Positions 1 through 64,000 of a stretch of 64,000 bases of DNA are shown piece after piece. Numbering within the stretch: position 1 is the first letter of the stretch; every line of letters starts with the position of its first letter. The notes beneath the pieces were generated by a model that did no database searches, was not told where the DNA came from, and saw only the letters and a list, made by a program, of their open reading frames with translations. The stretch is from Minisyncoccota bacterium. Lineage in GTDB: Bacteria; Patescibacteriota; Minisyncoccia; Phycocordibacterales; UBA9973. Position numbers and translations under genes: made by a program. The stretch spans positions 2,400 through 66,399 of the forward strand of contig JAGOQQ010000003.1 of assembly GCA_017991395.1 (NCBI GenBank), written 5' to 3'.

Positions 1-595
1 CACCAAGAGATTTGAGGCGGATCACATATGGCACGCCATTTTTTATTTTTTCTTCTACTTCTTCGATTGAAAGCTCTCGGTCTTTTGCCCACACACCATA
101 GTAGCCGGGTTTTATCTTGCTTGCTTCTTGTTCTTTACGAATTGCGTCGAGTTCTTCACTTGTCGCAAAGCTTGGATATGCACGCCCAAGAGATACGAGA
201 TGTTTGGCAAATGAATGATAGATATCGATTCGATTGCTTTGCATATACGGACCATAATCGCCTTTTTCCTCACCATCATTAAACACACCTTCATCGGGTG
301 CAAGACCAAATTGTGCGAGTGAATCTACAATTTCATTGACGCCATTGTCCTTTTCTCGATTTTTGTCTGTATCTTCGATACGAAGCATATACACTCCGCC
401 AGACTGACGAGCAAGTCGTTCTGCTGCAACTGCAATATATATTCCTCCAATATGAATAAACCCAGTCGGTGATGGGGCAAAACGTGTGACAAATGCACCT
501 TCTTTGAGACTTCGTTTTGGATACACTGCCTCCCAATCTGAAACTGTTTTTGAGATATTCGGATAGAGAATTTCGGAAAGATTTTTGTAATCCAT
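1..595 (-). CDS. gltX: glutamyl-tRNA synthetase, N-terminal ~198 aa; gene continues past window start
   Basis: Minus-strand frame open from ATG at 593-595 to position 1, missed by the ORF track. Translation MDYKNLSEILYP...FAPSPTGFIHIGG...RIEDTDKNRE has the class I HIGH motif and GluRS N-terminus. The listed ORFs 325..708(-) and 28..282(+) are shadow frames. Confidence 0.85.
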   Translation of the reverse strand, partial: MDYKNLSEILYPNISKTVSDWEAVYPKRSLKEGAFVTRFAPSPTGFIHIGGIYIAVAAERLARQSGGVYMLRIEDTDKNREKDNGVNEIVDSLAQFGLAPDEGVFNDGEEKGDYGPYMQSNRIDIYHSFAKHLVSLGRAYPSFATSEELDAIRKEQEASKIKPGYYGVWAKDRELSIEEVEEKIKNGVPYVIRLKSLG

Positions 596-711
596 AATGT
601 CTTTACAATACCACAATATGGGGACATTTTGAAGATTCGGGCAATTTTCTGGCAAATAAAAAAAGCGTCGAAAATAAATTTTCGACGCTTCACATTGACA
701 CAATACAATTG

Positions 712-1338
712 TTACATTGTTTGCATTTCTTGACGATGTAATAATCGTGGTCTTACAACACTTTCCAGAATCTGCGTATATGCTTCGTTCAAATTGATAT
801 TTGGAATAATATGATCAAACGAATGCTTTTTTGCGTTTTCCATTTCGTACCTTTTAAGACGCTTTTGAATTTCTTCTTCGGTCTCACCACGTTTACGCTC
901 TCTAATTCTCATTTCCTGAACATCACACGGCACATCTAAGAAAATTGGCGTAAAAGAAAATGGCCGGCCAAGCACTATTTCTGCATACTTCCGAATCCGT
1001 TCAGCACCGTTGACCTCAATATCAAGCAAAGGTACTTTTCCATCGCTTAAGATCGTTTCAATCTGCTTCACAGAAGTGCCATAGAGATTTGAATTTACCT
1101 CCTCCCACTCCAGAAATTCATTACGAGCAATCATCTTCTTAAAATGCTTGTGGTCGATAAAAAAGTAGTCAATTTTATGGGTTTCAAATTTGCTTTTTGG
1201 TCTCGTTGTGTGGGACACAGAAAAAGAAAAAATCGTTGGATAATCATTAAGCAATTTTTTTGCCAGGGTCGTCTTTCCACTTCCAGAAGGACCAATTAGT
1301 GCAAATGCTTGAACTGTTGCATTGGGTTCGCTATTCAT
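712..1338 (-). CDS. gmk: guanylate kinase
   Basis: P-loop GPSGSGKTT, then SHTTR and guanylate-kinase-like layout, 208 aa. Confidence 0.85.
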   Translation of the reverse strand: MNSEPNATVQAFALIGPSGSGKTTLAKKLLNDYPTIFSFSVSHTTRPKSKFETHKIDYFFIDHKHFKKMIARNEFLEWEEVNSNLYGTSVKQIETILSDGKVPLLDIEVNGAERIRKYAEIVLGRPFSFTPIFLDVPCDVQEMRIRERKRGETEEEIQKRLKRYEMENAKKHSFDHIIPNINLNEAYTQILESVVRPRLLHRQEMQTM

Positions 1339-1425
1339 TTTTTAATGTGCTTTAGGTTAGATGGAAATTATATCACACATGTTGCTATAGTCAAATATTA
1401 CTTTTTCTGCTAGTATCAAAATGTA

Positions 1426-2631
1426 ATGAAAATACTATCCATAGAAACAAGTTGCGACGAAACAGCGATTTCGATACTTGAAGTAAAAGGTGGCGACAGC
1501 TCGCCTGTTTTTACAATTCTAAGTGACAAACTAGTATCTCAGATAGATATTCACCGAGAGTTTGGTGGTGTTTTCCCTGCTATTGCAAAACGTGAACACG
1601 CAAAAGCAATTTTCCCGCTTTTTATTTCTGCACTCAAAGAATCAAACTTGCTTAACAGTGGCACAACTTCAATCACACAAGAGCACATCGAAACTCTCCA
1701 AAAACTTTTCACTCACGAACAAGAACTGTGTGAATTGTTCATTCAAGAAATTTCAAAAATTGAAAAACCTGATTTGGATTGCATCGCGGTCACCACTGGT
1801 CCTGGACTTGAACCAGCGCTTTGGGTGGGTGTGAATTTTGCGCGTGCACTTTCGTATATTTGGGATATTCCAATTGTTCCTGTGAACCATATGGAAGGTC
1901 ACGTGATGTCTGTGGTGGCACAACAAGAAGGTAATACATTCACAAGTGCGAAGATTGAATTCCCCGCACTTTCACTTCTCGTCTCAGGTGGACACACTGA
2001 GCTTGTGCTCATTCGCGACTGGATGAACTATGAAAAGATCGGGCAAACAAAAGATGATGCTGTGGGTGAAGCATTCGACAAAGTCGCCCGTATCCTCGGG
2101 CTCCCATACCCCGGCGGACCAGAAATTTCAAAGATCACAAAAGTATCTCGCCCACTTCGAAAAGATTCTAGAATATCTCTTCCCCGTCCAATGATTCACT
2201 CAGGTGATTACAATTTTTCATATTCTGGACTCAAGACTGCCGTACTTTATACTGTGCGAGATATTGGTGAACTCACAGAAGATATTAAAAACGAAATCGC
2301 CGTCGAGTTTGAAGATTCCGCAATTGAAGTACTTGTCAAAAAAACAGTTCGCGCTGTTGAAGAATATAATATTCGTACTGTTATGGTGGGTGGTGGTGTC
2401 GCAAACAATTCTCATTTACAAACTGAACTCAAACAAGCTGTCGAAAAATATGATGCTTCTGTTGCGCTCTATTTCCCTCGGGTAGATTTCTCAACTGACA
2501 ACTCATTGATGATCGGCGTGGCAGGATACTATCAATTTTTGAAAAATAATCCTATCTCGCCAGATGGCGAACGGACAAAAAAAGGCACGAACGTCTTTGA
2601 CGTTCGTGCCAATGGAAACTGGTCTCTGTAA
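1426..2631 (+). CDS. tsaD: tRNA N6-adenosine threonylcarbamoyltransferase TsaD (Kae1/YgjD family) with an internal insertion
   Basis: IETSCDETA start, HMEGH metal motif, VSGGHTEL, DDAVGEAFDKVARILGLPYPGGP. 401 aa, longer than typical TsaD. Confidence 0.85.
   Translation: MKILSIETSCDETAISILEVKGGDSSPVFTILSDKLVSQIDIHREFGGVFPAIAKREHAKAIFPLFISALKESNLLNSGTTSITQEHIETLQKLFTHEQELCELFIQEISKIEKPDLDCIAVTTGPGLEPALWVGVNFARALSYIWDIPIVPVNHMEGHVMSVVAQQEGNTFTSAKIEFPALSLLVSGGHTELVLIRDWMNYEKIGQTKDDAVGEAFDKVARILGLPYPGGPEISKITKVSRPLRKDSRISLPRPMIHSGDYNFSYSGLKTAVLYTVRDIGELTEDIKNEIAVEFEDSAIEVLVKKTVRAVEEYNIRTVMVGGGVANNSHLQTELKQAVEKYDASVALYFPRVDFSTDNSLMIGVAGYYQFLKNNPISPDGERTKKGTNVFDVRANGNWSL
2581..2631 (+). repeat. copy 1 of 51-bp module (last 17 codons of tsaD) containing a perfect 12-4-12 palindrome ggcacgaacgtc-tttg-acgttcgtgcc
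   Basis: Direct sequence comparison with 3487..3537: 43/51 identical. The palindrome is maintained in both copies by compensatory changes. Confidence 0.8.
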
Positions 2632-2644
2632 TCCGCGGACTTAA

Positions 2645-2684
2645 CCAAAAAAAATAGACCTCCCAAAAATGGTGAGGTCTATAC
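2645..2684 (-). terminator. rho-independent terminator for lipoprotein gene (hairpin tagacctc/gaggtcta, A-run on plus = U-run on minus)
   Basis: Inverted repeat 2657-2684 preceded by a8 run; lies just 3' of the minus-strand stop at 2688. Confidence 0.55.
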
Positions 2685-2687
2685 GAT

Positions 2688-3404
2688 TTAGCGTAATGCG
2701 GGTGTATATGTCATATCACTGAGATTAAAATAATCACCTGTATAAACACGTACAGTCACTTGTACTCGTTCAACCTCAGACTCTAGTCCTCTAGCAACTT
2801 CAGGACTTATGAGATTTTTGGCATGCATTGCTTTACCTTTGTAAAGAGATAGTCCGAAATATTCGGCTAAATCTATACTAGTTTGATAATCAACATACCG
2901 GTTTATTCCTTGACCCTTACTAATTGTAAAATCAAGTGAAGTATTTCCTAGTCGGGACATTCCTTCAAGGTCGTCTATTGATCCGAACATTCCATTTTGA
3001 CAATATAAAATGATCATTACCGGCTCCTTTTTTCCATCAAAGTAGATTAACGCAACTGGTTCATGTACAATTTTTCCTTCAAAAACTTTTTTGTTTCTGT
3101 CTTCGGCTTGCGCATCAGCACTTCCGTAGTACCAAATGAGTGAGTCAATTCGTGTGCTTTGTGGTATTTGTTCCAGTTTTCTTGCATATAATACCAATCG
3201 ATTTGTAAGCCAGTTGTTTTCTTGAATAATCCTCATCCGATCAGGATTACTTCCCGCGGCTCGAATCATTCCAATTACTTCATTAAGCTTCTCGGTAGGC
3301 GGAACACGAGGGGTAATGTCTGTTGCAAGATTTACTTCTTCATTTTTTGAACAAGAAACAATAAGCACTAAGACAAATAGAACGAGAATGTGTTTTGTTT
3401 TCAT
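2688..3404 (-). CDS. lipoprotein (lipobox LIVSC), function unknown
   Basis: Signal peptide MKTKHILVLFVLVLIVSCS with lipobox Cys; 238 aa; no recognisable enzymatic motif. Confidence 0.6.
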   Translation of the reverse strand: MKTKHILVLFVLVLIVSCSKNEEVNLATDITPRVPPTEKLNEVIGMIRAAGSNPDRMRIIQENNWLTNRLVLYARKLEQIPQSTRIDSLIWYYGSADAQAEDRNKKVFEGKIVHEPVALIYFDGKKEPVMIILYCQNGMFGSIDDLEGMSRLGNTSLDFTISKGQGINRYVDYQTSIDLAEYFGLSLYKGKAMHAKNLISPEVARGLESEVERVQVTVRVYTGDYFNLSDMTYTPALR

Positions 3405-3486
3405 GGGAACAGATATTTAGTTTTTTACATTTAATCACGTATAATAGATAATGTCAATTTACAGCTTTATTACTTTTTAAAATAAA

Positions 3487-3537
3487 AAAGGCGCGAATGT
3501 CTTCGACATTCGCGCCAATGGAAACTGGAGTTTGTAA
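3487..3537 (+). repeat. copy 2 of the tsaD-3'-end module (diverged, palindrome ggcgcgaatgtc-ttcg-acattcgcgcc), intergenic
   Basis: Reads in frame as KGANVFDIRANGNWSL* versus tsaD KGTNVFDVRANGNWSL*. Most substitutions are synonymous, so it is a relic of a diverged tsaD 3' end. Confidence 0.8.
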
Positions 3538-3834
3538 TTAATGAACAAAACTACCGTGAGTCATTTTCAAATCCTGAAAACCCATATCGTACATTCCATG
3601 ACCTTCAAAATTTACAAGAAAAACATGGTCAGTTGTTCCGTTAGAGAAAGGTTCATCAATTTCAACAACCTTTCCACTTGCTCCATCTGGACAAAAAACT
3701 CTTCCGTTTGAAATAACGGTGTCATTCAAACTAATCTTGTTTCCACCAGTAGATGCACAAGATATGATTGTTTTTTTCAGCGGACTAATTTCAATAACGT
3801 AGCCACCTTTACACTCTTTAGTTTTAATTTTCAT
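3538..3834 (-). CDS. hypothetical protein (98 aa)
   Basis: Clean ORF with stop abutting the repeat copy; no recognisable motifs. Confidence 0.45.
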   Translation of the reverse strand: MKIKTKECKGGYVIEISPLKKTIISCASTGGNKISLNDTVISNGRVFCPDGASGKVVEIDEPFSNGTTDHVFLVNFEGHGMYDMGFQDLKMTHGSFVH

Positions 3835-3953
3835 GTTCTTTCTGTATTTATTTAATTAAATTATATACTATTTTTAGTGTTTTGTCAATATATTCAAATT
3901 TCCTACATTCTTCTAACCCAAAACCTGCCTTTTATGCTATATTTTAAATACTT

Positions 3954-6173
3954 ATGTCAGAAGAAAATACATACAAAATTATCCCCGAAAAACTATTGAA
4001 GCCCTACGACCCTGTCGAAACAGAACCGCGAATATACAAAATGTGGGAAGAATCAGGACTTTTTAATCCTGACAAATCTATCGAAGCTGGCTATACAAAA
4101 CCGAACGCAAAACCATACACCATCGTCCTACCTCCTCCAAATGTGACAGGCGTGCTTCATATGGGACACGCAATGATGCTCGCTGTTGAAGATATTATGA
4201 TTCGCTATCATCGAATGAAAGGCGATCGCACTCTTTGGATTCCTGGAACAGACCATGCCGCTATTGCTACTCAATCAAAAGTTGAAAAAGAAATTCAGAA
4301 AAAAGAAGGCAAATCTCGCCACGATCTTGGGCGTGAAGAATTGCTCAAGCGAGTAAATCAATTTGCACAAGAATCTCACGACACTATTATTTCTCAAGTC
4401 AAAGCAATGGGAGCATCTTGTGATTGGTCACGAGAAGCATTTACTCTCGACGAAACTCGCACAAAAGCCGTTCGCACAATGTTCAAAAAAATGTACGATG
4501 ACGGACTCATCTATCGTGGTACTCGCGTTGTAAACTGGGATCCAAAAGGTCAGACGACAATCGCTGATGATGAGATTGTATACGAAGAACGCAAAGCAAA
4601 ACTTTACACATTTAAGTACTCAAAAGAGTTCCCTATTTCTATTTCAACAACTCGCCCAGAAACAAAAGTGGGTGATACTGCTGTTGCGGTACATCCGGAT
4701 GACGCACGTTACAAAGAATTTGTGGGCAAAGAATACGACATGGAATTTTGTGGTGTGCCTATTCATATCAAAATCATTGCAGATGAATCAGTTGAAAAAG
4801 ATTTTGGAACTGGAGCACTCGGTGTGACACCTGCACACTCAATGATAGACGCTGATATTGCACGACGACACAATCTGCCGTCTGTACAAGTAATCAATGA
4901 GTACGCAAAAATGACTATGGGTGACGAAAGAATTCTCGGAAAGAAAACTACTGAAGCTCGCGAAACAATCGTCGAGTGGCTTCGTGGCGAAGGACTTCTC
5001 GAAAGTGAAGAAGAAATTACGCAAAATGTCTCAACAGCAGAACGCACAGGTGGAATCATCGAACCACTTCCGAAGCTTCAATGGTTTATCGATGTAAACA
5101 AAGAATTCACTATTCCCTATTCTGAAATAAAAGGAATTGAAAGTGGATCAAAGACTACGCTCAAACAACTCATGAAAAATGCAGTTGAAAGTAAACAGAT
5201 TTCAATCATTCCTGAATATTTCGAAAAAACTTATTTCTATTGGATCAACAACTTGCGGGATTGGTGTATTTCTCGACAAATTTGGTACGGACACCGAGTA
5301 CCAGTGTGGTATAAAGGTGATGAAATATATACAGGAGTTGATGCACCGGAGGGTGACGACTGGACTCAAGACGAAGACACTCTCGATACATGGTTTTCTT
5401 CTGGATTGTGGACATTTTCAACTCTCGGCTGGCCAGAGAAGACAAAAGATTTTGAAATATACCACCCAACTCAAGTTCTTGAAACTGGATATGATATTTT
5501 GCCTTTCTGGGTAGCGCGTATGATTTTGATGACAACATATGGACTTGGAACTATTCCGTTTGAGGCTGTGTATCTTCATGGGCTTGTAAGAGATCCAAAA
5601 GGTCAGAAAATGTCTAAGTCACTAGGCAATGCAATGGATCCACTCGACATTGCAGCAAAATACGGCGCAGATGCAGGCCGTATGGCACTCGTGATGGGAA
5701 CAGCTCCAGGAACAGACAGTAAAATTTCTGAAGACAAAATCAAAGGGCAAAAACATTTTGCAAACAAAATCTGGAACATCACACGATTTGTTCTTTCATC
5801 TACCCCAGATGAAGTACGTTATGAAAACAAACCAGCACTCACTGCTCGTGATCAAGAAATTTGGAATGAATTTGTAGACATTAGAAAAGATATTACAAAA
5901 GATATCGAAGAATATCGTTTTTATATGGCGAGTGAAAAAGTTTACCACTATGTATGGTCAACATTTGCTGATACAATATTAGAAGAGAGTAAGCCGATTG
6001 TTAAAGATGGAAGTGCCGAAGAAAAATCTTCTCGCGAGTGGCTTTTGTATGCAATACTTCATGACTCTCTTATTACATTGCATCCATTTATGCCGTTTGT
6101 TACCGAAGAACTTTGGTCACTGATTCCAAAATCTCACAATCGTCCGCTCCTTGTCGAGCCATGGGTGATTTAG
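3954..6173 (+). CDS. valS: valyl-tRNA synthetase (short form lacking C-terminal coiled coil)
   Basis: PPPNVTGVLHMGHA (HIGH), KMSKS, editing-domain layout; 739 aa. Confidence 0.85.
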   Translation: MSEENTYKIIPEKLLKPYDPVETEPRIYKMWEESGLFNPDKSIEAGYTKPNAKPYTIVLPPPNVTGVLHMGHAMMLAVEDIMIRYHRMKGDRTLWIPGTDHAAIATQSKVEKEIQKKEGKSRHDLGREELLKRVNQFAQESHDTIISQVKAMGASCDWSREAFTLDETRTKAVRTMFKKMYDDGLIYRGTRVVNWDPKGQTTIADDEIVYEERKAKLYTFKYSKEFPISISTTRPETKVGDTAVAVHPDDARYKEFVGKEYDMEFCGVPIHIKIIADESVEKDFGTGALGVTPAHSMIDADIARRHNLPSVQVINEYAKMTMGDERILGKKTTEARETIVEWLRGEGLLESEEEITQNVSTAERTGGIIEPLPKLQWFIDVNKEFTIPYSEIKGIESGSKTTLKQLMKNAVESKQISIIPEYFEKTYFYWINNLRDWCISRQIWYGHRVPVWYKGDEIYTGVDAPEGDDWTQDEDTLDTWFSSGLWTFSTLGWPEKTKDFEIYHPTQVLETGYDILPFWVARMILMTTYGLGTIPFEAVYLHGLVRDPKGQKMSKSLGNAMDPLDIAAKYGADAGRMALVMGTAPGTDSKISEDKIKGQKHFANKIWNITRFVLSSTPDEVRYENKPALTARDQEIWNEFVDIRKDITKDIEEYRFYMASEKVYHYVWSTFADTILEESKPIVKDGSAEEKSSREWLLYAILHDSLITLHPFMPFVTEELWSLIPKSHNRPLLVEPWVI

Positions 6174-6898
6174 TCAATCATAAAGTTATACTTGTAGCAC
6201 TTGTTGGGGGAATTTTCCCTGCACTTTTTTGGTTGTGGTTTTGGCTCAAAGAGGACAAAGAAAGACCGGAGCCACGCGGACTGATATTTCTCACCTTCCT
6301 ACTCGGAATGGCAACAGTGATATTTGTACTACCATTCCAACAACTCGCACGTACTCACCTCGATAACCAAATGTTTCTTACATTAGTCTGGGCTACCATG
6401 GAAGAAGTGATCAAATATGGAGCAGTTGCACTGGTCGCATTCAAAAGTGCCTATGTAGATGAGCCGATTGATTACCCTATTTATATGATTGCCGCAGCAC
6501 TTGGATTCGCAGCGCTCGAGAATACACTTTTCTTGATTCATCCACTTTCAGTAAATGACACAACTGTCGGACTCCTTACTGGAAATCTTCGATTCCTTGG
6601 TGCGACACTGCTTCATGCAGTAGCGAGTGCAATGGTGGGAATATCTATGGGTCTCGCATTTTATGGCACATGGTTTCAAAAAAAGTTTTATCTCTTTGGT
6701 GGGATACTCACAGCGATCGCATTGCATGCACTCTTTAACTTTTTTATAATGAAGAATGATGGACAAAACTTTTTTAGCGTCTTCGGATTCCTCTGGATTG
6801 TCACGATAATCTGCATACTCTTGTTTGAAAAACTGCGACGTATGAGTGAAGCACTTACCCATGTTAATGTCGAACCAATTGAACCACTACCAAACTAA
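6161..6898 (+). CDS. PrsW-family intramembrane protease-like protein
   Basis: Multi-TM protein with EEVIKY (EExxK), FAALEN (FxxxE) and HALFN (HxxxN) motifs. The ORF opens at 6113; start ATG at 6161 is chosen to limit overlap with valS. Confidence 0.6.
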   Translation: MGDLVNHKVILVALVGGIFPALFWLWFWLKEDKERPEPRGLIFLTFLLGMATVIFVLPFQQLARTHLDNQMFLTLVWATMEEVIKYGAVALVAFKSAYVDEPIDYPIYMIAAALGFAALENTLFLIHPLSVNDTTVGLLTGNLRFLGATLLHAVASAMVGISMGLAFYGTWFQKKFYLFGGILTAIALHALFNFFIMKNDGQNFFSVFGFLWIVTIICILLFEKLRRMSEALTHVNVEPIEPLPN

Positions 6899-6909
6899 TC
6901 TTTAGCACT

Positions 6910-7431
6910 ATGCAAAAAAAACGATCATTTTTCGAAAGACTCACTGGAGGAATACGAATGGAAGACGAATCTCATGATTCTGTTTCGCACGATCAATACG
7001 AAGAAGAACAACATCCTCGTACTATCAGTACACCTGGATCAAAATTCTCAAAAGTAACACCACAAGAAGAACCTCACGGAGCGTGGCAAGAAGAAGACGT
7101 GGGTGGACAACTCGCAGTCGATGTATATCAAACACCGGGAGAAATAATTGTACAGACAATGGTGGCTGGTGTACGACCAGAAGATCTCTCAATCAACATC
7201 ACACGAGACATGATTACAATTCGAGGAAAGCGTGAAGAAAATCGTACAATAAGCGAGGAAAACTATTTTACAAAAGAATTGTACTGGGGCTCATTTTCAC
7301 GTACGATTCTCCTTCCCCAAGAAATCGACCCAGAAAGTACTGAGGCGATAGAAAAGCACGGATTGCTCATCATAAAGCTTCCAAAGCTCGATAAAGGGCG
7401 TCAGACAAGTATCAAGGTGAAATCACTCTAA
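6910..7431 (+). CDS. Hsp20/alpha-crystallin family small heat-shock protein
   Basis: Alpha-crystallin domain: AVDVYQTPGEIIVQTMVAGVRPEDLSINI...FSRTILLPQEID...LLIIKLPK. Confidence 0.8.
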   Translation: MQKKRSFFERLTGGIRMEDESHDSVSHDQYEEEQHPRTISTPGSKFSKVTPQEEPHGAWQEEDVGGQLAVDVYQTPGEIIVQTMVAGVRPEDLSINITRDMITIRGKREENRTISEENYFTKELYWGSFSRTILLPQEIDPESTEAIEKHGLLIIKLPKLDKGRQTSIKVKSL

Positions 7432-7478
7432 TCAACAAATGGGCGACTGCATGCGCCGTCGCCCATTTGTTGATTTTT
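7432..7478. terminator. bidirectional rho-independent terminator (caacaaatgggcgac...gtcgcccatttgttg + T-run)
   Basis: Extended perfect inverted repeat followed by tttgttgattttt. Confidence 0.7.
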
Positions 7479-7505
7479 AACCCAATTTTTGCTATATTTT
7501 AAACC

Positions 7506-7802
7506 GTGGACGACGAACTTAAAAAACTCCTAGAAGAAAACTTGGAACTTTCAAAAGAGAACAATCATCTTTTGAAGAGTGTTCGTGGCTCCCAAAAACG
7601 TGCGGCAATGATGCGCACGCTGTATTGGATTTTGATACTTGGAATGACATTTGGTGCATATTACTACATTCAGCCGTATATTGAACAAATGATGTCTCTG
7701 TATACTGGTGCACAAGACAACGTCAAATCACTTCAAGACTATTTTCCTGAATCAAAAAATGTTCAATCAATAATTGAGCAGTTTGGTGGAAACAAAGAGT
7801 AA
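7506..7802 (+). CDS. small membrane protein, hypothetical (GTG start)
   Basis: 98 aa, one TM helix (LYWILILGMTFGAYYYI); no known motif. Confidence 0.4.
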   Translation: MDDELKKLLEENLELSKENNHLLKSVRGSQKRAAMMRTLYWILILGMTFGAYYYIQPYIEQMMSLYTGAQDNVKSLQDYFPESKNVQSIIEQFGGNKE

Positions 7803-7809
7803 GTAGTAT

Positions 7810-7826
7810 GCTCGGGTAGCTCAGTT
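7810..7826 (+). repeat. truncated 5' fragment (17 nt) of tRNA-Phe, copy 1
   Basis: gctcgggtagctcagtt identical to the tRNA-Phe 5' end, preceded by the same tatg context; the sequence then diverges. Confidence 0.7.
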
Positions 7827-7896
7827 CCCTGCCTTTACAGCAGGATAAAGTCCGAGCGCTCCACCCACCACGTGTGATAAGCGAATTAAATAATAT

Positions 7897-7936
7897 GCTC
7901 GGGTAGCTCAGTTGGTAGAGCGCTCCCCTGAAGAGG
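7897..7936 (+). repeat. truncated 5' half (40 nt, through anticodon loop) of tRNA-Phe, copy 2
   Basis: 40/40 identical to positions 1-40 of the intact tRNA-Phe at 8087, with the same aataatatg upstream context. It then diverges and no 3' half follows. Confidence 0.75.
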
Positions 7937-8086
7937 CGAGGAGCGAATACTTGGAGCTTCGCAAGACCTTTTGAGATAAATTTTAGTTTACGAAAAAATA
8001 TATCCAAAAGGTGTACAGCTTCTGTAAGAAGTAGGGCACCTATCCCTCGTATGATAAAATAGGCACATAAAATAAATAATAAATAT

Positions 8087-8159
8087 GCTCGGGTAGCTCA
8101 GTTGGTAGAGCGCTCCCCTGAAGAGGGATAGGTCACCAGTTCGACCCTGGTCCCGAGCA
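8087..8159 (+). tRNA. tRNA-Phe (anticodon GAA), CCA not encoded
   Basis: Hand-folded cloverleaf: acceptor GCTCGGG/CCCGAGC, D-arm GCTC-AGTTGGTA-GAGC, anticodon loop CTGAAGA, T-arm ACCAG-TTCGACC-CTGGT; 73 nt. Confidence 0.85.
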
Positions 8160-8172
8160 CAGCACAGAATAG

Positions 8173-8217
8173 ACTACACAAACGACGCTTCACTATATGA
8201 AGCGTCGTTTGTGTAGT
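8173..8217 (+). terminator. long perfect hairpin (19-bp stem) downstream of tRNA-Phe
   Basis: actacacaaacgacgcttca / tgaagcgtcgtttgtgtagt inverted repeat. Confidence 0.55.
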
Positions 8218-8239
8218 TGTTTACATATTCAAAAATACA

Positions 8240-9088
8240 ATGTATAGTGAAATTAAATATACAAAAAACAGAAACAATATGGGTAACATGCCAAAAAATC
8301 TTATCCTTGTAAGACATGGGCAGTCTGAGGGTAATGCAGTTCAAAAAGAATTTGAAAATTCAGGTGACGACAGATTCTTTTCTGAAGAGTTTCTCAGTCT
8401 TCATGAGTCCCAATATGCATTAACAGAGCTCGGTATCGAACAAGCCAAAAAAGCCGGACGTTGGCTTATTGAAAACGAGCTAGACTCCTTTGATCGATAC
8501 TATGTATCAAACAATGTAAGAGCGTTGCAAACAGCTGCATATCTCGGATTGAAAAATGCTTCTTGGTACAATGATTTCAATTTGCGTGAACGAGATGGTG
8601 GATTATTTCATACAATTACTCCATCCAAACGAGATGAATCGTATGCAGACCAACAGAAATTCTACAACACTCAGCCTTTTCTCTTTAGGCCACCACAAGG
8701 AGAATCCATTGCGGATGTATGCCAACGTGTTCAAAAAGTACTTGAAACACTTGCTCGAGAATGCGGCGGAAAGAATGTTATTATTGTATGTCATGGACAT
8801 GTCATGAGAACATTCAGAATTGTTCTTGAAAGAATGTCACTTGATAAGGCAAATAAGTACCTATCAGGAACTGAAGAATGGGCACGCGTTCCAAATTGTT
8901 CAATTATTCACTACACACGAGAGGACCCAAGCACAGGATTACTTAATGCGTATTTAAATCATGTGAGAATGATTAGGCCGACAGGAGGTGGACTACCAAT
9001 CGACCAGTGGCAGAAAATTGAACGAGTTAGATTTTCAAATGAAGACTTACTTGAAGAAGCAGAAAGGAACAGAGTAATTACTGCGTAA
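8240..9088 (+). CDS. histidine phosphatase superfamily protein (phosphoglycerate-mutase-like)
   Basis: LILVRHGQSEGN catalytic RHG motif near the N-terminus; the true start may be the MGNMPKN Met at ~8279. Confidence 0.7.
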   Translation: MYSEIKYTKNRNNMGNMPKNLILVRHGQSEGNAVQKEFENSGDDRFFSEEFLSLHESQYALTELGIEQAKKAGRWLIENELDSFDRYYVSNNVRALQTAAYLGLKNASWYNDFNLRERDGGLFHTITPSKRDESYADQQKFYNTQPFLFRPPQGESIADVCQRVQKVLETLARECGGKNVIIVCHGHVMRTFRIVLERMSLDKANKYLSGTEEWARVPNCSIIHYTREDPSTGLLNAYLNHVRMIRPTGGGLPIDQWQKIERVRFSNEDLLEEAERNRVITA

Positions 9089-9091
9089 CAC

Positions 9092-9132
9092 AAAACGTTT
9101 AAAATGACACATGTCATTTTAAACGTTTTTTT
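9092..9132. terminator. rho-independent terminator, 18-bp AT-rich perfect stem + T-run
   Basis: aaaacgtttaaaatgaca-ca-tgtcattttaaacgtttt followed by ttt. Confidence 0.7.
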
Positions 9133-9351
9133 AATCACAGACCATTATCTATTTGTCATCGCTCTCGACTGGGACCAAAGCACAAAATCCCGCGTAGGCG
9201 GGATGTTTGTGTCTTGTGGTCACAAATATTTTTCTCGTCGTCACTCGAAAAATTTCGCGACCCCGCCTCAGTTATTCGCATTGGTATGCGAATATACTTC
9301 CGACCGGCACAAGTATCAAAAAATGCCAAGCAGTTGGCGTTTTTCTCTCTT

Positions 9352-9366
9352 GTGCCCTTACTCCGA
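9352..9366 (+). repeat. 15-bp direct repeat of the tRNA-Arg 3' end (gtgcccttactccga)
   Basis: Identical to 9525-9539, the 3' end of the minus-strand tRNA-Arg; 17 bp if the preceding tt is included. Confidence 0.75.
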
Positions 9367-9475
9367 CGCTTCGCTATCTCACTCTTTGGAAACCCACGGT
9401 TTTCCAACGTTTGCTTCGCTCACTGCCTTCCTCCACGGGAAAACTAGAGTTTTCCCGACCCCTTTCCTGTTCGAT

Positions 9476-9488
9476 TCGGAGTAAGGGC
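9476..9488 (+). repeat. inverted copy (tcggagtaagggc) of the tRNA-Arg 3' end; with 9354-9366 it forms 13-bp terminal inverted repeats around a 109-bp ORF-free segment
   Basis: Perfect reverse complement of 9354-9366. Confidence 0.7.
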
Positions 9489-9490
9489 GT

Positions 9491-9519
9491 AAATAAAAAT
9501 ACACTTATACGAGTGTATT
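9491..9519 (-). terminator. terminator hairpin for tRNA-Arg (aatacact-tatacg-agtgtatt with U-run on minus strand)
   Basis: 8-bp stem; A-run 9491-9497 on the plus strand. Confidence 0.5.
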
Positions 9520-9525
9520 ATTTTG

Positions 9526-9597
9526 TGCCCTTACTCCGAATCGAACGGAGATCTATTCCTTAGGACGGAACTGTTCTATCCATTGAACTATAAGGGC
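9526..9597 (-). tRNA. tRNA-Arg (anticodon CCU)
   Basis: Reverse complement folds as GCCCTTA-TA-GTTC-AATGGATA-GAAC-A-GTTCC-GTCCTAA-GGAAT-AGAT-CTCCG-TTCGATT-CGGAG-TAAGGGC-A; 72 nt. Confidence 0.8.
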
Positions 9598-9604
9598 AAA
9601 ACAT

Positions 9605-9626
9605 AAAAAGCGCGTATGCGCTTTTT
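9605..9626. terminator. bidirectional terminator aaaaagcgc-gtat-gcgcttttt
   Basis: Perfect 9-bp stem flanked by A-run and T-run, between the convergent glutaredoxin gene and tRNA-Arg. Confidence 0.65.
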
Positions 9627-9641
9627 ATAACACACAGAACA

Positions 9642-9881
9642 CTATTTTTGAAGCTCTAGTGCTTCGGAAATCTTTGGTTCATTGAATCCCACAATCACTT
9701 CATCATTGATGACAATCACAGGAACGCCCATTTGCCCGCTTTTCTCAATCATTTCTGCACGCTTTGCTAAATCTGATCCAACATTAAATTCTTGGTATGC
9801 TACGTTGTGAGCCTTGAAGAAATCCTTTGCAAGACCGCAAAAATGACACGTTGGAGTACTATAGATTGTTACATTTTTCAT
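9642..9881 (-). CDS. glutaredoxin-like protein (NrdH/YruB-like thioredoxin fold)
   Basis: 79 aa, CHFC active site (TCHFCGLAKDFF) and GVPVIVIND motif. Confidence 0.8.
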   Translation of the reverse strand: MKNVTIYSTPTCHFCGLAKDFFKAHNVAYQEFNVGSDLAKRAEMIEKSGQMGVPVIVINDEVIVGFNEPKISEALELQK

Positions 9882-10062
9882 ACGTAATTGTGAATTATTT
9901 TATAAGTAAATACAGTATATCACACTCGAAATATCTGCACAGATTGACCGAATTGGTAGATATTTCGAAACCAATAATTCTGAAAAGTGTATTTATTGTT
10001 GCTTGACTTTTATGCTATTATGTGATACAATATTTTCAGAAAAACCTTAAAAAATCTATACT

Positions 10063-11190
10063 ATGTTAACAAAAATTATCTTATCGATTCTTGCAATTGC
10101 AGGACTCGCATTACTTTATTATTTGATTCATCTAGGATTTGCCGAAGTAATCAAATGGCTCGCAAAAAGAAAAATTCTTTGCGTGTACCTAAAAGAAAAC
10201 CGTATCATACAAATTGATGACGGTGAAAAATTCAATGAATTTGTTCTTAGCAAGAAAGGGTATTCATTTCAATTTCAAAAAGAAGAAAAGGAATGGAAAC
10301 ACGAGCGTGAGAAATGGAAAATTGTAAAAAATGAAAATTTCAACCTCGATGATCATCTATCTGGATTCAAAAGATGGTGTATGAAAGAACTTGGAATCTA
10401 TTGGTTCGGCGGATGGTTATTTTCAAGAAAGGTGAGGGTACGAGAAGTTGAGTTGTTTAGTTATGACCAACGAAATAAAAAGCTCGAAGAAATCGAACGA
10501 AGCTCGCCGTATTTATTTGCAACAGATACCCTGTATGCATGGGAAGTCCGTAATGCTGAAGATATCACAGGAAATTCCTTTCACGTAGATTTTGGAGTAA
10601 TCGCAAGTGTTACAAATCCATATATAGTATGGATTGAAAATGAAAAATGGGATCAAACTTTTGGTTCTATTGCCTGCTCTGCTCCACTGTCTTTAATTAA
10701 GTCGAAGCCCTTCCATATTCTCAGTAAACAAATTCAAAAAGGTGTTGAAAAAATAAAGGAAGAAGCGTCAAAGGGTGCAAAAAATGATGCAGAAAAAGAT
10801 GGAGAAAATGACGACGAAATTGCGGAAGCATTTAGTAAGGTTGTTATTGAAAAGCTAAGAAAGCAACTTAAAGGATTTGATTTTAAAAGAGTCACATTGT
10901 TTAATGTTGACCCAGAGAATCCAGGCGTTTTAGAAGCAATCCTAAAGTTTTATACTGCACAGTATGAAGCAGAGGCTTTAATTGAAGTGGGACGCGGAGA
11001 GGCCGGTAAAAATGCCCAACTCTTGAAAGTTGAGCGAGATGACTTGAAGAAAAGACTTAAAGCCATGGATGATCATCCAGAATCTGCGCGACTTTCGACA
11101 CTAAAGGAAACCTTCAAAAATGTAACAGTTCTTGGAGGAGATCAAATGACATTGTTAATCGATCCAAAACAAAAAGCAAAAAATGACTAA
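10063..11190 (+). CDS. membrane-anchored hypothetical protein with charged coiled-coil C-terminal region
   Basis: N-terminal TM helix, 375 aa, C-terminal AQYEAEALIEVGRGEAGK segment loosely reminiscent of SPFH/flotillin tails. No firm family. Confidence 0.45.
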   Translation: MLTKIILSILAIAGLALLYYLIHLGFAEVIKWLAKRKILCVYLKENRIIQIDDGEKFNEFVLSKKGYSFQFQKEEKEWKHEREKWKIVKNENFNLDDHLSGFKRWCMKELGIYWFGGWLFSRKVRVREVELFSYDQRNKKLEEIERSSPYLFATDTLYAWEVRNAEDITGNSFHVDFGVIASVTNPYIVWIENEKWDQTFGSIACSAPLSLIKSKPFHILSKQIQKGVEKIKEEASKGAKNDAEKDGENDDEIAEAFSKVVIEKLRKQLKGFDFKRVTLFNVDPENPGVLEAILKFYTAQYEAEALIEVGRGEAGKNAQLLKVERDDLKKRLKAMDDHPESARLSTLKETFKNVTVLGGDQMTLLIDPKQKAKND

Positions 11191-12079
11191 AATGGGTAAT
11201 TGGATTAAAAAAACATTCAGTGGCACTGGAAAGTACTTCAGAAAAAAAATGCCGAACGTGCGTCACAAAATGACGAGAATCGGCAATTGGATTGGAAAAG
11301 TATTTGGTGGTACCGGAAAGTATCTCCGACGAAAGCTGTCTGGTGTACGAAGTAATTTATCGAAAAGAATGAGCGGATTATTTAAAGGGTTCAAAAGCGT
11401 TCCTTACTTCTATGGTCTAAAGTCGGTATTTGCAGTTATTGCATTTGTAGTAGTCTCTAAAATTATGTTTTCAGATACCAGCAGTACTGAGAGTGGAGGC
11501 GTTGACTGGGTTACAATATGGCAAATTATTGGTCTACTAGCATTTATAGCACTCTGCATCTATCTAGTTGTCAGATTTGCCAAAGTGACTGGAAGTAGCA
11601 CTACACCTAGTGCAAAAATTAAAACAAGCGCACCCGTTACGGTTGTCTCAAGTCAATCAACTTCGACAAAATCTACTGTGTGGGGATCGCTGAAAAGCTT
11701 TGTTGGCTTCTTGATAGGAGCGGCATTGGTAATGTACGTCATCATGCTAACTTATGGATACGGAGTCAAAACCATCCATGAAATTACTGGTAACGATGGT
11801 AAAAAATCACCCACATTCAAGGAAAGCACCTGGGAGCAAAAAACATTAAAGTTTACCTCGGAGGAGAATGCAGAATTTGTTCTTGTAGCACCGCCAGGAT
11901 ATCGGATTAAATCCGACGACTTTCCCGCAAACGGGATAATCATCGCAGATGATGGCACACGTTATCGAGTGGGACCAGATTACGGATACAAGATTCCAGA
12001 TATGAAAACAAACATTCACTGGAAATGTATCTCAATGGGAAATCCATTTGAGGTGACAATTTACACCTCAAGAAAATAG
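11183..12079 (+). CDS. membrane hypothetical protein with N-terminal tandem repeat GNWIxKxFxGTGKYxRxK x2
   Basis: 298 aa, overlaps the upstream gene by 8 nt (operon); 3 TM segments. Confidence 0.45.
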   Translation: MTKMGNWIKKTFSGTGKYFRKKMPNVRHKMTRIGNWIGKVFGGTGKYLRRKLSGVRSNLSKRMSGLFKGFKSVPYFYGLKSVFAVIAFVVVSKIMFSDTSSTESGGVDWVTIWQIIGLLAFIALCIYLVVRFAKVTGSSTTPSAKIKTSAPVTVVSSQSTSTKSTVWGSLKSFVGFLIGAALVMYVIMLTYGYGVKTIHEITGNDGKKSPTFKESTWEQKTLKFTSEENAEFVLVAPPGYRIKSDDFPANGIIIADDGTRYRVGPDYGYKIPDMKTNIHWKCISMGNPFEVTIYTSRK

Positions 12080-12100
12080 TATAGAGTATGTTCTTTAGGA

Positions 12101-12126
12101 GCCCGACGATTTTGTCGGGCTTTTCT
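12101..12126 (+). terminator. rho-independent terminator gcccgacgat-tttg-tcgggc + T-run
   Basis: Sequence. Confidence 0.7.
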
Positions 12127-12131
12127 TATAC

Positions 12132-12164
12132 AAAAAATCCCTCACAATTGTGAGGGATTTTTTC
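12132..12164 (-). terminator. terminator aaaaaatccctcaca-attg-tgtgagggatttttt for the convergent minus-strand operon
   Basis: Perfect 14-bp stem flanked by A/T runs, 4 nt from the stop of 12168..12482. Confidence 0.7.
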
Positions 12165-12167
12165 AAA

Positions 12168-12482
12168 CTAGTTTATGTCTCTTATTTCTACAGTGCCTTG
12201 CCTTGGATCAATACCTTGGATGCCAAATGTATTGATAATGATTTGCATCAAACCAAACACGGCAACCATGATAAACATTCCAATTATTCCATAGAGCATG
12301 TGATCCTTGCCCTTTGTTTTTTCAGATTCACTTTCTGACCTAAAGAAAACCAACATTCCCCACAAAAAATACAGCACAGCTACTGTGAAAATAAAAAGTA
12401 TGACTGGATTTATTATGAGTCGATTTACTTTTCTGACGAGCTCATCAACACCTGCATATGCGATTGGAATGAAATAATGCAT
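12168..12482 (-). CDS. small two-TM membrane protein, paralogue 5 of pilin-like family (no cleavable signal evident)
   Basis: 104 aa with TM1, a KTKGKD loop, TM2 and INTFGIQG, the motif architecture shared with the four upstream paralogues. Confidence 0.55.
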   Translation of the reverse strand: MHYFIPIAYAGVDELVRKVNRLIINPVILFIFTVAVLYFLWGMLVFFRSESESEKTKGKDHMLYGIIGMFIMVAVFGLMQIIINTFGIQGIDPRQGTVEIRDIN

Positions 12483-12499
12483 TGAGTGGTTTAATCAAC

Positions 12500-12862
12500 T
12501 TAACAACCTGATGTTCCTGGGATACAAGGAATGTTTTGAATAGATCCTTCATTTCCGTTAAGAAATGTATTTGAAAGCACATCTACAAGTCCCCACATTG
12601 CAACAATAACAAACAGTCCAATAATACCTGAAATCATCATGTTTCTTCCCTTCTCTTTTGTTCCGTCGTCCTTACCCATAACGTATGTAATCACACCGTA
12701 AATAAACACTGCAACTGCAAAAGTAATAAGCAATGGAATTATAATGTTCAAAATACGTTGAATTGTGCCAAGTATGCTCTCTGCATCAACAGTACCTTGT
12801 GCACCAACTACAAATGGGAACAAAAACATCAAAGGTAACAAAAACGAAATATACTTTTTCAT
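12500..12862 (-). CDS. secreted two-TM pilin-like protein (TrbC/VirB2-type architecture), paralogue 4
   Basis: Sec signal ...FVVGAQG, then TM1, a GKDDGTKEKGRN loop, TM2 and SNTF. Confidence 0.55.
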   Translation of the reverse strand: MKKYISFLLPLMFLFPFVVGAQGTVDAESILGTIQRILNIIIPLLITFAVAVFIYGVITYVMGKDDGTKEKGRNMMISGIIGLFVIVAMWGLVDVLSNTFLNGNEGSIQNIPCIPGTSGC

Positions 12863-12960
12863 AATTAATTTAATGAATAATAACTTATAATGAAGAGGAA
12901 ATACCTACTCTCCTTTGCTTATAATTATAGCACCGATTTTACAAAGTCAATACTAAAATA

Positions 12961-13500
12961 CTATTGATCTGTAGGGAAAAGTGGCAATACCGTATCAAAG
13001 CCGAAAGTATTCCCCACAACACGAACTATCCCCCACATTGCCGTCATAAAAAACAGTGCAAGTATTCCCCACAGAATATACTGTCTACCTTTCAAAAGTT
13101 CTTTTGGGTCAGCAGAAATCACATATTTAATAATCCCAATGATAAACAACGTAATCGCAAGAGTAAATACAAGTCTGAATATATTTGTTTGGATAAAGCA
13201 TCTTATATAATCCAAAAGCTCTCTTAAGTTTTCAAAATTTTTATTACAATACGCGAATACTTGAATATCTGTATTTTGTGTGGAACTATACAAATTTGAA
13301 TTTGTATCATATTGAACCTCATTTGGATCAACATTTCCCCAATCAAAGGTATTAAATACATTTCCATCATCAAATGTATTTCTCTGGGCAATAGCAACAC
13401 TCGGCACAAGTGTAGCAACACAAACAAACAACATAGCCATTACTGTCATGCATATTGCAATTCTTTTACTTATACTCATTGTTATACTTTTTTTACTCAT
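12961..13500 (-). CDS. secreted two-TM pilin-like protein, paralogue 3 (longer N-terminal Asn/Thr-rich region)
   Basis: Signal ...VAIAQR, TM1, an ADPKELLKGR loop, TM2 and GNTFGF. Confidence 0.55.
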   Translation of the reverse strand: MSKKSITMSISKRIAICMTVMAMLFVCVATLVPSVAIAQRNTFDDGNVFNTFDWGNVDPNEVQYDTNSNLYSSTQNTDIQVFAYCNKNFENLRELLDYIRCFIQTNIFRLVFTLAITLFIIGIIKYVISADPKELLKGRQYILWGILALFFMTAMWGIVRVVGNTFGFDTVLPLFPTDQ

Positions 13501-13504
13501 AGAT

Positions 13505-13954
13505 TTATGGGGTTACTAGCTCGTTGACTGTCTCGCCCAATGCATTTGCAAGCACCCATGCACCGAGAAGTATCGCGGCGCCAATCATTACACCAAAAAG
13601 ATTATTTTTTGCCTTTTCAATTTCGGAAGGATTTCCCCGTGCAGTGACAAATTTGAAACCTGCAAGAATAATAAATACGGCGATCACAGGCACACCAATA
13701 GTGAGTACAATATCAAGCAATCTTTTTACAAAATCAGTTATTGTATTGACACCAGAACCAGCAAGAGGGTTGTTGAGTTCAAAATCCAAAGTTATATCGC
13801 CAGTTCCTGTATCGAGACCTTGACCTCCACCTGTACCAGTATCTAATTGTGCGTACACAACACCAACATTCTGATTGCAAAGTGTTGCAATCGCCATTAG
13901 CAAAATTATGCAAATTTTTGTATTTTTATAAATCCAAAGTAAATGTTTTTTCAT
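13505..13954 (-). CDS. secreted two-TM pilin-like protein, paralogue 2 (Gly/Thr-rich N-terminal stretch)
   Basis: Signal ...VVYAQL, TM1, an ARGNPSEIEKAK loop, TM2 and ANALG. Confidence 0.55.
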   Translation of the reverse strand: MKKHLLWIYKNTKICIILLMAIATLCNQNVGVVYAQLDTGTGGGQGLDTGTGDITLDFELNNPLAGSGVNTITDFVKRLLDIVLTIGVPVIAVFIILAGFKFVTARGNPSEIEKAKNNLFGVMIGAAILLGAWVLANALGETVNELVTP

Positions 13955-13960
13955 AATTTT

Positions 13961-14341
13961 TTAATAAAATGCATCAAATTTGTCTGCATCGAATCCCAGA
14001 CCTTGCATTATCACCTTAACAATAAGATACGCTCCGAGCGCAACACCATATCCGATAAGCATCTTAATAAACATTGACTTTGCTTTTCCTTTATTGCTTG
14101 GATTGTCGCCTGATCGCATATAAAGCCACCCCGCATACGCAAACACAATTGCTGCAAAGGGTGTGGCGAGTGTGAACAACATGAAGTTGATTACATTGTT
14201 GAAAAGCACCATCAACTTCTCAAAACTACAATCCTCTCCGTCACATGGAATCAAATTTCCCTGCGCGTGTGTAATTGCTGGCACATAAATAGCGGTGAGT
14301 ATTAGAAATGATGTGCACAACGCCAAAATTTTTTTATACAT
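13961..14341 (-). CDS. secreted two-TM pilin-like protein, paralogue 1
   Basis: Signal ...AITHAQG, TM1, an RSGDNPSNKGKAK loop, TM2 and QGLGF. Confidence 0.55.
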   Translation of the reverse strand: MYKKILALCTSFLILTAIYVPAITHAQGNLIPCDGEDCSFEKLMVLFNNVINFMLFTLATPFAAIVFAYAGWLYMRSGDNPSNKGKAKSMFIKMLIGYGVALGAYLIVKVIMQGLGFDADKFDAFY

Positions 14342-14343
14342 AC

Positions 14344-15669
14344 TTATATTCTAATTGGATTAAGTAAAATATCAAATTGAGTATCAAGTTTGTTTGTCAC
14401 CTGATCGGCGCTTTCTGCGCCTGATTTGAGTTTTCTGAGGGCGTCGATAAAGAGTGTAGTAGTATCAGGCCCAGAAGGATCAAACCAAGCTTTTGATATC
14501 AATGATGATTGGTAAAAAACACTTACATATGGAATCGTCTGAGGAGTGGAAAGGAGGTCACGACGTGCTGGTGGCAATGACAAACTTGAAGCGATAATGC
14601 CCGCAAACTGTGGACTTGTGAGCTGTGTTACAACTGAAAATGCGGCTCCAACATTTTTCGAATTTTTTGTGATGGCGATGCTGTTCATTTTACCATACGT
14701 TGTTTTGAGTTTTGCACCTTCTAATTGTGGTACAAGTGAGACATTGAAATTGAGGTTTGGATTTCTGTCTTTGATATAGAAAAGTTCACTTGCATAGCCG
14801 ATATAAAATGCGCTATTGCCCGCTATAAACGTATTGCGTGAGTTTTCCATGCCCGCATTCCATGTATACACTGCGCTCTCAGCAGGATTTGAAAACTTTG
14901 TATAAAATTCTAACGCACGTGGACCTGGGCGAAATTGCCCATCGGGTGCTGTGTCATTGATAGCCGAAAGAAGTTTGTCGCCACTCTTAACAACAATCGG
15001 TGTGCCAAATTGCATCATGAGAAGAGAGATAATTTCCTTTGCATTTGAAATATTGTTAAATTCACCAAGTGCAATGGTGCTCTGAGAAATATTATATGAC
15101 GTATCAGAAATTGTAAGGGTTGGAATCAAGGCGATGATTTCTTGCCATGTTTTTGGTGGAAGCGCAACACCAGACGAATCAAGCATTGCTTGGTTGTAAT
15201 ACAGTACGAGTGGATCTACGGTAATTGGAAGTCCAAAGATACCCGAACTTCCGAGATACAACTCTGCTTCACTGATGAATGTATCTTGAAATTGCTTGAG
15301 AGGATAATTTGTGTATGGAATTTGAAATACTTTGTCGCTGTATCGAATCACCAAATCATTTGGAAGAAAAATAAGGTCTGGTCCTTTGCCTGAAGCGAGT
15401 GCTTCGATCAGCTCAGTATCAAAATCATTTTGATTTACGTATTTATAGCTTAAACTAAATGCCTTGTTGTTTGCATTTATTTGATCAAGTAATGGCGACA
15501 TTGTCTTTTGTGGGACTGAACCCCAAAGAACAACAGGAACACCCGCGGTTGAAGCAGAATTTTTGCCGACAGATATTGCTCCAGAAAAAACCAGCACTGC
15601 TAAAACAACAAATGCTCCAAATACGACGAGAAGTATCAATTGAAATTTTGAACTTTTTTCTTGTGCCAT
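14344..15669 (-). CDS. membrane-anchored extracellular solute-binding-protein-like protein (ABC SBP family 1-like)
   Basis: N-terminal TM anchor; 441 aa; motifs typical of sugar-type SBPs (DLIFLPND, FGLPITVDPLVLYYNQAML). Two nt from the pilin-like array. Confidence 0.5.
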   Translation of the reverse strand: MAQEKSSKFQLILLVVFGAFVVLAVLVFSGAISVGKNSASTAGVPVVLWGSVPQKTMSPLLDQINANNKAFSLSYKYVNQNDFDTELIEALASGKGPDLIFLPNDLVIRYSDKVFQIPYTNYPLKQFQDTFISEAELYLGSSGIFGLPITVDPLVLYYNQAMLDSSGVALPPKTWQEIIALIPTLTISDTSYNISQSTIALGEFNNISNAKEIISLLMMQFGTPIVVKSGDKLLSAINDTAPDGQFRPGPRALEFYTKFSNPAESAVYTWNAGMENSRNTFIAGNSAFYIGYASELFYIKDRNPNLNFNVSLVPQLEGAKLKTTYGKMNSIAITKNSKNVGAAFSVVTQLTSPQFAGIIASSLSLPPARRDLLSTPQTIPYVSVFYQSSLISKAWFDPSGPDTTTLFIDALRKLKSGAESADQVTNKLDTQFDILLNPIRI

Positions 15670-15672
15670 AAA

Positions 15673-16227
15673 TTATATTCTTTTCATTATTATTCCGTAA
15701 TGGTGAGTGCCTGGGTCAAAACTTTTGTCATATGAAAATCCTGTTTCTTCAAAAAGCCTTCGTGCTGATGATTCGTTGACTACATGATCACCTTTTGGTC
15801 CTGCGCCTGCACCGTCACCCGTCCAATCCACAATCATCACCCGTCCACCTGGCTTCATGATTCGCGCAATCTCTCGAGCAAAGCCTACTTTGTCTTCAAT
15901 TTGAAATAAGACATTTGCGACAATGGATGCGTCAACCAACTTATCAGCAAGTTTTGTGCCACCGCGGAGTTCTATGTTTGCCCACACACATTCAACATTT
16001 CCGAGACCTTCATCTCGGATTCTGTTTTTCAATGTTTCAACAAGTTCTTTTTGAACATCAAGTGCATATACCTTGCCAGAGCTTCCAACTCGTCGTGATG
16101 CTTCGCGTGTGTACCATCCGCTTCCTGCGCCAAGATCCACCACAATCTCTCCTTCTTTTAGGTATAATTCTTTTATGTTATCCGCTGGTTCTTTGAATTG
16201 CATACTATGTATATATAATTGTATCAC
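15673..16227 (-). CDS. class I SAM-dependent methyltransferase
   Basis: VVDLGAGSG motif I, acidic motif II (ALDV); the start may be the internal Met at 16203. Confidence 0.7.
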   Translation of the reverse strand: MIQLYIHSMQFKEPADNIKELYLKEGEIVVDLGAGSGWYTREASRRVGSSGKVYALDVQKELVETLKNRIRDEGLGNVECVWANIELRGGTKLADKLVDASIVANVLFQIEDKVGFAREIARIMKPGGRVMIVDWTGDGAGAGPKGDHVVNESSARRLFEETGFSYDKSFDPGTHHYGIIMKRI

Positions 16228-16308
16228 TCAAAATACGTACTGTGTGGGGAAAAGCTTTGGGCGGGTGAGGTCGGAAGCAATGAAAGAATGTTGTATGGGA
16301 TTCTTATT

Positions 16309-16342
16309 CAAAAGAGCGGCGCCCATGGGCGCCGCTCTTTTG
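16309..16342. terminator. bidirectional terminator, 15-bp perfect palindrome aaaagagcggcgccc/gggcgccgctctttt
   Basis: Immediately 3' of the gyrA stop. Confidence 0.7.
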
Positions 16343-16378
16343 AATAAACACATTTCATTTTCCCTCTTAAACTATTTT

Positions 16379-18853
16379 TTAAAGAATCGTAAGTGATGCA
16401 ATAGTATCTCCCGCACGAAGCTTCATCACTGTCACACCTTGAGTCTGTCTTCCAAGTGATGGAATGGCTGAGAGTTCTACACGAATCACCTGACCCTTTT
16501 TCGAGATTGCCACCATTTCTCCCTCACCTTCACTTTTAACAATTTTTCCGATTATGAGCTTTCCGGTTTTTGGAGTAATTTTTGCAGTGAGTACTCCTGA
16601 TCCACCACGTTTTTGAACTTTGTATTCTTTTATAGAAGTTTTCTTTCCGAGTCCATTTTCACTCATGACAAGAAACGATCCGTCATTGTCTCCTTTCCTA
16701 ATCGCATCCACTGACACAACTGAGTCGCCTTTTCCGAGACTAATTGCTCGTACTCCACCCGCTGATCGGCCCATTTCACGAATGTCAGATTCTTTGAATC
16801 GAATTGATTGACCATTGTTACTTCCGAGAAGCACGTCATCGCCTTTCTCTACGAGCAATGCTGATTTGAGTGCATCATCTTTGTCGAGTCGAATTGCAAT
16901 GAGCCCACTTCGTCGAACATCTTTGAAACTATCTGCAGACATTTTTTTACCTACACCTTGCTCTGTGATAAGCACGAGTGAGAGACCTGCTTGAGCTTTG
17001 ACTTCTTTTGGAACAGGAAGAATTGATTGAACTTTTTCATCAGATCCTAGTGAAAGGAAGTTCATAATTGATTTTCCTTTTGTTGCACGTTTGCCTTCAG
17101 GAATATCATACATTTTCATCTGATATGCTTTTCCGAGGTTTGTAAAGAAAAGAAGATCATTGTGAGTATTTGCAGTAACGAGCATGGTGACCAAATCCTC
17201 TTCCTTGGTCTCCATATCTATCACGCCCACACCTCCGCGCTTTTGAGTACGGTACTCACTTGGGTCTGTACGCTTCACGTATCCGCCTTGTGTAAACACA
17301 AGTACAGATTCTTTTTCTGGAATAAGGTCTTCGATGTTGATCATTTTTACACCACCTTTAACAATACGACTTCGGCGTTCGTCTGCATATTTTTCTTTGA
17401 TTTCTGCGAGTTCAGTTGAAATCACACCAAGTATTCGCTTTGGGCTTGCAAGAAGCGCTTCAAGTTCTTTGATGAGATCTTGTTTCTCTTTGAGTTCGAG
17501 TTCGACATTTTTTCGTTCAAGACCTGCGAGTTTTTGGAGTCGCATTTCGAGAATTGCAGTTGCTTGAATATCAGAAAACTTAAATTCTTTTATCAAGTTT
17601 GTTTTTGCGGTTGCAGTATCTTTTGATGCACGGATGATTGAAATGACTTTATCAATGTGATCAAGAGCTTTTTTGAGTCCAAGCAAAATATGCTCACGTT
17701 CTTTTGCTTTTCGAAGATCAAATTCTGTGCGACGTCGCACCACTTCGCGTCGGTGAAGCAGAAATTCATTTAGAAGTGATTTGAGTGAGAGTGTTTGAGG
17801 AATACCGTCCACGAGCGCCACCATATTAAAATTGAAATTTGATTCGAGTTGTGTGTGCTTGTAGATATAGTTGAGGACTTTTTGAGGATGTACGCCATTT
17901 TTCAAATCAATGACCACACGAATATCTCGTGTCGACAAGTCTCTAATATCTCGAATACCTTCAAGTTTTTTTTCTTGAACAAGGTCTACGATATTTGTAA
18001 TCAAGTCTGATTTGTTTACGCGATACGGAAGTGAGGTAATGACAATTTGAGATTGCCCTGATTTGAGTTCGGCAATTTCTGCATGACCACGACACACGAC
18101 ACCACCACGTCCTGTGGCATATGCATGTGCGAGATCTTTTTCACCATAGACAATTCCACCAGTTGGAAAATCTGGACCTTTTACAAATTCGAGCAAGTCT
18201 TCTGTAGTTGCCTCTGGATGTTCAACAAGATGAGTACATGCATCAATCAGTTCACCGAGATTGTGCGGAGGAATATTTGTCGCCATGCCCACAGCAATAC
18301 CAAGTGTTCCATTTAGTAGCAGTCCTGGAACTGCAGATGGAAGTACAATTGGTTCTTTTCGTGTGGTGTCGTAGTTTGGACGAAAATCCACAGTGTCTTT
18401 TTCGATATCACGAAGTAGCTCACCAGAGAGCTTTGACATTTTTGCTTCGGTATAACGCATCGCCGCTGCTGAGTCGCCGTCGATTGATCCGAAGTTTCCT
18501 TGACCAATCACAAGTGGATATCTGTATGAAAATTCTTGTGTGACGGTCACCATTGAGTCGTACACAGCTGTGTCGCCGTGTGGGTGATATTTACCGAGCA
18601 CGTCTCCCACGATAAACGCTGATTTACGAAACTTTGCAGACGCAGTGAGCCCGTTTTCATGCATTGAATAAAGAATTCTTCGGTGTACAGGCTTGAGCCC
18701 ATCACGTGCATCAGGGAGCGCACGAGATACGATAACAGACATCGCATATGACAAATACGAGTCTTTCATTTCAGTCACAATATTGATTGGAACCACAGAC
18801 TGTCGTGGAACCTCTGGTTGTTCACCTTTAGGAGAAATATCTTTTTTTGCCAT
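16379..18853 (-). CDS. gyrA: DNA gyrase subunit A
   Basis: [27 protein letters not shown] active-site region, 824 aa, C-terminal beta-pinwheel repeats. Confidence 0.9.
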
Positions 18854-18880
18854 ATTTAATACGTATTATTGTACTATATT

Positions 18881-19282
18881 TTACTCATTATTTGGAGTTG
18901 ACGAGGGTGTTTCTGTGGGTTGTGGTGTGAGAATTACTTGCCCACCCACTGTTTCGACACTTTCGTCGCTTGAATCCATTTCAGATGTCGACGGGACCAA
19001 CTCGGCATCTTGGGTTGGAGTTTGCTCTGTCCCTGCTGGCTCATTTTTGGGTACAGAATACTTTGCATTTGACCACATATTTGAGATACCACTTGAAAGA
19101 GATTTGAGAGGTGCAAAACGATCATCGGTTGAAGCGGTATTTTGATTTTTGTGTGAATCAAAATAGAGTAGCGTAAGCCACACACCACAGACCACAAGTG
19201 TCACCACGAATGCACTTCCGTAGACGATACGTTGTCGCTCCTTTAGTGGTCGCGAACGAATTTTGTACAACAGTCCTGACAT
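18881..19282 (-). CDS. membrane protein with Pro/Thr/Ser-rich low-complexity C-terminus, hypothetical
   Basis: One TM helix (VVTLVVCGVWLTLLYF); 133 aa. Confidence 0.4.
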   Translation of the reverse strand: MSGLLYKIRSRPLKERQRIVYGSAFVVTLVVCGVWLTLLYFDSHKNQNTASTDDRFAPLKSLSSGISNMWSNAKYSVPKNEPAGTEQTPTQDAELVPSTSEMDSSDESVETVGGQVILTPQPTETPSSTPNNE

Positions 19283-19296
19283 TATAAAATTAAAAA

Positions 19297-19929
19297 TTAT
19301 GCACTAAATACCACCACCTCGCCAGCTTTTCCTTCGAGGTCTTTTCTTTTTATTGTGAGCTTTTCAACAGGTGCAACTTTCTCGTCTCCTCCTTCTTTCA
19401 AAAATGTTTTGAGTGCATCTTTTCCAGCATCTTCGAAATCCATTGGGATGATGAGTTTTGGTTCAAGTGAAGTCGCTATTGCATATGCCTCAGATGGCGA
19501 CACAGTATCATTTGATCCAATTGGAACAAACACCACATCCACATCATCAATTTGTCCACGAATTTCCGAAGAGAGCTTTGAAGTGGTAAGCGCTCCAAGA
19601 AAACAAAGAGAAATGTTGTCTACTGTGAGTGTATAAATAGTATTGATAAACTTCTTTCCATCCATCATTCCTTCATTCAAAATACCTTTGATGAAAATAC
19701 CTTTGATTTCATAATCTCCAGGACCTTTGACCGCAAAAGGAACAGTGTCACCATGTGAGACCATTTCAAGTCCATTGTAATCTGGATGATTTGTGCTTGA
19801 AATCACAATATCTGCACCAAACCGAGATGGCTTGCCAGTCTTTGAATCTTTACTGATAGGATTAAACGCAAGCACAGTGTCTCCATACTGTACTTTGAAA
19901 AATTGTTTTCCGAAATAAGAAATAATCAT
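19297..19929 (-). CDS. MBL-fold metal-dependent hydrolase-like protein (UPF0173-like, His motif degenerate)
   Basis: The layout ...ADIVISSTNHPDYNG... parallels the beta-lactamase-fold THGHxDH region but with substitutions. Confidence 0.45.
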   Translation of the reverse strand: MIISYFGKQFFKVQYGDTVLAFNPISKDSKTGKPSRFGADIVISSTNHPDYNGLEMVSHGDTVPFAVKGPGDYEIKGIFIKGILNEGMMDGKKFINTIYTLTVDNISLCFLGALTTSKLSSEIRGQIDDVDVVFVPIGSNDTVSPSEAYAIATSLEPKLIIPMDFEDAGKDALKTFLKEGGDEKVAPVEKLTIKRKDLEGKAGEVVVFSA

Positions 19930-19959
19930 ACTCCTATTATAGCAAAAAAGAGGTAAATA

Positions 19960-19989
19960 AAAAAGCCGCCTGAATCTAAATTCAGGCGG
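19960..19989 (-). terminator. terminator gccgcctgaat-ctaa-attcaggcgg with U-run on the minus strand
   Basis: Sequence; 3' of the minus-strand gene ending at 20010. Confidence 0.65.
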
Positions 19990-20009
19990 AGAATTATTTC
20001 TTATTGGTA

Positions 20010-20474
20010 CTACACACCGATCTCAGCTTCTTCAGCTTTTTTTGCACGAATGGTCAATCTGAGCTTATATGCCTTGATAGCTTCATAAAAAGAAGCGTAA
20101 AAAAGTGATGCAGTAACAACAAAAATACCAAGTAAAATCATCCACTCCAAACTTTTGACCAATCCTAAAAACGGAAGCGTTCCAAAAAGAAAAAGTATCG
20201 GCAGGACAATTTTCCATGCCATTTTGCGATTTTTCTGGAAAAAATACTCCTGCCTTGTGGAAAGAGAGAATGGAACTACTCCAGCAATTATGCCAAACAG
20301 AATACCGAAAATGATTGGAAATACTAGGTGTTGATAGATATTGGAAAATAAATGGATCACCTGGTCTTCATTTAGTTTCTGAAATCGTATTATTACAGTG
20401 GACATTCCTACAATTACCATGAATGGCGGGACGAAGAAAGAAATACTTGCGAGCGGATTGAATGTTTTTTTCAT
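20010..20474 (-). CDS. polytopic membrane protein, hypothetical
   Basis: 154 aa, 4 predicted TM helices. Confidence 0.45.
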   Translation of the reverse strand: MKKTFNPLASISFFVPPFMVIVGMSTVIIRFQKLNEDQVIHLFSNIYQHLVFPIIFGILFGIIAGVVPFSLSTRQEYFFQKNRKMAWKIVLPILFLFGTLPFLGLVKSLEWMILLGIFVVTASLFYASFYEAIKAYKLRLTIRAKKAEEAEIGV

Positions 20475-20559
20475 ATGCAGTTGTGTGTTTTAGGTTTGGT
20501 ATCATTATACTTAATAATGCAACATTGTCAATATTTCTCATGAGCCATATTTTATGGTA

Positions 20560-20671
20560 TAGTGACCTCGTTATTCATTAGAAACACGGCTTGTAACAAG
20601 GCCAGATTTTGGGCTAACCCTCCTGCCGGCAGACATGGCACGAGCACCCAAGACAAACATGAATCCCATGT
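20560..20671 (+). promoter_or_regulatory. structured 5' leader upstream of rpsA with mutually exclusive hairpins (possible attenuator or autoregulatory leader)
   Basis: Hairpin A (acaaacat-gaatccc-atgtttgt) overlaps hairpin B (aatccca-tgtttg-tgggatt + T-run); upstream helices ggcttgt..caaggcc and ctgccggcag. Confidence 0.3.
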
Positions 20672-21781
20672 TTGTGGGATTTTTATATTTATTTTATGGA
20701 TACAACAGTAGTAAACGAAGGAATGTTTAAGCCTTTCCTCGACAAGACAACCACACGACCTGAGCCAGACGCGCTCATCGAAGGTCCTGTGATTTCAATT
20801 CAAAAAGCGAGTGTATATATCAACCTTGCACCATATGGTACAGGTATTATCTACGGTCGTGAGTTTGCAAACGCACGAGATATCATCAAGAAAATCAACA
20901 TTGGTGATGTCGTCAAAGCAAAAGTTGTTGAATCTGAAAACGAAAACGGATACATCGAACTTTCACTCAAAGAAGCAAAGCAAGCACTCATTTGGAGTGA
21001 AGCTGAAAAAGCAATCAAGTCAAAGACAGTTCTTGAAATTCCAGTCAAGGAAGCAAACAAAGGAGGTCTTATACTCGAATGGAATGGTATCGCAGGATTC
21101 CTTCCCGCTTCACAGCTCAAGCCTGAGCACTATCCTCGAGTTGAAGATTCTGACAAAGACAAGATTTTGAAAGAACTCAAAAAGCTCGTTGGTGTGAAAA
21201 TTTCAGTGATTATGATCAACGCACTTCCAAAGGAAGGAAAGCTTATCTTCTCTGAAAAAGACAACAACCCAGAAGAACGACAAGAAATTATCGGAAAGTA
21301 TGTAGTTGGACAAGAGCTTGCATGTGAAGTCGCAGGAATCGTCGACTTCGGAGTATTCCTCAAAATTGAAGAAGGACTCGAAGGACTCGTACACATTTCT
21401 GAAATCGATTGGGGACTTGTGGAAGACCCACGACAAATGTTTAAGATTGGAGACAAAGTGAGTGCAAAAATCATCGAAGTAAAAGATGGCAAAATCTCAC
21501 TCTCAATCAAAGCACTCAAAGAAAATCCTTGGAAAGAATTTGATGGCAAATTGAAAAAAGGAGACATCATCAAAGGAGCAGTGATCAAGTTCAACAAACA
21601 CGGAGCGCTTGTAGCTATCAAGGAAGGTGTTGCTGGACTCGTCCACAATTCACTCTTTGGTGGAGAATCAAAACTCCGCGAAAAGCTTGAACTCGGAAAG
21701 ACTTACAATTTCCAAATCACCCTCTTCGAACCAAAGGATCAGAGAATGACATTGGCGTTTTTGGAGGAAAAGAAAGCGTAA
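20672..21781 (+). CDS. rpsA: 30S ribosomal protein S1-like (four S1 domains, shortened)
   Basis: Repeated S1 OB-fold motifs (GDVVKAKVV..., GQELACEVAGIVDFGVFLKI..GLVHISEI, GDKVSAKIIEV..., GDIIKGAVIKF...); the start codon is uncertain (20672 or 20696). Confidence 0.75.
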   Translation: MWDFYIYFMDTTVVNEGMFKPFLDKTTTRPEPDALIEGPVISIQKASVYINLAPYGTGIIYGREFANARDIIKKINIGDVVKAKVVESENENGYIELSLKEAKQALIWSEAEKAIKSKTVLEIPVKEANKGGLILEWNGIAGFLPASQLKPEHYPRVEDSDKDKILKELKKLVGVKISVIMINALPKEGKLIFSEKDNNPEERQEIIGKYVVGQELACEVAGIVDFGVFLKIEEGLEGLVHISEIDWGLVEDPRQMFKIGDKVSAKIIEVKDGKISLSIKALKENPWKEFDGKLKKGDIIKGAVIKFNKHGALVAIKEGVAGLVHNSLFGGESKLREKLELGKTYNFQITLFEPKDQRMTLAFLEEKKA

Positions 21782-21840
21782 ATCGCGGAACTACGCGGAC
21801 TAGACGCGGATTATCGCGGATAAACACGCAGATAATCGCG
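21781..21840 (+). repeat. array of six CGCGGA(T/A) motifs at ~10-bp spacing (reverse complement reads (T)TATCCGCG, a DnaA-box-like 9-mer)
   Basis: aatCGCGGAactaCGCGGActagaCGCGGAttatCGCGGAtaaacaCGCAGAtaatCGCGGAtat. Confidence 0.6.
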
Positions 21841-21845
21841 GATAT

Positions 21846-21871
21846 AAAAACCACCCAAATGGGTGGTTTTT
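21846..21871. terminator. terminator aaaaaccaccc-aaat-gggtggttttt after rpsA
   Basis: Perfect 11-bp stem with A/T runs. Confidence 0.75.
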
Positions 21872-21875
21872 ATAG

Positions 21876-21903
21876 TTGACAAAATCTTTCATTATGCTAT
21901 AAT
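21876..21903 (+). promoter_or_regulatory. consensus sigma70-type promoter TTGACA-16nt-TATAAT
   Basis: TTGACA 21876-21881 and TATAAT 21898-21903, 25 nt upstream of the ATG at 21928. Confidence 0.55.
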
Positions 21904-21927
21904 TTTAAAAACTAAAATCTTTACAAA

Positions 21928-22425
21928 ATGAACACACCAGAAACTGCTGCTGCTCCAGAAAAAGCAGAGGAACAAAGTATTAAATTAACACTAAACTGGA
22001 ATATTCCAATTAGATCAATTTGGTCTACAATCGCATTTGTTTTACTCGCAGGCTTCACCTATCTACAAACGATTTGGTACATATTGCCAAATATTAAGAT
22101 AATAGACACTTTCAAGCCAAAAGATATAATCTTAGAAAACATTGTATACATTTGGCCACCAATTATTGGTTACATTTTATTTGCAGTATTAGTGTGTGTC
22201 TATATAAACATTTTTAAGTCACTGAAAAGCACGAGCAATTTAGGGTTAATTAGGTTTCTTTGTTTATTTTGCGTGATAACACTCTTGCTGTGCTTTCTAA
22301 TAATTGTAGGTAACATATTTCTTGGACAAGACCCAGCAATTAATATCGGATACGCCATGATTAGGCTTATCTATGCCATGTTTTTTTTAGGATTATTTTT
22401 AGGATTTCAGCATGAATTTAAATAG
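21928..22425 (+). CDS. polytopic membrane protein, hypothetical
   Basis: 165 aa, four hydrophobic helices. Confidence 0.45.
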   Translation: MNTPETAAAPEKAEEQSIKLTLNWNIPIRSIWSTIAFVLLAGFTYLQTIWYILPNIKIIDTFKPKDIILENIVYIWPPIIGYILFAVLVCVYINIFKSLKSTSNLGLIRFLCLFCVITLLLCFLIIVGNIFLGQDPAINIGYAMIRLIYAMFFLGLFLGFQHEFK

Positions 22426-22530
22426 ACCAAATCATAATGGAACACATTTGTGTTCCATTATTTTATTTTAATTTTATTTTTTTGAGATCCTGAAACAAGT
22501 TCAGGATGACACAATGCAAAAATTCACGAG

Positions 22531-22715
22531 TATTTATCCGCGACAGTTCGCGTCTAATCAGCGATCATCCGCGTTATAGCTCTGCATAAGTGTTCCCTTA
22601 GCTTTGCATAAGTGTTCCCTTAGCTTTGCATAAGTGTTCCCTTATCTGCGGTATTTATCCGCGTTAAGTCCGCGACAGTCAGCGTTTAGTCCGCGTTAAG
22701 TTCGCGACAGTGTCC
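22531..22715 (+). repeat. array of about seven (T)TATCCGCG / TCCGCG(A/T) motifs in opposite orientation to the 21781 array; subfamilies TCCGCGACAG x3 and TCCGCGTTAAG x3
   Basis: tatttaTCCGCGacag, gtTCGCGtc, caTCCGCGttatag, tatttaTCCGCGttaag, agTCCGCGacag, agTCCGCGttaag, gtTCGCGacag; overlaps the last 7 codons of rlmB. Confidence 0.6.
22578..22643 (+). repeat. perfect tandem repeat 3 x 22 bp (AGCT(C/T)TGCATAAGTGTTCCCTT)
   Basis: Three contiguous copies; copies 2 and 3 are identical. Confidence 0.85.
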
Positions 22716-23478
22716 ATTGATACATCACCAACGCCGCAGAGACCGACGCATTCAAAGATTCCACTCCATTTTCCATTGGAATCGTGACCTTGAAATCACA
22801 TCGTTCAAGAGTTTTCATTCGTACACCATCACCTTCTGCGCCAATCACAATACACATTGGCATATCCATATCTACTTTCGAGAGTTCTGTGTCGCCATCT
22901 GCATCAAGTCCAAGTACCCAAAAACGATTGTCTTTCAATACATCGAGTGCATTGTTCAAATTGTTTACGCGAATGAGAGGAATTTTGCCAAGTGTTCCGG
23001 CTGAAGTTTTGTATGTGGTACCAGAGATTGGACTTTGTCGATGTTTGCCGATAATTATTCCGTGAATTCCAAACGCGGTCGCACTTCGAATAATCGCGCC
23101 GACATTTCCTGCATCTTCAAGTTCATCCAGAAGTAGGCAGCAAGGATTTTTAATATCTTTCACACTTTCTATCCAATCTTTAAGCTCTACAAATTCAACT
23201 GCACTCATTACTGCAACCACACCTTGATCATTCACGTCACCAACAAGTTCAAAAATTTTCTTTTTGTCCACAAGTACCACTGGGATTTTGTGTAGTGATG
23301 CAGTTTTCTCAATCATCGAATTAAACCCAGCCTCATTTCCCTTTTTTAGAAAAATTTTACTTACTTTTTTTGGAGATTGATCAAGTGCTTCTTCTACAGG
23401 ATGTCTTCCAAACACAAAAAGCGACTCACTTTCTGTCGGAGAATTTCGTGATTGAATTGTTGGGAAATTTTTTTTCAT
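22696..23478 (-). CDS. rlmB: 23S rRNA (guanosine-2'-O)-methyltransferase RlmB (SpoU/TrmH family with N-terminal substrate-binding domain)
   Basis: SpoU motifs LLLDELEDAGNVGAIIRSATAFG, IVIGAEGDG, SLNASVSAAL. Confidence 0.75.
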   Translation of the reverse strand: MKKNFPTIQSRNSPTESESLFVFGRHPVEEALDQSPKKVSKIFLKKGNEAGFNSMIEKTASLHKIPVVLVDKKKIFELVGDVNDQGVVAVMSAVEFVELKDWIESVKDIKNPCCLLLDELEDAGNVGAIIRSATAFGIHGIIIGKHRQSPISGTTYKTSAGTLGKIPLIRVNNLNNALDVLKDNRFWVLGLDADGDTELSKVDMDMPMCIVIGAEGDGVRMKTLERCDFKVTIPMENGVESLNASVSAALVMYQWTLSRT

Positions 23479-23485
23479 AAATTAG

Positions 23486-24070
23486 CTACTCACCGTTGAA
23501 TATTGTCATCGCCTTATCTTTGCCTTCGCTCACCAATACCTCAAGTGCTTCTTTGACAACCTTTGAAACTTTTTTGAGTTCATCCATTTGTTTTGGAGTA
23601 AATTCTTTCATCAAAAATGCCTGACCTTTGCCTGTGCCTGTCACCTTTTTCAATTTACCTGTAGGAGTACTCGGTGAGACACCAATTCGGATTCGCACAA
23701 ATTCTTCGCTTTTGACAACTTTGATTATAGAGTTCATTCCATTGTGTCCACCAGAAGAACGATTGAAAGAAATTTTTATTTTACCGATTGGCAAATCAAG
23801 TTCATCGTATACCACAACAAGCTTCGCCAAATCTTTTTCACATTTGATATACGGCGCGACAGATTGCCCAGAATTGTTCATAAATGTATTTGGCAAAATA
23901 AACGTCGTTTTCTTCTCATACAAAATTACATTTCCAATGTGTGCATTTGCTTTTTTATCAATCCGAAAATCTGTATTTTTGCCCGCAATCATTTCAAGCA
24001 CAAGTCTACCCGCGTTGTGGCGAGTATTTTTGTATTCTTCCCCAGGATTTCCGAGTCCAACGATATACAT
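23486..24070 (-). CDS. pth: peptidyl-tRNA hydrolase
   Basis: MYIVGLGNPGEEYKNTRHNAGR signature. The ORF track extends 31 codons further upstream (to 24163), but the Pth-like start is the Met at 24070. Confidence 0.85.
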   Translation of the reverse strand: MYIVGLGNPGEEYKNTRHNAGRLVLEMIAGKNTDFRIDKKANAHIGNVILYEKKTTFILPNTFMNNSGQSVAPYIKCEKDLAKLVVVYDELDLPIGKIKISFNRSSGGHNGMNSIIKVVKSEEFVRIRIGVSPSTPTGKLKKVTGTGKGQAFLMKEFTPKQMDELKKVSKVVKEALEVLVSEGKDKAMTIFNGE

Positions 24071-24255
24071 AAGGTTAGTGAGTAGATAGTAGTAAGTAGG
24101 TAGTAAAAAATCAGAACCAAATACAAGAAAAATTAAAAACCAATTACAAAAACATAGTACCACAATTCAACATTTTTTTCATTAGTCAAAAAATAACACA
24201 ATGCAACAACAATGACATTTGTGTCAACACGCATAAATATAGTACAATCACACAC

Positions 24256-24885
24256 ATGATAGAAGAAAAAAATGATTCTATACCTACAGTGGATGCTGTA
24301 CATAGAACAAGTGAATACTCACAAACTCCTGATACTCAAAAAAAGAAAAATTCGATTGTTGAACTTATCAAATTTGCATTTATTGCAGCATTGATTGTCA
24401 TTCCAATTCGCACATTTATTGCACAGCCATTTATTGTCTCTGGAAATTCGATGATTCCAACATTTCACGATCAAGAATATCTTATTGTTGATGAACTTTC
24501 ATTTCACATGCGTGACCCTCATAGAGGAGAAGTGATTGTATTTAAATATCCAAAAGATACCTCAAAATATTTCATCAAACGTGTTATTGGACTTCCTGGA
24601 GAAACACTCAAGTTCAAAGCAGGAGAAATAATTATCGTCAACGAAAAATATGCCGAAGGAATTGCGCTCGATCAATCATATATTGAGAACAAATCAAAAG
24701 ACACATTTGAAGTAACTCTCAAAGAAGATGAATACTACGTAATGGGAGACAACCGTATTGCAAGCTCTGACTCTCGCGCATGGGGACCACTTCCACGAAA
24801 ATACATGGTTGGCCGCGCACTTATACGAGTACTTCCATTTTCAAAAATTGACTATCTACCAGGAAACTACATCACACAAGAATAA
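24256..24885 (+). CDS. lepB: signal peptidase I
   Basis: SGNSMIPT (Ser box), VFKYP, GDNRIASSDSRAWGP (boxes D/E). Confidence 0.85.
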   Translation: MIEEKNDSIPTVDAVHRTSEYSQTPDTQKKKNSIVELIKFAFIAALIVIPIRTFIAQPFIVSGNSMIPTFHDQEYLIVDELSFHMRDPHRGEVIVFKYPKDTSKYFIKRVIGLPGETLKFKAGEIIIVNEKYAEGIALDQSYIENKSKDTFEVTLKEDEYYVMGDNRIASSDSRAWGPLPRKYMVGRALIRVLPFSKIDYLPGNYITQE

Positions 24886-24906
24886 TTATTAGCTATATAT
24901 ATTTTC

Positions 24907-26211
24907 ATGTCAGAAAAAAAAGCACCACAACCAAAAAAGGAACAACTCAATTCACCAAAAGGAATGCACGACATCTCTGGAGAAAAATATTATGAATACC
25001 AAGGCTTCTTTGAAAAGGCGCAGGAAATCGCTGCATACTACGGATTTACTCCAATCAACACTCCAATCATGGAGCATGAAGAAGTATTCACCTCAACTGT
25101 TGGAGAAGGTACTGACATTGTAGACAAAGAAATGTATACCCTTCGCACAAAAGGTGGCGACAAGCTCGCACTTCGTCCAGAAGGAACTGCAGGTGTGATG
25201 CGTGCGTACATCGAACAAGGCATGCAATCTCTCCCTCAGCCTGTGATGCTCTACTACTACGGACCATTTTTCCGACATGACAAACCCCAGCGTGGACGAT
25301 ATCGAGAACTTCGCCAATTTGGTCTTGAAGTTATTGGAAACGAAAAAAGTATTGTGGACGCACTCGTCATCAAAACTGTCGTTTCGATTCTTGAAGAAGC
25401 GGGCGCAACAAATCTCATTGTTGATATCAATTCAACCGGTAACAAAGAATCACGCGCACACTACACAAAAGAACTCACAAATTATTACAAAAAGCATTCA
25501 GCAATGCTCGCCCCACTTGATCGCGAACGACTGAAGACAAATCCACTTCGCATTCTTGATTCAAAAGAACCAAAGACAATTGCAGTCAATGAACACGCAC
25601 CTGATGCAATCGGATATCTCAACAGCGAAGACAAAAAGCATTTCAAAGAAGTACTTGAGTATCTCGAAGAAATGGGAGTTACGTATCGTATGAACAAAAA
25701 CCTCGTCCGTGGACTTTCGTATTATTCACGCACAGTATTTGAAATCATTGCTGAAAACGCTGGTGAAAACGGCGAACCTCTCACAATCGCTGGTGGTGGA
25801 CGATATGACTATCTTGCAAAAGGTCTTGGTGCAAAAAAGGACATCGCGGGAATGGGTGCAGGTATCGGCGTCGACAGAGTGGTTGAATCTTCATGGTACA
25901 AAAAGCTTTGTCCGCGAATTTTGAAGAAACCAAAAATTTATTTTATTCAACTTGGATTTGAAGCAAAACTAAAATCACTCAACGTGATTGAAATTCTTCG
26001 AAAAGCACATGTTCCAATCGCACAATCACTTTCAAAAGACAGTCTTGGTGCACAGCTAGGAATGGCCGAAAAAATGAATATTCCCTACACAATTATTTTT
26101 GGACAAAAGGAGGCAGTTGAGAGTACAGTTATTGTCCGAGACATGAGTAACCGTAGCCAAGAAACAGTTCCAATAAAAAAATTGCTCGAATACATAAAAT
26201 CACTTAAGTAG
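24907..26211 (+). CDS. hisS: histidyl-tRNA synthetase
   Basis: Class II motifs; YYYGPFFRHDKPQRGRYRELRQFGLE (HisRS motif 2), GGGRYD motif 3. Confidence 0.85.
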   Translation: MSEKKAPQPKKEQLNSPKGMHDISGEKYYEYQGFFEKAQEIAAYYGFTPINTPIMEHEEVFTSTVGEGTDIVDKEMYTLRTKGGDKLALRPEGTAGVMRAYIEQGMQSLPQPVMLYYYGPFFRHDKPQRGRYRELRQFGLEVIGNEKSIVDALVIKTVVSILEEAGATNLIVDINSTGNKESRAHYTKELTNYYKKHSAMLAPLDRERLKTNPLRILDSKEPKTIAVNEHAPDAIGYLNSEDKKHFKEVLEYLEEMGVTYRMNKNLVRGLSYYSRTVFEIIAENAGENGEPLTIAGGGRYDYLAKGLGAKKDIAGMGAGIGVDRVVESSWYKKLCPRILKKPKIYFIQLGFEAKLKSLNVIEILRKAHVPIAQSLSKDSLGAQLGMAEKMNIPYTIIFGQKEAVESTVIVRDMSNRSQETVPIKKLLEYIKSLK

Positions 26212-26249
26212 TTTTGAAGTACTGGTGTGGGTAAGGCACTTACAGACGC

Positions 26250-26284
26250 AAAAATTCCCCCGTCATTTGACGGGGGAATTTTTG
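26250..26284 (+). terminator. terminator aaaaattcccccgtca-tttg-acgggggaattttt after hisS
   Basis: Perfect 16-bp stem. Confidence 0.75.
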
Positions 26285-26346
26285 CGGCTGTAATTGCGAG
26301 GGGCTTCAAAAAACACTCAAAAAAGCATATACTGTGGGTACAAGAC

Positions 26347-26871
26347 ATGAAAGACATCATCCAACAAGACAATAAGGTATTGCGACAAATTGCAAAGGAA
26401 GTTCCAGTAAAGGATATCGCAAGTCCCAAAATTAAAAAAATCATCGCCGAAATGAAGGAATCACTTCTCTCTCAAGATGATGGTGTGGCAATTGCTGCCC
26501 CGCAAATCGGGGTATCACTTCGTATTTTTGTTGTGTCTCACAGAATATTTGCACCAAAGGAAGACGGTGCACAACTGACGCCAAAAGATGATTTAGTGTT
26601 TATAAATCCAAAAATAATTAAGTTCTCAAAAAAGACTGAGTGGAAACAAGGCGAAGGATGTCTTTCTGTTCGATGGCTCTACGGTGAAGTAAAACGTCAC
26701 ACAAATGTCACAATTGAATACTTTGATGAGAAAGGTGATGAATATAGTCGCGGCGCAGGAGGATTGCTCGCGCATATTTTTCAACACGAAATTGATCATC
26801 TCGATGGAATACTTTTTATAGACAAAGCACGAAACGTGCACGACCTTCCTCCTGAAAAAGATGGCGAATAA
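26347..26871 (+). CDS. def: peptide deformylase
   Basis: GVAIAAPQIG, EGCLSV, HEIDHLDG motifs. The start is set at MKDIIQ downstream of the hisS terminator; the ORF track opens at 26227. Confidence 0.85.
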   Translation: MKDIIQQDNKVLRQIAKEVPVKDIASPKIKKIIAEMKESLLSQDDGVAIAAPQIGVSLRIFVVSHRIFAPKEDGAQLTPKDDLVFINPKIIKFSKKTEWKQGEGCLSVRWLYGEVKRHTNVTIEYFDEKGDEYSRGAGGLLAHIFQHEIDHLDGILFIDKARNVHDLPPEKDGE

Positions 26872-27706
26872 TAATTTCAAAAAATTTGTATTCTTTGGAA
26901 CACCAGATATTTCAGTTGATGTACTCGACCAACTGAAATCTTTTGATATTATCCCATCGCTTATCGTTACCCAGCCGGACAAAGCACAAGGTCGCGGACT
27001 TGAAATCACACCACCGCCGGTCAAAGTGTGGGCGATGAAGAACCAAATTCCCTACCTTCAACCACAAAAACTCAAAGAGATTGAAGAGGATTTGGAAAAA
27101 GTCGGCGCGGATTGGTATCTCGTTGTTGCGTATGGAAAAATTCTTCCGAATTGGCTTTTGTCGATTCCAGGACGGCGTGTGCTCAATATTCACCCTTCAC
27201 TTCTTCCGCTCTACCGCGGGCCATCACCTATCGAAAGTGCACTTCTTCACGGAGATACAATCACTGGCGTGTCACTTATGATACTAGACGAAGAAATGGA
27301 TCACGGACCACTTTTGGGACAAGCAGATTTGGAAGTTTCTGATTCAACCACAAAAAAGGAATTGTATGAAAAATTGAGTTCGCTTGGCGCAGTTCTCGTA
27401 CGAGACTATGTACCAGAGTATCTAAAAGGAAGTTTGACTGCAGTATCTCAACAACACGACCATGCAATCTACTGCGAAAAGTTTTCAAAAGCAGATGGAG
27501 AAATTGATGAACAGGACACATCAAAAACAACATGGAATAAATGGCGTGCATTTTATGGTTGGCCAGGGTTGTATTTTTATCGAGAAATAGATGGCAAAAA
27601 AATTCGATACAAAATCACCGACGCAACACTGGAAGATGACAAATTCAAAATTCTACGAGTAATTCCGGAGGGAAAGAAAGAACAAGAATATAATTATGTA
27701 AAATAA
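26861..27706 (+). CDS. fmt: methionyl-tRNA formyltransferase
   Basis: VFFGTPDISV..., HPSLLPLYRGPSPIESALLHGD; overlaps def by 11 nt. Confidence 0.85.
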   Translation: MANNNFKKFVFFGTPDISVDVLDQLKSFDIIPSLIVTQPDKAQGRGLEITPPPVKVWAMKNQIPYLQPQKLKEIEEDLEKVGADWYLVVAYGKILPNWLLSIPGRRVLNIHPSLLPLYRGPSPIESALLHGDTITGVSLMILDEEMDHGPLLGQADLEVSDSTTKKELYEKLSSLGAVLVRDYVPEYLKGSLTAVSQQHDHAIYCEKFSKADGEIDEQDTSKTTWNKWRAFYGWPGLYFYREIDGKKIRYKITDATLEDDKFKILRVIPEGKKEQEYNYVK

Positions 27707-27710
27707 AAAA

Positions 27711-27739
27711 ATCCCGTGATGCTTCACGAGATTTTTTTG
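27711..27739 (+). terminator. terminator atcccgtga-tgct-tcacgagat + T7
   Basis: 9-bp stem with one mismatch, strong T-run. Confidence 0.6.
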
Positions 27740-27752
27740 GTTTGGATTAAAA

Positions 27753-28061
27753 TCAAAACCAAAGTTGTACAAGTTTTACAATCGGAACATTCAGATGTTC
27801 CGATGCTGAATAAAAGAATCCTGCGATCATGACTACTATCACTACAGCAGCTATGCCACCATTTCTGATTGCGGTTGATTTTTGCTCTTCGTCGCTTTTC
27901 TTTTCCACATACATCATTTGCGACACTATGAGTGCGGAGAATGTAATTAGGCCAATCATGCTCGGGATAATCATTGTGGGCTCAAGATAAAACATGAGTC
28001 CGGCAAGGAGTATTCCTGCAAATACTACAAATGAAATGTAAGACTTGATACCTGTTGTCAT
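27753..28061 (-). CDS. small membrane protein, hypothetical
   Basis: 102 aa, three TM helices. Confidence 0.4.
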   Translation of the reverse strand: MTTGIKSYISFVVFAGILLAGLMFYLEPTMIIPSMIGLITFSALIVSQMMYVEKKSDEEQKSTAIRNGGIAAVVIVVMIAGFFYSASEHLNVPIVKLVQLWF

Positions 28062-28162
28062 AAGTTTTATGGGTTTTTATGTTTAAAAAAATACTAGAAT
28101 ATTTTAAAGAATTTGTCAATAAACCCCATTTAAATAAAATTTATAAAAAACTGGAACCCAAA

Positions 28163-28190
28163 ATCGCCTGAGCACATGTGCTCAGGCGAT
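28163..28190. terminator. bidirectional terminator atcgcctgagcac-at-gtgctcaggcgat
   Basis: Perfect 13-bp palindrome 3' of hpf. Confidence 0.65.
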
Positions 28191-28287
28191 TATTTATTTC
28201 AGTCAGTAGTTTTTAAAACTTATCAGCAAACCCCTTTTTGAATTCCATCTCCTTCTATTTCCTAATTACTACTATCTACTCACTAAT

Positions 28288-28671
28288 TTAGTATTTCGAT
28301 GTAAATGGATTTCTTTTTGACAATCCTTTGAGCATTTTCTTTACACTTCTTGCGCCGCGCTTCCAGAGAGTTTGGTTGCGGTCTTTTTCTGAGGTGATAG
28401 TTTCAAACAAATCTTCTTTTGCTTCATCGATCGCTGCGTACAAATCGCTTGTTTCAGAAGTTGCGCGATATGTTTTTCCGTCAAGAGTCAAATTAATTTC
28501 TGCCTTGTACACATCTCCAGACCTGTGATGATTTGTAGTTTTACCTACTTCTACATATGCATTACTATCTCCTTTCGAAAACTTATCGAGTGATGCGATG
28601 CGCTTTGTAACATAGTCACGTAGTGCATCAGTGAGATCCATATTTATCGTTTTGATTTGAGTGTGAATCAT
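28288..28671 (-). CDS. hpf: ribosome hibernation promoting factor / RaiA family
   Basis: INLTLDGKTYRATSETSDLYAAIDEAKEDL, the pattern of the sigma-54-modulation-protein fold. Confidence 0.75.
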   Translation of the reverse strand: MIHTQIKTINMDLTDALRDYVTKRIASLDKFSKGDSNAYVEVGKTTNHHRSGDVYKAEINLTLDGKTYRATSETSDLYAAIDEAKEDLFETITSEKDRNQTLWKRGARSVKKMLKGLSKRNPFTSKY

Positions 28672-28715
28672 GGCGTACTTGGTTAATTATTACTAATACC
28701 TCTATTATACCACTA

Positions 28716-28952
28716 TCACTCCATACCCAAAATCTCTAGTATCTTTGATGAAGACGTGGCGCCTTGAGCCACCCGAACAGCCTTATACGGCACGCTATAA
28801 TGCTCAGCAATAAGCTCTTTTACTCTATCGTTTGCCATGCCATTTTCCCTGTCTTCTCTGACGGAAATCAAGAAAACCCCTGCACTTTTTTCATACAGAG
28901 ATTCTTGTTTTGCATTGGGAGTAACTTTGACTCTAATTCGCATAAATATCAC
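28716..28952 (-). CDS. DUF167 (YggU/UPF0235) family protein
   Basis: IRVKVTPNAKQESL ... NGMANDRVKELIAEHYSVPYKAVRVAQGATSSSKIL matches the DUF167 pattern. Confidence 0.65.
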   Translation of the reverse strand: MIFMRIRVKVTPNAKQESLYEKSAGVFLISVREDRENGMANDRVKELIAEHYSVPYKAVRVAQGATSSSKILEILGME

Positions 28953-30377
28953 CTACACAGTCTCAACAATCATCATGTTTGTTGAACCAGGTTTTCCAAA
29001 CGGGACACCGGCCGACACAATGATGATGTCACCAGTCTTTAGATTCATTATTTTTTTGACTTCTTTTTTTACAGCCACGAGTGCAGATTCAAGATCTTTC
29101 AAGTGCGGGAGAAGTACTGGCACACACCCAAATGACAACATAAGTCTATTGAGTACTCTTTCATGCGGAGAACACGCTAGAACATACTGTGGGCTCTTGT
29201 GTCGTGTGATGAGTCGTGCAGTTCCTCCACTTTGCGTCAAAGCAACAATCGCTTTTGCATTCAAGTCTCGAGCAGTGCACACCACCGAGTGACTCACCGC
29301 ATCCGCAGATGAATCATCAAGTGAATCTTTTGATCTGAAGAATCCGTTTGAATACATCGACTCTTCCACTTCTTGAGCGACATGAGTCATCACATTCACC
29401 GCTTCAACAGGAAATTTTCCAAGTGCAGTTTCCTCAGAAAGCATGATTGCATCCGTACCATCAAAAATTGAGTTCGCAATATCAGACACTTCTGCACGAG
29501 TTGGCACAGGAGAATTAATCATTGATTCAAGCATTTGAGTTGCTACAATTACAGGCACGCCCATTGCATTACATTTTTTGATTATCATCTTTTGCACCAC
29601 GGGTACATGCTCTGCACCAATCTCAATTGCCAAATCTCCACGTGCTACCATTATTCCATCGGAGAGTCTTACGATTTCATCAATATTGTCCACTGCTTCT
29701 TGTGTTTCAATTTTTGAAATGATTGCGATATCCTTTTTTCCTTTTTTCAAAATATCTCGTAGCGTCAAAATATCTTCAGGTGTTCGTACAAATGAAAGCG
29801 CCATCATGTCGACATTTTCTTTTATGCCAAATACAATATCTTCTTTGTCTTTGTCTGTAATAGATGAAAGAGAAAGATATGCGCCCGGAACATTCACCCC
29901 ACGTCTTCCTTTGATTACACCACCCACAATTATTTTTGTTTTGATTTCATCACCGTCAACTTTTATCACTTCGAGTTTTTGTCGTCCATCGTTTAACATG
30001 ATGTACATTCCCTTCTTGACCTCTTTTGGAAGCCTAGAATAGCTCACTGATACTTTTTTCTCTGTACCAATAATTTTCTTTGTCGTCAGTGTAATAAATG
30101 CACCAGGGATGAGAGTAATTGTCTCTGTTTCAAAGTCTCCAATTCGGATTTTTGGACCGGAAAGGTCTTGAAGTATTGCCACACGAATTCCATCTTTTTG
30201 TGATTGTGCACGAATATTTTTCACGCGAATCCCATGCTCTTTGTGGTCACCGTGACTCATATTGAGACGACACACATTGAGACCTGCTTTCATAAGTGCA
30301 CTTAGTTTTTCAGTTGATTCTGTTGCCGGACCAATCGTTGCGACAATTTTTGTTCTCTTTAAAAATCCTTGTTCCAT
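28953..30377 (-). CDS. pyk: pyruvate kinase
   Basis: KIVATIGPAT, MSHGDHKEHG, MVARGDLAIEI, 474 aa. Confidence 0.9.
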   Translation of the reverse strand: MEQGFLKRTKIVATIGPATESTEKLSALMKAGLNVCRLNMSHGDHKEHGIRVKNIRAQSQKDGIRVAILQDLSGPKIRIGDFETETITLIPGAFITLTTKKIIGTEKKVSVSYSRLPKEVKKGMYIMLNDGRQKLEVIKVDGDEIKTKIIVGGVIKGRRGVNVPGAYLSLSSITDKDKEDIVFGIKENVDMMALSFVRTPEDILTLRDILKKGKKDIAIISKIETQEAVDNIDEIVRLSDGIMVARGDLAIEIGAEHVPVVQKMIIKKCNAMGVPVIVATQMLESMINSPVPTRAEVSDIANSIFDGTDAIMLSEETALGKFPVEAVNVMTHVAQEVEESMYSNGFFRSKDSLDDSSADAVSHSVVCTARDLNAKAIVALTQSGGTARLITRHKSPQYVLACSPHERVLNRLMLSFGCVPVLLPHLKDLESALVAVKKEVKKIMNLKTGDIIIVSAGVPFGKPGSTNMMIVETV

Positions 30378-30541
30378 ATAGTTTTTTATAGTACCACACT
30401 TTTGCTTTTTTTGACCTTTTTTGGTATTATAGTTGACGTATTCCCCTAGTGCTTAGCGAGCCATAAAGCTTTATAACCACGAAAGAATACATACAAAAAA
30501 AGAATATTCCCCTGTAGCTCAGCGGTAGAGCAATCGACTGT

Positions 30542-31111
30542 GGACATTTTCCGCCTGTTGTTATACTTAAGGTATGACCGACAAAAGGAAATATGCCGAT
30601 AGACGCGAGGCATTAATCAAAGCTGTTGTGAAAAGACGCAAGAAAGTAAAAGATCTTGCAATAGAATACAAAGGAGGCTCTTGCCAAATTTGTCACTACT
30701 CAAAATGTGTGGACGCTCTTGAGTTCCATCATATCAATCCTTTGGAAAAAGAATTCGGTATCGGAGCAAAAGGCTATACACGTTCTTGGGAAAGTGTTCG
30801 CAACGAATTAGATAAATGTGTTCTCTTGTGTGCAAATTGCCACAGAGAAGTTGAGTCTGGCATAACGCAGCTTTCTATCGAAAGATAGATTGAAAATGAG
30901 GTGAATTCGGGGAAACCCAAATGACGAAAAACAAGTCATGGGCAATCCCGAGCCAAGCCTTGATGAAAATCAAGGAAGGTGTAGAGACTATCCCGTAAGG
31001 GAGTAGGCTTCCGACTTTTGTTGGAACCCGAAGCGCCTCGGTCCTAAATTTTGTGGAAACAAAACACGGATATGATATAGTCCATCCCTTTAAGTAATTT
31101 TAGGATAAATG
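30542..31111 (+). mobile_element. group I intron in tRNA-Asn anticodon loop (between nt 35 and 36) carrying an HNH homing-endonuclease ORF
   Basis: Conserved group I elements: P-like gaattcggggaaa, Q-like aatcccgagc, R-like agagactat, S-like gatatagtcc. HNH ORF 30574..30888. Confidence 0.75.
30574..30888 (+). CDS. HNH endonuclease (intron-encoded)
   Basis: CQICHYSKCVDALEFHHINP...CANCHREVE: HNH nuclease motif with zinc-finger cysteines, 104 aa. Confidence 0.8.
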   Translation: MTDKRKYADRREALIKAVVKRRKKVKDLAIEYKGGSCQICHYSKCVDALEFHHINPLEKEFGIGAKGYTRSWESVRNELDKCVLLCANCHREVESGITQLSIER

Positions 31112-31198
31112 TAATCGATTGGTCGTAGGTTCGATCCCTACCGGGGGAGCATTGAATAAAAAGTTTGCCGTCCTTAAAGGGGCGGTTTTACTTTTTTA

Positions 31199-31359
31199 GC
31201 TCCGTGGAATAAAGAGAAGCTTTGTGTGTTGGGATCGAACGGATTGACGGTCTACGCAAACAACAGTTTCTGTCGCCAATCCGGTGCCCAGAAATTTTTG
31301 AGTGGCGACGAGAAAATTTCGAGGGAGATAAGTGTACTCACGTCCATACCCACGGAGCA
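31199..31359 (+). repeat. direct-repeat unit A (~161 bp): terminal 9-bp complementarity, 3' end a diverged copy of the tRNA-Asn 3' end
   Basis: Paralogous to 33068..33230 (shared gctttg...gggatc(g/a)aac...ggtgcccaga...tcgagggagataagtgtactcacgtcc). The ends gctccgtgg/ccacggagc are complementary. Confidence 0.7.
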
Positions 31360-31469
31360 CTTCTTTTACCTTCTTGATATATTCGTTCTTGGCACTACCT
31401 AGTTTGCTTTTTTCATCGAACATCATTATAATGTAGTGATACGTTCTTTAACTCTAAAAATATAAAGAT

Positions 31470-32888
31470 ATGAATCAACTCCCCATCATTATTCAAGGCG
31501 GGATGGGTGTTTGTATATCAAACTCCCACATTGCCAAAACTTGTTCTCAACACCCTTTTGTCCTTGGCACTTTGTCGGGGGTCGCTATTGAAAGGGTTGT
31601 GCCACAGGTTCTCCAGCAAGGAGATCCTGGCGGCCACTATCGGAGAGCATTGCTGCACTTTCCCTTTCCAGAAGTTGCTGAACGCGTTGTCAGTAAATAT
31701 TTTGTTGAAGGTGGCATTCCAGCAGGGAAAAAAATAAAAGCTGTCTCTGTGGTTAGCCTGCATCCCAACCGCGAATTGATTGAGCTTATGATAGTAGCGA
31801 ATTTTGCTCTCGTCTGGCTTGCGAAAGAAGGGCACAAGCGTCCCGTCAGTGTGAATTATTTGGAAAAAATTCAGATTCCTCACATTTATAACATCACCGG
31901 TGCGATAATTGCCGGAGTTGACTATCTGACAATGGGAGCTGGCATTACACTGCAGATTCCCGCTGTACTCGATTCGATTGTGTCAGGTACTGCAGTAAAC
32001 TACAGAGTACAGGTTGAAGGAAGTAAAGATGGATTTGTGACAATAAGTTTCAATCCGAAGGAATTCTTTGGTAGAGCATTGCCACCACTCAAGCGTCCAA
32101 GCTTCCTGCCCATTGTTTCAACAGATGTACTTGCAACGCTTATGGCTAAAAAACTGCCGGCTGGAAGCATTCAAGGATTTGTCATTGAAAAACCCACAGC
32201 TGGAGGCCATAACGCGCCACCGAGAACAAAAGGTGTCTTTGATGAAAAAGGTCAACCGATTTACGGACCGAAAGATGAGGTTGTTTTCAGTAAACTTCGC
32301 GAACTTGGCATTCCGTTTTGGATCGCAGGATCATGTGCCACGCAAAATAGTGTTGCGGAAGCAAGGGCGCTTGGCGCTGTTGGCATACAGGCTGGCTCAA
32401 TATTTGCACTCAGCGATGACTCTGGAATGCTTGGATATTTTCGAAATGAAATCAGGCGTCTTGGTTATCGTGGTGAACTTGAAATTCGCACTGACCCTAG
32501 AGCTTCACCGACAGGATTTCCCTTTAAAGTAGTCCAATTACCAGAGACACTATCTGATCATGCCGTGTATATTGCCCGTGAACGTGTTTGCGACGTTTGC
32601 GCGCTTCGTATTGTATGTGAACAACATGATGGTGAAATCTGTTATCGGTGCCCGGGTGAACCACTCAATGATTTCTTGCGAAAAGGAGGCAAGGTTGAAG
32701 ACACAGTCGATGCGAGGTGTCTGTGTAATGGTTTGCTTGCAGCTGCTGGATTTGGTAATCCGCTTGAACCACCGATATTTACTCTCGGTGATGATGTCAG
32801 TTTTTTGCGCCATCTCATGCGAAACGAAACAGATTCGTATGGCGCGGTTGATGCTATTAAGTATCTTTTGTCGTCTGAGAAAAATTAA
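31470..32888 (+). CDS. nitronate monooxygenase / FabK-like FMN-dependent oxidoreductase (NMO family) with Cys-rich C-terminal extension
   Basis: LPIIIQGGMGVCIS N-terminal signature of NMO/FabK TIM-barrel enzymes; C-terminal CDVCALRIVCEQHDGEICYRCPGE...CLCNG cluster. Visibly GC-richer than its surroundings. Confidence 0.65.
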   Translation: MNQLPIIIQGGMGVCISNSHIAKTCSQHPFVLGTLSGVAIERVVPQVLQQGDPGGHYRRALLHFPFPEVAERVVSKYFVEGGIPAGKKIKAVSVVSLHPNRELIELMIVANFALVWLAKEGHKRPVSVNYLEKIQIPHIYNITGAIIAGVDYLTMGAGITLQIPAVLDSIVSGTAVNYRVQVEGSKDGFVTISFNPKEFFGRALPPLKRPSFLPIVSTDVLATLMAKKLPAGSIQGFVIEKPTAGGHNAPPRTKGVFDEKGQPIYGPKDEVVFSKLRELGIPFWIAGSCATQNSVAEARALGAVGIQAGSIFALSDDSGMLGYFRNEIRRLGYRGELEIRTDPRASPTGFPFKVVQLPETLSDHAVYIARERVCDVCALRIVCEQHDGEICYRCPGEPLNDFLRKGGKVEDTVDARCLCNGLLAAAGFGNPLEPPIFTLGDDVSFLRHLMRNETDSYGAVDAIKYLLSSEKN

Positions 32889-33027
32889 ATAATAGTCCCG
32901 CTTTAAATATGATTAAGCGGGATTATTTTTTTGAAGTGCCATCACTGGAAACACCCGAAAAATCTTAAAGAACTCAATATCTCTTTTAATTTGAATCCAA
33001 TTGAGAGTTCTGAACTCGTCCAACAAA

Positions 33028-33073
33028 GGGAGCAATAAAACAAGTCACGAAAGTGGCTTTTTTTATTGCTCCC
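33028..33073 (+). repeat. 13-bp perfect inverted repeat gggagcaataaaa / ttttattgctccc with 20-nt loop
   Basis: Sequence; overlaps the start of repeat unit B. Confidence 0.6.
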
Positions 33074-33230
33074 CCGAGAAAGCAAACTGCTTTGCTTTCG
33101 TGCAGGGATCAAACAGCGGAGCGATAAATTTCAGTAGGAAATTTCGCGAGCTGGTGCCCAGACAAATACGAGCGACGGCGAGTATTTAGTCGAGGGAGAT
33201 AAGTGTACTCACGTCCCTACCGGGGGAGCA
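33068..33230 (+). repeat. direct-repeat unit B (~163 bp); last 17 nt (tccctaccgggggagca) identical to the tRNA-Asn 3' end
   Basis: Terminal complementarity gctcccccg/cgggggagc; paralogue of unit A. Confidence 0.75.
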
Positions 33231-33305
33231 AAATTTTAAACTATTTTTTACAATGGTTATTTTTTGGAGGTTAGTAGAAGTTCGAACCTATGGTAAAATA
33301 CAAAT

Positions 33306-34040
33306 ATGGAATTTGAACCTAAAAATAGTAAACCCATTGATTATGTTAAAAGTAAGATAGAAAAATCTGAATATATTAGATTTGATAAAGATAAATATCT
33401 TAAACCTCTTTTTGAATATGATTCTTATATGGAATCTGGAAGTATTAAAGGAAAGATTGGTCAATCAGAAATCGATCTTGATTACACACAAGATGATCGC
33501 AAAATTTCCAATCCAAATATTAGAAAATTAGAGAGATTTATACTAAAAAATGATAAAACAAAGCTTGATGTCCTCGGTCTTCTTTCATCAGATTATTCTA
33601 CATATATAACGACAAACATAGATAAAGAAGACACTTCTTTTGGAAGTGTTAATCGTCCCAGAGAAAGAAAAATATATGTTAATACTCCTTTATTGAGTGT
33701 TGATGGTATCATGAGTCTTTTGCATGAAATTGGTCATAATAATAGAGACAAACAACAAAGTATTTCAGAACAAAATAAAGATGAAAATAGTCTATTAAGA
33801 TTTAAAGTGTCTGGGATAGTAGAAAAAATTTTAGCAGGAATGAGTCTCAGGGGTCCAAATATTAAAGATGCTTCACGTGTTTTACGAGACGAGAGAGATT
33901 CATGGAGTTTTGCTTTACAAAAAATAAGACCTTTTATGAAAGATTTAAATATTAATATTGAGGATATGGAGAACATAATACATCACGATGCACTTTACTC
34001 ATATTCATGGCTAATAAAGGATGATGTAAAACTTGAATAA
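33306..34040 (+). CDS. hypothetical protein with HExxH zinc-metallopeptidase motif (LLHEIGHNN)
   Basis: 244 aa, very AT-rich; the only recognisable element is the HEIGH motif. Confidence 0.4.
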   Translation: MEFEPKNSKPIDYVKSKIEKSEYIRFDKDKYLKPLFEYDSYMESGSIKGKIGQSEIDLDYTQDDRKISNPNIRKLERFILKNDKTKLDVLGLLSSDYSTYITTNIDKEDTSFGSVNRPRERKIYVNTPLLSVDGIMSLLHEIGHNNRDKQQSISEQNKDENSLLRFKVSGIVEKILAGMSLRGPNIKDASRVLRDERDSWSFALQKIRPFMKDLNINIEDMENIIHHDALYSYSWLIKDDVKLE

Positions 34041-34225
34041 ATTAATAAATTTTTTATCTTTCTTTGATTATGTTTATTCGAACATCCTCCCAAGTTCGGA
34101 GCATATTAAAAAGCACCAGAAATGGTGCTTTTTAATTACCGTATACCAAGTTCGAAGCTGGTTGTCTTTGTTTTGACATTTTATGTGAATAATGTAGTAT
34201 TTGGGTAAATTAATTAGCACACAAA

Positions 34226-34771
34226 ATGGAAATAGCAAAAGAAACAGTAGATTTTCTTCATGAAAATCTACATCAAACAAGAGCTGAATATTATATTAAT
34301 TTATTTAAATCAATGTCACAAATTGACTTTGATACAAGAATAAAAAAATATTGTTTCTTAGCATCTGAACGTGAAAGAAAACATTTTCTTGGAAAGTTGG
34401 ACACCGTCTCTGCTTTACTACTTATCGCAATTAAGATTATGGAGAAGGCAATTCAGGATAGGAAGCTCAACCTAAGACATTCCAATGAAGTGGGTATCTA
34501 TGCCTCACAAAAGGAAATTCTAAAAGCACGCAGTGATTACGAAGAAGCTGAGAGCCAGATCAGTAAAGCGGCAAAGGATTATTGGAGAACAAGGAAAAAA
34601 CTTTATCAAAATATTAAAGAATGTTTTAATAAAGAATTACCCTTACTACTTGAGTCTGGGGATTTACTTAAAACTCCAGCTGATTTTTATTATCAAAACT
34701 CAGGTTACGACTTTACATTTTATGGGCAAGATATCTATGTAATTAATTGGTATCCAATGGGTGGGGATTAG
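34226..34771 (+). CDS. hypothetical protein (181 aa)
   Basis: Clean ORF, followed by a 28-nt conserved motif and a terminator-like hairpin. Confidence 0.4.
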   Translation: MEIAKETVDFLHENLHQTRAEYYINLFKSMSQIDFDTRIKKYCFLASERERKHFLGKLDTVSALLLIAIKIMEKAIQDRKLNLRHSNEVGIYASQKEILKARSDYEEAESQISKAAKDYWRTRKKLYQNIKECFNKELPLLLESGDLLKTPADFYYQNSGYDFTFYGQDIYVINWYPMGGD

Positions 34772-34912
34772 ATTATCATAAAGGTTGAATTATAAACGTT
34801 CAGCCTTTTTTTATTTCCCCTCTAAAATAACTATTCGAACTTCATCCCACGTTCGGGGCAACAAAAAACCTGCTCCGACAACGGAACAGGTATTAAATTT
34901 AGTAAATGCAAA

Positions 34913-35551
34913 TCAGGCAGACACCTGAGATCGCAATTCAATTATTTTCTTTATGATTTTCAATAGGGTTTTATCCCCCGGCTCCTCTCCTTCTTCAGGT
35001 GCACTTAAGTATGCTTTTTCTGCTTCTTCCAATGTACAATTACCATAGTCCGAAAGAGATGAATATTTTGCCCTACGAATAAATCGGATAGGTATACCTG
35101 TTTCTTTCGCCATCTTTTCGTTTTCAGAAATTTCTTCACCAAAAACAATCTGGTACCCGATTTCGTCATCAATCTGTATGCTAGTTTGCATTTGCCCGGA
35201 AACATCTCCTCCAAACGCTCTCAACATATCTGTAGTGTTTTGTGATAATAGCATTTGCTGGCTATTTCTAATTGCCTTCGATAATAAATTAATTGATAAG
35301 CCAAAAATCCACTTTTGTTTTTCTTTTAACGTTTCAATTAATTCTTTAGATGGCACGCCTTTGATCTTGAAATCATCCTTATCATTTGAATACTCAATAT
35401 TCAAATCACTATCATCAGGATCAGATATAAGGTAATTGCAGGAAACCTCATCTCCGTTTTCGTTTTTAAAGGAAAACACACCCTTAAACTGGTTTTCAAT
35501 ATCTGTCCTAGATACTGTAACAGTAAGATTAATAATATGCATATTGTTCAT
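34913..35551 (-). CDS. hypothetical protein (212 aa), acidic
   Basis: ORF only. Confidence 0.4.
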   Translation of the reverse strand: MNNMHIINLTVTVSRTDIENQFKGVFSFKNENGDEVSCNYLISDPDDSDLNIEYSNDKDDFKIKGVPSKELIETLKEKQKWIFGLSINLLSKAIRNSQQMLLSQNTTDMLRAFGGDVSGQMQTSIQIDDEIGYQIVFGEEISENEKMAKETGIPIRFIRRAKYSSLSDYGNCTLEEAEKAYLSAPEEGEEPGDKTLLKIIKKIIELRSQVSA

Positions 35552-35787
35552 TTTTTGGTTTAGGCGAACTATATCATAATTTAATATTTTGTAAATAGTC
35601 TTCTTATAAACTTTCTGATGCAGGAAAATTCTATAAAAATCTAAGTATCTTTTATTTAAGCTGTATTTTCGTATTATTTCACCTCTTCATTATTCATTTT
35701 GGCCGCTGCTTCTGGAGTAGAAACAGTTCTTCCCAAAGTATTTGTAAATTATTCTTCACAAAAAGAGGAATAAGGTAGAATACTATT

Positions 35788-36381
35788 ATGGAAACAAAAG
35801 AGATACTGGCCATCATTGCTACACTGTTTGCGATCATCGGGAATGTTCCGTATCTAATTGATGTTATAAAGAAAAAAGTTAAACCTCATCCGTATACCTG
35901 GCTAGTGTGGACTATTGTTTCTGGAGTTACTTTCTTCGGAGCGCTAGTCAAAGGTGCAGGAGTTGGAGCGATACCGACCGGCGTCGCAGAAATATTTACC
36001 GTTATAATTTTCTTTTTTTCACTGCGATACGGGTTCAAGAATATCGTTCGTCGAGACACGTATTTTCTGATATTTGCATTACTAGGGTTGATACCTTGGG
36101 CAATAACAAAAGATCCAACGATTTCGGTTATCATTGTTGTTTCTATTGATTTTATTGCTTTCTTGCCGACACTGCGCAAGACATGGACAGAGCCAAAAAC
36201 TGAAACCGCACTGTTGTATGAGATGAACGTTTCAAGACATATTCTGACCCTATTTTCTATCCAGTCGTACAATATAGCGACAATGCTTCACTCTATAGTC
36301 ATGATAGTTATGAACACAATCATGAGCTTTATAATTGTATGGAAAAGAAAAGTTGAAAAAATAGCAAATACAAGTGAATAG
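35788..36381 (+). CDS. polytopic membrane protein, hypothetical
   Basis: 197 aa, 5-6 TM helices. Confidence 0.45.
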   Translation: METKEILAIIATLFAIIGNVPYLIDVIKKKVKPHPYTWLVWTIVSGVTFFGALVKGAGVGAIPTGVAEIFTVIIFFFSLRYGFKNIVRRDTYFLIFALLGLIPWAITKDPTISVIIVVSIDFIAFLPTLRKTWTEPKTETALLYEMNVSRHILTLFSIQSYNIATMLHSIVMIVMNTIMSFIIVWKRKVEKIANTSE

Positions 36382-36417
36382 CGATAAAAGTATACGACTT
36401 CTTATGTTCATTAACCG

Positions 36418-36933
36418 CTACCTCAAATAACTATCAAACCAAATTGCATGACACGTATATCCAGCGGGATTTTTTTGAAGATAGTCTTGATGGTACTCTT
36501 CCGCTTTGTAAAAAGCCGTGAGTGGCTCAAGTGTGGTCACCACAGGATCTTTCCATCGTTTTGAGTTGTTTACAATCTCAATAAAATTTTCTGCTTCCCT
36601 TTTCTCGTCGTCGTTTCCATAAAAAATAGCCGAGCGATATGATGTCCCTTTGTCATTGCGTTGCTGATTGAGTGTTGTGGGATTGTGAATTTGAAAGAAA
36701 AAGTCGAGAAGATTTTTGTATGAGGTTTTTGACGAATCATATTCTATCTCCACTGCTTCGGCGTGACCCGGATGATTGTCATATGTAGGATTGTCATTTT
36801 GTCCGCCCGTATATCCCACTTGTATTCCAACAACACCCGGCTGATTTCTCATCAGCTCCTCAAGCCCCCAAAAGCATCCGCCGGCAAGTACGATTTTTTT
36901 GTTCATAAGATTATTTGTCATCAAATTTTTCAA
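36418..36933 (-). CDS. msrA: peptide methionine-S-sulfoxide reductase
   Basis: GGCFWGLEE active site. Confidence 0.85.
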
Positions 36934-37303
36934 AACACACCGAATTTATGCAGTATCTTTTTCCGGTTTGTGTAGGACCATCATCAAAGAGATGTCCCAG
37001 ATGCGACCCACAGACCGCACACACAGTCTCAGTTCTACTCATACCATATGAATCATCGGCAATATTTTTCACGGCACCTGGAAGTGCGTCGTCAAAGCTC
37101 GGCCAGCCGGTACCCGAATCAAACTTTGCTTCAGCTTTAAAGAGCGGATTGCCACAGCCTGCACATCGATAAAAACCATCCTTGTCGGGAGATATGAGCT
37201 TGCCAGAAAAAGGCGCTTCAGTACCCTTGTTTCGCAACACTTCATATTGCTTTGGTGTAAGCTTTTTCTTGAATTCTTCTTCGTTTTGTATTTGGTGTGT
37301 CAT
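36911..37303 (-). CDS. msrB: peptide methionine-R-sulfoxide reductase
   Basis: CxxC zinc pairs (CAGCG...CAVCG), GWPSF and RYCINS motifs; overlaps msrA by 23 nt. Confidence 0.85.
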
Positions 37304-37333
37304 GTGTGTTTATGTGGTGAATAATTAAATAAA

Positions 37334-37591
37334 TTATTTCTTTCTATGTGGACACCCTATCCAACAGCATGGACGGCGTTTTCCTTTCAGTAGATTTTCG
37401 GACATAATTTTTATTCTGCGATTTCTCGTTTCTTCCATTTTTGCACTTGTAATCCAGCAAATCCACTCATTTCGAGCAAGAGGTGTAATGTCTTCCCAGA
37501 CATTCAATAGAGATGCTTTTGAAGAAAGAATTGTTTTTACGTCGCTTGGCAGAGTGTGCGCAACCCCAGCCGAGATTTTCATATTGGTCAT
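37334..37591 (-). CDS. YdeI/OmpD-associated (OmdA-like) family protein
   Basis: WITSAKMEETRNRRI...KGKR pattern typical of that small-protein family. Confidence 0.5.
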   Translation of the reverse strand: MTNMKISAGVAHTLPSDVKTILSSKASLLNVWEDITPLARNEWICWITSAKMEETRNRRIKIMSENLLKGKRRPCCWIGCPHRKK

Positions 37592-37690
37592 ATGAGAATT
37601 ATAACAAATATTATCATTACCGAACCATACTGAATTACTCTAAGTTAATTTTATGAATTAGTCTTTGTACAAGTATTCAAAAAATAAAAA

Positions 37691-37720
37691 AACTGTACAG
37701 GGACTTTTCCCTGTACAGTT
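37691..37720 (-). terminator. terminator aactgtacaggga-cttt-tccctgtacagtt with U-run on minus
   Basis: 13-bp perfect stem 6 nt 3' of the arginine-kinase stop; a/t-rich run 37676-37690. Confidence 0.7.
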
Positions 37721-37725
37721 TCGTC

Positions 37726-38751
37726 TTACAACGATTTTTCTAACTCAATGAGTTTTTTCACACCATTGTAAAGTTGTTCAAAAATTTCTCTTTCTGTAAT
37801 ACCGAGACGTCGCTTGTTTGAAATGTCATAGATTCCATCAGATGACTCTGAATGTTCTCCGTGTACTCCTCGAATCGAAAGACCAAGCGATTTACATACC
37901 TCATTGAAATCAGGACTCGCTGAAAGTTTTGGAATTCTGATGTGCACTGAGGCGCGCATTGCTGTGCCAAGATTTGTTGGACATGTTGTGTAATATCCAC
38001 GAACATCGTCGAACGCAAAATTGATTTTCTTGTTTATTGTATCAAGCGCTGACGCAAGTCTACTGAAAACTTCTGCAATATCTGCTCCTTGTTGCATGCT
38101 GATAATTCGCATTGAATCTTCCTCTGAAACCCATACCAAAAACTTTTTATCATTTGAAAAAAAGATTCCGCGGTTTTTTGGCCAATCGCGATTGACACCA
38201 ACACTTTCCAAAAATCTATCTGCTTGTTTGAACAAGAAATGATCTTCAACCATTTTCTGTCGAACTTCCTCTGACATTCCATCTAGTGGAAAGTATTCTC
38301 CTTTCAGCGACTCAGGGAGCGCATTGAGCGCGTCTACAATTTCTGATTCCATTCTTGCCCTATCTTCCGCAGAAATCGCTGATGGAAATGCATACTTTGC
38401 AAAGTTTCTTCCTACCCGAATACGAGTAGAAACTACATACTGACCTTCAGGATCCAAATTTTCAGTTGACAGACCGCTCAGTGAAAAATCACTTTTGTGG
38501 CCGGTCATTTCATAATTGTGATATTCACGGATAATTGGATCAAATAACGGCGCAAGAAGCGTATACGACTCAGGTCCTCCTGCATATACACCTATGCTTG
38601 AATCTGGATTATCCTTCCCTGACTGTATAGCTCTCTGAGCTGTCCACCCGTTGGATTCGGTTATTCCATTAAGTTTTGCCAATAATTCTTCAGTACAGTG
38701 CTTCAACATAAGCATGTCTGGATTTGTTTTGATTTCTTTCATAAGGTACAT
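37726..38751 (-). CDS. arginine kinase-type phosphagen (ATP:guanido) kinase with metazoan-like N-terminal domain
   Basis: [15 protein letters not shown] active-site Cys motif and [34 protein letters not shown]. The N-terminal block [27 protein letters not shown] follows the guanidino-specificity region of arthropod arginine kinases. Confidence 0.85.
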   Translation of the reverse strand: [341 protein letters not shown]

Positions 38752-38845
38752 TTTAGTATAAATTCAAAAATAATACTATCTTTTATTGACTTTTTGTCAA
38801 TATGTATTGTTTTGAATTATATTGCTTAATTTACTTATTTAAAAA

Positions 38846-39367
38846 TCACATCTCCCTACTATCATACGCCCAATGCAAGAGTGCTTGGCGCTGGCGAGGA
38901 CGGCAAAACAAATCACCTTTTCGGCAATTCTTTTTGATTTGTGCGATATGCCTTCGGATTGCATTCCATCGCTTAATTTGACGTTCGTCTTCCTTTGGAA
39001 TTCGCCGTCCCAAATAGTATCTACAGTACCACTCAAACCAACCTCGTGGATCATCTTTGTATATCCATCCCTTTTTTCGCCACACTGAAAGCGGCTGGCT
39101 CGCATTCATTCCGAAAAAGTTTACAGACGCGAGAGGTTTCTTGCTACTTAATGGCGCAAATTTCGCTTTCTTAAACCACTTCTTCGGATATTCACTAGGG
39201 CAATCTCGCATATACACACCACCAAATACTCCAAGCTCAAGCATTTGCTCTGGTGTAAGATCAGGTTTAAATAATGGATTAAAATCTTTACCTGGTCGTG
39301 CAGAAATCTCATATTTATACCCTTTCTGCATAGCATTATTAACATTAACTATGCTTTTTTTCTTCAT
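38846..39367 (-). CDS. hypothetical protein (173 aa), basic
   Basis: ORF only; no family recognised. Confidence 0.4.
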   Translation of the reverse strand: MKKKSIVNVNNAMQKGYKYEISARPGKDFNPLFKPDLTPEQMLELGVFGGVYMRDCPSEYPKKWFKKAKFAPLSSKKPLASVNFFGMNASQPLSVWRKKGWIYKDDPRGWFEWYCRYYLGRRIPKEDERQIKRWNAIRRHIAQIKKNCRKGDLFCRPRQRQALLHWAYDSREM

Positions 39368-39432
39368 ATAATAATTATAACATTTAGAATTAATGCACAG
39401 CTAAGAATATACAAATTTGTTACACTCAGTAT

Positions 39433-39837
39433 ATGAAAAAATTGTATTTTGAAGTCGCTGGGGTTGTTGTAATTGTTGTGTTTCTTACGCTTACTTTTTA
39501 TGGCAACCTCATACAAGTTACCTCATTTTGGAACTCCCAATTTCTCTGGAGTAGTGTTTTATCAATCGGATGGATTGTAGTTGCACTCGGCTACTACAAT
39601 CAAGGATGGATTATTCACGAGAACAAAAGCTCAAAAAATGTTTCTGTTGTTCTTCCAGTTGCTGTACTTGTTGTGCAGTGCGTGCTATTTATAAAAGGAA
39701 TTTTTTATCATGATTGGTCACTTATTGCAGGTGCAGTAATGGTGAACTCTGGGGTACTTTTCAATCTATATCAAATCTACAAAACACGACACGCCAATCA
39801 TTATTCAAATTCGATTATTTCTCATATTAAAATGTAA
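39433..39837 (+). CDS. small 3-4 TM membrane protein, hypothetical
   Basis: 134 aa. Confidence 0.4.
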   Translation: MKKLYFEVAGVVVIVVFLTLTFYGNLIQVTSFWNSQFLWSSVLSIGWIVVALGYYNQGWIIHENKSSKNVSVVLPVAVLVVQCVLFIKGIFYHDWSLIAGAVMVNSGVLFNLYQIYKTRHANHYSNSIISHIKM

Positions 39838-39872
39838 TCATTATTTCACTTACATTCACTCATGATCAATGT

Positions 39873-39900
39873 TTGAAAATTTATTTAAATATCGTACAAT
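39873..39900 (+). promoter_or_regulatory. sigma70-like promoter TTGAAA-16nt-TACAAT
   Basis: Hexamers at 39873-39878 and 39895-39900, 30 nt upstream of the small basic ORF. Confidence 0.4.
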
Positions 39901-39929
39901 AGTACTATCTTATCAATAATATATTTCAT

Positions 39930-40058
39930 ATGGGAAAAAGAGCTACATCACTTGGTCCAAAAAAGAAATCACCACGATCTCCAAAGACCAAAAAAAGACT
40001 TGCAATCAAGAAGACAATGCTTGCAACACGTGCTGCAAAAAAGAAAAAGCGAGCATAG
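39930..40058 (+). CDS. unannotated small basic protein (42 aa, MGKRATSLGPKKKSPRSPKTKKRLAIKKTMLATRAAKKKKRA), ribosomal-protein-like composition
   Basis: Not in the ORF track (shorter than its cutoff). Bracketed by a consensus-like promoter and a strong terminator, a complete transcription unit. Confidence 0.35.
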   Translation: MGKRATSLGPKKKSPRSPKTKKRLAIKKTMLATRAAKKKKRA

Positions 40059-40065
40059 CAGAATT

Positions 40066-40098
40066 AAAACTACACCAAACTTTTGGTGTAGTTTTTTT
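40066..40098 (+). terminator. terminator aaaactacaccaaa-cttt-tggtgtagttttttt
   Basis: Perfect 13-bp stem + T7. Confidence 0.75.
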
Positions 40099-40114
40099 GT
40101 GCTACAATCGACCC

Positions 40115-40996
40115 ATGAAGCACACAACACTTTCCGCACTCACTCTAGGTATCACACTCGTCATCGTGGCGACTCTAGGATATGTTGGGTATCGTGGATA
40201 CACTACACTTCGCCAAGAAAACACATTGCTTTTTGGACAGATTTCTACTCAGAACGCTTCACTTGAAAACACAGAGGTCAAATTTGAAGAACTCACAAAC
40301 TCACACGCCGACCTCAAGGACACCCTTGCAATCCAATCTCGCAGAAACGAACTTCTCGAGCAATACGTAAACAAGATCACCAACACAGTCGCCAATTTTG
40401 AAAAATTGAGCAAGCTTGATCCGGAGCTTTTGAAGAAGTATTCCAAGGTGTACTTTCTCAATGAAAACTATTCCCCTATCGACCTAAAGGAAATTCCAAA
40501 AGAATATACTCACAACGACGGACGAACAATTGAAATCCATGAAAAAGTCGCACCATTTCTAGAAAACCTTTTTGCAAATGCCGAGGCTGATGGATTGTCA
40601 CTTCGAGCACTTTCGTCATATCGATCATTCAAAACACAAACATCATTAAAAGCTCAAAATACTGTTGTCTACGGAATAGGCGCAAATAGATTTTCGGCTG
40701 ACCAAGGATATTCTGAACACCAGCTCGGCACAACTGTTGATTTCACGACTACCTCAAGCAATGGTGTACTTGGAAAATTTGAAGGTACAAAAGAATACGA
40801 ATGGATGACAGAAAATGCATACAAATACGGATTTATACTTTCGTACCCAAAAAACAATTCATACTATATTTTTGAACCATGGCACTGGAGATTTGTCGGA
40901 GTAGCACTTGCCACAAAACTTCATCGTGACAAAATGAATTTTTACGATATGGATCAACGGGAAATAGATGAATATCTCTTGACTATCTTTGACTAA
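40115..40996 (+). CDS. peptidase M15 (VanY-like D-Ala-D-Ala carboxypeptidase) with N-terminal TM anchor
   Basis: SYRSFKTQ, SEHQLGTTVD, EPWHWRFVG metal-binding motifs of the M15B/VanY fold. Start at the MKHTTLS Met at 40115; the ORF track opens at 40097. Confidence 0.7.
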   Translation: MKHTTLSALTLGITLVIVATLGYVGYRGYTTLRQENTLLFGQISTQNASLENTEVKFEELTNSHADLKDTLAIQSRRNELLEQYVNKITNTVANFEKLSKLDPELLKKYSKVYFLNENYSPIDLKEIPKEYTHNDGRTIEIHEKVAPFLENLFANAEADGLSLRALSSYRSFKTQTSLKAQNTVVYGIGANRFSADQGYSEHQLGTTVDFTTTSSNGVLGKFEGTKEYEWMTENAYKYGFILSYPKNNSYYIFEPWHWRFVGVALATKLHRDKMNFYDMDQREIDEYLLTIFD

Positions 40997-41040
40997 GCGC
41001 ACAATATGTGTGGTACACTATCTAAGTAACAAATAGCACT

Positions 41041-41238
41041 ATGATCAAGAAAAATGTAGGTGGAATTGATAAATATATTAGAATCTTTGCAGGATGCATA
41101 CTTGTATTCGTTGGATATCGCGAAGAAGCTCTATGGGCGACACTTCTTGGTGCGATACTCTTTTTTACAGGCTGGTACGGATGGTGTGGTCTCTATTCAC
41201 TTTTAGGCAAAACAACGTGCAAAAATTCACCACAATAA
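41041..41238 (+). CDS. DUF2892 (YgaP-like) small membrane protein
   Basis: GGIDKYIRIFAG..LV.VG....LLG.ILFFTGWYGWCGLYSLLG pattern. Confidence 0.6.
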   Translation: MIKKNVGGIDKYIRIFAGCILVFVGYREEALWATLLGAILFFTGWYGWCGLYSLLGKTTCKNSPQ

Positions 41239-41261
41239 CCTTTAAAATGTGAGTTCTTTGA

Positions 41262-41296
41262 AAGCAAAAAAGTAGGCATTGCCTACTTTTTTGCTT
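41262..41296. terminator. bidirectional terminator gcaaaaaagtaggca-ttg-cctacttttttgc
   Basis: Perfect 15-bp stem; overlaps the last codons of the SET-domain gene. Confidence 0.7.
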
Positions 41297-41711
41297 TGTT
41301 CTTTTCTTTTTTAAGTACACACGACTGACATCGGCATCCAAACGGTTTGATGAATTCATCAAAATATTCTTCGCCATAATCATAATTGAGCTCTTCTCCT
41401 TTCTTTATAGTCTTCACCGCACTCACAAATATTCTTCTCTTTGGTGTATCAATCTCGCAATTTGGCTTACACGCATGATTGATATATCGTGCAACGTTTT
41501 TTCTGTCTGCACCATCTATCGTTAGATTTTTATTTATTTCAAAAAGATATTTCCCGCCTTTTTTGTTTGCTTCATCTGCGGTGAGCGCTTTTCCAATATA
41601 TTCAATCACAAACTCTCCCTTCTTAATATCCTCGTCTGCATACAACCCTAAACCGGAATGAGACTTTTTGACCCGTACCTTCTTCGGACTATCGTACTTA
41701 CTTTTTTTCAT
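41283..41711 (-). CDS. SET-domain protein (putative protein-lysine methyltransferase)
   Basis: GLGLYADEDIKKGEFVIEYIG...ARYINHACKPNC...ELNYDYG plus a post-SET Cys cluster CRCQSC. Confidence 0.8.
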   Translation of the reverse strand: MKKSKYDSPKKVRVKKSHSGLGLYADEDIKKGEFVIEYIGKALTADEANKKGGKYLFEINKNLTIDGADRKNVARYINHACKPNCEIDTPKRRIFVSAVKTIKKGEELNYDYGEEYFDEFIKPFGCRCQSCVLKKEKNKAKK

Positions 41712-41795
41712 ATATCAAAAATAATATCATACTATGTAGCAAAATAAAAAAGCGCCTCTTACGGGAAGCGCTCACTGAATACCTTACGGGGTACA

Positions 41796-42536
41796 TTAAT
41801 AAAACATTCTTCTGACACCAAATTCAATACTGTTTGACACGTTTTCATGATCACGATACACAGGCGGTGACACAAACAGTGCCGAGTAAATCCATACAGG
41901 TGTATGCGTCATTTTGTAATAAATTCTAGGTCCATACCCTCTCATAGATTCACTTCCAATGGCAATCCAAAACTTTTCGTACATTGAAAGTCTTTTTGAA
42001 ATTTCCGCAAAATGATGCAGCGCGTATTTTGAATGCTCACCATAGAACATCATTGATGAATTAAGAGTGTGTTTCTCAATAAAAAAACCATACGAGAGTT
42101 CTTCTCTAAATGATCCTCTTCGTGTAGAAATATCACCTTTGTCATCGCGAACGATGTGTTTTGAACCCAAGAGTCCAAAAGCAAATGTACGATACGTCGC
42201 ACCAATTTTCATCCTTGAAGTAAGATGATCAAAACTAAAGCGACCATCAACGCCAACAAAATAATGAACTGGTTTCTTGCTGTTAAACCTCATGTCATAC
42301 CCAAACTCAAAACCGAGTGTAGGACTAAGTGTGGTTACTTTTTTATTTGCCTCAGCAGTAAAATCACGTCCCTCAATTTTTGAGACGGAATTTGAAAGAC
42401 TAATTCGCATCCCACATGCAATCGTATCATCATATGATTTTGATTGCAGGTCAATAAGTTCATGCCACATTTGTGCATGAAGAGACGGCGATATGCAAAG
42501 ATACAGGCATACCACCATTATTTTGGTTCGAGTCAT
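41796..42536 (-). CDS. secreted hypothetical protein (signal peptide MTRTKIMVVCLYLCISPSLHAQ)
   Basis: The ORF opens at 42602; the likely start is the internal Met. Alternating hydrophobic pattern and a C-terminal ...RRMFY. Confidence 0.4.
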   Translation of the reverse strand: MTRTKIMVVCLYLCISPSLHAQMWHELIDLQSKSYDDTIACGMRISLSNSVSKIEGRDFTAEANKKVTTLSPTLGFEFGYDMRFNSKKPVHYFVGVDGRFSFDHLTSRMKIGATYRTFAFGLLGSKHIVRDDKGDISTRRGSFREELSYGFFIEKHTLNSSMMFYGEHSKYALHHFAEISKRLSMYEKFWIAIGSESMRGYGPRIYYKMTHTPVWIYSALFVSPPVYRDHENVSNSIEFGVRRMFY

Positions 42537-42609
42537 ATGAATTTGTGTTAAGGTTCGTTTGCAATAAGTGTAGCACTTTTGTGTAGAAAGAAAATGGTAC
42601 ACTGTTCAT

Positions 42610-43221
42610 ATGAATTTCAATACACTTTTGACAAAAGCGGAAATCGCGCTTTTCAAAAAACTCTCAACACCTGCAAAAATACAGGATTATTTGAATACGC
42701 TCAAAAATAATACTGATGAAAAAAAGATACTCATGTCACCACGTGAAGTAATACAACACAAAAAAGCACACTGCATGGAAGGTGCACTTTTGGCAGGAAG
42801 CATCCTGTGGTATCACGGACATACACCATACATACTTGATTTGAAAACAACACGAAGCAAGAAAGACAGCGATCATGTTGTAGCACTTTTCAAAGAGCAC
42901 GGACACTGGGGCGCAATTAGTAAGACCTCGCACGCAGTTCTCCGCTTCAGAGAACCAATATACAAAACACTCCGAGAACTTGTGCTTTCATACTTTCATG
43001 AATACTTTTTGGATGATGGGACCAAAACTCTTCGTAGTTATTCAAAACCATTCAATCTCAAATCACTTGGAACGAAATGGATTGTTTCTGATGAAGATTT
43101 GTGGGAAATAGGTGCAACACTCGACGAATGTGTGCACTATCCGCTCATTCCAAAACAACTCAAAAAACTCCGCAAGGCAGATCCAATTGAAATTTCAGCG
43201 GGTAAACTTGTTGAGAATTAG
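42610..43221 (+). CDS. hypothetical protein; possible Cys-His-Asp hydrolase-like core (HCMEGALLAG...HGH...D)
   Basis: Motif spacing only; no confident family. Confidence 0.35.
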   Translation: MNFNTLLTKAEIALFKKLSTPAKIQDYLNTLKNNTDEKKILMSPREVIQHKKAHCMEGALLAGSILWYHGHTPYILDLKTTRSKKDSDHVVALFKEHGHWGAISKTSHAVLRFREPIYKTLRELVLSYFHEYFLDDGTKTLRSYSKPFNLKSLGTKWIVSDEDLWEIGATLDECVHYPLIPKQLKKLRKADPIEISAGKLVEN

Positions 43222-43262
43222 ACACTTTATATGTATAGAAAACGGGTGTATACTTCACGTAT

Positions 43263-43787
43263 ATGAATATACATCCAATGATTGTGCACTTCCCAATAGC
43301 TCTTTTAACCATATATAGCGTACTTGAACTTATCAGAATCAAAAAAGTACTTGAAAAACCTTGGTTCAAATATGTTAAAGGTGCATTTGTCATTATTGGC
43401 TCACTCTCGTCTTCCCTTGCACTAAGTACTGGGGAAATGGCCGAAGAATTGTACGAAAAATCTGAATTAAAAAATCTTATTGAAACTCATTCTGCATGGG
43501 CAGGATTTGCGACATATGTATTTGCTATTCTTGCAATCATCTACGCTGTTCATTTTATTTCAGAATCTTCATTTAATGAAAAAATTCGGAAAACATTTTT
43601 GCGCTCATTTTGGAATTTTCTTACTTCTATTTCAGAAAAATTGTTCACTACCACATGGCTCATGATGACGGCGGCATTTGTGGGGCTTGTAGCACTCACA
43701 GTCACAGGAGGACTTGGTGGTGCAATAGTCTATGGACCGGATGTTGATCCAATAGTCAAAATTATTTACACAACACTTGTACGTTAG
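43263..43787 (+). CDS. DUF2231 membrane protein
   Basis: MNIHPMIVHFPIALL N-terminal signature, 4 TM helices. Confidence 0.6.
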   Translation: MNIHPMIVHFPIALLTIYSVLELIRIKKVLEKPWFKYVKGAFVIIGSLSSSLALSTGEMAEELYEKSELKNLIETHSAWAGFATYVFAILAIIYAVHFISESSFNEKIRKTFLRSFWNFLTSISEKLFTTTWLMMTAAFVGLVALTVTGGLGGAIVYGPDVDPIVKIIYTTLVR

Positions 43788-43798
43788 AATTCATCTCT

Positions 43799-44488
43799 AT
43801 GAAAATTCATCGTTTTTATTATCCGCACAATATTCCTGAAGGAATTCACACACTCGTTGATGTCGATATTGTTCACCAAATACGCAACGTGTTGAGACTT
43901 GAACCAGGAGAAACACTTGAGCTTTTTGATGGCAATGGGCATACCTACACAGGCACCGTCTCATCACTATCAAAAAACTCAATAGATATTGAGATTACCA
44001 ACATTTCATTCAAAGAAAAATCACCTCGTCATGTTGCACTTTTTGTGTCGATTCTCAAAAAAGAAAACACTGAACTGGCGATTGAAAAAGCGGTTGAAAT
44101 TGGAGTGTCTGAGATCGTACCTGTTATCACATCACGAACTATTAAAACTGGACTGAAAGAAGAACGTCTTCTTTCAGTAATCAAAGAAGCGACTGAGCAA
44201 TCTGGTAGAACGTACTTGCCCGAATTGCACGAAATTATGAAATTTGAAGAAGCGATACTTTTTGCTAAAAAGAATTTTTCACGTGTCGTACTTTTTGACC
44301 CACGAGGAACACCGTTTACCGCAAAAGATGAATCACGTGTAGCTGTATGTGTCGGACCGGAAGGCGGATTCACCGATGAGGAACTTGCTTTTGCAGAAAG
44401 TCATGAAGTCGAAATTTGTTCTCTTCCTACACACATTCTTCGTGGAGAAACTGCGGTAATTGTGGGAGTGTACAGTGCGCTCCTTTAA
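43799..44488 (+). CDS. rsmE: 16S rRNA (uracil1498-N3)-methyltransferase
   Basis: N-terminal PUA-like region, then C-terminal AVCVGPEGGFTDEE...LRGETA motifs. Confidence 0.75.
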   Translation: MKIHRFYYPHNIPEGIHTLVDVDIVHQIRNVLRLEPGETLELFDGNGHTYTGTVSSLSKNSIDIEITNISFKEKSPRHVALFVSILKKENTELAIEKAVEIGVSEIVPVITSRTIKTGLKEERLLSVIKEATEQSGRTYLPELHEIMKFEEAILFAKKNFSRVVLFDPRGTPFTAKDESRVAVCVGPEGGFTDEELAFAESHEVEICSLPTHILRGETAVIVGVYSALL

Positions 44489-44502
44489 TTTTGCTAAACA
44501 AT

Positions 44503-45273
44503 ATGACACTTTTTGATTCAATTATACTTGGAATAGTCGAAGGCATTACCGAATTTCTTCCAGTCTCATCGACTGGGCATCTTATGATTGCAAACAGACT
44601 TCTCGGAAACACTCCTACTGATTTTTCAAAAACATTTGAAATCGCAATACAAAGCGGTGCAATTTTTGCGGTACTTTTTTTGTACATCACACTTCTCTTC
44701 AAACATAGAAATCTGATTTTAAAAATTGCTGTTGGTTTTTTGCCTACACTTGTCGCAGGTCTAATTTTGTACCCTCTCGTTAAATCATTCTTCCAAGAGA
44801 ATATTATTGTTGTTTTTATTGCACTTATTGTGGGTGGAACTGCAATGCTATTTGTTGAAAAAAATTCCCCACAAAATACTGCTCCACGTACGCTTGAATC
44901 TCTGTCGTATAGAGATGCACTCAAGCTCGGAACCATGCAAATTCTCGCACTCATCCCCGGTATTTCACGTTCGGGTGCGACAATCATTGGAGGGCTTGCA
45001 CTTCGCTATCCACGAACGTTTTTGGTCGAGTTTTCATTTCTCCTCGCACTTCCTACTATCTTTGGTGCAACAGCGTATGATTTGTACAAAAACAATTTTG
45101 TATTTTCTCGAGACGAAATCACGCTTCTCTTGGTCGGAGCACTTGTATCTGCTGTCGTGGCATACATTGCGATGAAAACATTTCTTAATTACATAAAAAA
45201 TAACACCTTTACTCCATTTGCATACTATCGCATATGTATTGGGATAATTGGATTGTTGTATTTCCTCCTATAA
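44503..45273 (+). CDS. uppP: undecaprenyl-diphosphatase (BacA/UppP)
   Basis: GITEFLPVSSTGHL, PGISRSGATI motifs. The ORF opens at 44416 inside rsmE; the MTLFDS Met at 44503 is chosen. Confidence 0.8.
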   Translation: MTLFDSIILGIVEGITEFLPVSSTGHLMIANRLLGNTPTDFSKTFEIAIQSGAIFAVLFLYITLLFKHRNLILKIAVGFLPTLVAGLILYPLVKSFFQENIIVVFIALIVGGTAMLFVEKNSPQNTAPRTLESLSYRDALKLGTMQILALIPGISRSGATIIGGLALRYPRTFLVEFSFLLALPTIFGATAYDLYKNNFVFSRDEITLLLVGALVSAVVAYIAMKTFLNYIKNNTFTPFAYYRICIGIIGLLYFLL

Positions 45274-45278
45274 AAATA

Positions 45279-45307
45279 AAAACATCCTGCGTATGACAGG
45301 ATGTTTT
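45279..45307 (+). terminator. terminator aaaacatcctg-cgtatga-caggatgtttt
   Basis: Perfect 11-bp stem with T-run. Confidence 0.7.
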
Positions 45308-45338
45308 TACGTGTATGGTCGTATTTAGCTGGTCGAAT

Positions 45339-45764
45339 TTAGAGAGTTGTACCGACAACATCCATAGCGGTTGTGTCAGTGATTGGTGCTCCACATGAAA
45401 TACGATCGGTCTTAAACGTACTCCATGCTGATTGTCGTGAAGACTTCATTGTCGAATGTGCAGATTTTGCATCAGTACGATATGTTGTCCACGCAGTCTT
45501 ACGAGCTTCATTGCGAGATACTTTGTCTTCAATTTTCCATGCGTCCACAAGTGCCGTCTTTCGAACATTGTGAATTTTTGAAATTGATCCGTGAAAAGTA
45601 TCGACTGCACTTATTATTGATGTCTCACGTTTCTCCACTGCTGATTGCATACAAGTAAGCATACTTGATGAACTAGTAGTTGTTGAAGTACTTTGTGCAA
45701 GTACTGGAGATGTTATTCCGAGAACCATGAGCCCCAATGCAGAATAGGCAAGTAGTTTCTTCAT
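45339..45764 (-). CDS. secreted Ser/Thr-rich hypothetical protein
   Basis: Signal peptide MKKLLAYSALGLMVLGITSPVLAQ; the ORF track extends further upstream. Confidence 0.4.
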   Translation of the reverse strand: MKKLLAYSALGLMVLGITSPVLAQSTSTTTSSSSMLTCMQSAVEKRETSIISAVDTFHGSISKIHNVRKTALVDAWKIEDKVSRNEARKTAWTTYRTDAKSAHSTMKSSRQSAWSTFKTDRISCGAPITDTTAMDVVGTTL

Positions 45765-45959
45765 AGTAAAAAAATTATTAGTAAGTAAGCGTAGTCTATA
45801 AGACTGCTTACATATAGTATGACGTACCGCATCAACATATGTGACATTGACAACAAAAATAAAAAACGGCACAACTTACGTTGCGCCGCTGACACCTTGA
45901 GCTCTCACTGCACGAACCTAAAACATACAACACTTGCTCTCGATGTCATTGTCATTTCT

Positions 45960-46709
45960 TTAACGTGGGGCACGAGGCTCAACATTAAAGGGATTGCCTT
46001 GCTGGGCAGGTGGATTACGAGGTTCCGGATTTGCCGGTTGCTGATTCTGATTTTGCTGATTCGCATCAGGAACAAAATTGTTTTGTTGCTGATTGCCACC
46101 ATCATTGGAATCATTTCCATTTGAATTACCACTTCCTGTGACCTCAATCCCTGAGGCCGAAAATGAATCCTGATCTGTACTGGTCCTCTCTTTGTATTTG
46201 ATCAGCAAGACGACATCTTGATCACTTGGAGTATAATTCACACCCTGATAGGATATTACGCCATTCTTGGTGACAATCTTATACAACCCGTTACCAACTG
46301 CTGAAAACTGAATTGGTGGTCCGATTTTCCCATCATTTCCGTCATGGAACTGAACCATCAAAGATGAATTCGAAACATTAACGATCTTTCCTTTTATCTT
46401 GTCCTTGAATTTGATAATAGTGCCAAGACTTACTTTTTGGAGCACCAATACTCCCTCTTCGACGAGAACAGTCTGGGAATAGCTACTTGCAGTTAATTGG
46501 AAAGCTTTTGATCCATAGACCTGGATCAGAATTAGGCTTGCTCCACTTACATTGAGCTTTTTGACGTGCTCAGAATAGTTAAACTCGACAAATGACTCTT
46601 TCGAATCACTTGATTTTCCCTCCGAAGTAGTCTTTGAAGGTGTCTTGCAAGATGCAAGAGCAACTATGGCACTAAGGATTAAAAACCCTTTAAATGTCTT
46701 GTTTTTCAT
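45960..46709 (-). CDS. lipoprotein with Gln/Asn/Pro-rich C-terminus, hypothetical
   Basis: Lipobox IVALASCK. Confidence 0.45.
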   Translation of the reverse strand: MKNKTFKGFLILSAIVALASCKTPSKTTSEGKSSDSKESFVEFNYSEHVKKLNVSGASLILIQVYGSKAFQLTASSYSQTVLVEEGVLVLQKVSLGTIIKFKDKIKGKIVNVSNSSLMVQFHDGNDGKIGPPIQFSAVGNGLYKIVTKNGVISYQGVNYTPSDQDVVLLIKYKERTSTDQDSFSASGIEVTGSGNSNGNDSNDGGNQQQNNFVPDANQQNQNQQPANPEPRNPPAQQGNPFNVEPRAPR

Positions 46710-46826
46710 CTTATATTGATTTTTGTTTTGCCTAAATTATATACTATATAGGTATTTTGTCAAGGGGCTGTAGACATATAAAAAACCCCTTCTTTACGAA
46801 GGGGTGCACTGCACTTAAGTACAGTA

Positions 46827-47540
46827 TCAATGACGCGGCACAAATTTGCATACATACCAGTAGTTGTAAAATGCACGGACGTACATATCTTCACCACCAG
46901 TAGATATTTTTTTAATGGATGGCTTGAAGAATCGCTTGGCCCATGGCAATGTCGACAACAATGATGAGTCGTACTGAATTCTCCACTCAGCTCTGGAACT
47001 ATACGGCGTCGGATCTTCAATAAGTAAATGAGAATCTCTCGCGCCAATAAGTATTTGATTTGGCACTGTGAAAGATAATGACATTGCTATCATATCAAAC
47101 AAATTGCATGGCATAAGGACGCCTGGCAACGCAACATTATGAGAGTTCAATTCATACAGACATTTTTTGAATGTATTTTGATTTGTCTCGACAGTACCTC
47201 CACGCCATGCAAACAAGATGGGGTGAAAATCATACCAGTCTTTTCCCTGATGTTCTTTGAAAAGTTGTTGCTGAACTTGTTCAAACTCCGTCAGTGAAAT
47301 TTCATTACCGCAGATAATGCGGTTTTTGACATAATCAAGGTCCATGTCTAAGTTGACTACTACTTTAGATTTTTTACTCCACCGAAAATACGATTCGGGC
47401 GGCGTTAGTTTTCGTGCAGGTAATGCACTTTTCTTTCTTTGAGATTCTTCCTTGGCGATTGTTTCTAGTACGCGCATAGCTAAGATATTTTGTTGTTTAA
47501 GGTTCTTTTCCTGCACCATGCAGGGTTTAGAATATAACAA
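46827..47540 (-). CDS. hypothetical protein (237 aa)
   Basis: ORF only. Confidence 0.35.
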   Translation of the reverse strand: MLYSKPCMVQEKNLKQQNILAMRVLETIAKEESQRKKSALPARKLTPPESYFRWSKKSKVVVNLDMDLDYVKNRIICGNEISLTEFEQVQQQLFKEHQGKDWYDFHPILFAWRGGTVETNQNTFKKCLYELNSHNVALPGVLMPCNLFDMIAMSLSFTVPNQILIGARDSHLLIEDPTPYSSRAEWRIQYDSSLLSTLPWAKRFFKPSIKKISTGGEDMYVRAFYNYWYVCKFVPRH

Positions 47541-47542
47541 AC

Positions 47543-48175
47543 TTATTTTGCTTTGTCAATTTTAGTGTGGAAAACGCCCTTCAAAAACGTTTTTCGGTGC
47601 TCTTTTGAGATGCCGTATTTCAAAATAGATTCGAGGTGCTCTTTTGTACCATACCCTTTATGTTTCCAAAAATGATACTTTGGGTACTTTTTTGACAGTG
47701 AAGTCATGTATTGATCACGAACTACTTTTGCACAAATTGAAGCAAGTGAAATCACGCGAATTTTTTCATCACCTTTGATAATTGTTTTTTGTTTTGAAAA
47801 TTCTTTTGGCGCACGAAGTGAGCCGTCTAGATATAGAGCCGAAGTGTACGGCACATCTAGTTCTCCAAGTCCTTTTGATATGAGCTCACGAATCACAACC
47901 GCAATCCCTTTATCATCAATCTCACGAGCACTTCCTTGCATCACACAAAAATCTACTTTTCCAAGTTTTTTCCACTCATTAATTTCACTCCACCATTCAT
48001 TTCTTTGGCGTTCCGAGAGTTTTTTTGAGTCTTTGAGTTTGAGTTTTTTGCTGCGAGGGCGAAGTACGGCGTTGTTTCTTATAACAAAAATACCCACTGC
48101 CACAGGTCCGGCGACTGGCCCCCGTCCTGCTTCATCAATACCCACTATATACGAGCGCTTGTCCATATAATCCAT
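47543..48175 (-). CDS. rnhB: ribonuclease HII
   Basis: GIDEAGRGPVAGPVAV active site; DxK... spacing. Start chosen at the MDYMDK Met; the ORF track extends 23 codons further upstream. Confidence 0.8.
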   Translation of the reverse strand: MDYMDKRSYIVGIDEAGRGPVAGPVAVGIFVIRNNAVLRPRSKKLKLKDSKKLSERQRNEWWSEINEWKKLGKVDFCVMQGSAREIDDKGIAVVIRELISKGLGELDVPYTSALYLDGSLRAPKEFSKQKTIIKGDEKIRVISLASICAKVVRDQYMTSLSKKYPKYHFWKHKGYGTKEHLESILKYGISKEHRKTFLKGVFHTKIDKAK

Positions 48176-48196
48176 ACTACATTCATTTGGTATACT

Positions 48197-51100
48197 ATGC
48201 ACTATATGTCGAAACAGTTTGTGCATCTTCATACCCATTCTCACTATTCGCTTCTGGATGGTCTTTCAAAAATCCCTGAATTGGTAAAAAAAGCCAAATC
48301 ATATGGTATGCCTGCGCTCGCACTCACGGATCACGGGAGTATGTATGCGGCGATAGAATTTTATAAAGAATGCAAAAAGGCAGAAATCAAACCAATCATC
48401 GGAGTAGAAGCGTACATCGCAAATCGCTCACGCTTTGACAAGGATCCTGGTGTCGACAACAAACGTTTTCACCTCACACTTCTCGCTCGAAACACGCAAG
48501 GATACAAGAATCTCATGACACTTGTCACCAAGGCAAACCTCGAGGGCTATTACTACAAACCTCGAATGGACAAGGACCTTTTGAAAGAATACGGTGATGG
48601 GCTTATATGCCTCACTGGATGTCCCGGAAGTGAGTTTGTACACTATCTCAAAAGCGACGATTTAGACAGCGCACGTGGTCTTGTACAGTTTTATATTGAT
48701 ACATTTGGACGAGAGTCTGTGTTTGTAGAAATCATGAAGCACGATGAAGTGGAGTGGTATGTTCCGCTTCAAAAAAAGATTCAAGCGATGGCGGAGGAAT
48801 TCAATCTTCCGTTGGTTGGAACATGGGATTCGCACTATCTTCACAAAGATGACAATGAAGCACACGACACACTTGTGGCAATCAACACTGGTACAGAAGT
48901 TGGCTCATCAAAAATGTCGATGAAAGCCGGAAATTATTCTTTTATTAATCCCGAAGAAGCTCATGAAGTATTCAAAGATTTTCCCGGTGCAGCCGAAAAC
49001 ACTGTCAAAGTTGCCGAGCTTGTTGATATAGAAATTGATCTTGGAAATCTGTATTTTCCGACATTTGAAATTGCAGACAATCGTTCACCTGATGACGTCC
49101 TAAAAGAAATGACGTATCAAGGTATCGAACGACTGGGAATAGAAAAAACTGAAGAAGTGGTAACACGCGCCAATTACGAACTCGATGTTATCAAAATGAA
49201 AGGCTACCCGTCGTACTTTTTGGTGGTGGCTGACTTGATGCGTTTTGCACGAGAAGCGGGAATTCTCACTAACACTCGAGGTAGTGCCGCGGGTTCATTT
49301 GTGTCATATGTGTGCGGAATCACAAACGTGAATCCAATCGAATACAATCTTCCCTTCGAGCGATTTCTCAATCCCTACCGACCATCTGCTCCCGATATCG
49401 ATATGGACATCGCCGACAATCGCCGTGATGATCTCATTGAATATGCGCGAAAAAAATATGGCGAAGATCGGGTGGCACAAATTGGAACATTTGGAACAAT
49501 GGCAGCTCGTGGTGCAGTCAAAGACGTAGCACGTGCACTTGGCTATCCATATGCAATTGGTGATAGAATTTCAAAACTCATTCCGATGGGCTCGCAAGGA
49601 TTTCCAATGACGATAGAACATGCACTTGAAATAACACCGGAGCTCAAAGGTTTTTACGACAACGAAAAGGATACAAAGAAAATTATTGACCTCGCAAAGA
49701 AACTCGAAGGTGGTGCACGACACATTTCTGTACACGCAGCGGGTGTAGTGATTTCTCCACGTCCTATCACCGAATTCACTCCAGTACAGCTCGACCCGAA
49801 GGGCGGAAAAATCATTACTCAATACGACATGTATTCAATCGAAGATGCGGGTCTTCCAAAATTCGACTTTCTCGGAATTCGAAACCTTTCGTTTCTCGCT
49901 GAATCTATCAATATCGTTCGCACGCTGTACAACATTGAAGTAGATCTAGTAAAAGTCCCACTTGATGATAAAAAAACATTTGAAATGCTCGCACGCGGAG
50001 AGACCGAGGGACTTTTCCAGCTCAACGGAGGTGGGATGACTCAAAAACTCGTCAAACTCAAACCTACAAGTATTCACGATATCAACGTAATGGTGGCATT
50101 GTATCGACCTGGGCCGATGCAGACGATTGATGAATATATCGATCGAAAACATGGCAAAAAACCGATTGTGTACTATCACCCAAAAATGAAAAGCTATCTC
50201 GGCGCTTCACTTGGACTGATGGTGTATCAAGACGACCTTCTTTTTACTGCTATCGAACTTGCCGGATATGACTGGGGTGAAGTAGACAAATTTCGAAAAG
50301 CGGTTGGTAAAAAAATTCCAGAAGAAATGGCGAAACAGCATATTCGCTTCGTTGAGGGGTGTCAGTCTCATTCAAAAATGACAAAAAAAGAATCAGAATT
50401 CATTTGGACACTTTTCGAACCATTTCAAGGATACGGATTCAACAAAGCTCACGCCGCGAGTTATGGAAAACTTGCGTATCATACGGCCTACATGAAGGCA
50501 AACTTCCCTGTGGCATACATGACCGCCATGCTCACCGCAGAATCTGGTGACGTTGAAACTATTGGAATCTACGTCAACGAATGTCGACGTATGGGAATTG
50601 AAGTTCTTCCACCCGATGTAAATGAAAGTCTCGGAGGTTTTGCGATTGCACCAGAGGAAGGCAAATCTATCATCGACAGTCGGACAATTCGTTTTGGACT
50701 CTACACTATTAAAAATCTCGGTGGTGACATTTCCGACGCCATCATAGAGGAGCGGAAGAAAAATGGTCATTACAAAGATCTTTCAGATTTTCTCACACGA
50801 GTTCAACACAAAAATCTCAATAAAAAATCTATCGAAGCACTCATTAAAACTGGTGCGATGGATCTCTTTGGTGAACGAGGAGAACTTCTCGCAAACTTTG
50901 AAGACATGCTGACTTTTAGCAAAGAAATTGGACGACTTGCATCTGCGTCACAAGCATCACTCTTTGGTGATATGAGCGAGCAAATTTTGCCCACATTTAC
51001 CCTGACCCACACCGCACCAGCAACAAAACCTGAAAAACTCGCATGGGAAAAAGAACTTTTGGGTCTTTATATTTCCGGACACCCACTCGACAGAATCCGA

Positions 51101-51403
51101 GAAAAACTCGAAACAAAACCTGTAAATATAAAAGTAATCAGAGAAGAACTTGGCAATGGTCGTCCTGTGACAATTGGAGGAATGGTAGAAGAATCACGTG
51201 TTGTCATCACCAAAAACAATGACCGCATGGCATTTATCAAATTTACGGATTTTACTGGGACAATAGAAGCAGTAGTATTTCCAAAGCTCTACAAAGATAA
51301 TGCGCTCCTTTTTGAGACCGAAAAATGTCTTGCGATGGTAGCAAAAGTATCTATTCGTGATGGTGAAAAATCGCTTATTGTAGAAAACGCAAAAGAGATA
51401 TAG
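48197..51403 (+). CDS. dnaE: DNA polymerase III alpha subunit
   Basis: PHP domain HLHTHSHYSLLDG, polymerase core; 1068 aa. Confidence 0.9.
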   Translation: MHYMSKQFVHLHTHSHYSLLDGLSKIPELVKKAKSYGMPALALTDHGSMYAAIEFYKECKKAEIKPIIGVEAYIANRSRFDKDPGVDNKRFHLTLLARNTQGYKNLMTLVTKANLEGYYYKPRMDKDLLKEYGDGLICLTGCPGSEFVHYLKSDDLDSARGLVQFYIDTFGRESVFVEIMKHDEVEWYVPLQKKIQAMAEEFNLPLVGTWDSHYLHKDDNEAHDTLVAINTGTEVGSSKMSMKAGNYSFINPEEAHEVFKDFPGAAENTVKVAELVDIEIDLGNLYFPTFEIADNRSPDDVLKEMTYQGIERLGIEKTEEVVTRANYELDVIKMKGYPSYFLVVADLMRFAREAGILTNTRGSAAGSFVSYVCGITNVNPIEYNLPFERFLNPYRPSAPDIDMDIADNRRDDLIEYARKKYGEDRVAQIGTFGTMAARGAVKDVARALGYPYAIGDRISKLIPMGSQGFPMTIEHALEITPELKGFYDNEKDTKKIIDLAKKLEGGARHISVHAAGVVISPRPITEFTPVQLDPKGGKIITQYDMYSIEDAGLPKFDFLGIRNLSFLAESINIVRTLYNIEVDLVKVPLDDKKTFEMLARGETEGLFQLNGGGMTQKLVKLKPTSIHDINVMVALYRPGPMQTIDEYIDRKHGKKPIVYYHPKMKSYLGASLGLMVYQDDLLFTAIELAGYDWGEVDKFRKAVGKKIPEEMAKQHIRFVEGCQSHSKMTKKESEFIWTLFEPFQGYGFNKAHAASYGKLAYHTAYMKANFPVAYMTAMLTAESGDVETIGIYVNECRRMGIEVLPPDVNESLGGFAIAPEEGKSIIDSRTIRFGLYTIKNLGGDISDAIIEERKKNGHYKDLSDFLTRVQHKNLNKKSIEALIKTGAMDLFGERGELLANFEDMLTFSKEIGRLASASQASLFGDMSEQILPTFTLTHTAPATKPEKLAWEKELLGLYISGHPLDRIREKLETKPVNIKVIREELGNGRPVTIGGMVEESRVVITKNNDRMAFIKFTDFTGTIEAVVFPKLYKDNALLFETEKCLAMVAKVSIRDGEKSLIVENAKEI

Positions 51404-51448
51404 TTGACATATATTTTGGTAGTGGTAGAATTTAAAAAAACCATACAA

Positions 51449-51901
51449 ATGAATACACCATCAAATGAATTTGGGTCCAGAAATGTTGACCCCCTTCTCT
51501 ACGAGAGAGCTCAAGAAATACTTAATGATTACAACCTAAGAAAGTTGTCGAAATTATGTCCAATTTCAAAAAATCATTTTTTTGATGCGCTTGAACATTA
51601 TTACAATGCTCATAAACTTAAAAATGCGTACAAGAATAGATTCAAAAGATTCTGCAGCGAAATTATACCTATTTGTAAAATCATTCAACCTCCCGCTTCG
51701 CATACCAAACAAACAGTCGAAAAAACCGAACAGGATTCGCCTACTCAAGAGACACCAAAAGAATTGAGAAAGGAACTAAAGGAATGCGCAAAGGAGTTCA
51801 TCAGAAACAACTGCTCCCCGGGAATCGAGTACCTACGAGAGTACATGGAAGGAATCATTTCGGATGATGAGATTGACCGAATAGGAAATCTCGCATCATA
51901 G
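51449..51901 (+). CDS. hypothetical protein
   Basis: The ORF opens at 51404; the MNTPSNEF Met is chosen. Confidence 0.35.
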   Translation: MNTPSNEFGSRNVDPLLYERAQEILNDYNLRKLSKLCPISKNHFFDALEHYYNAHKLKNAYKNRFKRFCSEIIPICKIIQPPASHTKQTVEKTEQDSPTQETPKELRKELKECAKEFIRNNCSPGIEYLREYMEGIISDDEIDRIGNLAS

Positions 51902-51915
51902 TGCATTAATTATGC

Positions 51916-51949
51916 AAAAAGCGCACACCAGATTGGTGTGCGCTTTTTT
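51916..51949. terminator. bidirectional terminator aaaaagcgcacacc-agat-tggtgtgcgcttttt
   Basis: Perfect 14-bp stem. Confidence 0.75.
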
Positions 51950-51960
51950 ACTTTTTAAGA

Positions 51961-52566
51961 TTAAGATGTCGCTACATCAATAGAAGTATTTTCGATATCT
52001 TCCATGATTTTCATCACTTGATCTGCATACTTTTCTACAATACTAGGAGGGTTGTAGGTTTGAAGGATAGCCTTCACATCCTTACCTTCATAGTAATGAT
52101 CAGTATTTGGGTGGTTACCCGCAAGGTGCGTAGTAACCTTCACAATCGCAGTATCAACAGATTCGAAACCAAATTTACATGATCCCCATCCAAACGGATT
52201 GTTTGGTGCTTTTGGGTTTTTACACATAAACTTACCTCCTGTTGTTTCTCGCATTGCGATCGCTGCTACAAGACGCCAATCAAGGTCATTCTCATCAGCT
52301 GCTTCAACGAATGTCTTACCGTGTCCTGCGAGCGGAAGCCCACGTGACGCGAAGTACTCGTCAATTCGCTCTGCGCGTGTATCTACGACAGCTTCTGTTA
52401 TATCAGCCATCGCAATACTATTATTGATTTGAAGTGACGTTACGAATGAATTTGCAAATCCTGTTGGTGCAGTCTGTTTGACTGGTCCTGGAGTCGCAAA
52501 CATTGTTGTTACTAATGGAATAAAGAGTAATGAGTGAACGTATCGTACTAGTGTGTTTTTTTTCAT
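51961..52566 (-). CDS. secreted glucosaminidase-domain (FlgJ/LytD-like) peptidoglycan hydrolase
   Basis: Signal peptide, then WRLVAAIAMRETTGGK...NNPFGWG motif. Confidence 0.5.
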   Translation of the reverse strand: MKKNTLVRYVHSLLFIPLVTTMFATPGPVKQTAPTGFANSFVTSLQINNSIAMADITEAVVDTRAERIDEYFASRGLPLAGHGKTFVEAADENDLDWRLVAAIAMRETTGGKFMCKNPKAPNNPFGWGSCKFGFESVDTAIVKVTTHLAGNHPNTDHYYEGKDVKAILQTYNPPSIVEKYADQVMKIMEDIENTSIDVATS

Positions 52567-52795
52567 AATTAACGGTTGAGCTCCGTCAAACTCCGTGGTA
52601 GAAATTCCCTTGCGGGAAAATAAAACACCCAAACAATAGATATTTGGGCTTGTGTATATAGTAGCATATATGACCAGAAAAGTCAATAGTTATACCATAT
52701 TTTTATGGTGAGTCAAATATAAAATACCCTTATAAAATAAGGGTATTTTAGCGTTTACTGGTTGACCGATTTGTTTAAAAATTGTAGTATTTTGA

Positions 52796-54583
52796 CTACT
52801 TTTCATTCAGTGCATCAAGTCCCTCCTTCATCGACTGCATTCTTGATGCAATAATACGTTCAGCATCTTCGATATCCTTTGTATGTTGAGAAATAAGCCT
52901 TTTTTCACCGTCATTTGTTGAGCTGAGCAAACTTGCCCTCTTCAACGCCTGAGCGTCTTCTGATAAAATATCAAAACTACGCGCCAAAAGATGCTCTGTG
53001 TCTCTTAACTCATGAGATATCTTGTACTTCATCAGTCTCATTCTGTACCATATAAATGCAAGAAAGAAGGCAAGAATAATAATGACTATTATAATCGGAC
53101 CAATGAGTCCTCCACCCAGCATTCCAGCAAATAGCCCGGTTGATTTAACAACTACTATAACTGGCTCGGAATCCTCACTTGTTGCCCCTTCTTTATTCAC
53201 GGCTTTGACGCTAATCACATACGTATCTGCTCCAAATCTCTCTGCCAGCACAACGGTAAATGTGCCGTCTGCCCTAGCTTCAGTGGTCGTCTCAAATACA
53301 ACACCATCCTTGTTTTTTGAATTATAAAAAATCTTACTTCCCTTTTGGTTATTGTTTTGAGCTGAAAGTGACAACACCACATCAAAGTTTGGCAATGTCG
53401 TTCCTTTTATTATGATTGGTTCTCCTTCGTCTACAACACCTGTGTACTCGATAATCTTTGGCACAGGCAATCCTGTAATGGTAAATGTTTTCTTTTCTTT
53501 TATACTATTTCCTGCGCGATCTTTTGCGGTCACGGTGATAGTATGTTCTCCTGGTGGCAACGCTGGAGTCTCATAGATATTTGATGAATTCTCAAACCAT
53601 GTTGTTCCATATGAAGTTCCAATCTCAATTTCGTATTCCTTTATTCCTGAACTCAAATCTTCTGACTCAAACATGAAGCGTGCACGAGGGCTTGTTTTTG
53701 CACTCTTGTCCATTTCTGTAACGACGAGCTTTGAAGGTGGTGTTGTGTCTATTTGAAACCGGAAATGCGCTATTGACCCCCATCCTTTTTCGTTTCTGGT
53801 TCTCACATGTAAATACCAAGAACCATCCTCAAGTACATCGGTTGTGTACATAGACATCATACCTTTTGATGATGTGCCTGGATTTGTAGTTGGTTTTTTA
53901 TCTACCACATATGTCACTCCGGTAGTATCTGGGGCAAGATTCCATGCGAAAGATGCCTTATTTATTGGATACCATTCAAAACCACTTTTGTGTGTTGATG
54001 ATATGACTTGCGGCGCTTGTGGCAACCCTTTCCCTGCTTCCTCAGTAGTAAACTCAGATCCTACAGGTCCAAGCACATATGTGCCATCTCGAACAGACGC
54101 GAGTATGTTTGTACCCTTTCCGTCATTAGCAAGAACTGATGCTGAAAGAAAATTCACCGGAGCGGTACCTTGTGCTTTTACTTTAAATGTAATTGTAAAT
54201 ATTGTTCCTCGTGACCCCTTGTATCCTGGATTAAGCACAATACCTTCAAATCTCATCACGCCAGGTTCAGACGAGTATTCACCCGGGTCAATAGTCCAAA
54301 AATTGACTATTGAAGATGCCTTGGAAACCGAAGTGACAGAGAGCTTATCAGAAGGATAATTTATTCTTCCTGAAAGTGCATTGAGGGCTTGCTCGGTACT
54401 TGTAGTATAAATAGACACTGAAAAACTATCACCAACATTGTAATTTCCTGAATTTGGTGACACAAGCAAACTTGCCGCAAAAGAGTAGTGCGGAGCGACA
54501 AAAAAACAAAACACCGCAAACACGCACGCTAAAATCGCCTGAAAAAAAAGCAGTATATTACTCTTTTTTCCTTGTATATACAT
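52796..54583 (-). CDS. cell-surface protein: N-terminal cohesin-like domain, Ig-like repeats, C-terminal TM anchor and cytoplasmic coiled-coil tail
   Basis: LLVSPNSGNYNVGDSFSVSIYTT...INYPSDKLSVTSV...GTIFTITFKVKAQGTAPVNF, a cohesin-type beta-sandwich signature. TM segment GPIIIVIIILAFFLAFIWY near the C-terminus. The ORF opens at 54625; the likely start is the MYIQGKK Met at 54583. Confidence 0.55.
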   Translation of the reverse strand: MYIQGKKSNILLFFQAILACVFAVFCFFVAPHYSFAASLLVSPNSGNYNVGDSFSVSIYTTSTEQALNALSGRINYPSDKLSVTSVSKASSIVNFWTIDPGEYSSEPGVMRFEGIVLNPGYKGSRGTIFTITFKVKAQGTAPVNFLSASVLANDGKGTNILASVRDGTYVLGPVGSEFTTEEAGKGLPQAPQVISSTHKSGFEWYPINKASFAWNLAPDTTGVTYVVDKKPTTNPGTSSKGMMSMYTTDVLEDGSWYLHVRTRNEKGWGSIAHFRFQIDTTPPSKLVVTEMDKSAKTSPRARFMFESEDLSSGIKEYEIEIGTSYGTTWFENSSNIYETPALPPGEHTITVTAKDRAGNSIKEKKTFTITGLPVPKIIEYTGVVDEGEPIIIKGTTLPNFDVVLSLSAQNNNQKGSKIFYNSKNKDGVVFETTTEARADGTFTVVLAERFGADTYVISVKAVNKEGATSEDSEPVIVVVKSTGLFAGMLGGGLIGPIIIVIIILAFFLAFIWYRMRLMKYKISHELRDTEHLLARSFDILSEDAQALKRASLLSSTNDGEKRLISQHTKDIEDAERIIASRMQSMKEGLDALNEK

Positions 54584-55445
54584 AGGCAAAAATACTAACT
54601 CCAATAAGCAATGCACACAGCCCAATCAATACACCCAAGCCCAGCATGCTCACAAGATTATTTCCAAACTTTATTTTTGCCTCTCTCTCGTTTCCGTTTT
54701 TATCGACAGCAATTACCCTGATTGTTGATTTTAATGATTGATCTTGAAGTAAGTATGGGCTTTTTGCACTAATCCAACTACTTGAACCTTCTTTTATTCT
54801 ATATGAGGCAATACCTGTTTCTTTGTCTTTGGCGTCAAATACTACAAAATATTTTCCGTCGAAAAATCTATTATCTCTTTTTACTAAAAGAGTAAACGGT
54901 TCTGGAGGATTTGTGTCGAATGAAAAATCATCCACAGAAAATCCTTCATTTGAGATCATAAATTCATATGGCAATGTCTTGGTTACACCGCGAGTTCCCA
55001 AACCATCATTTAGAAATGTGTCAGCCGATGTAAAAGTGAGTGACCCCTTTCCTTCACTTTTTGCGACAAATACGAGCCTTGTGACACGTCCAGAAGAAAC
55101 AGAATTGGTGACTGGGTCAATAAGACCACTAAAACCCCCTGCAGCAATACCTGCAAAGCGAATTGAATTTCCGTTAAGTGCGGGTGTCTCAACCCATCCG
55201 TTTATTATTGATCCGGTATCAAAATAATCTACAAATTCAAGAAATTCACTTGGAAATATTATTTCTGCCTCGACAGCATTTGTGTTTTTTCCCTCTGTGT
55301 CGAGAAAAATATCAAAATAAATTTTATCCCCAGTTTTGAAATGTTGAGTTGGTGATGAAAAATATATCTCAGATGCCAAAGTTGCTCGAGGAGTTACGGC
55401 GAGTAAAAGAAAGGCAAATGTGATTATATAGAAAAATTTTTTCAT
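54558..55445 (-). CDS. cell-surface protein with N-terminal cohesin-like domain and C-terminal TM anchor
   Basis: SEIYFSSPTQHFKTGDKIYFDIFLDTEG...AVEAEIIFPSEFLEFVDYF...GRVTRLVFVAKSEGKGSLTF, then TM LGLGVLIGLCALLIGVSIFAYVY. The ORF runs to 55460, overlapping the upstream stop; start taken at the MKKFF Met at 55445. Confidence 0.5.
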   Translation of the reverse strand: MKKFFYIITFAFLLLAVTPRATLASEIYFSSPTQHFKTGDKIYFDIFLDTEGKNTNAVEAEIIFPSEFLEFVDYFDTGSIINGWVETPALNGNSIRFAGIAAGGFSGLIDPVTNSVSSGRVTRLVFVAKSEGKGSLTFTSADTFLNDGLGTRGVTKTLPYEFMISNEGFSVDDFSFDTNPPEPFTLLVKRDNRFFDGKYFVVFDAKDKETGIASYRIKEGSSSWISAKSPYLLQDQSLKSTIRVIAVDKNGNEREAKIKFGNNLVSMLGLGVLIGLCALLIGVSIFAYVYTRKKE

Positions 55446-55447
55446 AA

Positions 55448-56338
55448 TTATCCAGTCCAATAATACGCCATAATACTAAAGTCAACAATTGACACGATTC
55501 CGTCTTTACTCAAATCAACGTATGACGGGGGTGCCACTTTTTTGTACCAAAATGCAAGAATACTGAAGTCAACAATGTTGACATATCCATCTTGATTTAA
55601 ATCAGCGTCAATAAACGTATTATTATTTTGATTTTTGATAATCGTCTCATTTCCAACTTTAAAATATGTAAGCTTACCGTACTGACTTACTTCATTTGTA
55701 TACACTGCTTTTGATTTTGCTGAGTGATCGCCGTATTCTAAAATTGATGTATCCAAATTAAATAAATATGCTCCACCAGAATCGGATGGCACTTGAAAAA
55801 AATGTGGCACCAATGAGTTTACATTTATTGTAACATTACTGTTTGGAGCAGTTTGTCCGAAAATGGAAAGTGTATCACCTTGCTTGACCTGAATTTTGTC
55901 GGTATCAATAGTAGGAGCAAGAAAAATGCCAGAAATGGTAGCAAAAACTCCCTGTGATATCATGATCGGAAAAGTAAACAATGTAGAACGCCTTCCTAGT
56001 GAATCCTCAGACCATACCGAAAATGTGTAAGTGGATGGAGAAAGCCCACTTACAACAATTTCAAAATGCGCATCTGGACCTGCAATAGTAGAGACTATCT
56101 GCTGACCGTCTTTGAGCACCACCACCGTAGAGAGAGGATATGCTCTTCCAATAAATTTTACACCCGTAAAAATACCTCCGGTACCCCCCGAACCTCCACT
56201 CCCTTGACCAGGATCAGTAGTACTAACAACTTGTGCTGTGATAGTTATGTTTTCTGTTCCCTGCGACTGCGCATAGGAAACTGAATATGTTGAAACAATA
56301 GTTAAAATCAGTAAAAATGATAGTAGAAATTGCTTCAT
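55448..56338 (-). CDS. secreted protein with C-terminal type-I dockerin module
   Basis: Signal peptide; C-terminal duplicated Ca-binding segments DLNQDGYVNIVDFSIL and DLSKDGIVSIVDFSIM. Confidence 0.7.
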   Translation of the reverse strand: MKQFLLSFLLILTIVSTYSVSYAQSQGTENITITAQVVSTTDPGQGSGGSGGTGGIFTGVKFIGRAYPLSTVVVLKDGQQIVSTIAGPDAHFEIVVSGLSPSTYTFSVWSEDSLGRRSTLFTFPIMISQGVFATISGIFLAPTIDTDKIQVKQGDTLSIFGQTAPNSNVTINVNSLVPHFFQVPSDSGGAYLFNLDTSILEYGDHSAKSKAVYTNEVSQYGKLTYFKVGNETIIKNQNNNTFIDADLNQDGYVNIVDFSILAFWYKKVAPPSYVDLSKDGIVSIVDFSIMAYYWTG

Positions 56339-56351
56339 GATTTATATACTA

Positions 56352-57365
56352 CTACGAGCGATTTTGTGTTGGTGGCATCATTCCCTTTCGAGCTTGTTCA
56401 ATAACCCACTTATTGTAATGAGTGATTGCGGTCTTTATAATAAACAGTGCAAAAATCAATGCAATTAGAAGAGTTAGTAGAAGCTGCCAAGGAAGTACTA
56501 AGAATGAGTACATTGCAGTTGCTGCTTGATTACTTTTTCCGTATGAAAGGTCGAGGTATGCCGTATACTTTCCAAATGCAAAATTTTTCCACTGACGAGA
56601 TATTGTCTCAGTAAAAGATTCATTAGTTATTTTTTCTGCATCTGCAAGAGTAAGACTTCCGTCAGCACCTGATTGCCATACCACTTCAAATTTTCGAGTA
56701 CTCTTTGGAAGTACATTTCCTTCTACTTGGTTGGCAGGAAGGTTTTTTGTTGTCATTCCAAATGTGTTTTTAATCACAAGCAAACCTTCTGGCTTTATAC
56801 GGTCATTTCCACCGTTTTGAAATCTGTATGTAAACCCCACAGGAAGTGCGTCAAATTTCTTCTGTCCGTCCTTTGTAGAAAAATCCATTACTTTTCCTTC
56901 TTCAGTAATTTCACCAGAAACAGTGAGAAGTACGAGTGTACCAATCTTTGCTCCAATAGAAACTTGTCCTGGCTCGTTTGGATTGCTTGACCAAAAAACT
57001 GCAGCAAAATGTCCTCCAGCCTCTGCACCGCTTGGAACATTGATAGTAAATGGTACCACTTTAGATTCACGAGGATTGAGCGTGATTGATGGCTCAGTTG
57101 AAATCCATGTACCAAGTCCTTCTGCTGCTGGAACAAACGTCGGCGTTCCGTTTTCTCCGCGAGCTTCAAAATTATCGAATGATGAATAAAGGGTTTTTAT
57201 TTCATCTTGCTCATTCATCACAATCATTTCACCTGAGACAATTTGTCCAGGGTCAGATGAGATTTCAAAACGTACAGGAGTGATAGTCACCGCATATGCA
57301 TAGTTTCCTCCAAGAAATGCACCGAGCACCATCAGCGCTATAAGTGAAAGTTTTTTATAATTCAT
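56352..57365 (-). CDS. DUF916/DUF3324-like (CscA-like) cell-surface protein with C-terminal TM anchor
   Basis: Signal peptide, VTITPVRFEISSDPGQ...TLNPRESKVVPFTINVPSGAEAGGHFAAVFW, C-terminal TM LLTLLIALIFALFII. This is the architecture of CscA proteins of Gram-positive WxL loci. Confidence 0.45.
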   Translation of the reverse strand: MNYKKLSLIALMVLGAFLGGNYAYAVTITPVRFEISSDPGQIVSGEMIVMNEQDEIKTLYSSFDNFEARGENGTPTFVPAAEGLGTWISTEPSITLNPRESKVVPFTINVPSGAEAGGHFAAVFWSSNPNEPGQVSIGAKIGTLVLLTVSGEITEEGKVMDFSTKDGQKKFDALPVGFTYRFQNGGNDRIKPEGLLVIKNTFGMTTKNLPANQVEGNVLPKSTRKFEVVWQSGADGSLTLADAEKITNESFTETISRQWKNFAFGKYTAYLDLSYGKSNQAATAMYSFLVLPWQLLLTLLIALIFALFIIKTAITHYNKWVIEQARKGMMPPTQNRS

Positions 57366-57383
57366 AGTGATTAGAAAAAATTA

Positions 57384-58451
57384 TTAAAAACTTCCAGTAG
57401 CTACGTAAGTAAGTGTTGCACTATATGATCCCGCTTCAGTGTTTGAAGCGATGTTTGCTATGTATCGAGCTGAATATGTAGTAGTTGCTGATGGTATTGT
57501 TGAAGCAGCTATTTCATCTGGAAATGCTGCAGAATCAAATGCAAATCCAGCTGCGGCATATGGAGCAGTAACTGCACCTGAACCTCCTGATGCAGTGAAG
57601 CGAACTCCGAATTGTTCAGAACCTACTGATGTAGCGGTGTTTGAAGCACCGATTGCGGTGATTGTTTTTGCACCGTCTGTGAGAGTGTTTCCTGTGAGAG
57701 TGATTATGTATCCGCCGGCTGCGTTTGTTCCTGCAGCAAGAGTGTGTGCTTCTACTTCTGTGGCATTACCTGCTGCGTTGTCGGCAAAAGTGTCATCAGA
57801 AGCAGAAAGGTTTCCGAATTCTATAGTGTTGTCTGAGATTGCAAAAGTGAGAGTTGGTTGTACTGTTGCAGTGACGACGACTTGGTCGTCTGTGATGATG
57901 TCTACAGCTGATGTTCCTGTGTCTCCAAATGATCCTCCGACAACAACAGTATCATCATCATCCACGTCTGTTGGGTTGGTGATTTGGTTTGCACCAGTTC
58001 CACTACTTACTGCGTTTGTACCAACACGGAAACGCACACATCGATCTGCGGTGACAGTACCTGTACCAGAAGTGAGTGTGATCACTTGTCCAGACTTTGC
58101 AATACCCCATGTTGCACCTGAAGGAGTTGTGTTGGTTGCAGCCTCGTTGAATGTTGCTGAAGTACAGTTGTTGGTTGTACCGATTGCAAAGTCAACATCA
58201 TCTTCGGTAATAGGTGTAAGTGACCATTCTCCAGAGTATGTAAGAGTTATTATTCCACCTGCTCCTACTCCTGTAGGAGTTACGAACTTGATTTCCTGGT
58301 TTGAAAGCTCAGAAACCTTGAGTCGGCTAAGCACGACAGAATAGCTTGTGATTGTCGCAGCCATTGCATTCAATGGAAAAAATCCAACACACAAAGAAAG
58401 TATCGTTGCAAAAAATGCCATTCCGCCCATTGTTTTTTTAAAAAAATTCAT
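57384..58451 (-). CDS. secreted Thr/Ala/Gly-rich surface protein with C-terminal WxL-like (YxL) domain
   Basis: Signal peptide MNFFKKTMGGMAFFATILSLCVG...NAMA. C-terminal ~160 aa (PTLTFAISDNTIEFGNLS...GGYIITLTGNTLTDGAKTITA...GSYSATLTYVATGSF) is shared with two neighbours. Confidence 0.5.
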   Translation of the reverse strand: MNFFKKTMGGMAFFATILSLCVGFFPLNAMAATITSYSVVLSRLKVSELSNQEIKFVTPTGVGAGGIITLTYSGEWSLTPITEDDVDFAIGTTNNCTSATFNEAATNTTPSGATWGIAKSGQVITLTSGTGTVTADRCVRFRVGTNAVSSGTGANQITNPTDVDDDDTVVVGGSFGDTGTSAVDIITDDQVVVTATVQPTLTFAISDNTIEFGNLSASDDTFADNAAGNATEVEAHTLAAGTNAAGGYIITLTGNTLTDGAKTITAIGASNTATSVGSEQFGVRFTASGGSGAVTAPYAAAGFAFDSAAFPDEIAASTIPSATTTYSARYIANIASNTEAGSYSATLTYVATGSF

Positions 58452-58579
58452 AATTAATAGTACTAAGTAAATAATAATCAATAAAAAACATTCTCCCAAT
58501 TTGATATATATATATTATATAGTGTTATTTAAAAACACCTAGTATAGTTTTCCACATACACAAAAGATTTTAAATCTAA

Positions 58580-59644
58580 CTAAAAACGTCCAGTTCCTAC
58601 ATATGTGAGTGTGGTGGTGTATGATCCCGCTTCAGTGTTGGCTGCAATGTTTGCAATATACCTCGCTGAGTATGTGGTGGTTGCAGTAGGTGCTGTGGAT
58701 GCTGCAATTTCATCAGGAAATGCAGCTGTATCAAATGCAAATCCAGAAGCCGCATATGGAGCCGTAACTGCGCCTGAACCTCCTGATGCAGTGAACCGTA
58801 CTCCGAATTGTTCAGAACCTACTGATGTGGCAGTGTTTGAAGCACCAATTGCAGTGATTGTTTTTGCACCGTCTGTAAGCGTGGCACCATTCATGGTGAT
58901 TACGTATCCACTCGCTGCGTTTGTCGACGCTGAAAGTGTATGTGCTTCAACTTCTGTTGCGTTTCCTCCTGAATCATCAGCAAAGGTATCGTCACCGGCA
59001 GAAAGGTTTCCGAATTCTATGGTGTTGTCTGAAATTGCGAAAGTAAATGACGGCTGAACAATCGCAGTGACGACAACTTGGTCGTTTGTGATGATGTCTA
59101 CGTATGCAGTACCTGAGTCGCCCCCAGCTATAGAGACAGTCAAGGTATCGTCATCATCTTCAGACCCATTAGTAATTTGACTATCACCTGTAAAGCCATA
59201 TGAAGCATTTGTTCCAAAATAAAATCTTACACACCTATCACTATCCACCGCACCAGTGTCTGAATGAATTAAAATTGATTGTCCTGCAACCTCAACCCCC
59301 CAAGTAGCGCCCGACGAGGCTGAATCTAATTCCTCCTCTGTAAATGTTGCAGTGGTGCAATCATTTGAATCTCCTATTGCAAAATCAACATCTTTCCAAT
59401 CAAAAGCGCCCATACCCGTAAAATCTGCACTCCATGTAAAAGTAGTCGTACTTCCTGCGGAAATTCCTGATGGCACCACAAAATAAACTGTTTGATTTGC
59501 GGCAACATTTGCTCTTAATCTTGAGAGGTATACTTGAAAATTTGTAACAGAAGCTGCAAAAACCACTTGAGGAAAGAGTATTGGGGTACAAAAAAATACC
59601 AACACAAAAAATGGAATTACATTTTTTTTCATTAAAACATTCAT
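58580..59644 (-). CDS. secreted surface protein, paralogue with the same C-terminal WxL-like domain (~90% identical over that domain)
   Basis: Start chosen at the MNVLMKK Met at 59644; the 5' part of the listed ORF overlaps the upstream gene. Signal ...QVVFAAS. Confidence 0.5.
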   Translation of the reverse strand: MNVLMKKNVIPFFVLVFFCTPILFPQVVFAASVTNFQVYLSRLRANVAANQTVYFVVPSGISAGSTTTFTWSADFTGMGAFDWKDVDFAIGDSNDCTTATFTEEELDSASSGATWGVEVAGQSILIHSDTGAVDSDRCVRFYFGTNASYGFTGDSQITNGSEDDDDTLTVSIAGGDSGTAYVDIITNDQVVVTAIVQPSFTFAISDNTIEFGNLSAGDDTFADDSGGNATEVEAHTLSASTNAASGYVITMNGATLTDGAKTITAIGASNTATSVGSEQFGVRFTASGGSGAVTAPYAASGFAFDTAAFPDEIAASTAPTATTTYSARYIANIAANTEAGSYTTTLTYVGTGRF

Positions 59645-59678
59645 GGTTAAATTTAGTATATCATTTTTATATGCACAT

Positions 59679-62600
59679 TTAAAAATTTCCAGTTGCAATA
59701 TATGTAATTGTCGAAGAATATTGTCCCGCTTCTGTGATTGCTGAAATATTTCCGAGATATCGAACAGAATATGTTGTGAGTGTATTGTCCCCAGTAGCTG
59801 CGGATGCGACTTCATCTGGAACCGAAACACCATCGTATGCATAGTTTGACGCGTGATTGTATGGAGAAGATGCTGCACCTGATCCACCTGAAGCGGTAAC
59901 TCTAATACCAAATTGTTCTGTATTTGTCGAAGATGCGGCACTTGTGCCACCAATAGCATCGATTGATTTTGCGCCATCGGCAAGAGAAGCTCCAGAAACC
60001 GTCACAAGATATCCGGATGGCGCATTTGTGGTGACATCAAATGTATGCGCAACAGTCTCTGACCCCGATCCAAGTGTGTCTCCGGTGGCATATCGTGCGG
60101 CTCCAGATGAGAGATTTCCAAATCCGATTGTATTATCAGAAATTGCAAATGTGAGTGATGGTGTAAATGAACTAAATGTCCAATTCGTATTTCCTGTCGA
60201 ATCATAGTTTGAGGTATCAGATGCATCAATTGTCACTCCTCCGCTTGCATCAGAATCTTTGGCATCAACATTAAACACAATTGCATCTCCACCGACCACA
60301 TTAAAATACCAAGGATTTCCAGATGTAGACGATCGTAATGCCACTCGAGTTCCTGTGGCTTGACCATTAAAATCAATTCCATTGCCGATTTGGTATGTTT
60401 CTCCTTCTTGGAATCGTATTTTTACATTTGCAGTCGTTACCACAAAAGTCTTTTCTACATTAAATCCATCTAAAAATATTACCGAAGGACTCGTATCGGG
60501 ATTGCTACCTGAGTTATTTACTATTTGAAGATCTTGAAATGGATAATCAATCATCCCACCCGCAGGACCAGACAATATCTGCTGACTTGCGCCATCTAGA
60601 GTTAATGTACTCCCATTATGATAAAACACTGCATTGTTTGTATAATCTCCACCGAGAGTCCATTCAATAGTATTTGGTGCATCAAATTGTGCGCCTGAAT
60701 TAATTGTCAAATCTCCGTTTATATCCAAAGCTGAAGCATTTGAAGTGAACACTGAACCGGAATTTAATGTGAATCCTCCTGTAGTAAATGAAAAATTGGA
60801 ACCACTAGTATCAAGATTTGTTGTTGCCGAACCGGTCGGAGTAAGGACTGTATTTCCAGAAACCACAAGCTCATCTGCAAACACAAAATCAAGCTGACAT
60901 GCACACCCACTAGGAGTCACTGAAAAATTTGTATTAATAGTCGATATTGCCCCTGACTGAATTGTGTATATTCTCCCCACAGAAGCAAAAGATGGCGAGA
61001 GTGTTAAATTTCCATAAGTATCTCCGTCTATTGTAACGGCCGCATCACCATTGTATACATACGTAGCACTTCCCGCATTATGAGTTCCACCATCAGTAAA
61101 TGGCAAAGATACCGCTCCAGTGAGTGTGACAGTAGATGCATTTGCTTCCCATGTGGTTGATGCATCAATTGTAATTGAACGCATCGTCACGGCGTAGTTT
61201 GACACATTTGTATTAAATACCACAGTCGCGGTTCCGGTAGGATTTACATCAATATCACTATTTGAACCACCAGTAAACACGCCACCTGTATTAAGTGTTA
61301 ATTCATATGGTGTGATACTTGCTGATGGCACAACAGAAACATCCCCTGTAAAAGTAATTGTACTTCCAGATGTAAATTGATACGCTCGATCGGCGGTAAT
61401 AGCAGGATTCACTGTGACATTGTTGAATGTAATAGCCCCTGAAGTCATCGGATTTACATCTGCATTTGCATTGAACACTACAGTCGAAGTTCCTGCAGTA
61501 AATGTTCCACTAGAAAGGGTGAATGGTGTTGATGATCCTGTAAGTGTAATTGTCGATCCATTTGCAGTTAAAATTCCTCCTGAAAGAATTTCGATTCTTC
61601 CTGCTTCGAGTGCATAGTTTGTACCTGTGGTATTCCACTCACAATCTGCAGAAGTATTTTTCTTAATTGTGAGAAGGTCAGTGACGTCAATAGTATTTGC
61701 CATATCCACTTGAAGCTCATAAACACCACCAGAGCCAGACGGGTTGCAAAGTAGATCGTCCAACACAGTCACAGCACTTGTCGAAATTGTATAGGTACGT
61801 GATGCAGTAAGTGTGGGTGAAAGTTCCAAATCATAAAACTCTGTTATTCCCGACGAAAGTGTGAGTGTTCCTACACCATTGAAAATCACAGTACTTGTTC
61901 CCTCATCAAAAGTACCTGCACTTCGTGTAAGTGGTGACGAAGATGTACCAGTCAAGGTAATTGTCGAAGTCTCTGCGGTGAAAGTTGCTCGTGCGTCGGA
62001 TAGTGTTAAGGATGCCGCGGTGACTGAGTACCCATTAGTTTGCAACTCAGCATATGCAGTACTCGACGGAATTATCTGTATTCTGTCTGTCGCAGATATT
62101 CCACCAGCACCAAGATCTACGGTCAGTGCATTATTGTTTATAAATGATGAAGTTGGGCTAATTATAAAATCATCATTAACTGTTATTGCGCCTGCACCGA
62201 AAGTATAGGTTTTTCCAGTTGAAAGTTCTGGTGAAAGAGTGATGTTGTTGAAAGTAATTGCACCTGAGGTGAGAGTAGTACTTCCATCACCGTTAAAAAT
62301 CACAGTACTTGTCGAAGGAGTAAATGTTCCGCTGTTTGTAAACATCACACCACTTGTACCATATATTGTGATAGTGTATGTTCCGCCAGCATTCAGTGTA
62401 TGCGAACTGGCAATCGAAATTGTTTTTGCGTTCATTCCTGACGCAAGAAGTAATTGAGGTGTTGATGTTCCACCTGTAAGACTAATATCTCCAAGACTAT
62501 CGAGTGATCCGTTGTTTGTAAATGTTGCGGTACCTACCGATGAAAACGTAATTGGATTTGCCGAAGACGCAATCCATACCGCACTCGTGTGTATTGTCAT

Positions 62601-64000
62601 ATCACCTTTGAGTACAAGTGCAGGATCGTAAGTATCGTGCTGAAGTGTGAGGGTTCCTCCATTCCCCACAACAAAATCTTCATTCACTGTGATTGTTTGT
62701 GATGTTGTCGTACCGAGTGTGTATGTTTGAGTACCAGATGCGGGATACACTTGCAATGTGGCGTATGTGGTCGCTTGAACTTCAGTCGCAGAAGTTCCAG
62801 TAAATCGTGTGATATTTCTATCTGGTGTATAGGTTCCTTCTACGACAAAAGGTCGAGATGTTCCTGTGCCACTATTTGAAAGTGTCAAAGTCTCCGTCAC
62901 ACCAGTGTACGTTCCTGCCGATCCAATTTTTAACACAGTCGAATTCACATCACCTCCAGGAGTATATTCATCTACAACAAGCACACCACCGGTAGTATAT
63001 GTAGGTACGTTTGTTGAACATGTAAAAAGATTGTCACCAGAAGCTGGGTATGTTGAAAATCCACACACTTCGACGTTTGTCGTCGCATCAGTGTGAGTAT
63101 GATAAATAGCCGCTCGGTCTACGTACAAATGCAGAGTTTGATTTGCAGCATTTACTTCTGAAATCGAGTTTGCATCATTTGCGTTTCCTTGAATATATAC
63201 TGCGATCTGATCTCCGGCCGAAATTCCAACGTTTGAAAATGAGTACGCCCCGCCTGATGCCGTGGTTGTGACCGGCGAGCCATTGTTGATTGAGAGTGCG
63301 ATAGTGTATCCAGTGGTGTCTAATGTGGATTCACTTCCCGATTGGTAAATATTTCCCGATACTGTGTACTCAGGAACAGTATCAACCCATCCCATCGTGA
63401 CAAATGCAAAATCAAGTTCATTGTTTGTACCAGCTGCTCCTGGAGATGAATTTCGCAAGCGAAGCCATACTTTATCACTCACCGTATTTACTATATCTTC
63501 TGGCCAGACATTAAATCCGTTGATTCCCTGACAAGTTCCAGTTGCACTACAACCAGAAAGCCCAAACACAGTTCCGATAGTAATCGGATCACTATACACG
63601 GCAGTAGTAGTGGCACCAGAAGTGGCATTTGAAGTAGAGCCCACAGATGTCACACCAAAATTAGAGCCAGATTTATCAAACATAGACAAAAGCACTGTTC
63701 CATTTACACTTGAACGAAATCTCCCCCCCACGAATACAGATGTTAGATAGACATTGTCTGGTTTAGTAAGCGGGAAATTGAGCCACTGTGCACCACCATA
63801 TTCTTGGTTGATATCATTGTCACTATCATACGCATAAAACGCTGTTCCAAATGTATTCGATTCTTGCACTGCTGTATTAATCCACTGCGCTGCTGTCGTA
63901 GTTGTGTCAATAGTTCGAGTATCCGTACAATCTCCCGATGAAAGTGTTCCAAATGATATGAAGCAATCTGTTCCCGCAGAATCATTGTTTGTGCTTCCCA
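59679..64000 (-). CDS. giant (>1,440 aa) Thr/Gly/Ser/Asn-rich surface protein, C-terminal WxL-like domain; N-terminus lies beyond the window end
   Basis: The minus-strand frame is open from 59679 through position 64000 with no in-frame ATG/GTG/TTG upstream of the listed GTG at 63869. No signal peptide at the listed start. The repetitive beta-strand-like composition suggests a beta-helix/adhesin-like fold. Confidence 0.55.
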   Translation of the reverse strand, partial: GSTNNDSAGTDCFISFGTLSSGDCTDTRTIDTTTTAAQWINTAVQESNTFGTAFYAYDSDNDINQEYGGAQWLNFPLTKPDNVYLTSVFVGGRFRSSVNGTVLLSMFDKSGSNFGVTSVGSTSNATSGATTTAVYSDPITIGTVFGLSGCSATGTCQGINGFNVWPEDIVNTVSDKVWLRLRNSSPGAAGTNNELDFAFVTMGWVDTVPEYTVSGNIYQSGSESTLDTTGYTIALSINNGSPVTTTASGGAYSFSNVGISAGDQIAVYIQGNANDANSISEVNAANQTLHLYVDRAAIYHTHTDATTNVEVCGFSTYPASGDNLFTCSTNVPTYTTGGVLVVDEYTPGGDVNSTVLKIGSAGTYTGVTETLTLSNSGTGTSRPFVVEGTYTPDRNITRFTGTSATEVQATTYATLQVYPASGTQTYTLGTTTSQTITVNEDFVVGNGGTLTLQHDTYDPALVLKGDMTIHTSAVWIASSANPITFSSVGTATFTNNGSLDSLGDISLTGGTSTPQLLLASGMNAKTISIASSHTLNAGGTYTITIYGTSGVMFTNSGTFTPSTSTVIFNGDGSTTLTSGAITFNNITLSPELSTGKTYTFGAGAITVNDDFIISPTSSFINNNALTVDLGAGGISATDRIQIIPSSTAYAELQTNGYSVTAASLTLSDARATFTAETSTITLTGTSSSPLTRSAGTFDEGTSTVIFNGVGTLTLSSGITEFYDLELSPTLTASRTYTISTSAVTVLDDLLCNPSGSGGVYELQVDMANTIDVTDLLTIKKNTSADCEWNTTGTNYALEAGRIEILSGGILTANGSTITLTGSSTPFTLSSGTFTAGTSTVVFNANADVNPMTSGAITFNNVTVNPAITADRAYQFTSGSTITFTGDVSVVPSASITPYELTLNTGGVFTGGSNSDIDVNPTGTATVVFNTNVSNYAVTMRSITIDASTTWEANASTVTLTGAVSLPFTDGGTHNAGSATYVYNGDAAVTIDGDTYGNLTLSPSFASVGRIYTIQSGAISTINTNFSVTPSGCACQLDFVFADELVVSGNTVLTPTGSATTNLDTSGSNFSFTTGGFTLNSGSVFTSNASALDINGDLTINSGAQFDAPNTIEWTLGGDYTNNAVFYHNGSTLTLDGASQQILSGPAGGMIDYPFQDLQIVNNSGSNPDTSPSVIFLDGFNVEKTFVVTTANVKIRFQEGETYQIGNGIDFNGQATGTRVALRSSTSGNPWYFNVVGGDAIVFNVDAKDSDASGGVTIDASDTSNYDSTGNTNWTFSSFTPSLTFAISDNTIGFGNLSSGAARYATGDTLGSGSETVAHTFDVTTNAPSGYLVTVSGASLADGAKSIDAIGGTSAASSTNTEQFGIRVTASGGSGAASSPYNHASNYAYDGVSVPDEVASAATGDNTLTTYSVRYLGNISAITEAGQYSSTITYIATGNF

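Follow-up and report, generated by a model that had tools for sequence, protein, structure and literature searches.

The 64-kb stretch of DNA analysed here (the window) encodes an intact two-domain phosphagen kinase of the arginine kinase (AK) type in an ultra-small bacterium of the Patescibacteria (CPR), as comparison of the translated gene with domain models and solved structures confirms. The identity of the enzyme is well supported by these comparisons. It is highly probable that the gene specifies a catalytically competent kinase of free arginine (EC 2.7.3.3 type) with the role and the evolutionary history proposed below. The gene extends the known phenomenon of bacterial AKs, and the branch to which it belongs, i.e., the AKs of Patescibacteria, is large, long-established, and apparently undescribed, without constituting a new type of enzyme or system. 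No paper on this clade was found in the full-text literature searched, most subscription journals lying outside it.

The AK gene occupies positions 37726–38751 on the minus strand, stop codon included, and is an ATG-initiated open reading frame of 341 aa. An alternative start at Met4 (position 38742) would yield a protein of 338 aa. Since most relatives have this length and begin with MKEIK, Met4 may be the true start. Both phosphagen-kinase domains are present, each scoring above its Pfam gathering cut-off: the N-terminal alpha-helical guanidino-substrate domain PF02807 (aa 13–75; positions 38527–38715, minus strand; 68.8 bits at a cut-off of 25.7) and the C-terminal catalytic domain PF00217 (aa 134–340; positions 37732–38352, minus strand; 246.6 bits at a cut-off of 22.4, E = 1.9e-73). 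In a PDB search, arginine kinases were matched over the whole length of the protein, with E-values between 1e-99 and 1e-215. The best match was the two-domain AK of Anthopleura (4rf6), whose two units scored 348 and 368 bits, followed by a trematode taurocyamine kinase. By type, arthropod AKs scored approximately 320–336 bits, creatine kinases (CKs) approximately 245 bits, and McsB approximately 108 bits.

For a comparison of individual residues, the window protein was aligned with 118 homologues, the deposited Limulus AK (1rl9_A) and human CKB (3b6r_A) from PDB being used as references. We take the functional positions to be those of the Limulus transition-state structure (1BG0/1M15). The 20 canonical AK positions in Limulus numbering are conserved in the window protein, with G64 and V65 as the sole departures. 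Across 80 members of the Patescibacteria clade, the same positions are invariant except for one T-to-S replacement and the variable positions 64 (S, N, or G) and 65 (I or V). The conserved residues include the domain-coupling pair D62 and R193 (D50 and R179 in the window protein, invariant in the clade), S63 and Y68 at the carboxylate and amino end of the substrate (S51 and Y56), and E225, C271, and E314, which position the guanidinium group (E211, C257, and E299, with both glutamates invariant across the clade). The residues binding the nucleotide phosphates, R126, R229, R280, R309, and R330 together with H284 (R112, R215, R266, R294, R315, and H270), are kept in 80 of 80 clade members.

The reactive-cysteine signature CPTNLGT (aa 257–263; positions 37963–37983, minus strand) is retained, its C257 aligning with C271 of Limulus and the residues equivalent to P272, T273, and N274 being conserved. 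It matches the phosphagen-kinase pattern C-P-x-[ST]-N-[ILV]-G-T, and within the clade its C, P, and N are invariant, while T is found in 79 of 80 members. The guanidino-specificity loop D50-S51-S52-I53-G54-V55-Y56 (positions 38584–38604, minus strand) corresponds to D62-S63-G64-V65-G66-I67-Y68 of Limulus and differs from it by the replacements of G64 by S and of V65 by I. Measured from IQ to ESY, the loop comprises 22 residues in both the window protein and Limulus AK and 26 in human CKB (3b6r), i.e., it has the short length typical of AKs, four residues less than in CK. The flexible catalytic loop R294-G-V-H-G-E299-H300 (R309 to E314-H315 in Limulus; positions 37852–37872, minus strand) is likewise of the AK type, with GEHSES as in AKs at the place of GGVDTA in CK. 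Loop length and E299, where CK has Val, thus separate the protein from creatine kinases. Both strings quoted in the original prediction, the catalytic motif and the N-terminal specificity region, are present in the translation. Its description of the protein as matching arthropod AKs almost residue for residue holds for the motifs, where the Limulus sequence given there proved approximately right by comparison with 1rl9_A, but not for the protein as a whole, which is 43% identical to Limulus AK.

Two readings of the enzyme other than a kinase of free arginine bear on these data. McsB has a homologous catalytic domain, and several homologues carry the automatic JGI name "protein-arginine kinase", so that a McsB-like enzyme marking proteins for Clp-dependent degradation might be envisaged. 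It is scarcely credible, given that the five NCBIfam equivalog models of McsB and protein-arginine kinases scored 85–161 bits at cut-offs of 381–679 (160.7 bits at a cut-off of 385 for the best of them) and aligned to aa ~100–340 only. The AK N-terminal substrate domain, which McsB lacks, is present; the PDB score of McsB is far below the 320–368 bits of AKs; and no gene for McsA, CtsR, or ClpC was seen in the neighbourhood. The original claim of a full phosphagen kinase distinct from McsB is in agreement with all of this. A phosphagen kinase with the same chemistry and a different guanidino substrate (D-arginine, taurocyamine, glycocyamine, or a novel compound) is very unlikely, even though substrate switches are documented within AK-like phosphagen-kinase lineages. 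The trematode taurocyamine kinase, second among the PDB matches, itself evolved from an AK, and the S-I at positions 64/65 (N-I in some clade members), where arthropod AKs have G-V, leaves room for a shifted substrate preference. However, G64 and V65 of Limulus AK touch the substrate via backbone atoms (1BG0/1M15), and conservation covers the equivalents of S63, Y68, E225, C271, E314, and the D62-R193 pair as well as the AK length of the loop. Moreover, similar substitutions (S/Q/R and I/V/M) occur in the myxobacterial relatives, and the Myxococcus enzyme is treated as an AK (PMC11492440). Arginine is the predicted substrate.

The AK gene appears to have transcription signals of its own. An intrinsic terminator identified by scanning and folding (positions 37679–37722, minus strand) starts 4 nt past the stop codon and consists of a 14–15-bp perfect hairpin followed by a T-run. 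It folds at −23.5 kcal/mol (z = −7.1), a value not matched by any of 200 shuffled sequences; the terminator that had been ascribed to the gene is real. On the other side, a promoter-like site recognized by consensus match only (TTGACA-16 nt-TAGTAT; positions 38773–38800, minus strand) stops 22 nt short of the ATG, while reading of the sequence upstream of this ATG gave no clear Shine-Dalgarno element. Given its own promoter-like site and its own terminator, the gene is most likely monocistronic.

As originally described, the AK lies among small genes of unrelated function. Downstream on the same strand are genes for an OmdA-family protein (85 aa), MsrB, and MsrA; upstream are those for a conserved protein of 173 aa that no Pfam model matches, for small membrane proteins, for VanY, and for a protein with a SET domain. 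The remainder of the window contains housekeeping genes (DnaE, GyrA, two aminoacyl-tRNA synthetases, TsaD, peptide deformylase, formyltransferase, Pth, signal peptidase, and RNase HII), genes for pyruvate kinase and a histidine-phosphatase/PGM-family protein, for Hsp20 and a ribosome-hibernation factor, three T4SS-pilin-like genes, and genes for surface proteins with cohesin, dockerin, and Ig domains. Genes for arginine transport, for the arginine deiminase pathway, or for any other part of arginine metabolism were not recognized in the 64-kb window.

An identical AK protein in a 100% identical neighbourhood was found in three separate assemblies (SRR11088409, SRR11088410, and SRR11088447). 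When one genome per GTDB species was considered, 11 close relatives of the AK (77–89% identity) were identified in MAGs labelled Candidatus Paceibacterota, Minisyncoccia, "uncultured Saccharibacteria", or "uncultured bacterium". The closest locus (L004, Paceibacterota MAG DALYDM010000008) shares with the window eight consecutive syntenic genes (DUF2231, hyp203, hyp268, SET, VanY, mem134, hyp173, and AK) at 46–92% amino acid identity, with 89% for the AK. By this synteny, the window belongs to the reduced genome of a member of Paceibacterota (Patescibacteria/CPR), and the minimal genome assumed at the outset is reasonable. Beyond L004 the neighbourhood is not conserved, the AK always being situated among small bacterial genes, and no general conserved functional partner emerged from 14 independent loci.

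Several local associations were nevertheless observed. In 5 of 11 loci, the AK is directly preceded, on its own strand, by a 105-aa ORF without a Pfam match, which is absent from the window. A SET-domain gene is located within approximately 3 kb of the AK in the window, in L004, in L017, and in L018, a locus of the second Paceibacterota group (see below). OmdA is found near the AK in the window, L005, and L016, and genes related to thiol or oxidative stress in the window (MsrAB) and in L017 (AhpC/Redoxin). These recurring associations are weak, and none extends widely enough for a system to be defined by it.

In composition, the AK gene is indistinguishable from its neighbours. Its GC content, GC3, and codon-adaptation index (0.401, 0.323, and 0.700) are close to the means of 65 window genes (0.394, 0.326, and 0.692), with z-scores of 0.20, −0.08, and 0.19, respectively (rank 31 of 65). 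The comparison of codon usage and GC, suggested originally as a check, therefore does not single the gene out. The dN/dS ratio between the AK and its syntenic orthologue in L004 is 0.067, an approximate value as dS (~1.2) is near saturation, and is similar to those of neighbouring conserved genes; the AK is under strong purifying selection. Given the genome-like composition, the synteny with a relative at 89% identity, and this selection, any transfer of the gene must be old and have occurred at the level of the lineage. The AK is neither a recent nor a private acquisition, and the acquired gene of the original prediction was not acquired by this genome.

A search of a large protein database yielded 5250 homologues. 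With clustering at 90% identity, the first ~81 representatives are 69–96% identical to the window AK, have lengths of 322–351 aa, and contain both domains. At least 80 such clusters, with hundreds of sequences, form the Patescibacteria AK clade, in which all members carrying organism names are assigned to Paceibacterota, Nomurabacteria, Pacebacteria, or Patescibacteria, and the proteins already bear the correct names "phosphagen kinase" or "arginine kinase" in NCBI/GenBank. The window AK belongs to this clade by identity (at least 69%), by monophyly, and by its occurrence on a Patescibacteria contig. Next in similarity are the AKs of Archangium and Vitiosangium (64–68%), Myxococcus (56–58%), and a second Paceibacterota-labelled group (56–58%), whereas identity is 48–51% for the Anthopleura AK units, 50% for a homologue from a gammaproteobacterial MAG (L015), and 47–49% for trematode and mollusc two-domain AKs. 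Thus, the closest relatives are from Patescibacteria and then from myxobacteria, and the metazoan or arthropod affinity put forward in the original prediction is not upheld.

The phylogeny was distance-based only. The retrieved proteins were split into 347 single kinase units, of which 288 were aligned, and neighbor-joining (NJ) trees with 100 bootstraps were constructed from Kimura and gamma-corrected distances. A representative library clustered at 50% served for outgroup diversity only and did not resolve the close relatives of the AK; in it, eukaryotic proteins with several domains apparently stood for the neighbourhood of the window AK. One of the near neighbours proved to be an AK from Percolomonas.

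The main Patescibacteria clade has a bootstrap support of 96 in the Kimura NJ tree and 89 with a gamma correction (a = 1). In the Kimura tree, this clade groups with Archangiaceae-type sequences at a support of 60 and with all myxobacteria at 97. In gamma-corrected trees of the 110 nearest units, the union of Patescibacteria and myxobacteria is supported at 90–93, and myxobacteria are monophyletic without Patescibacteria at 87–90; with catalytic-domain columns only, support falls to 36–56. Further, a linker indel state and the motifs GHxSDFSLxGLPxExLDPEG, LGLSIRG, and GVTEREIY are common to the Patescibacteria clade and the myxobacterial AKs, and all of these are absent from cnidarian, arthropod, and gammaproteobacterial AKs and from those of the second Paceibacterota group. 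The trees and the shared characters argue robustly for a common origin of the Patescibacteria and myxobacterial AKs inside the eukaryote-dominated AK family. The nesting of Patescibacteria within myxobacteria next to Archangiaceae, as seen in the Kimura tree, was rejected, gamma-corrected distances favouring a sister relationship.

Such a common origin of enzymes from two bacterial phyla, both within an otherwise eukaryotic family, would imply an ancient inter-phylum transfer. The occurrence of this transfer is inferred, and we make no claim on its direction because sister or nested placement depends on the distance correction. The second Paceibacterota group (P0099, P0111, P0116, and others) never joins the main clade, and monophyly of all Patescibacteria AKs was never recovered; this group may represent a separate acquisition.

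In the mechanism that we propose, the N-terminal loop (S51, Y56, and the backbone of S52/I53) would grip the carboxylate and amino end of L-arginine, and its guanidinium group would be positioned by E211, E299, and C257. MgATP would be bound by five arginines (R112, R215, R266, R294, and R315) and H270, and the D50-R179 pair would couple domain closure, enabling reversible transfer of the gamma-phosphate (Arg + MgATP <-> phosphoarginine + MgADP). Transcription of the gene would start at its own promoter, end at its own terminator, and include no other gene. The gene belongs to an old clade spread through Patescibacteria and kept by purifying selection, and was not acquired by this genome. In an ultra-small cell that probably obtains ATP mainly from substrate-level phosphorylation (pyruvate kinase is encoded in the same window), the phosphoarginine pool could act as a temporal buffer or reserve of ATP when the supply from host or environment fluctuates or under stress. 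This presumed ATP-buffering role would echo, by analogy, the need for AK in Myxococcus development. Spatial buffering by an AK, on the other hand, would be meaningless in a very small cell, which counts against the buffering view, as does the lack of recognized arginine-related genes in the 64-kb window.

Other readings concern the role and the origin of the gene rather than its chemistry. The AK might serve mainly in survival of stress or dormancy (oxidative, pH, starvation) or in phosphate storage, roles of the kind suggested for Myxococcus development and for microbes that express an AK; we regard this as possible but rather unlikely. It adjoins OmdA-MsrB-MsrA in the window, Hsp20 and a ribosome-hibernation factor are encoded in the same stretch, the AK of the divergent relative L017 lies directly downstream of the AhpC/Redoxin gene, and in Myxococcus the enzyme is required for fruiting bodies and viable spores (PMC11492440). 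The strong terminator, however, separates the AK from the OmdA and Msr genes, and the neighbourhood is not conserved in most relatives. In addition, stress protection by AKs is usually put down to ATP buffering, so that the two roles differ in emphasis, not in mechanism. A bolder variant of the buffering role makes phosphoarginine a previously unrecognized energy currency in a sizeable lineage of ultra-small episymbiotic Patescibacteria, in which ATP equivalents would be banked on the host and spent in host-free dispersal, or the phosphagen of an AK-bearing host would be converted. We consider this variant doubtful; if it were true, the ancestry shared with myxobacterial AKs would record exchange with myxobacterial partners or hosts and provide a clue to host range. 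As for an artefact, the AK family is mainly eukaryotic, and a eukaryotic gene could in principle have entered a bacterial contig through mis-binning or chimeric assembly. The probability of this is negligible: the gene is intronless, with bacterial genes on both sides on one contig, a bacterial-type terminator, and host-like codon usage, and it was recovered repeatedly and independently, in an identical neighbourhood in the three assemblies and in syntenic or otherwise bacterial contexts in many MAGs. Taken together, these observations exclude contamination and chimerism.

The AK clade, with its proposed energy-buffering function, is of moderate interest for the evolution of phosphagen kinases and for CPR physiology. 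Bacterial AKs are regarded as rare and are reported, in the last survey traced, to be concentrated in Proteobacteria. A well-conserved clade of at least 80 clusters in Patescibacteria extends their range to those free-standing bacterial genomes in which reduction has gone furthest. As Patescibacteria have very few routes for making or storing ATP, a dedicated energy-buffering device would be physiologically informative there. The clade also constitutes a compact, easily expressed set of enzymes for probing phosphagen systems in very small cells, and its probable sister relationship with myxobacterial AKs offers a specific instance of presumed transfer between phyla whose timing and direction could be worked out.

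Bacterial AKs have been known since 2008, e.g., from Desulfotalea, Myxococcus, Sulfurovum, Moritella, Oceanithermus, and Ahrensia, and are viewed as sporadic and probably horizontally acquired (PMC11492440), so that the sporadic transfer invoked in the original prediction coincides with the published view. The AK of Desulfotalea was the first to be characterized (Andrews et al.), and related bacterial AKs hold all residues required for activity (PMC11492440). Among known systems, McsB of Bacillota is comparable to the window AK in its homologous catalytic domain PF00217, but has a different C-terminal domain, a protein substrate, and a dependence on McsA, and is devoid of the AK N-terminal domain. 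Cnidarian and arthropod AKs (Anthopleura, 4rf6; Limulus, 1m15/1rl9; Litopenaeus, 4bhl) agree with the window AK in fold, domains, catalytic and substrate residues, and length of the specificity loop, but are only 43–51% identical to it, and the N-terminus of animal AKs is longer. In the Anthopleura enzyme, two units are joined in tandem and three residues are inserted in the flexible loop, in contrast to the single unit encoded in the window. The AKs of Desulfotalea psychrophila, Sulfurovum, Oceanithermus, Moritella, and others (clusters A and B') are also true phosphagen kinases regarded as horizontally acquired; they fall into different clusters according to the literature. The gammaproteobacterial homologue L015 is only 50% identical to the window AK. 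The second Paceibacterota group resembles the window AK in being a single-unit AK on Patescibacteria-labelled contigs, with an adjacent SET gene in L018, and differs in its linker indel and motifs and in its position outside the main clade.

The closest known counterparts are the myxobacterial AKs (Ark of Myxococcus xanthus and its homologues from Archangium and Vitiosangium), which make up "cluster B" of Suzuki 2013 and Fraga 2019 as these are summarized in a review (PMC11492440). Like the window AK, they are single two-domain units of ~330–340 aa without the first ~10 residues of animal AKs, and they share with it 56–68% identity, the linker indel, the motifs, and a joint bootstrap of 90–97. 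Their hosts, however, are developmentally complex predators with large genomes, whereas that of the window AK is an ultra-small member of Patescibacteria with a reduced genome, and the Patescibacteria AKs form a clade apart from them (bootstrap 89–96 at the main settings).

Small SET-domain (lysine methyltransferase-like) genes are found near the arginine kinase (AK) gene both in the window and in related genomes. In the window, such a gene is located at 41283..41711 on the minus strand; others occupy positions 1963..2391 of L004, the locus of the window's close relative, and 4248..4658 of L017, a locus from a divergent member of the AK clade, all at a distance of about 3 kb or less from AK. 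At L018, the locus of the separate "group 2" AKs, the SET-domain gene (7034..7477) is immediately downstream of AK. This proximity could reflect chance, if these genomes commonly carry SET genes.

The region 3' of the AK terminator in the window (36418..37591, minus strand) contains consecutive genes for an OmdA-family protein (85 aa), MsrB, and MsrA, with the latter two genes overlapping each other. The divergent relative differs in this respect, as at L017 an AhpC/Redoxin gene is situated directly upstream of AK. Judged by its neighborhood, AK is loosely associated with oxidative-damage repair genes.

Five of the 11 related Patescibacteria loci carry a conserved ORF of about 105 aa (MQKNNYAPLIEFHGY...DLRKKKK) directly upstream of AK on the same strand, localized on the plus strand at 5589..5900 in L007, 5587..5907 in L008, 3840..4157 in L009, 5589..5906 in L011, and 5590..5907 in L013. 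It matches no Pfam family and lacks a homolog within the 64-kb window; in some members of the clade, it could serve AK as an accessory or regulatory partner. An extremely basic, lysine-rich 42-aa ORF (MGKRATSLGPKKKSPRSPKTKKRLAIKKTMLATRAAKKKKRA; 39930..40058, plus strand) is situated between the AK neighborhood and the VanY and SET genes of the window, and is annotated as a gene on Logan contigs, which come from separate assemblies with an identical AK neighborhood.

The local GC content dips to 0.329 at 33001..35000, compared to the window mean of about 0.39. Within this trough, an ORF at 33306..34040 has a GC content of 0.287, a GC3 of 0.160, and no Pfam match. As recently acquired DNA, the trough is a better candidate than the AK gene.

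A group I intron of 570 nt interrupts the anticodon loop of a tRNA-Asn(GTT) gene (30508..31150, plus strand); the ribozyme core of this intron was identified at 30828..31104 on the plus strand (Rfam RF00028, 58.3 bits). The 5' part of the intron contains an HNH-endonuclease ORF of about 104 aa (PF01844, 21.9 bits; cut-off 21.4). The split tRNA was recovered by ARAGORN in intron mode, and overlooked at default settings.

Two stretches of the minus strand (52796..56338 and 59679..63869) hold a predicted surface-protein cluster with cohesin, dockerin, Big_13/Big_6, and TIG domains and, nearby, a 1396-aa ORF with zero Pfam matches, preceded by a 467-aa ORF; together, these may constitute host-attachment machinery. 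Three successive small genes at 12500..14341 (minus strand), adjoined by a solute-binding protein gene, encode T4SS-pilin/TrbC-VirB2-like domains, consistent with the conjugation-like type IV secretion apparatus that has been reported from Patescibacteria.

Follow-up and report, generated by a model that had tools for sequence, protein, structure and literature searches.

The question raised by positions 52796-64000 of the window (the whole stretch of DNA analysed, 64,000 nt) is what kind of surface structure its genes encode. An earlier note had described a self-contained operon of wall-bound adhesins and a cargo scaffold. The list of open reading frames of the window confirms the gene block itself, as seven consecutive, co-directional frames, here termed G1 to G7, all on the minus strand, to which all coordinates below refer. 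Self-contained it is not, as a public contig identical to the window (0 mismatches across 11,281 nt) shows that the locus extends upstream past the window, where a further large gene precedes G1. The peptidoglycan glucosaminidase gene placed immediately downstream was likewise not confirmed, the match being sub-threshold (20.6 versus 30.2 bits) and the gene following the block in only 4 of 80 related loci. All 80 of these loci derive from CPR MAGs, a G3 protein identical at 100% of positions is encoded on a 424 kb Candidatus Pacebacteria MAG contig, and the window also holds a tRNA-Asn gene interrupted by a group I intron, as has been reported for Patescibacteria. Set against these three observations, a contaminating Firmicutes contig with an ordinary Csc cluster has in its favour just that some of the proteins are DUF916-like or WxL-like in character; it is extremely improbable, and the worry about Gram-positive contamination can be considered refuted.

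As had been proposed, G2 and G3 share the C-terminal domain (~170 aa) of the giant G1 product, with identities to the G3 copy of 86% for G2 and 50% for G1. All three copies pass the curated NCBIfam model for CPR "Pam pilus pilin" (NF058581; curated cut-off 55 bits), scoring 77.8, 81.2 and 76.1 bits for G1, G2 and G3, respectively, and at the sequence level the shared domain is thus strongly supported as the curated CPR Pam-pilin C-terminal domain. Pam pili, thin filaments on the surface of ultra-small CPR bacteria whose structure was solved by cryo-EM in Candidatus Mycosynbacter amalyticus, are donor-strand-exchange filaments, and the C-terminal domain of their pilins, a truncated Ig-like fold, serves as the acceptor for a donor strand (Troman et al., bioRxiv 10.64898/2026.03.03.709456). 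G2 (58580..59644) consists of a signal peptide, an N-terminal beta-sandwich, the donor strand NDQVVVTAIV and the C-terminal domain. G3 (57384..58451; 355 aa) is a highly conserved pilin and the candidate major shaft subunit; its linker or donor strand, Q190-V197 (QVVVTATV; 57861..57884), was located by homologue alignment and in an AF2 model. There are more than 1037 G3 homologues, the best 120 of which are 48-100% identical, mostly near full length, and across 50 homologues the linker DDQVVVTATV is nearly invariant; in Pam pilins, too, linker and groove are the most conserved parts (Troman et al.). The monomer model (pLDDT 90.6) shows two beta domains, with strands at 35-183 and 201-353, and a linker (186-200) that is unpaired, unstructured and of lower confidence. 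A complete pilin layout, namely beta-sandwich, linker strand and C-terminal acceptor domain, is strongly supported for G2 and G3, in the case of G3 by the predicted structure. A fold search with modelled G3 returned only generic Ig-like adhesins, with neither PamA nor PamB found in the PDB copy searched and no WxL structure among the matches.

The same domain had previously been aligned, block by block, with the WxL cell-wall-binding domain, an alignment for which we found no statistical support. Pfam WxL (PF13731) matched neither G1-G3 nor any of 72 diverse relatives at E values up to 10, and in hhalign comparisons with 18 genuine WxL domains the probability was 3-5% (P ~0.01), the match being confined to the last ~43 columns and lying within the null range. 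Tyr occupies the place of the defining Trp residues, and the two Trp-x-Leu motifs are lacking. Identity with WxL was thus not demonstrable for a domain that passes NF058581 instead. Were the locus nevertheless a Csc/WxL surface cluster, its three adhesins would be held non-covalently on the wall by a WxL-like domain, with dockerin-bearing cargo on membrane cohesins and no polymerisation. The last strand, AGSYSATLTY, does resemble YxxTLTWTL, and the layout mirrors that of WxL/Csc clusters of Lactobacillales and Bacillales, in which small proteins and one large protein with adhesin-like N-terminal regions share an always C-terminal domain and are accompanied by a single anchored partner with two Ig domains, the WxLIP, of which G4 is a real homologue; AlphaFold2 models place a WxLIP strand into the gap of the WxL sandwich (PMC10599100). 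However, in addition to the absence of WxL motifs, of a Pfam WxL match and of significant profile similarity, the present locus differs from these clusters in its CPR rather than Firmicutes host, in its cohesin and dockerin genes and in the lack of an LPXTG (CscD-like) gene, none of the seven translated products having an LPXTG sorting signal at its C-terminus. Moreover, WxL proteins are at present described as bound to peptidoglycan and not as filaments, while the homologous Pam pilins do make filaments, as seen by cryo-EM (Troman et al.). With a donor strand that is conserved in the pilins and missing from the large proteins, we regard a Csc/WxL cluster as quite unlikely, and polymerising pilins as the better reading of G1-G3.

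This distribution of the donor strand is best seen from G1 (59679..64000 within the window). Its frame is open up to base 64000, as had been noticed, and the remainder of the gene could be retrieved from the identical public contig, giving a full length of 2369 aa (L001 1664-8773). The C-terminal 59679..60206 encodes the Pam-pilin acceptor domain. Self-BLAST identified two N-terminal modules of ~550 aa (aa 35-577 and 585-1136), which share 40-50% identity along most of their length; the first lies beyond the window, and the end part of the second is at 63383..63998. Self-BLAST of 200-aa windows further revealed repeats of ~137 aa between aa ~1450 and 2066 (60591..62441), 25-48% identical to each other, which may form a beta-helix-like stalk. 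Ahead of the acceptor domain, where ...NTNWTFSSFTPS runs into LTFAISD, G1 carries no donor-strand motif. Extending the comparison to 81 loci, we found the motif in none of the large (>480 aa) proteins with this C-terminal domain, while at least 65 smaller ORFs with the domain carry it strictly and others show close variants. Large proteins with a pilin domain and no donor strand could only accept a strand, as a tip subunit would, and a donor strand confined to the pilins fits polymerisation.

G4 (56352..57365) was correctly recognised from the outset as a DUF916-like anchored protein: it is homologous to the Firmicutes WxLIP and shows the complete WxLIP architecture of DUF916, DUF3324 and a transmembrane helix. 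The evidence strongly supports a chaperone of two domains that is anchored in the membrane, has a PapD-like fold and is analogous to PamC/PamD, with which it shares the combination of a PapD/FimC-like chaperone and a C-terminal transmembrane helix; none of the NCBIfam Pam chaperone models was matched by G4. A hairpin at residues 134-142 (QVSIGAKIG; 56940..56966) is the candidate complementing strand; it is kept as GQVSIGAKxG across the aligned family and sits in a low-pLDDT block. In this respect the Csc/WxL analogy is still meaningful, since G4 is, judging by homology, a genuine WxLIP relative.

Compared with the Mycosynbacter system, the locus shows the same pilin layout, several pilin paralogues per operon and no usher or secretin, and Pfam and NCBIfam scans of eight proteins detected no usher-like protein. 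The Pam system comprises TM-anchored PapD-like chaperones, a linker-less tip subunit, and PamR, a terminator or anchor that combines two FnIII domains with a strand at the N-terminus and a TM helix at the C-terminus (Troman et al.); a tip subunit devoid of a donor strand and a terminator that begins with a strand are both proposed here too. There are differences. The tip candidate is a 2369-aa multidomain protein, unlike PamT, which consists of the C-terminal domain only; the PamT model NF058579 gave 39-42 bits against a cut-off of 240, no gene for such a domain-only protein is present within the window, and G1, the large acceptor-only protein, appears to stand in for PamT. One chaperone gene is found instead of two. 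A single PamR-like protein (strand, FnIII and TM) was not found in the window, its features being split between G5, which has the strand, and G6 and G7, which have hydrophobic C-terminal segments. Finally, Pam pilins occur mainly in Saccharimonadia and Microgenomatia (Troman et al.), which counts against a Pam system in the present lineage, of the Paceibacteria/Parcubacteria type. The parallel with chaperone-usher pili (Pap, Fim, Csu, CFA/I) concerns the assembly proposed here, by donor-strand complementation and exchange, and a tip adhesin that combines a receptor-type N-terminal region with an acceptor-only pilin domain. In contrast to those pili, there is neither outer membrane nor usher, the chaperone is membrane-tethered, the pilins have two domains, and an internal linker, not an N-terminal extension, serves as the donor strand, so that the locus would work like a chaperone-usher system without being a member of that family.

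What distinguishes the locus is the remaining triad. G5 (55448..56338), the proposed terminator and anchor adaptor, is composed of a signal peptide, a donor-like strand, a Gly-rich linker, an Ig-like (Big_6) region and a dockerin. The strand (I31-V38, ITITAQVV; 56225..56248) mimics the pilin donor strand; its motif was counted in 59 of 71 orthologues, as against 0.036 expected per region, and A35 and V37 are invariant. The dockerin called earlier at the C-terminus of G5 (DLNQDGYVNIVDFSILAFWY … DLSKDGIVSIVDFSIMAYYWTG; 55451..55603) is well founded, being a duplicated F-hand that scores 24.2 against the Dockerin_1 cut-off of 22.9 in Pfam, with both loops retaining D1, N/S3, D5, N/S9 and D12. Dockerin_1 was matched by all 33 G5 orthologues (best E 9.3e-10), and solved dockerins were matched by the profile of the family (E 2.2e-6). 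The companion cohesin call also holds, more weakly. G7 (52796..54583), the larger of the two putatively membrane-anchored proteins, has a cohesin domain (aa 47-155 of 595; 54119..54445), Ig-like domains (Big_13, ~42.5 bits), a hydrophobic segment and a C-terminal tail; its Pfam Cohesin score of 25.8-25.9 versus 24.1 exceeds the cut-off by 1.7 bits, and the model was matched in 15 of 38 G7 orthologues. G6 (54558..55445), with a cohesin-like domain, an Ig-like domain and a hydrophobic C-terminal segment, is not itself matched by Pfam Cohesin, which recognises 11 of 46 G6 orthologues. Taken singly, the two window proteins thus give the cohesin call marginal support. The G6 family profile does match the solved cohesins 5aoz and 5m2o (E 2.7e-5), and hhalign relates G6 to G7 with an E value of 1.5e-50, strongly supporting, by profile comparison, a pair of paralogous cohesin-like proteins. 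In both, visual inspection suggests that the hydrophobic segment near the C-terminus is a membrane anchor. The arrangement is reminiscent of cohesin-dockerin anchoring, for instance by anchoring scaffoldins, where a C-terminal, duplicated, Ca2+-binding F-hand dockerin is likewise encoded beside cell-bound cohesins. It departs from such anchoring in having no glycoside hydrolases or CBMs, in cohesins apparently carried on a single C-terminal hydrophobic segment and not on SLH domains or by sortase, and in its proposed cargo, a pilus base.

Cohesin and dockerin modules are common outside cellulosomes, so that G5-G7 might be an independent surface module, serving for example in Ig-domain display, which happens to lie beside pilus genes and has no link to the fibre. 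The search for synteny suggested in the earlier note speaks against this: the order pilin(s), chaperone, dockerin protein, cohesin, cohesin is kept on the same strand in ~65 of the 80 CPR species genomes, and the order pilins-G4-G5-G6-G7 is conserved over many CPR lineages belonging to several CPR classes. In addition, the stop codon of G5 directly adjoins the start of G6, the G6 and G7 frames overlap by 26 nt, G5 is the sole dockerin-like ORF of the window, and G5 bears the donor-strand look-alike; an independent module is therefore very unlikely.

The same synteny and domain evidence could equally be invoked for a pilus in which G5-G7 form an assembly platform, with membrane cohesins gathering the dockerin protein at a place where donor-strand exchange would be catalysed or ordered, an usher-like job without a pore. 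The retention of two cohesin paralogues of unequal length, and the long G7 tail that follows the hydrophobic segment, assumed to be cytoplasmic and hence able to couple to something intracellular, would suit such a platform. An N-terminal strand on a flexible Gly linker, as found in G5, resembles a terminal subunit and not a catalyst. Furthermore, three loci devoid of G5-G7 have, directly 3' of the chaperone gene, a small protein that has this strand as well as a hydrophobic segment at its C-terminus, whose sequence reads as that of a directly membrane-anchored protein and which suits an anchor better. We thus hold the platform to be unlikely, and an anchoring role for G5-G7 to be the preferred reading.

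Taken together, the gene content indicates that the locus is probably a Pam-type pilus operon, encoding an usher-less system in which donor-strand exchange would build the filament at the cytoplasmic membrane of a CPR bacterium, represented by a Candidatus Pacebacteria MAG. Its products read as a tip adhesin (G1), two shaft pilins (G2 and G3), an anchored chaperone (G4) and a terminator (G5) docked on membrane cohesins (G6 and G7). Following Sec export of the subunits, the conserved QVSIGAK hairpin of G4 would cap the open groove of every C-terminal domain. With an acceptor domain and no donor strand, the 2369-aa G1 would begin the fibre as its distal tip adhesin, and G2 and G3 would then polymerise, each inserting its linker strand into the groove of the preceding subunit. 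Growth would stop when the look-alike strand of G5 (ITITAQV, followed by the Gly-rich tether) is inserted into the last pilin, and the G5 dockerin, by plugging into the G6 and G7 cohesins, would hold the fibre at the membrane. G5 together with G6/G7 may then represent an equivalent of the PamR terminator/anchor proposed for Mycosynbacter, split over several proteins and joined non-covalently.

The wall-bound adhesins and cargo scaffold envisaged in the earlier note are thus better understood as a polymerising pilus, the note being right in its idea of an apparatus with which a CPR bacterium attaches to a host. The combination of genes had also not been recognised as a described system; its Pam core is described (in the preprint and in the models NF058581 and NF058579), and its cohesin-dockerin link is not, as far as could be found. 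Cohesin, dockerin, WxL and DUF916 are all unmentioned in the Pam preprint (bioRxiv 10.64898/2026.03.03.709456), and we found no paper reporting a cohesin-dockerin association with a Pam-type operon. The conserved block order, the donor-strand mimic on G5, the strand-less large proteins and the fused anchors of the three triad-less genomes are new, and they point to a variant, widespread in CPR, in which the base of the filament is apparently clipped to the membrane by a cohesin-dockerin pair.

The seven consecutive minus-strand genes proposed in the earlier note could all be recovered, as open reading frames arranged head to tail at 52796-64000 and numbered here 5' to 3': the giant G1 (59679 to beyond 64000, its likely N-terminus lying outside the window), the pilin-like G2 (58580-59644; likely N-terminus MNVLMKKNV) and G3 (57384-58451; MNFFKK), the DUF916-like chaperone G4 (56352-57365; MNYKK), the dockerin protein G5 (55448-56338; MKQFLL), and the cohesin-like G6 (54558-55445; MKKFFY) and G7 (52796-54583; MYIQGKK). 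The start codons chosen here agree with a public gene call. G3 to G7 are closely packed, with gaps of 18 nt between G3 and G4 and 13 nt between G4 and G5, the G6 start directly abutting the G5 stop, and a 26-nt overlap between G6 and G7. Promoter and terminator scans of the operon gave no clear excess over shuffled sequences, and its ends are not defined by them. The DnaE gene (48197-51403, opposite strand) lies upstream of the block on the window. A strong 15-bp GC-rich hairpin with A/T runs on both sides (51916-51948), which looks like a bidirectional terminator, sits between convergent genes at 51404-51901 (plus) and 51961-52566 (minus). The latter gene, 229 nt downstream of G7, had been read as a glucosaminidase, an assignment we could not sustain, as it scores 20.6 bits on Pfam Glucosaminidase against a cut-off of 30.2. 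Being a weak match, not syntenic, and found after the block in only 4 of 80 loci, it was rejected as a member of the system and is probably a unit separate from the G1-G7 operon.

The giant and its two paralogs do share a C-terminal domain (CTD), G1, G2 and G3 aligning readily over their final ~170 residues, with CTD identities to G3 of 86% for G2 and 50% for G1. No Pfam model matched this domain; all three proteins score 76-81 bits on NCBIfam NF058581 (CPR_Pam_pilin_C, Pam pilus system pilin subunit), the curated cut-off being 55. Pam is a donor-strand-exchange pilus system of CPR bacteria, whose two pilins, PamA and PamB, were identified by cryo-EM of Candidatus Mycosynbacter amalyticus filaments; each has an N-terminal sandwich of nine strands and a truncated Ig-like CTD, joined by a single linker strand that occupies the groove of the adjacent subunit (bioRxiv 10.64898/2026.03.03.709456). 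Further products of the same operon are PamC and PamD, PapD/FimC-like chaperones ending in a transmembrane helix, PamT, a tip subunit consisting solely of the CTD, and PamR, a proposed terminator combining an N-terminal strand with a transmembrane helix (10.64898/2026.03.03.709456). G3 matches this pilin layout in its homologues (more than 1037, the best 120 being 48-100% identical, mostly across near full length), in its AlphaFold2 model (pLDDT 90.6; two beta domains and a joining segment of lower confidence without secondary structure), and in this joining segment, DDQVVVTATV, which hardly varies across 50 homologues. When the CTD served as query in an exhaustive profile search, 1454 clusters were returned at E<=0.001; the best 150 hits are all closely related, and in each of them the domain occupies the extreme C-terminus, and these proteins span 183 to 3243 aa, comprising domain-only proteins, ~350-aa pilins and giants. 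PDB sequence searches with G3, G4, the CTD profile and the G4 profile returned nothing useful, and no WxL or Pam structure was among the PDB matches of the fold search. Related loci also contain a third class of CTD proteins (~335-390 aa; for instance L014 7717-8826, L034 533-1540 and L050 5847-7007), devoid of the donor-strand motif and with a conserved "AYTTKICG" segment preceding the CTD instead; no gene of this class occurs in the window, and its members may represent adaptors or alternative tips. A lone weak match to Pfam Enas (Bacillus endospore appendages; E 0.0021), in 1 of 72 Pam-domain proteins (alignment A6), is probably due to chance.

The shared domain had previously been likened to the WxL domain. 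Pfam WxL (PF13731) matched none of G1 to G3, nor, with E values as high as 10 allowed, any of 72 diverse CTD relatives. For a direct comparison, WxL genes were retrieved by tblastn against plasmids, using a pseudo-consensus WxL sequence only as a hook; the catch, genes annotated "WxL domain-containing protein" lying beside "DUF916 and DUF3324 domain-containing protein" in Enterococcus, Bacillus, Lactiplantibacillus, Lactococcus, Listeria, Melissococcus and Virgibacillus, was validated through the records' own WxL annotations. Using hhalign, the Pam CTD aligned with 18 WxL domains at a probability of 3-5% (P 0.008-0.013), alike with 15-sequence and 152-sequence alignments, and over the last ~43 columns only (AGxYxxTLTY versus YxxTLTWTL). 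This match does not rise above noise, because null comparisons with reversed and unrelated profiles gave P values of 0.007 to 0.9. Taken with the lack of a Pfam WxL match, it follows that by sequence the CTD does not qualify as a WxL domain.

The neighbouring claim, that G4 is a DUF916-like anchored protein, fared better, since hhalign identified it as a homologue of WxLIP, the protein composed of DUF916, DUF3324 and a transmembrane helix. The G4 family aligned with eight annotated WxLIP proteins at 97.9% probability (E 3.7e-13; 226 columns), against 5% for the reversed control. DUF916 scores only 13 bits on G4 alone and is weakly matched by 38 of 47 family members (best E 4.2e-5). Pilus chaperones ranked next for G4, namely CfaA (11.7), FimC, SafB, EcpB, CsuC, CupB2, YadV and PapD (9.6), and its AlphaFold2 model (pLDDT 86.4) displays two beta domains and then, over residues 293-329, a long helix at the C-terminal end. 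With both a chaperone fold and WxLIP homology, G4 therefore fits "PapD-like chaperone with a membrane anchor", the description of PamC and PamD, and "WxLIP" alike. A hairpin bearing the conserved GQVSIGAKxG, of low confidence in the model, is a further feature matching a donor-strand chaperone. On the Firmicutes side, small WxL proteins (L084-L091; alignment A7) have their signal peptide followed by a short strand that is conserved (NGIVEF, GTIEF and GKVVF are examples), separated from the WxL domain by a Pro-rich linker (PVDPxDP). This strand looks like an N-terminal donor extension; such a donor-like strand, along with the homology between WxLIP and the chaperone, hints that WxL proteins might polymerise.

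The duplicated dockerin predicted at the end of G5 was confirmed as two Ca2+-loop/helix repeats, DLNQDGYVNIVDFSILAFWY and DLSKDGIVSIVDFSIMAYYW. Pfam Dockerin_1 matched all 33 G5 orthologues tested (best E 9.3e-10), the G5 family profile matched solved dockerins (2y3n_B at 2.2e-6), and G5 is the only dockerin-like open reading frame in the 64-kb window. As for the cohesin-like N-terminal domains assigned to G6 and G7, G7 passes the cut-off of Pfam Cohesin (25.8 vs 24.1) and G6 itself has no match; G6 is a clear paralog of G7 (hhalign E 1.5e-50), and its profile matches Ruminococcus cohesins (E 2.7e-5). Pfam Cohesin matched 15 of 38 G7 orthologues and 11 of 46 G6 orthologues. Both proteins have a hydrophobic segment close to the C-terminus, a membrane anchor to judge by visual inspection, beyond which G7 extends by a further tail of ~90 residues.

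A scan with the G4 profile, using one genome per species, found relatives in 187 genomes. The best 80 of these loci all belong to CPR metagenome-assembled genomes (Paceibacterota, Nomura-, Kaiser-, Magasanik-, Falkow- and Staskawiczbacteria, some labels being obviously automatic). Synteny in related CPR genomes was evident from phmmer comparison with the window proteins, about 65 of these 80 loci keeping a fixed single-strand order: often a large CTD protein, then one or more ~360-aa pilins, G4, G5, G6 and G7. Genes for cohesins and a dockerin thus belong to the core of this operon type. A protein on a 424-kb contig of a Candidatus Pacebacteria metagenome-assembled genome shares 100% identity with G3, and the CPR assignment is therefore sound. 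The possibility that the block came from a contaminating Gram-positive contig was rejected on this identity and on the uniformly CPR origin of the best 80 loci. Elsewhere in the window, a tRNA-Asn(GTT) gene (30508-31150, plus; exons 30508-30541 and 31112-31150) has its anticodon loop interrupted by a group I intron of 570 nt (Rfam RF00028 match of 58.3 bits at 30828-31104, plus) coding for an HNH endonuclease (EFHHINP, CANCH); ARAGORN missed this tRNA in the raw sequence and called it after exon joining. Such an intron-split tRNA-Asn agrees with a report on Patescibacteria (PMC13011429).

After its signal peptide, G5 shows the strand ITITAQV, a Gly-rich stretch and Ig-like domains. The pattern [VILF]x[VILF][ST]Ax[VIL], to which the pilin linker VVVTATV also conforms, occurs in the N-terminal region of 59 of 71 G5 orthologues (0.036 expected per region), most of the others having near variants. 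When all CTD-bearing open reading frames across 81 loci were surveyed, the strict pattern was found just upstream of the CTD in at least 65 of the smaller ones, others carrying close variants such as DDTVAVSGTV, and in not one of the large proteins, those above 480 aa (maximum 2390). Large CTD proteins could therefore accept a strand but not donate one, an acceptor-only logic resembling that of FimH/PapG and PamT. G1, whose segment at the donor-strand position is NTNWTFSSFTPS, exemplifies them. As anticipated, its reading frame has no stop up to coordinate 64000, and a Logan contig (L001) identical to the window across 11,281 nt supplied the complete gene (L001 1664-8773), which encodes 2369 aa laid out as a pair of N-terminal modules of ~550 aa each, a series of ~137-aa repeats and the acceptor domain. 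The repeats are detectable only at the protein level, Tandem Repeats Finder having returned nothing from the DNA of this gene. In the first N-terminal module, which lies outside the window, a Pfam GH114_assoc match (aa 269-358; 24.6 bits, the cut-off being 22; E 3e-5) might point to a binding module related to glycans. Directly upstream of G1, another large gene (L001 1-1554; at least 798 aa) encodes a very acidic product with low-complexity Glu/Thr/Ser-rich stretches and no Pfam match.

Three loci lack G5 to G7 despite sufficient flanking sequence, and carry right after the chaperone gene a different gene, whose product combines, in this order, a signal peptide, the same kind of strand as in G5 (VNINATV, VNITATV or VMVTAQV), a small domain and a hydrophobic C-terminal segment. 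This strand and hydrophobic-segment layout is that of PamR, which suggests that G5 with G6/G7 is the same device in split form, an anchor rejoined by dockerin-cohesin binding.

Beside what has been shown, namely the identity of the domains, the homologies, the conserved gene order and the statistics of the motifs, we would set the following model. G4 would cap the subunits, G1 would serve as distal adhesin and G2 with G3 would build the shaft; G5 would end the fibre as a terminator subunit, its N-terminal strand entering the last pilin and its dockerin docking onto the membrane cohesins G6/G7, all of these contacts being hypothetical. The earlier note had not recognised the combination as a described system. 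The pilus kind itself is already known from the Pam preprint and the 2026 NCBIfam models, so that part of the statement falls; neither source nor the searchable literature contains the strand-bearing adaptor with its conserved cohesin-dockerin module, the giant acceptor-only tip proteins or the chaperone-WxLIP homology, and the preprint mentions neither WxL nor DUF916 (10.64898/2026.03.03.709456).

We hypothesise that in Paceibacteria-type lineages and their neighbours a cohesin-dockerin joint is dedicated to the pilus. With the Pam chaperone taken as a WxLIP homologue, the WxL/Csc clusters of Lactobacillales and Bacillales would be cousins of the Pam system, and may, besides binding the wall, also assemble by chaperone-mediated strand complementation. 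The joint claim, of a cohesin-dockerin tether of Pam-type pili across much of the CPR with WxL/Csc clusters as their evolutionary cousins, is put forward tentatively, as we regard it as somewhat more doubtful than probable.

CPR bacteria account for much of the diversity of bacteria and spend their lives on host cells, to which they attach by a mechanism of which, to our knowledge, barely anything is known. If true, our reading would extend Pam pili far past the reported lineages (the chaperone to 187 species genomes, the CTD to 1454 protein clusters) and provide an operon parts list with testable roles as tip, shaft, chaperone, terminator and anchor. It would also give cohesin-dockerin, familiar chiefly from cellulosomes, a new job, in the first such pair to serve as a pilus anchor. 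The WxL/Csc clusters have been tied to virulence and to colonisation of the gut in enterococci, listeriae and lactobacilli, and how they act is, as far as we know, still unclear; here the chaperone-WxLIP homology would offer a mechanistic lead.
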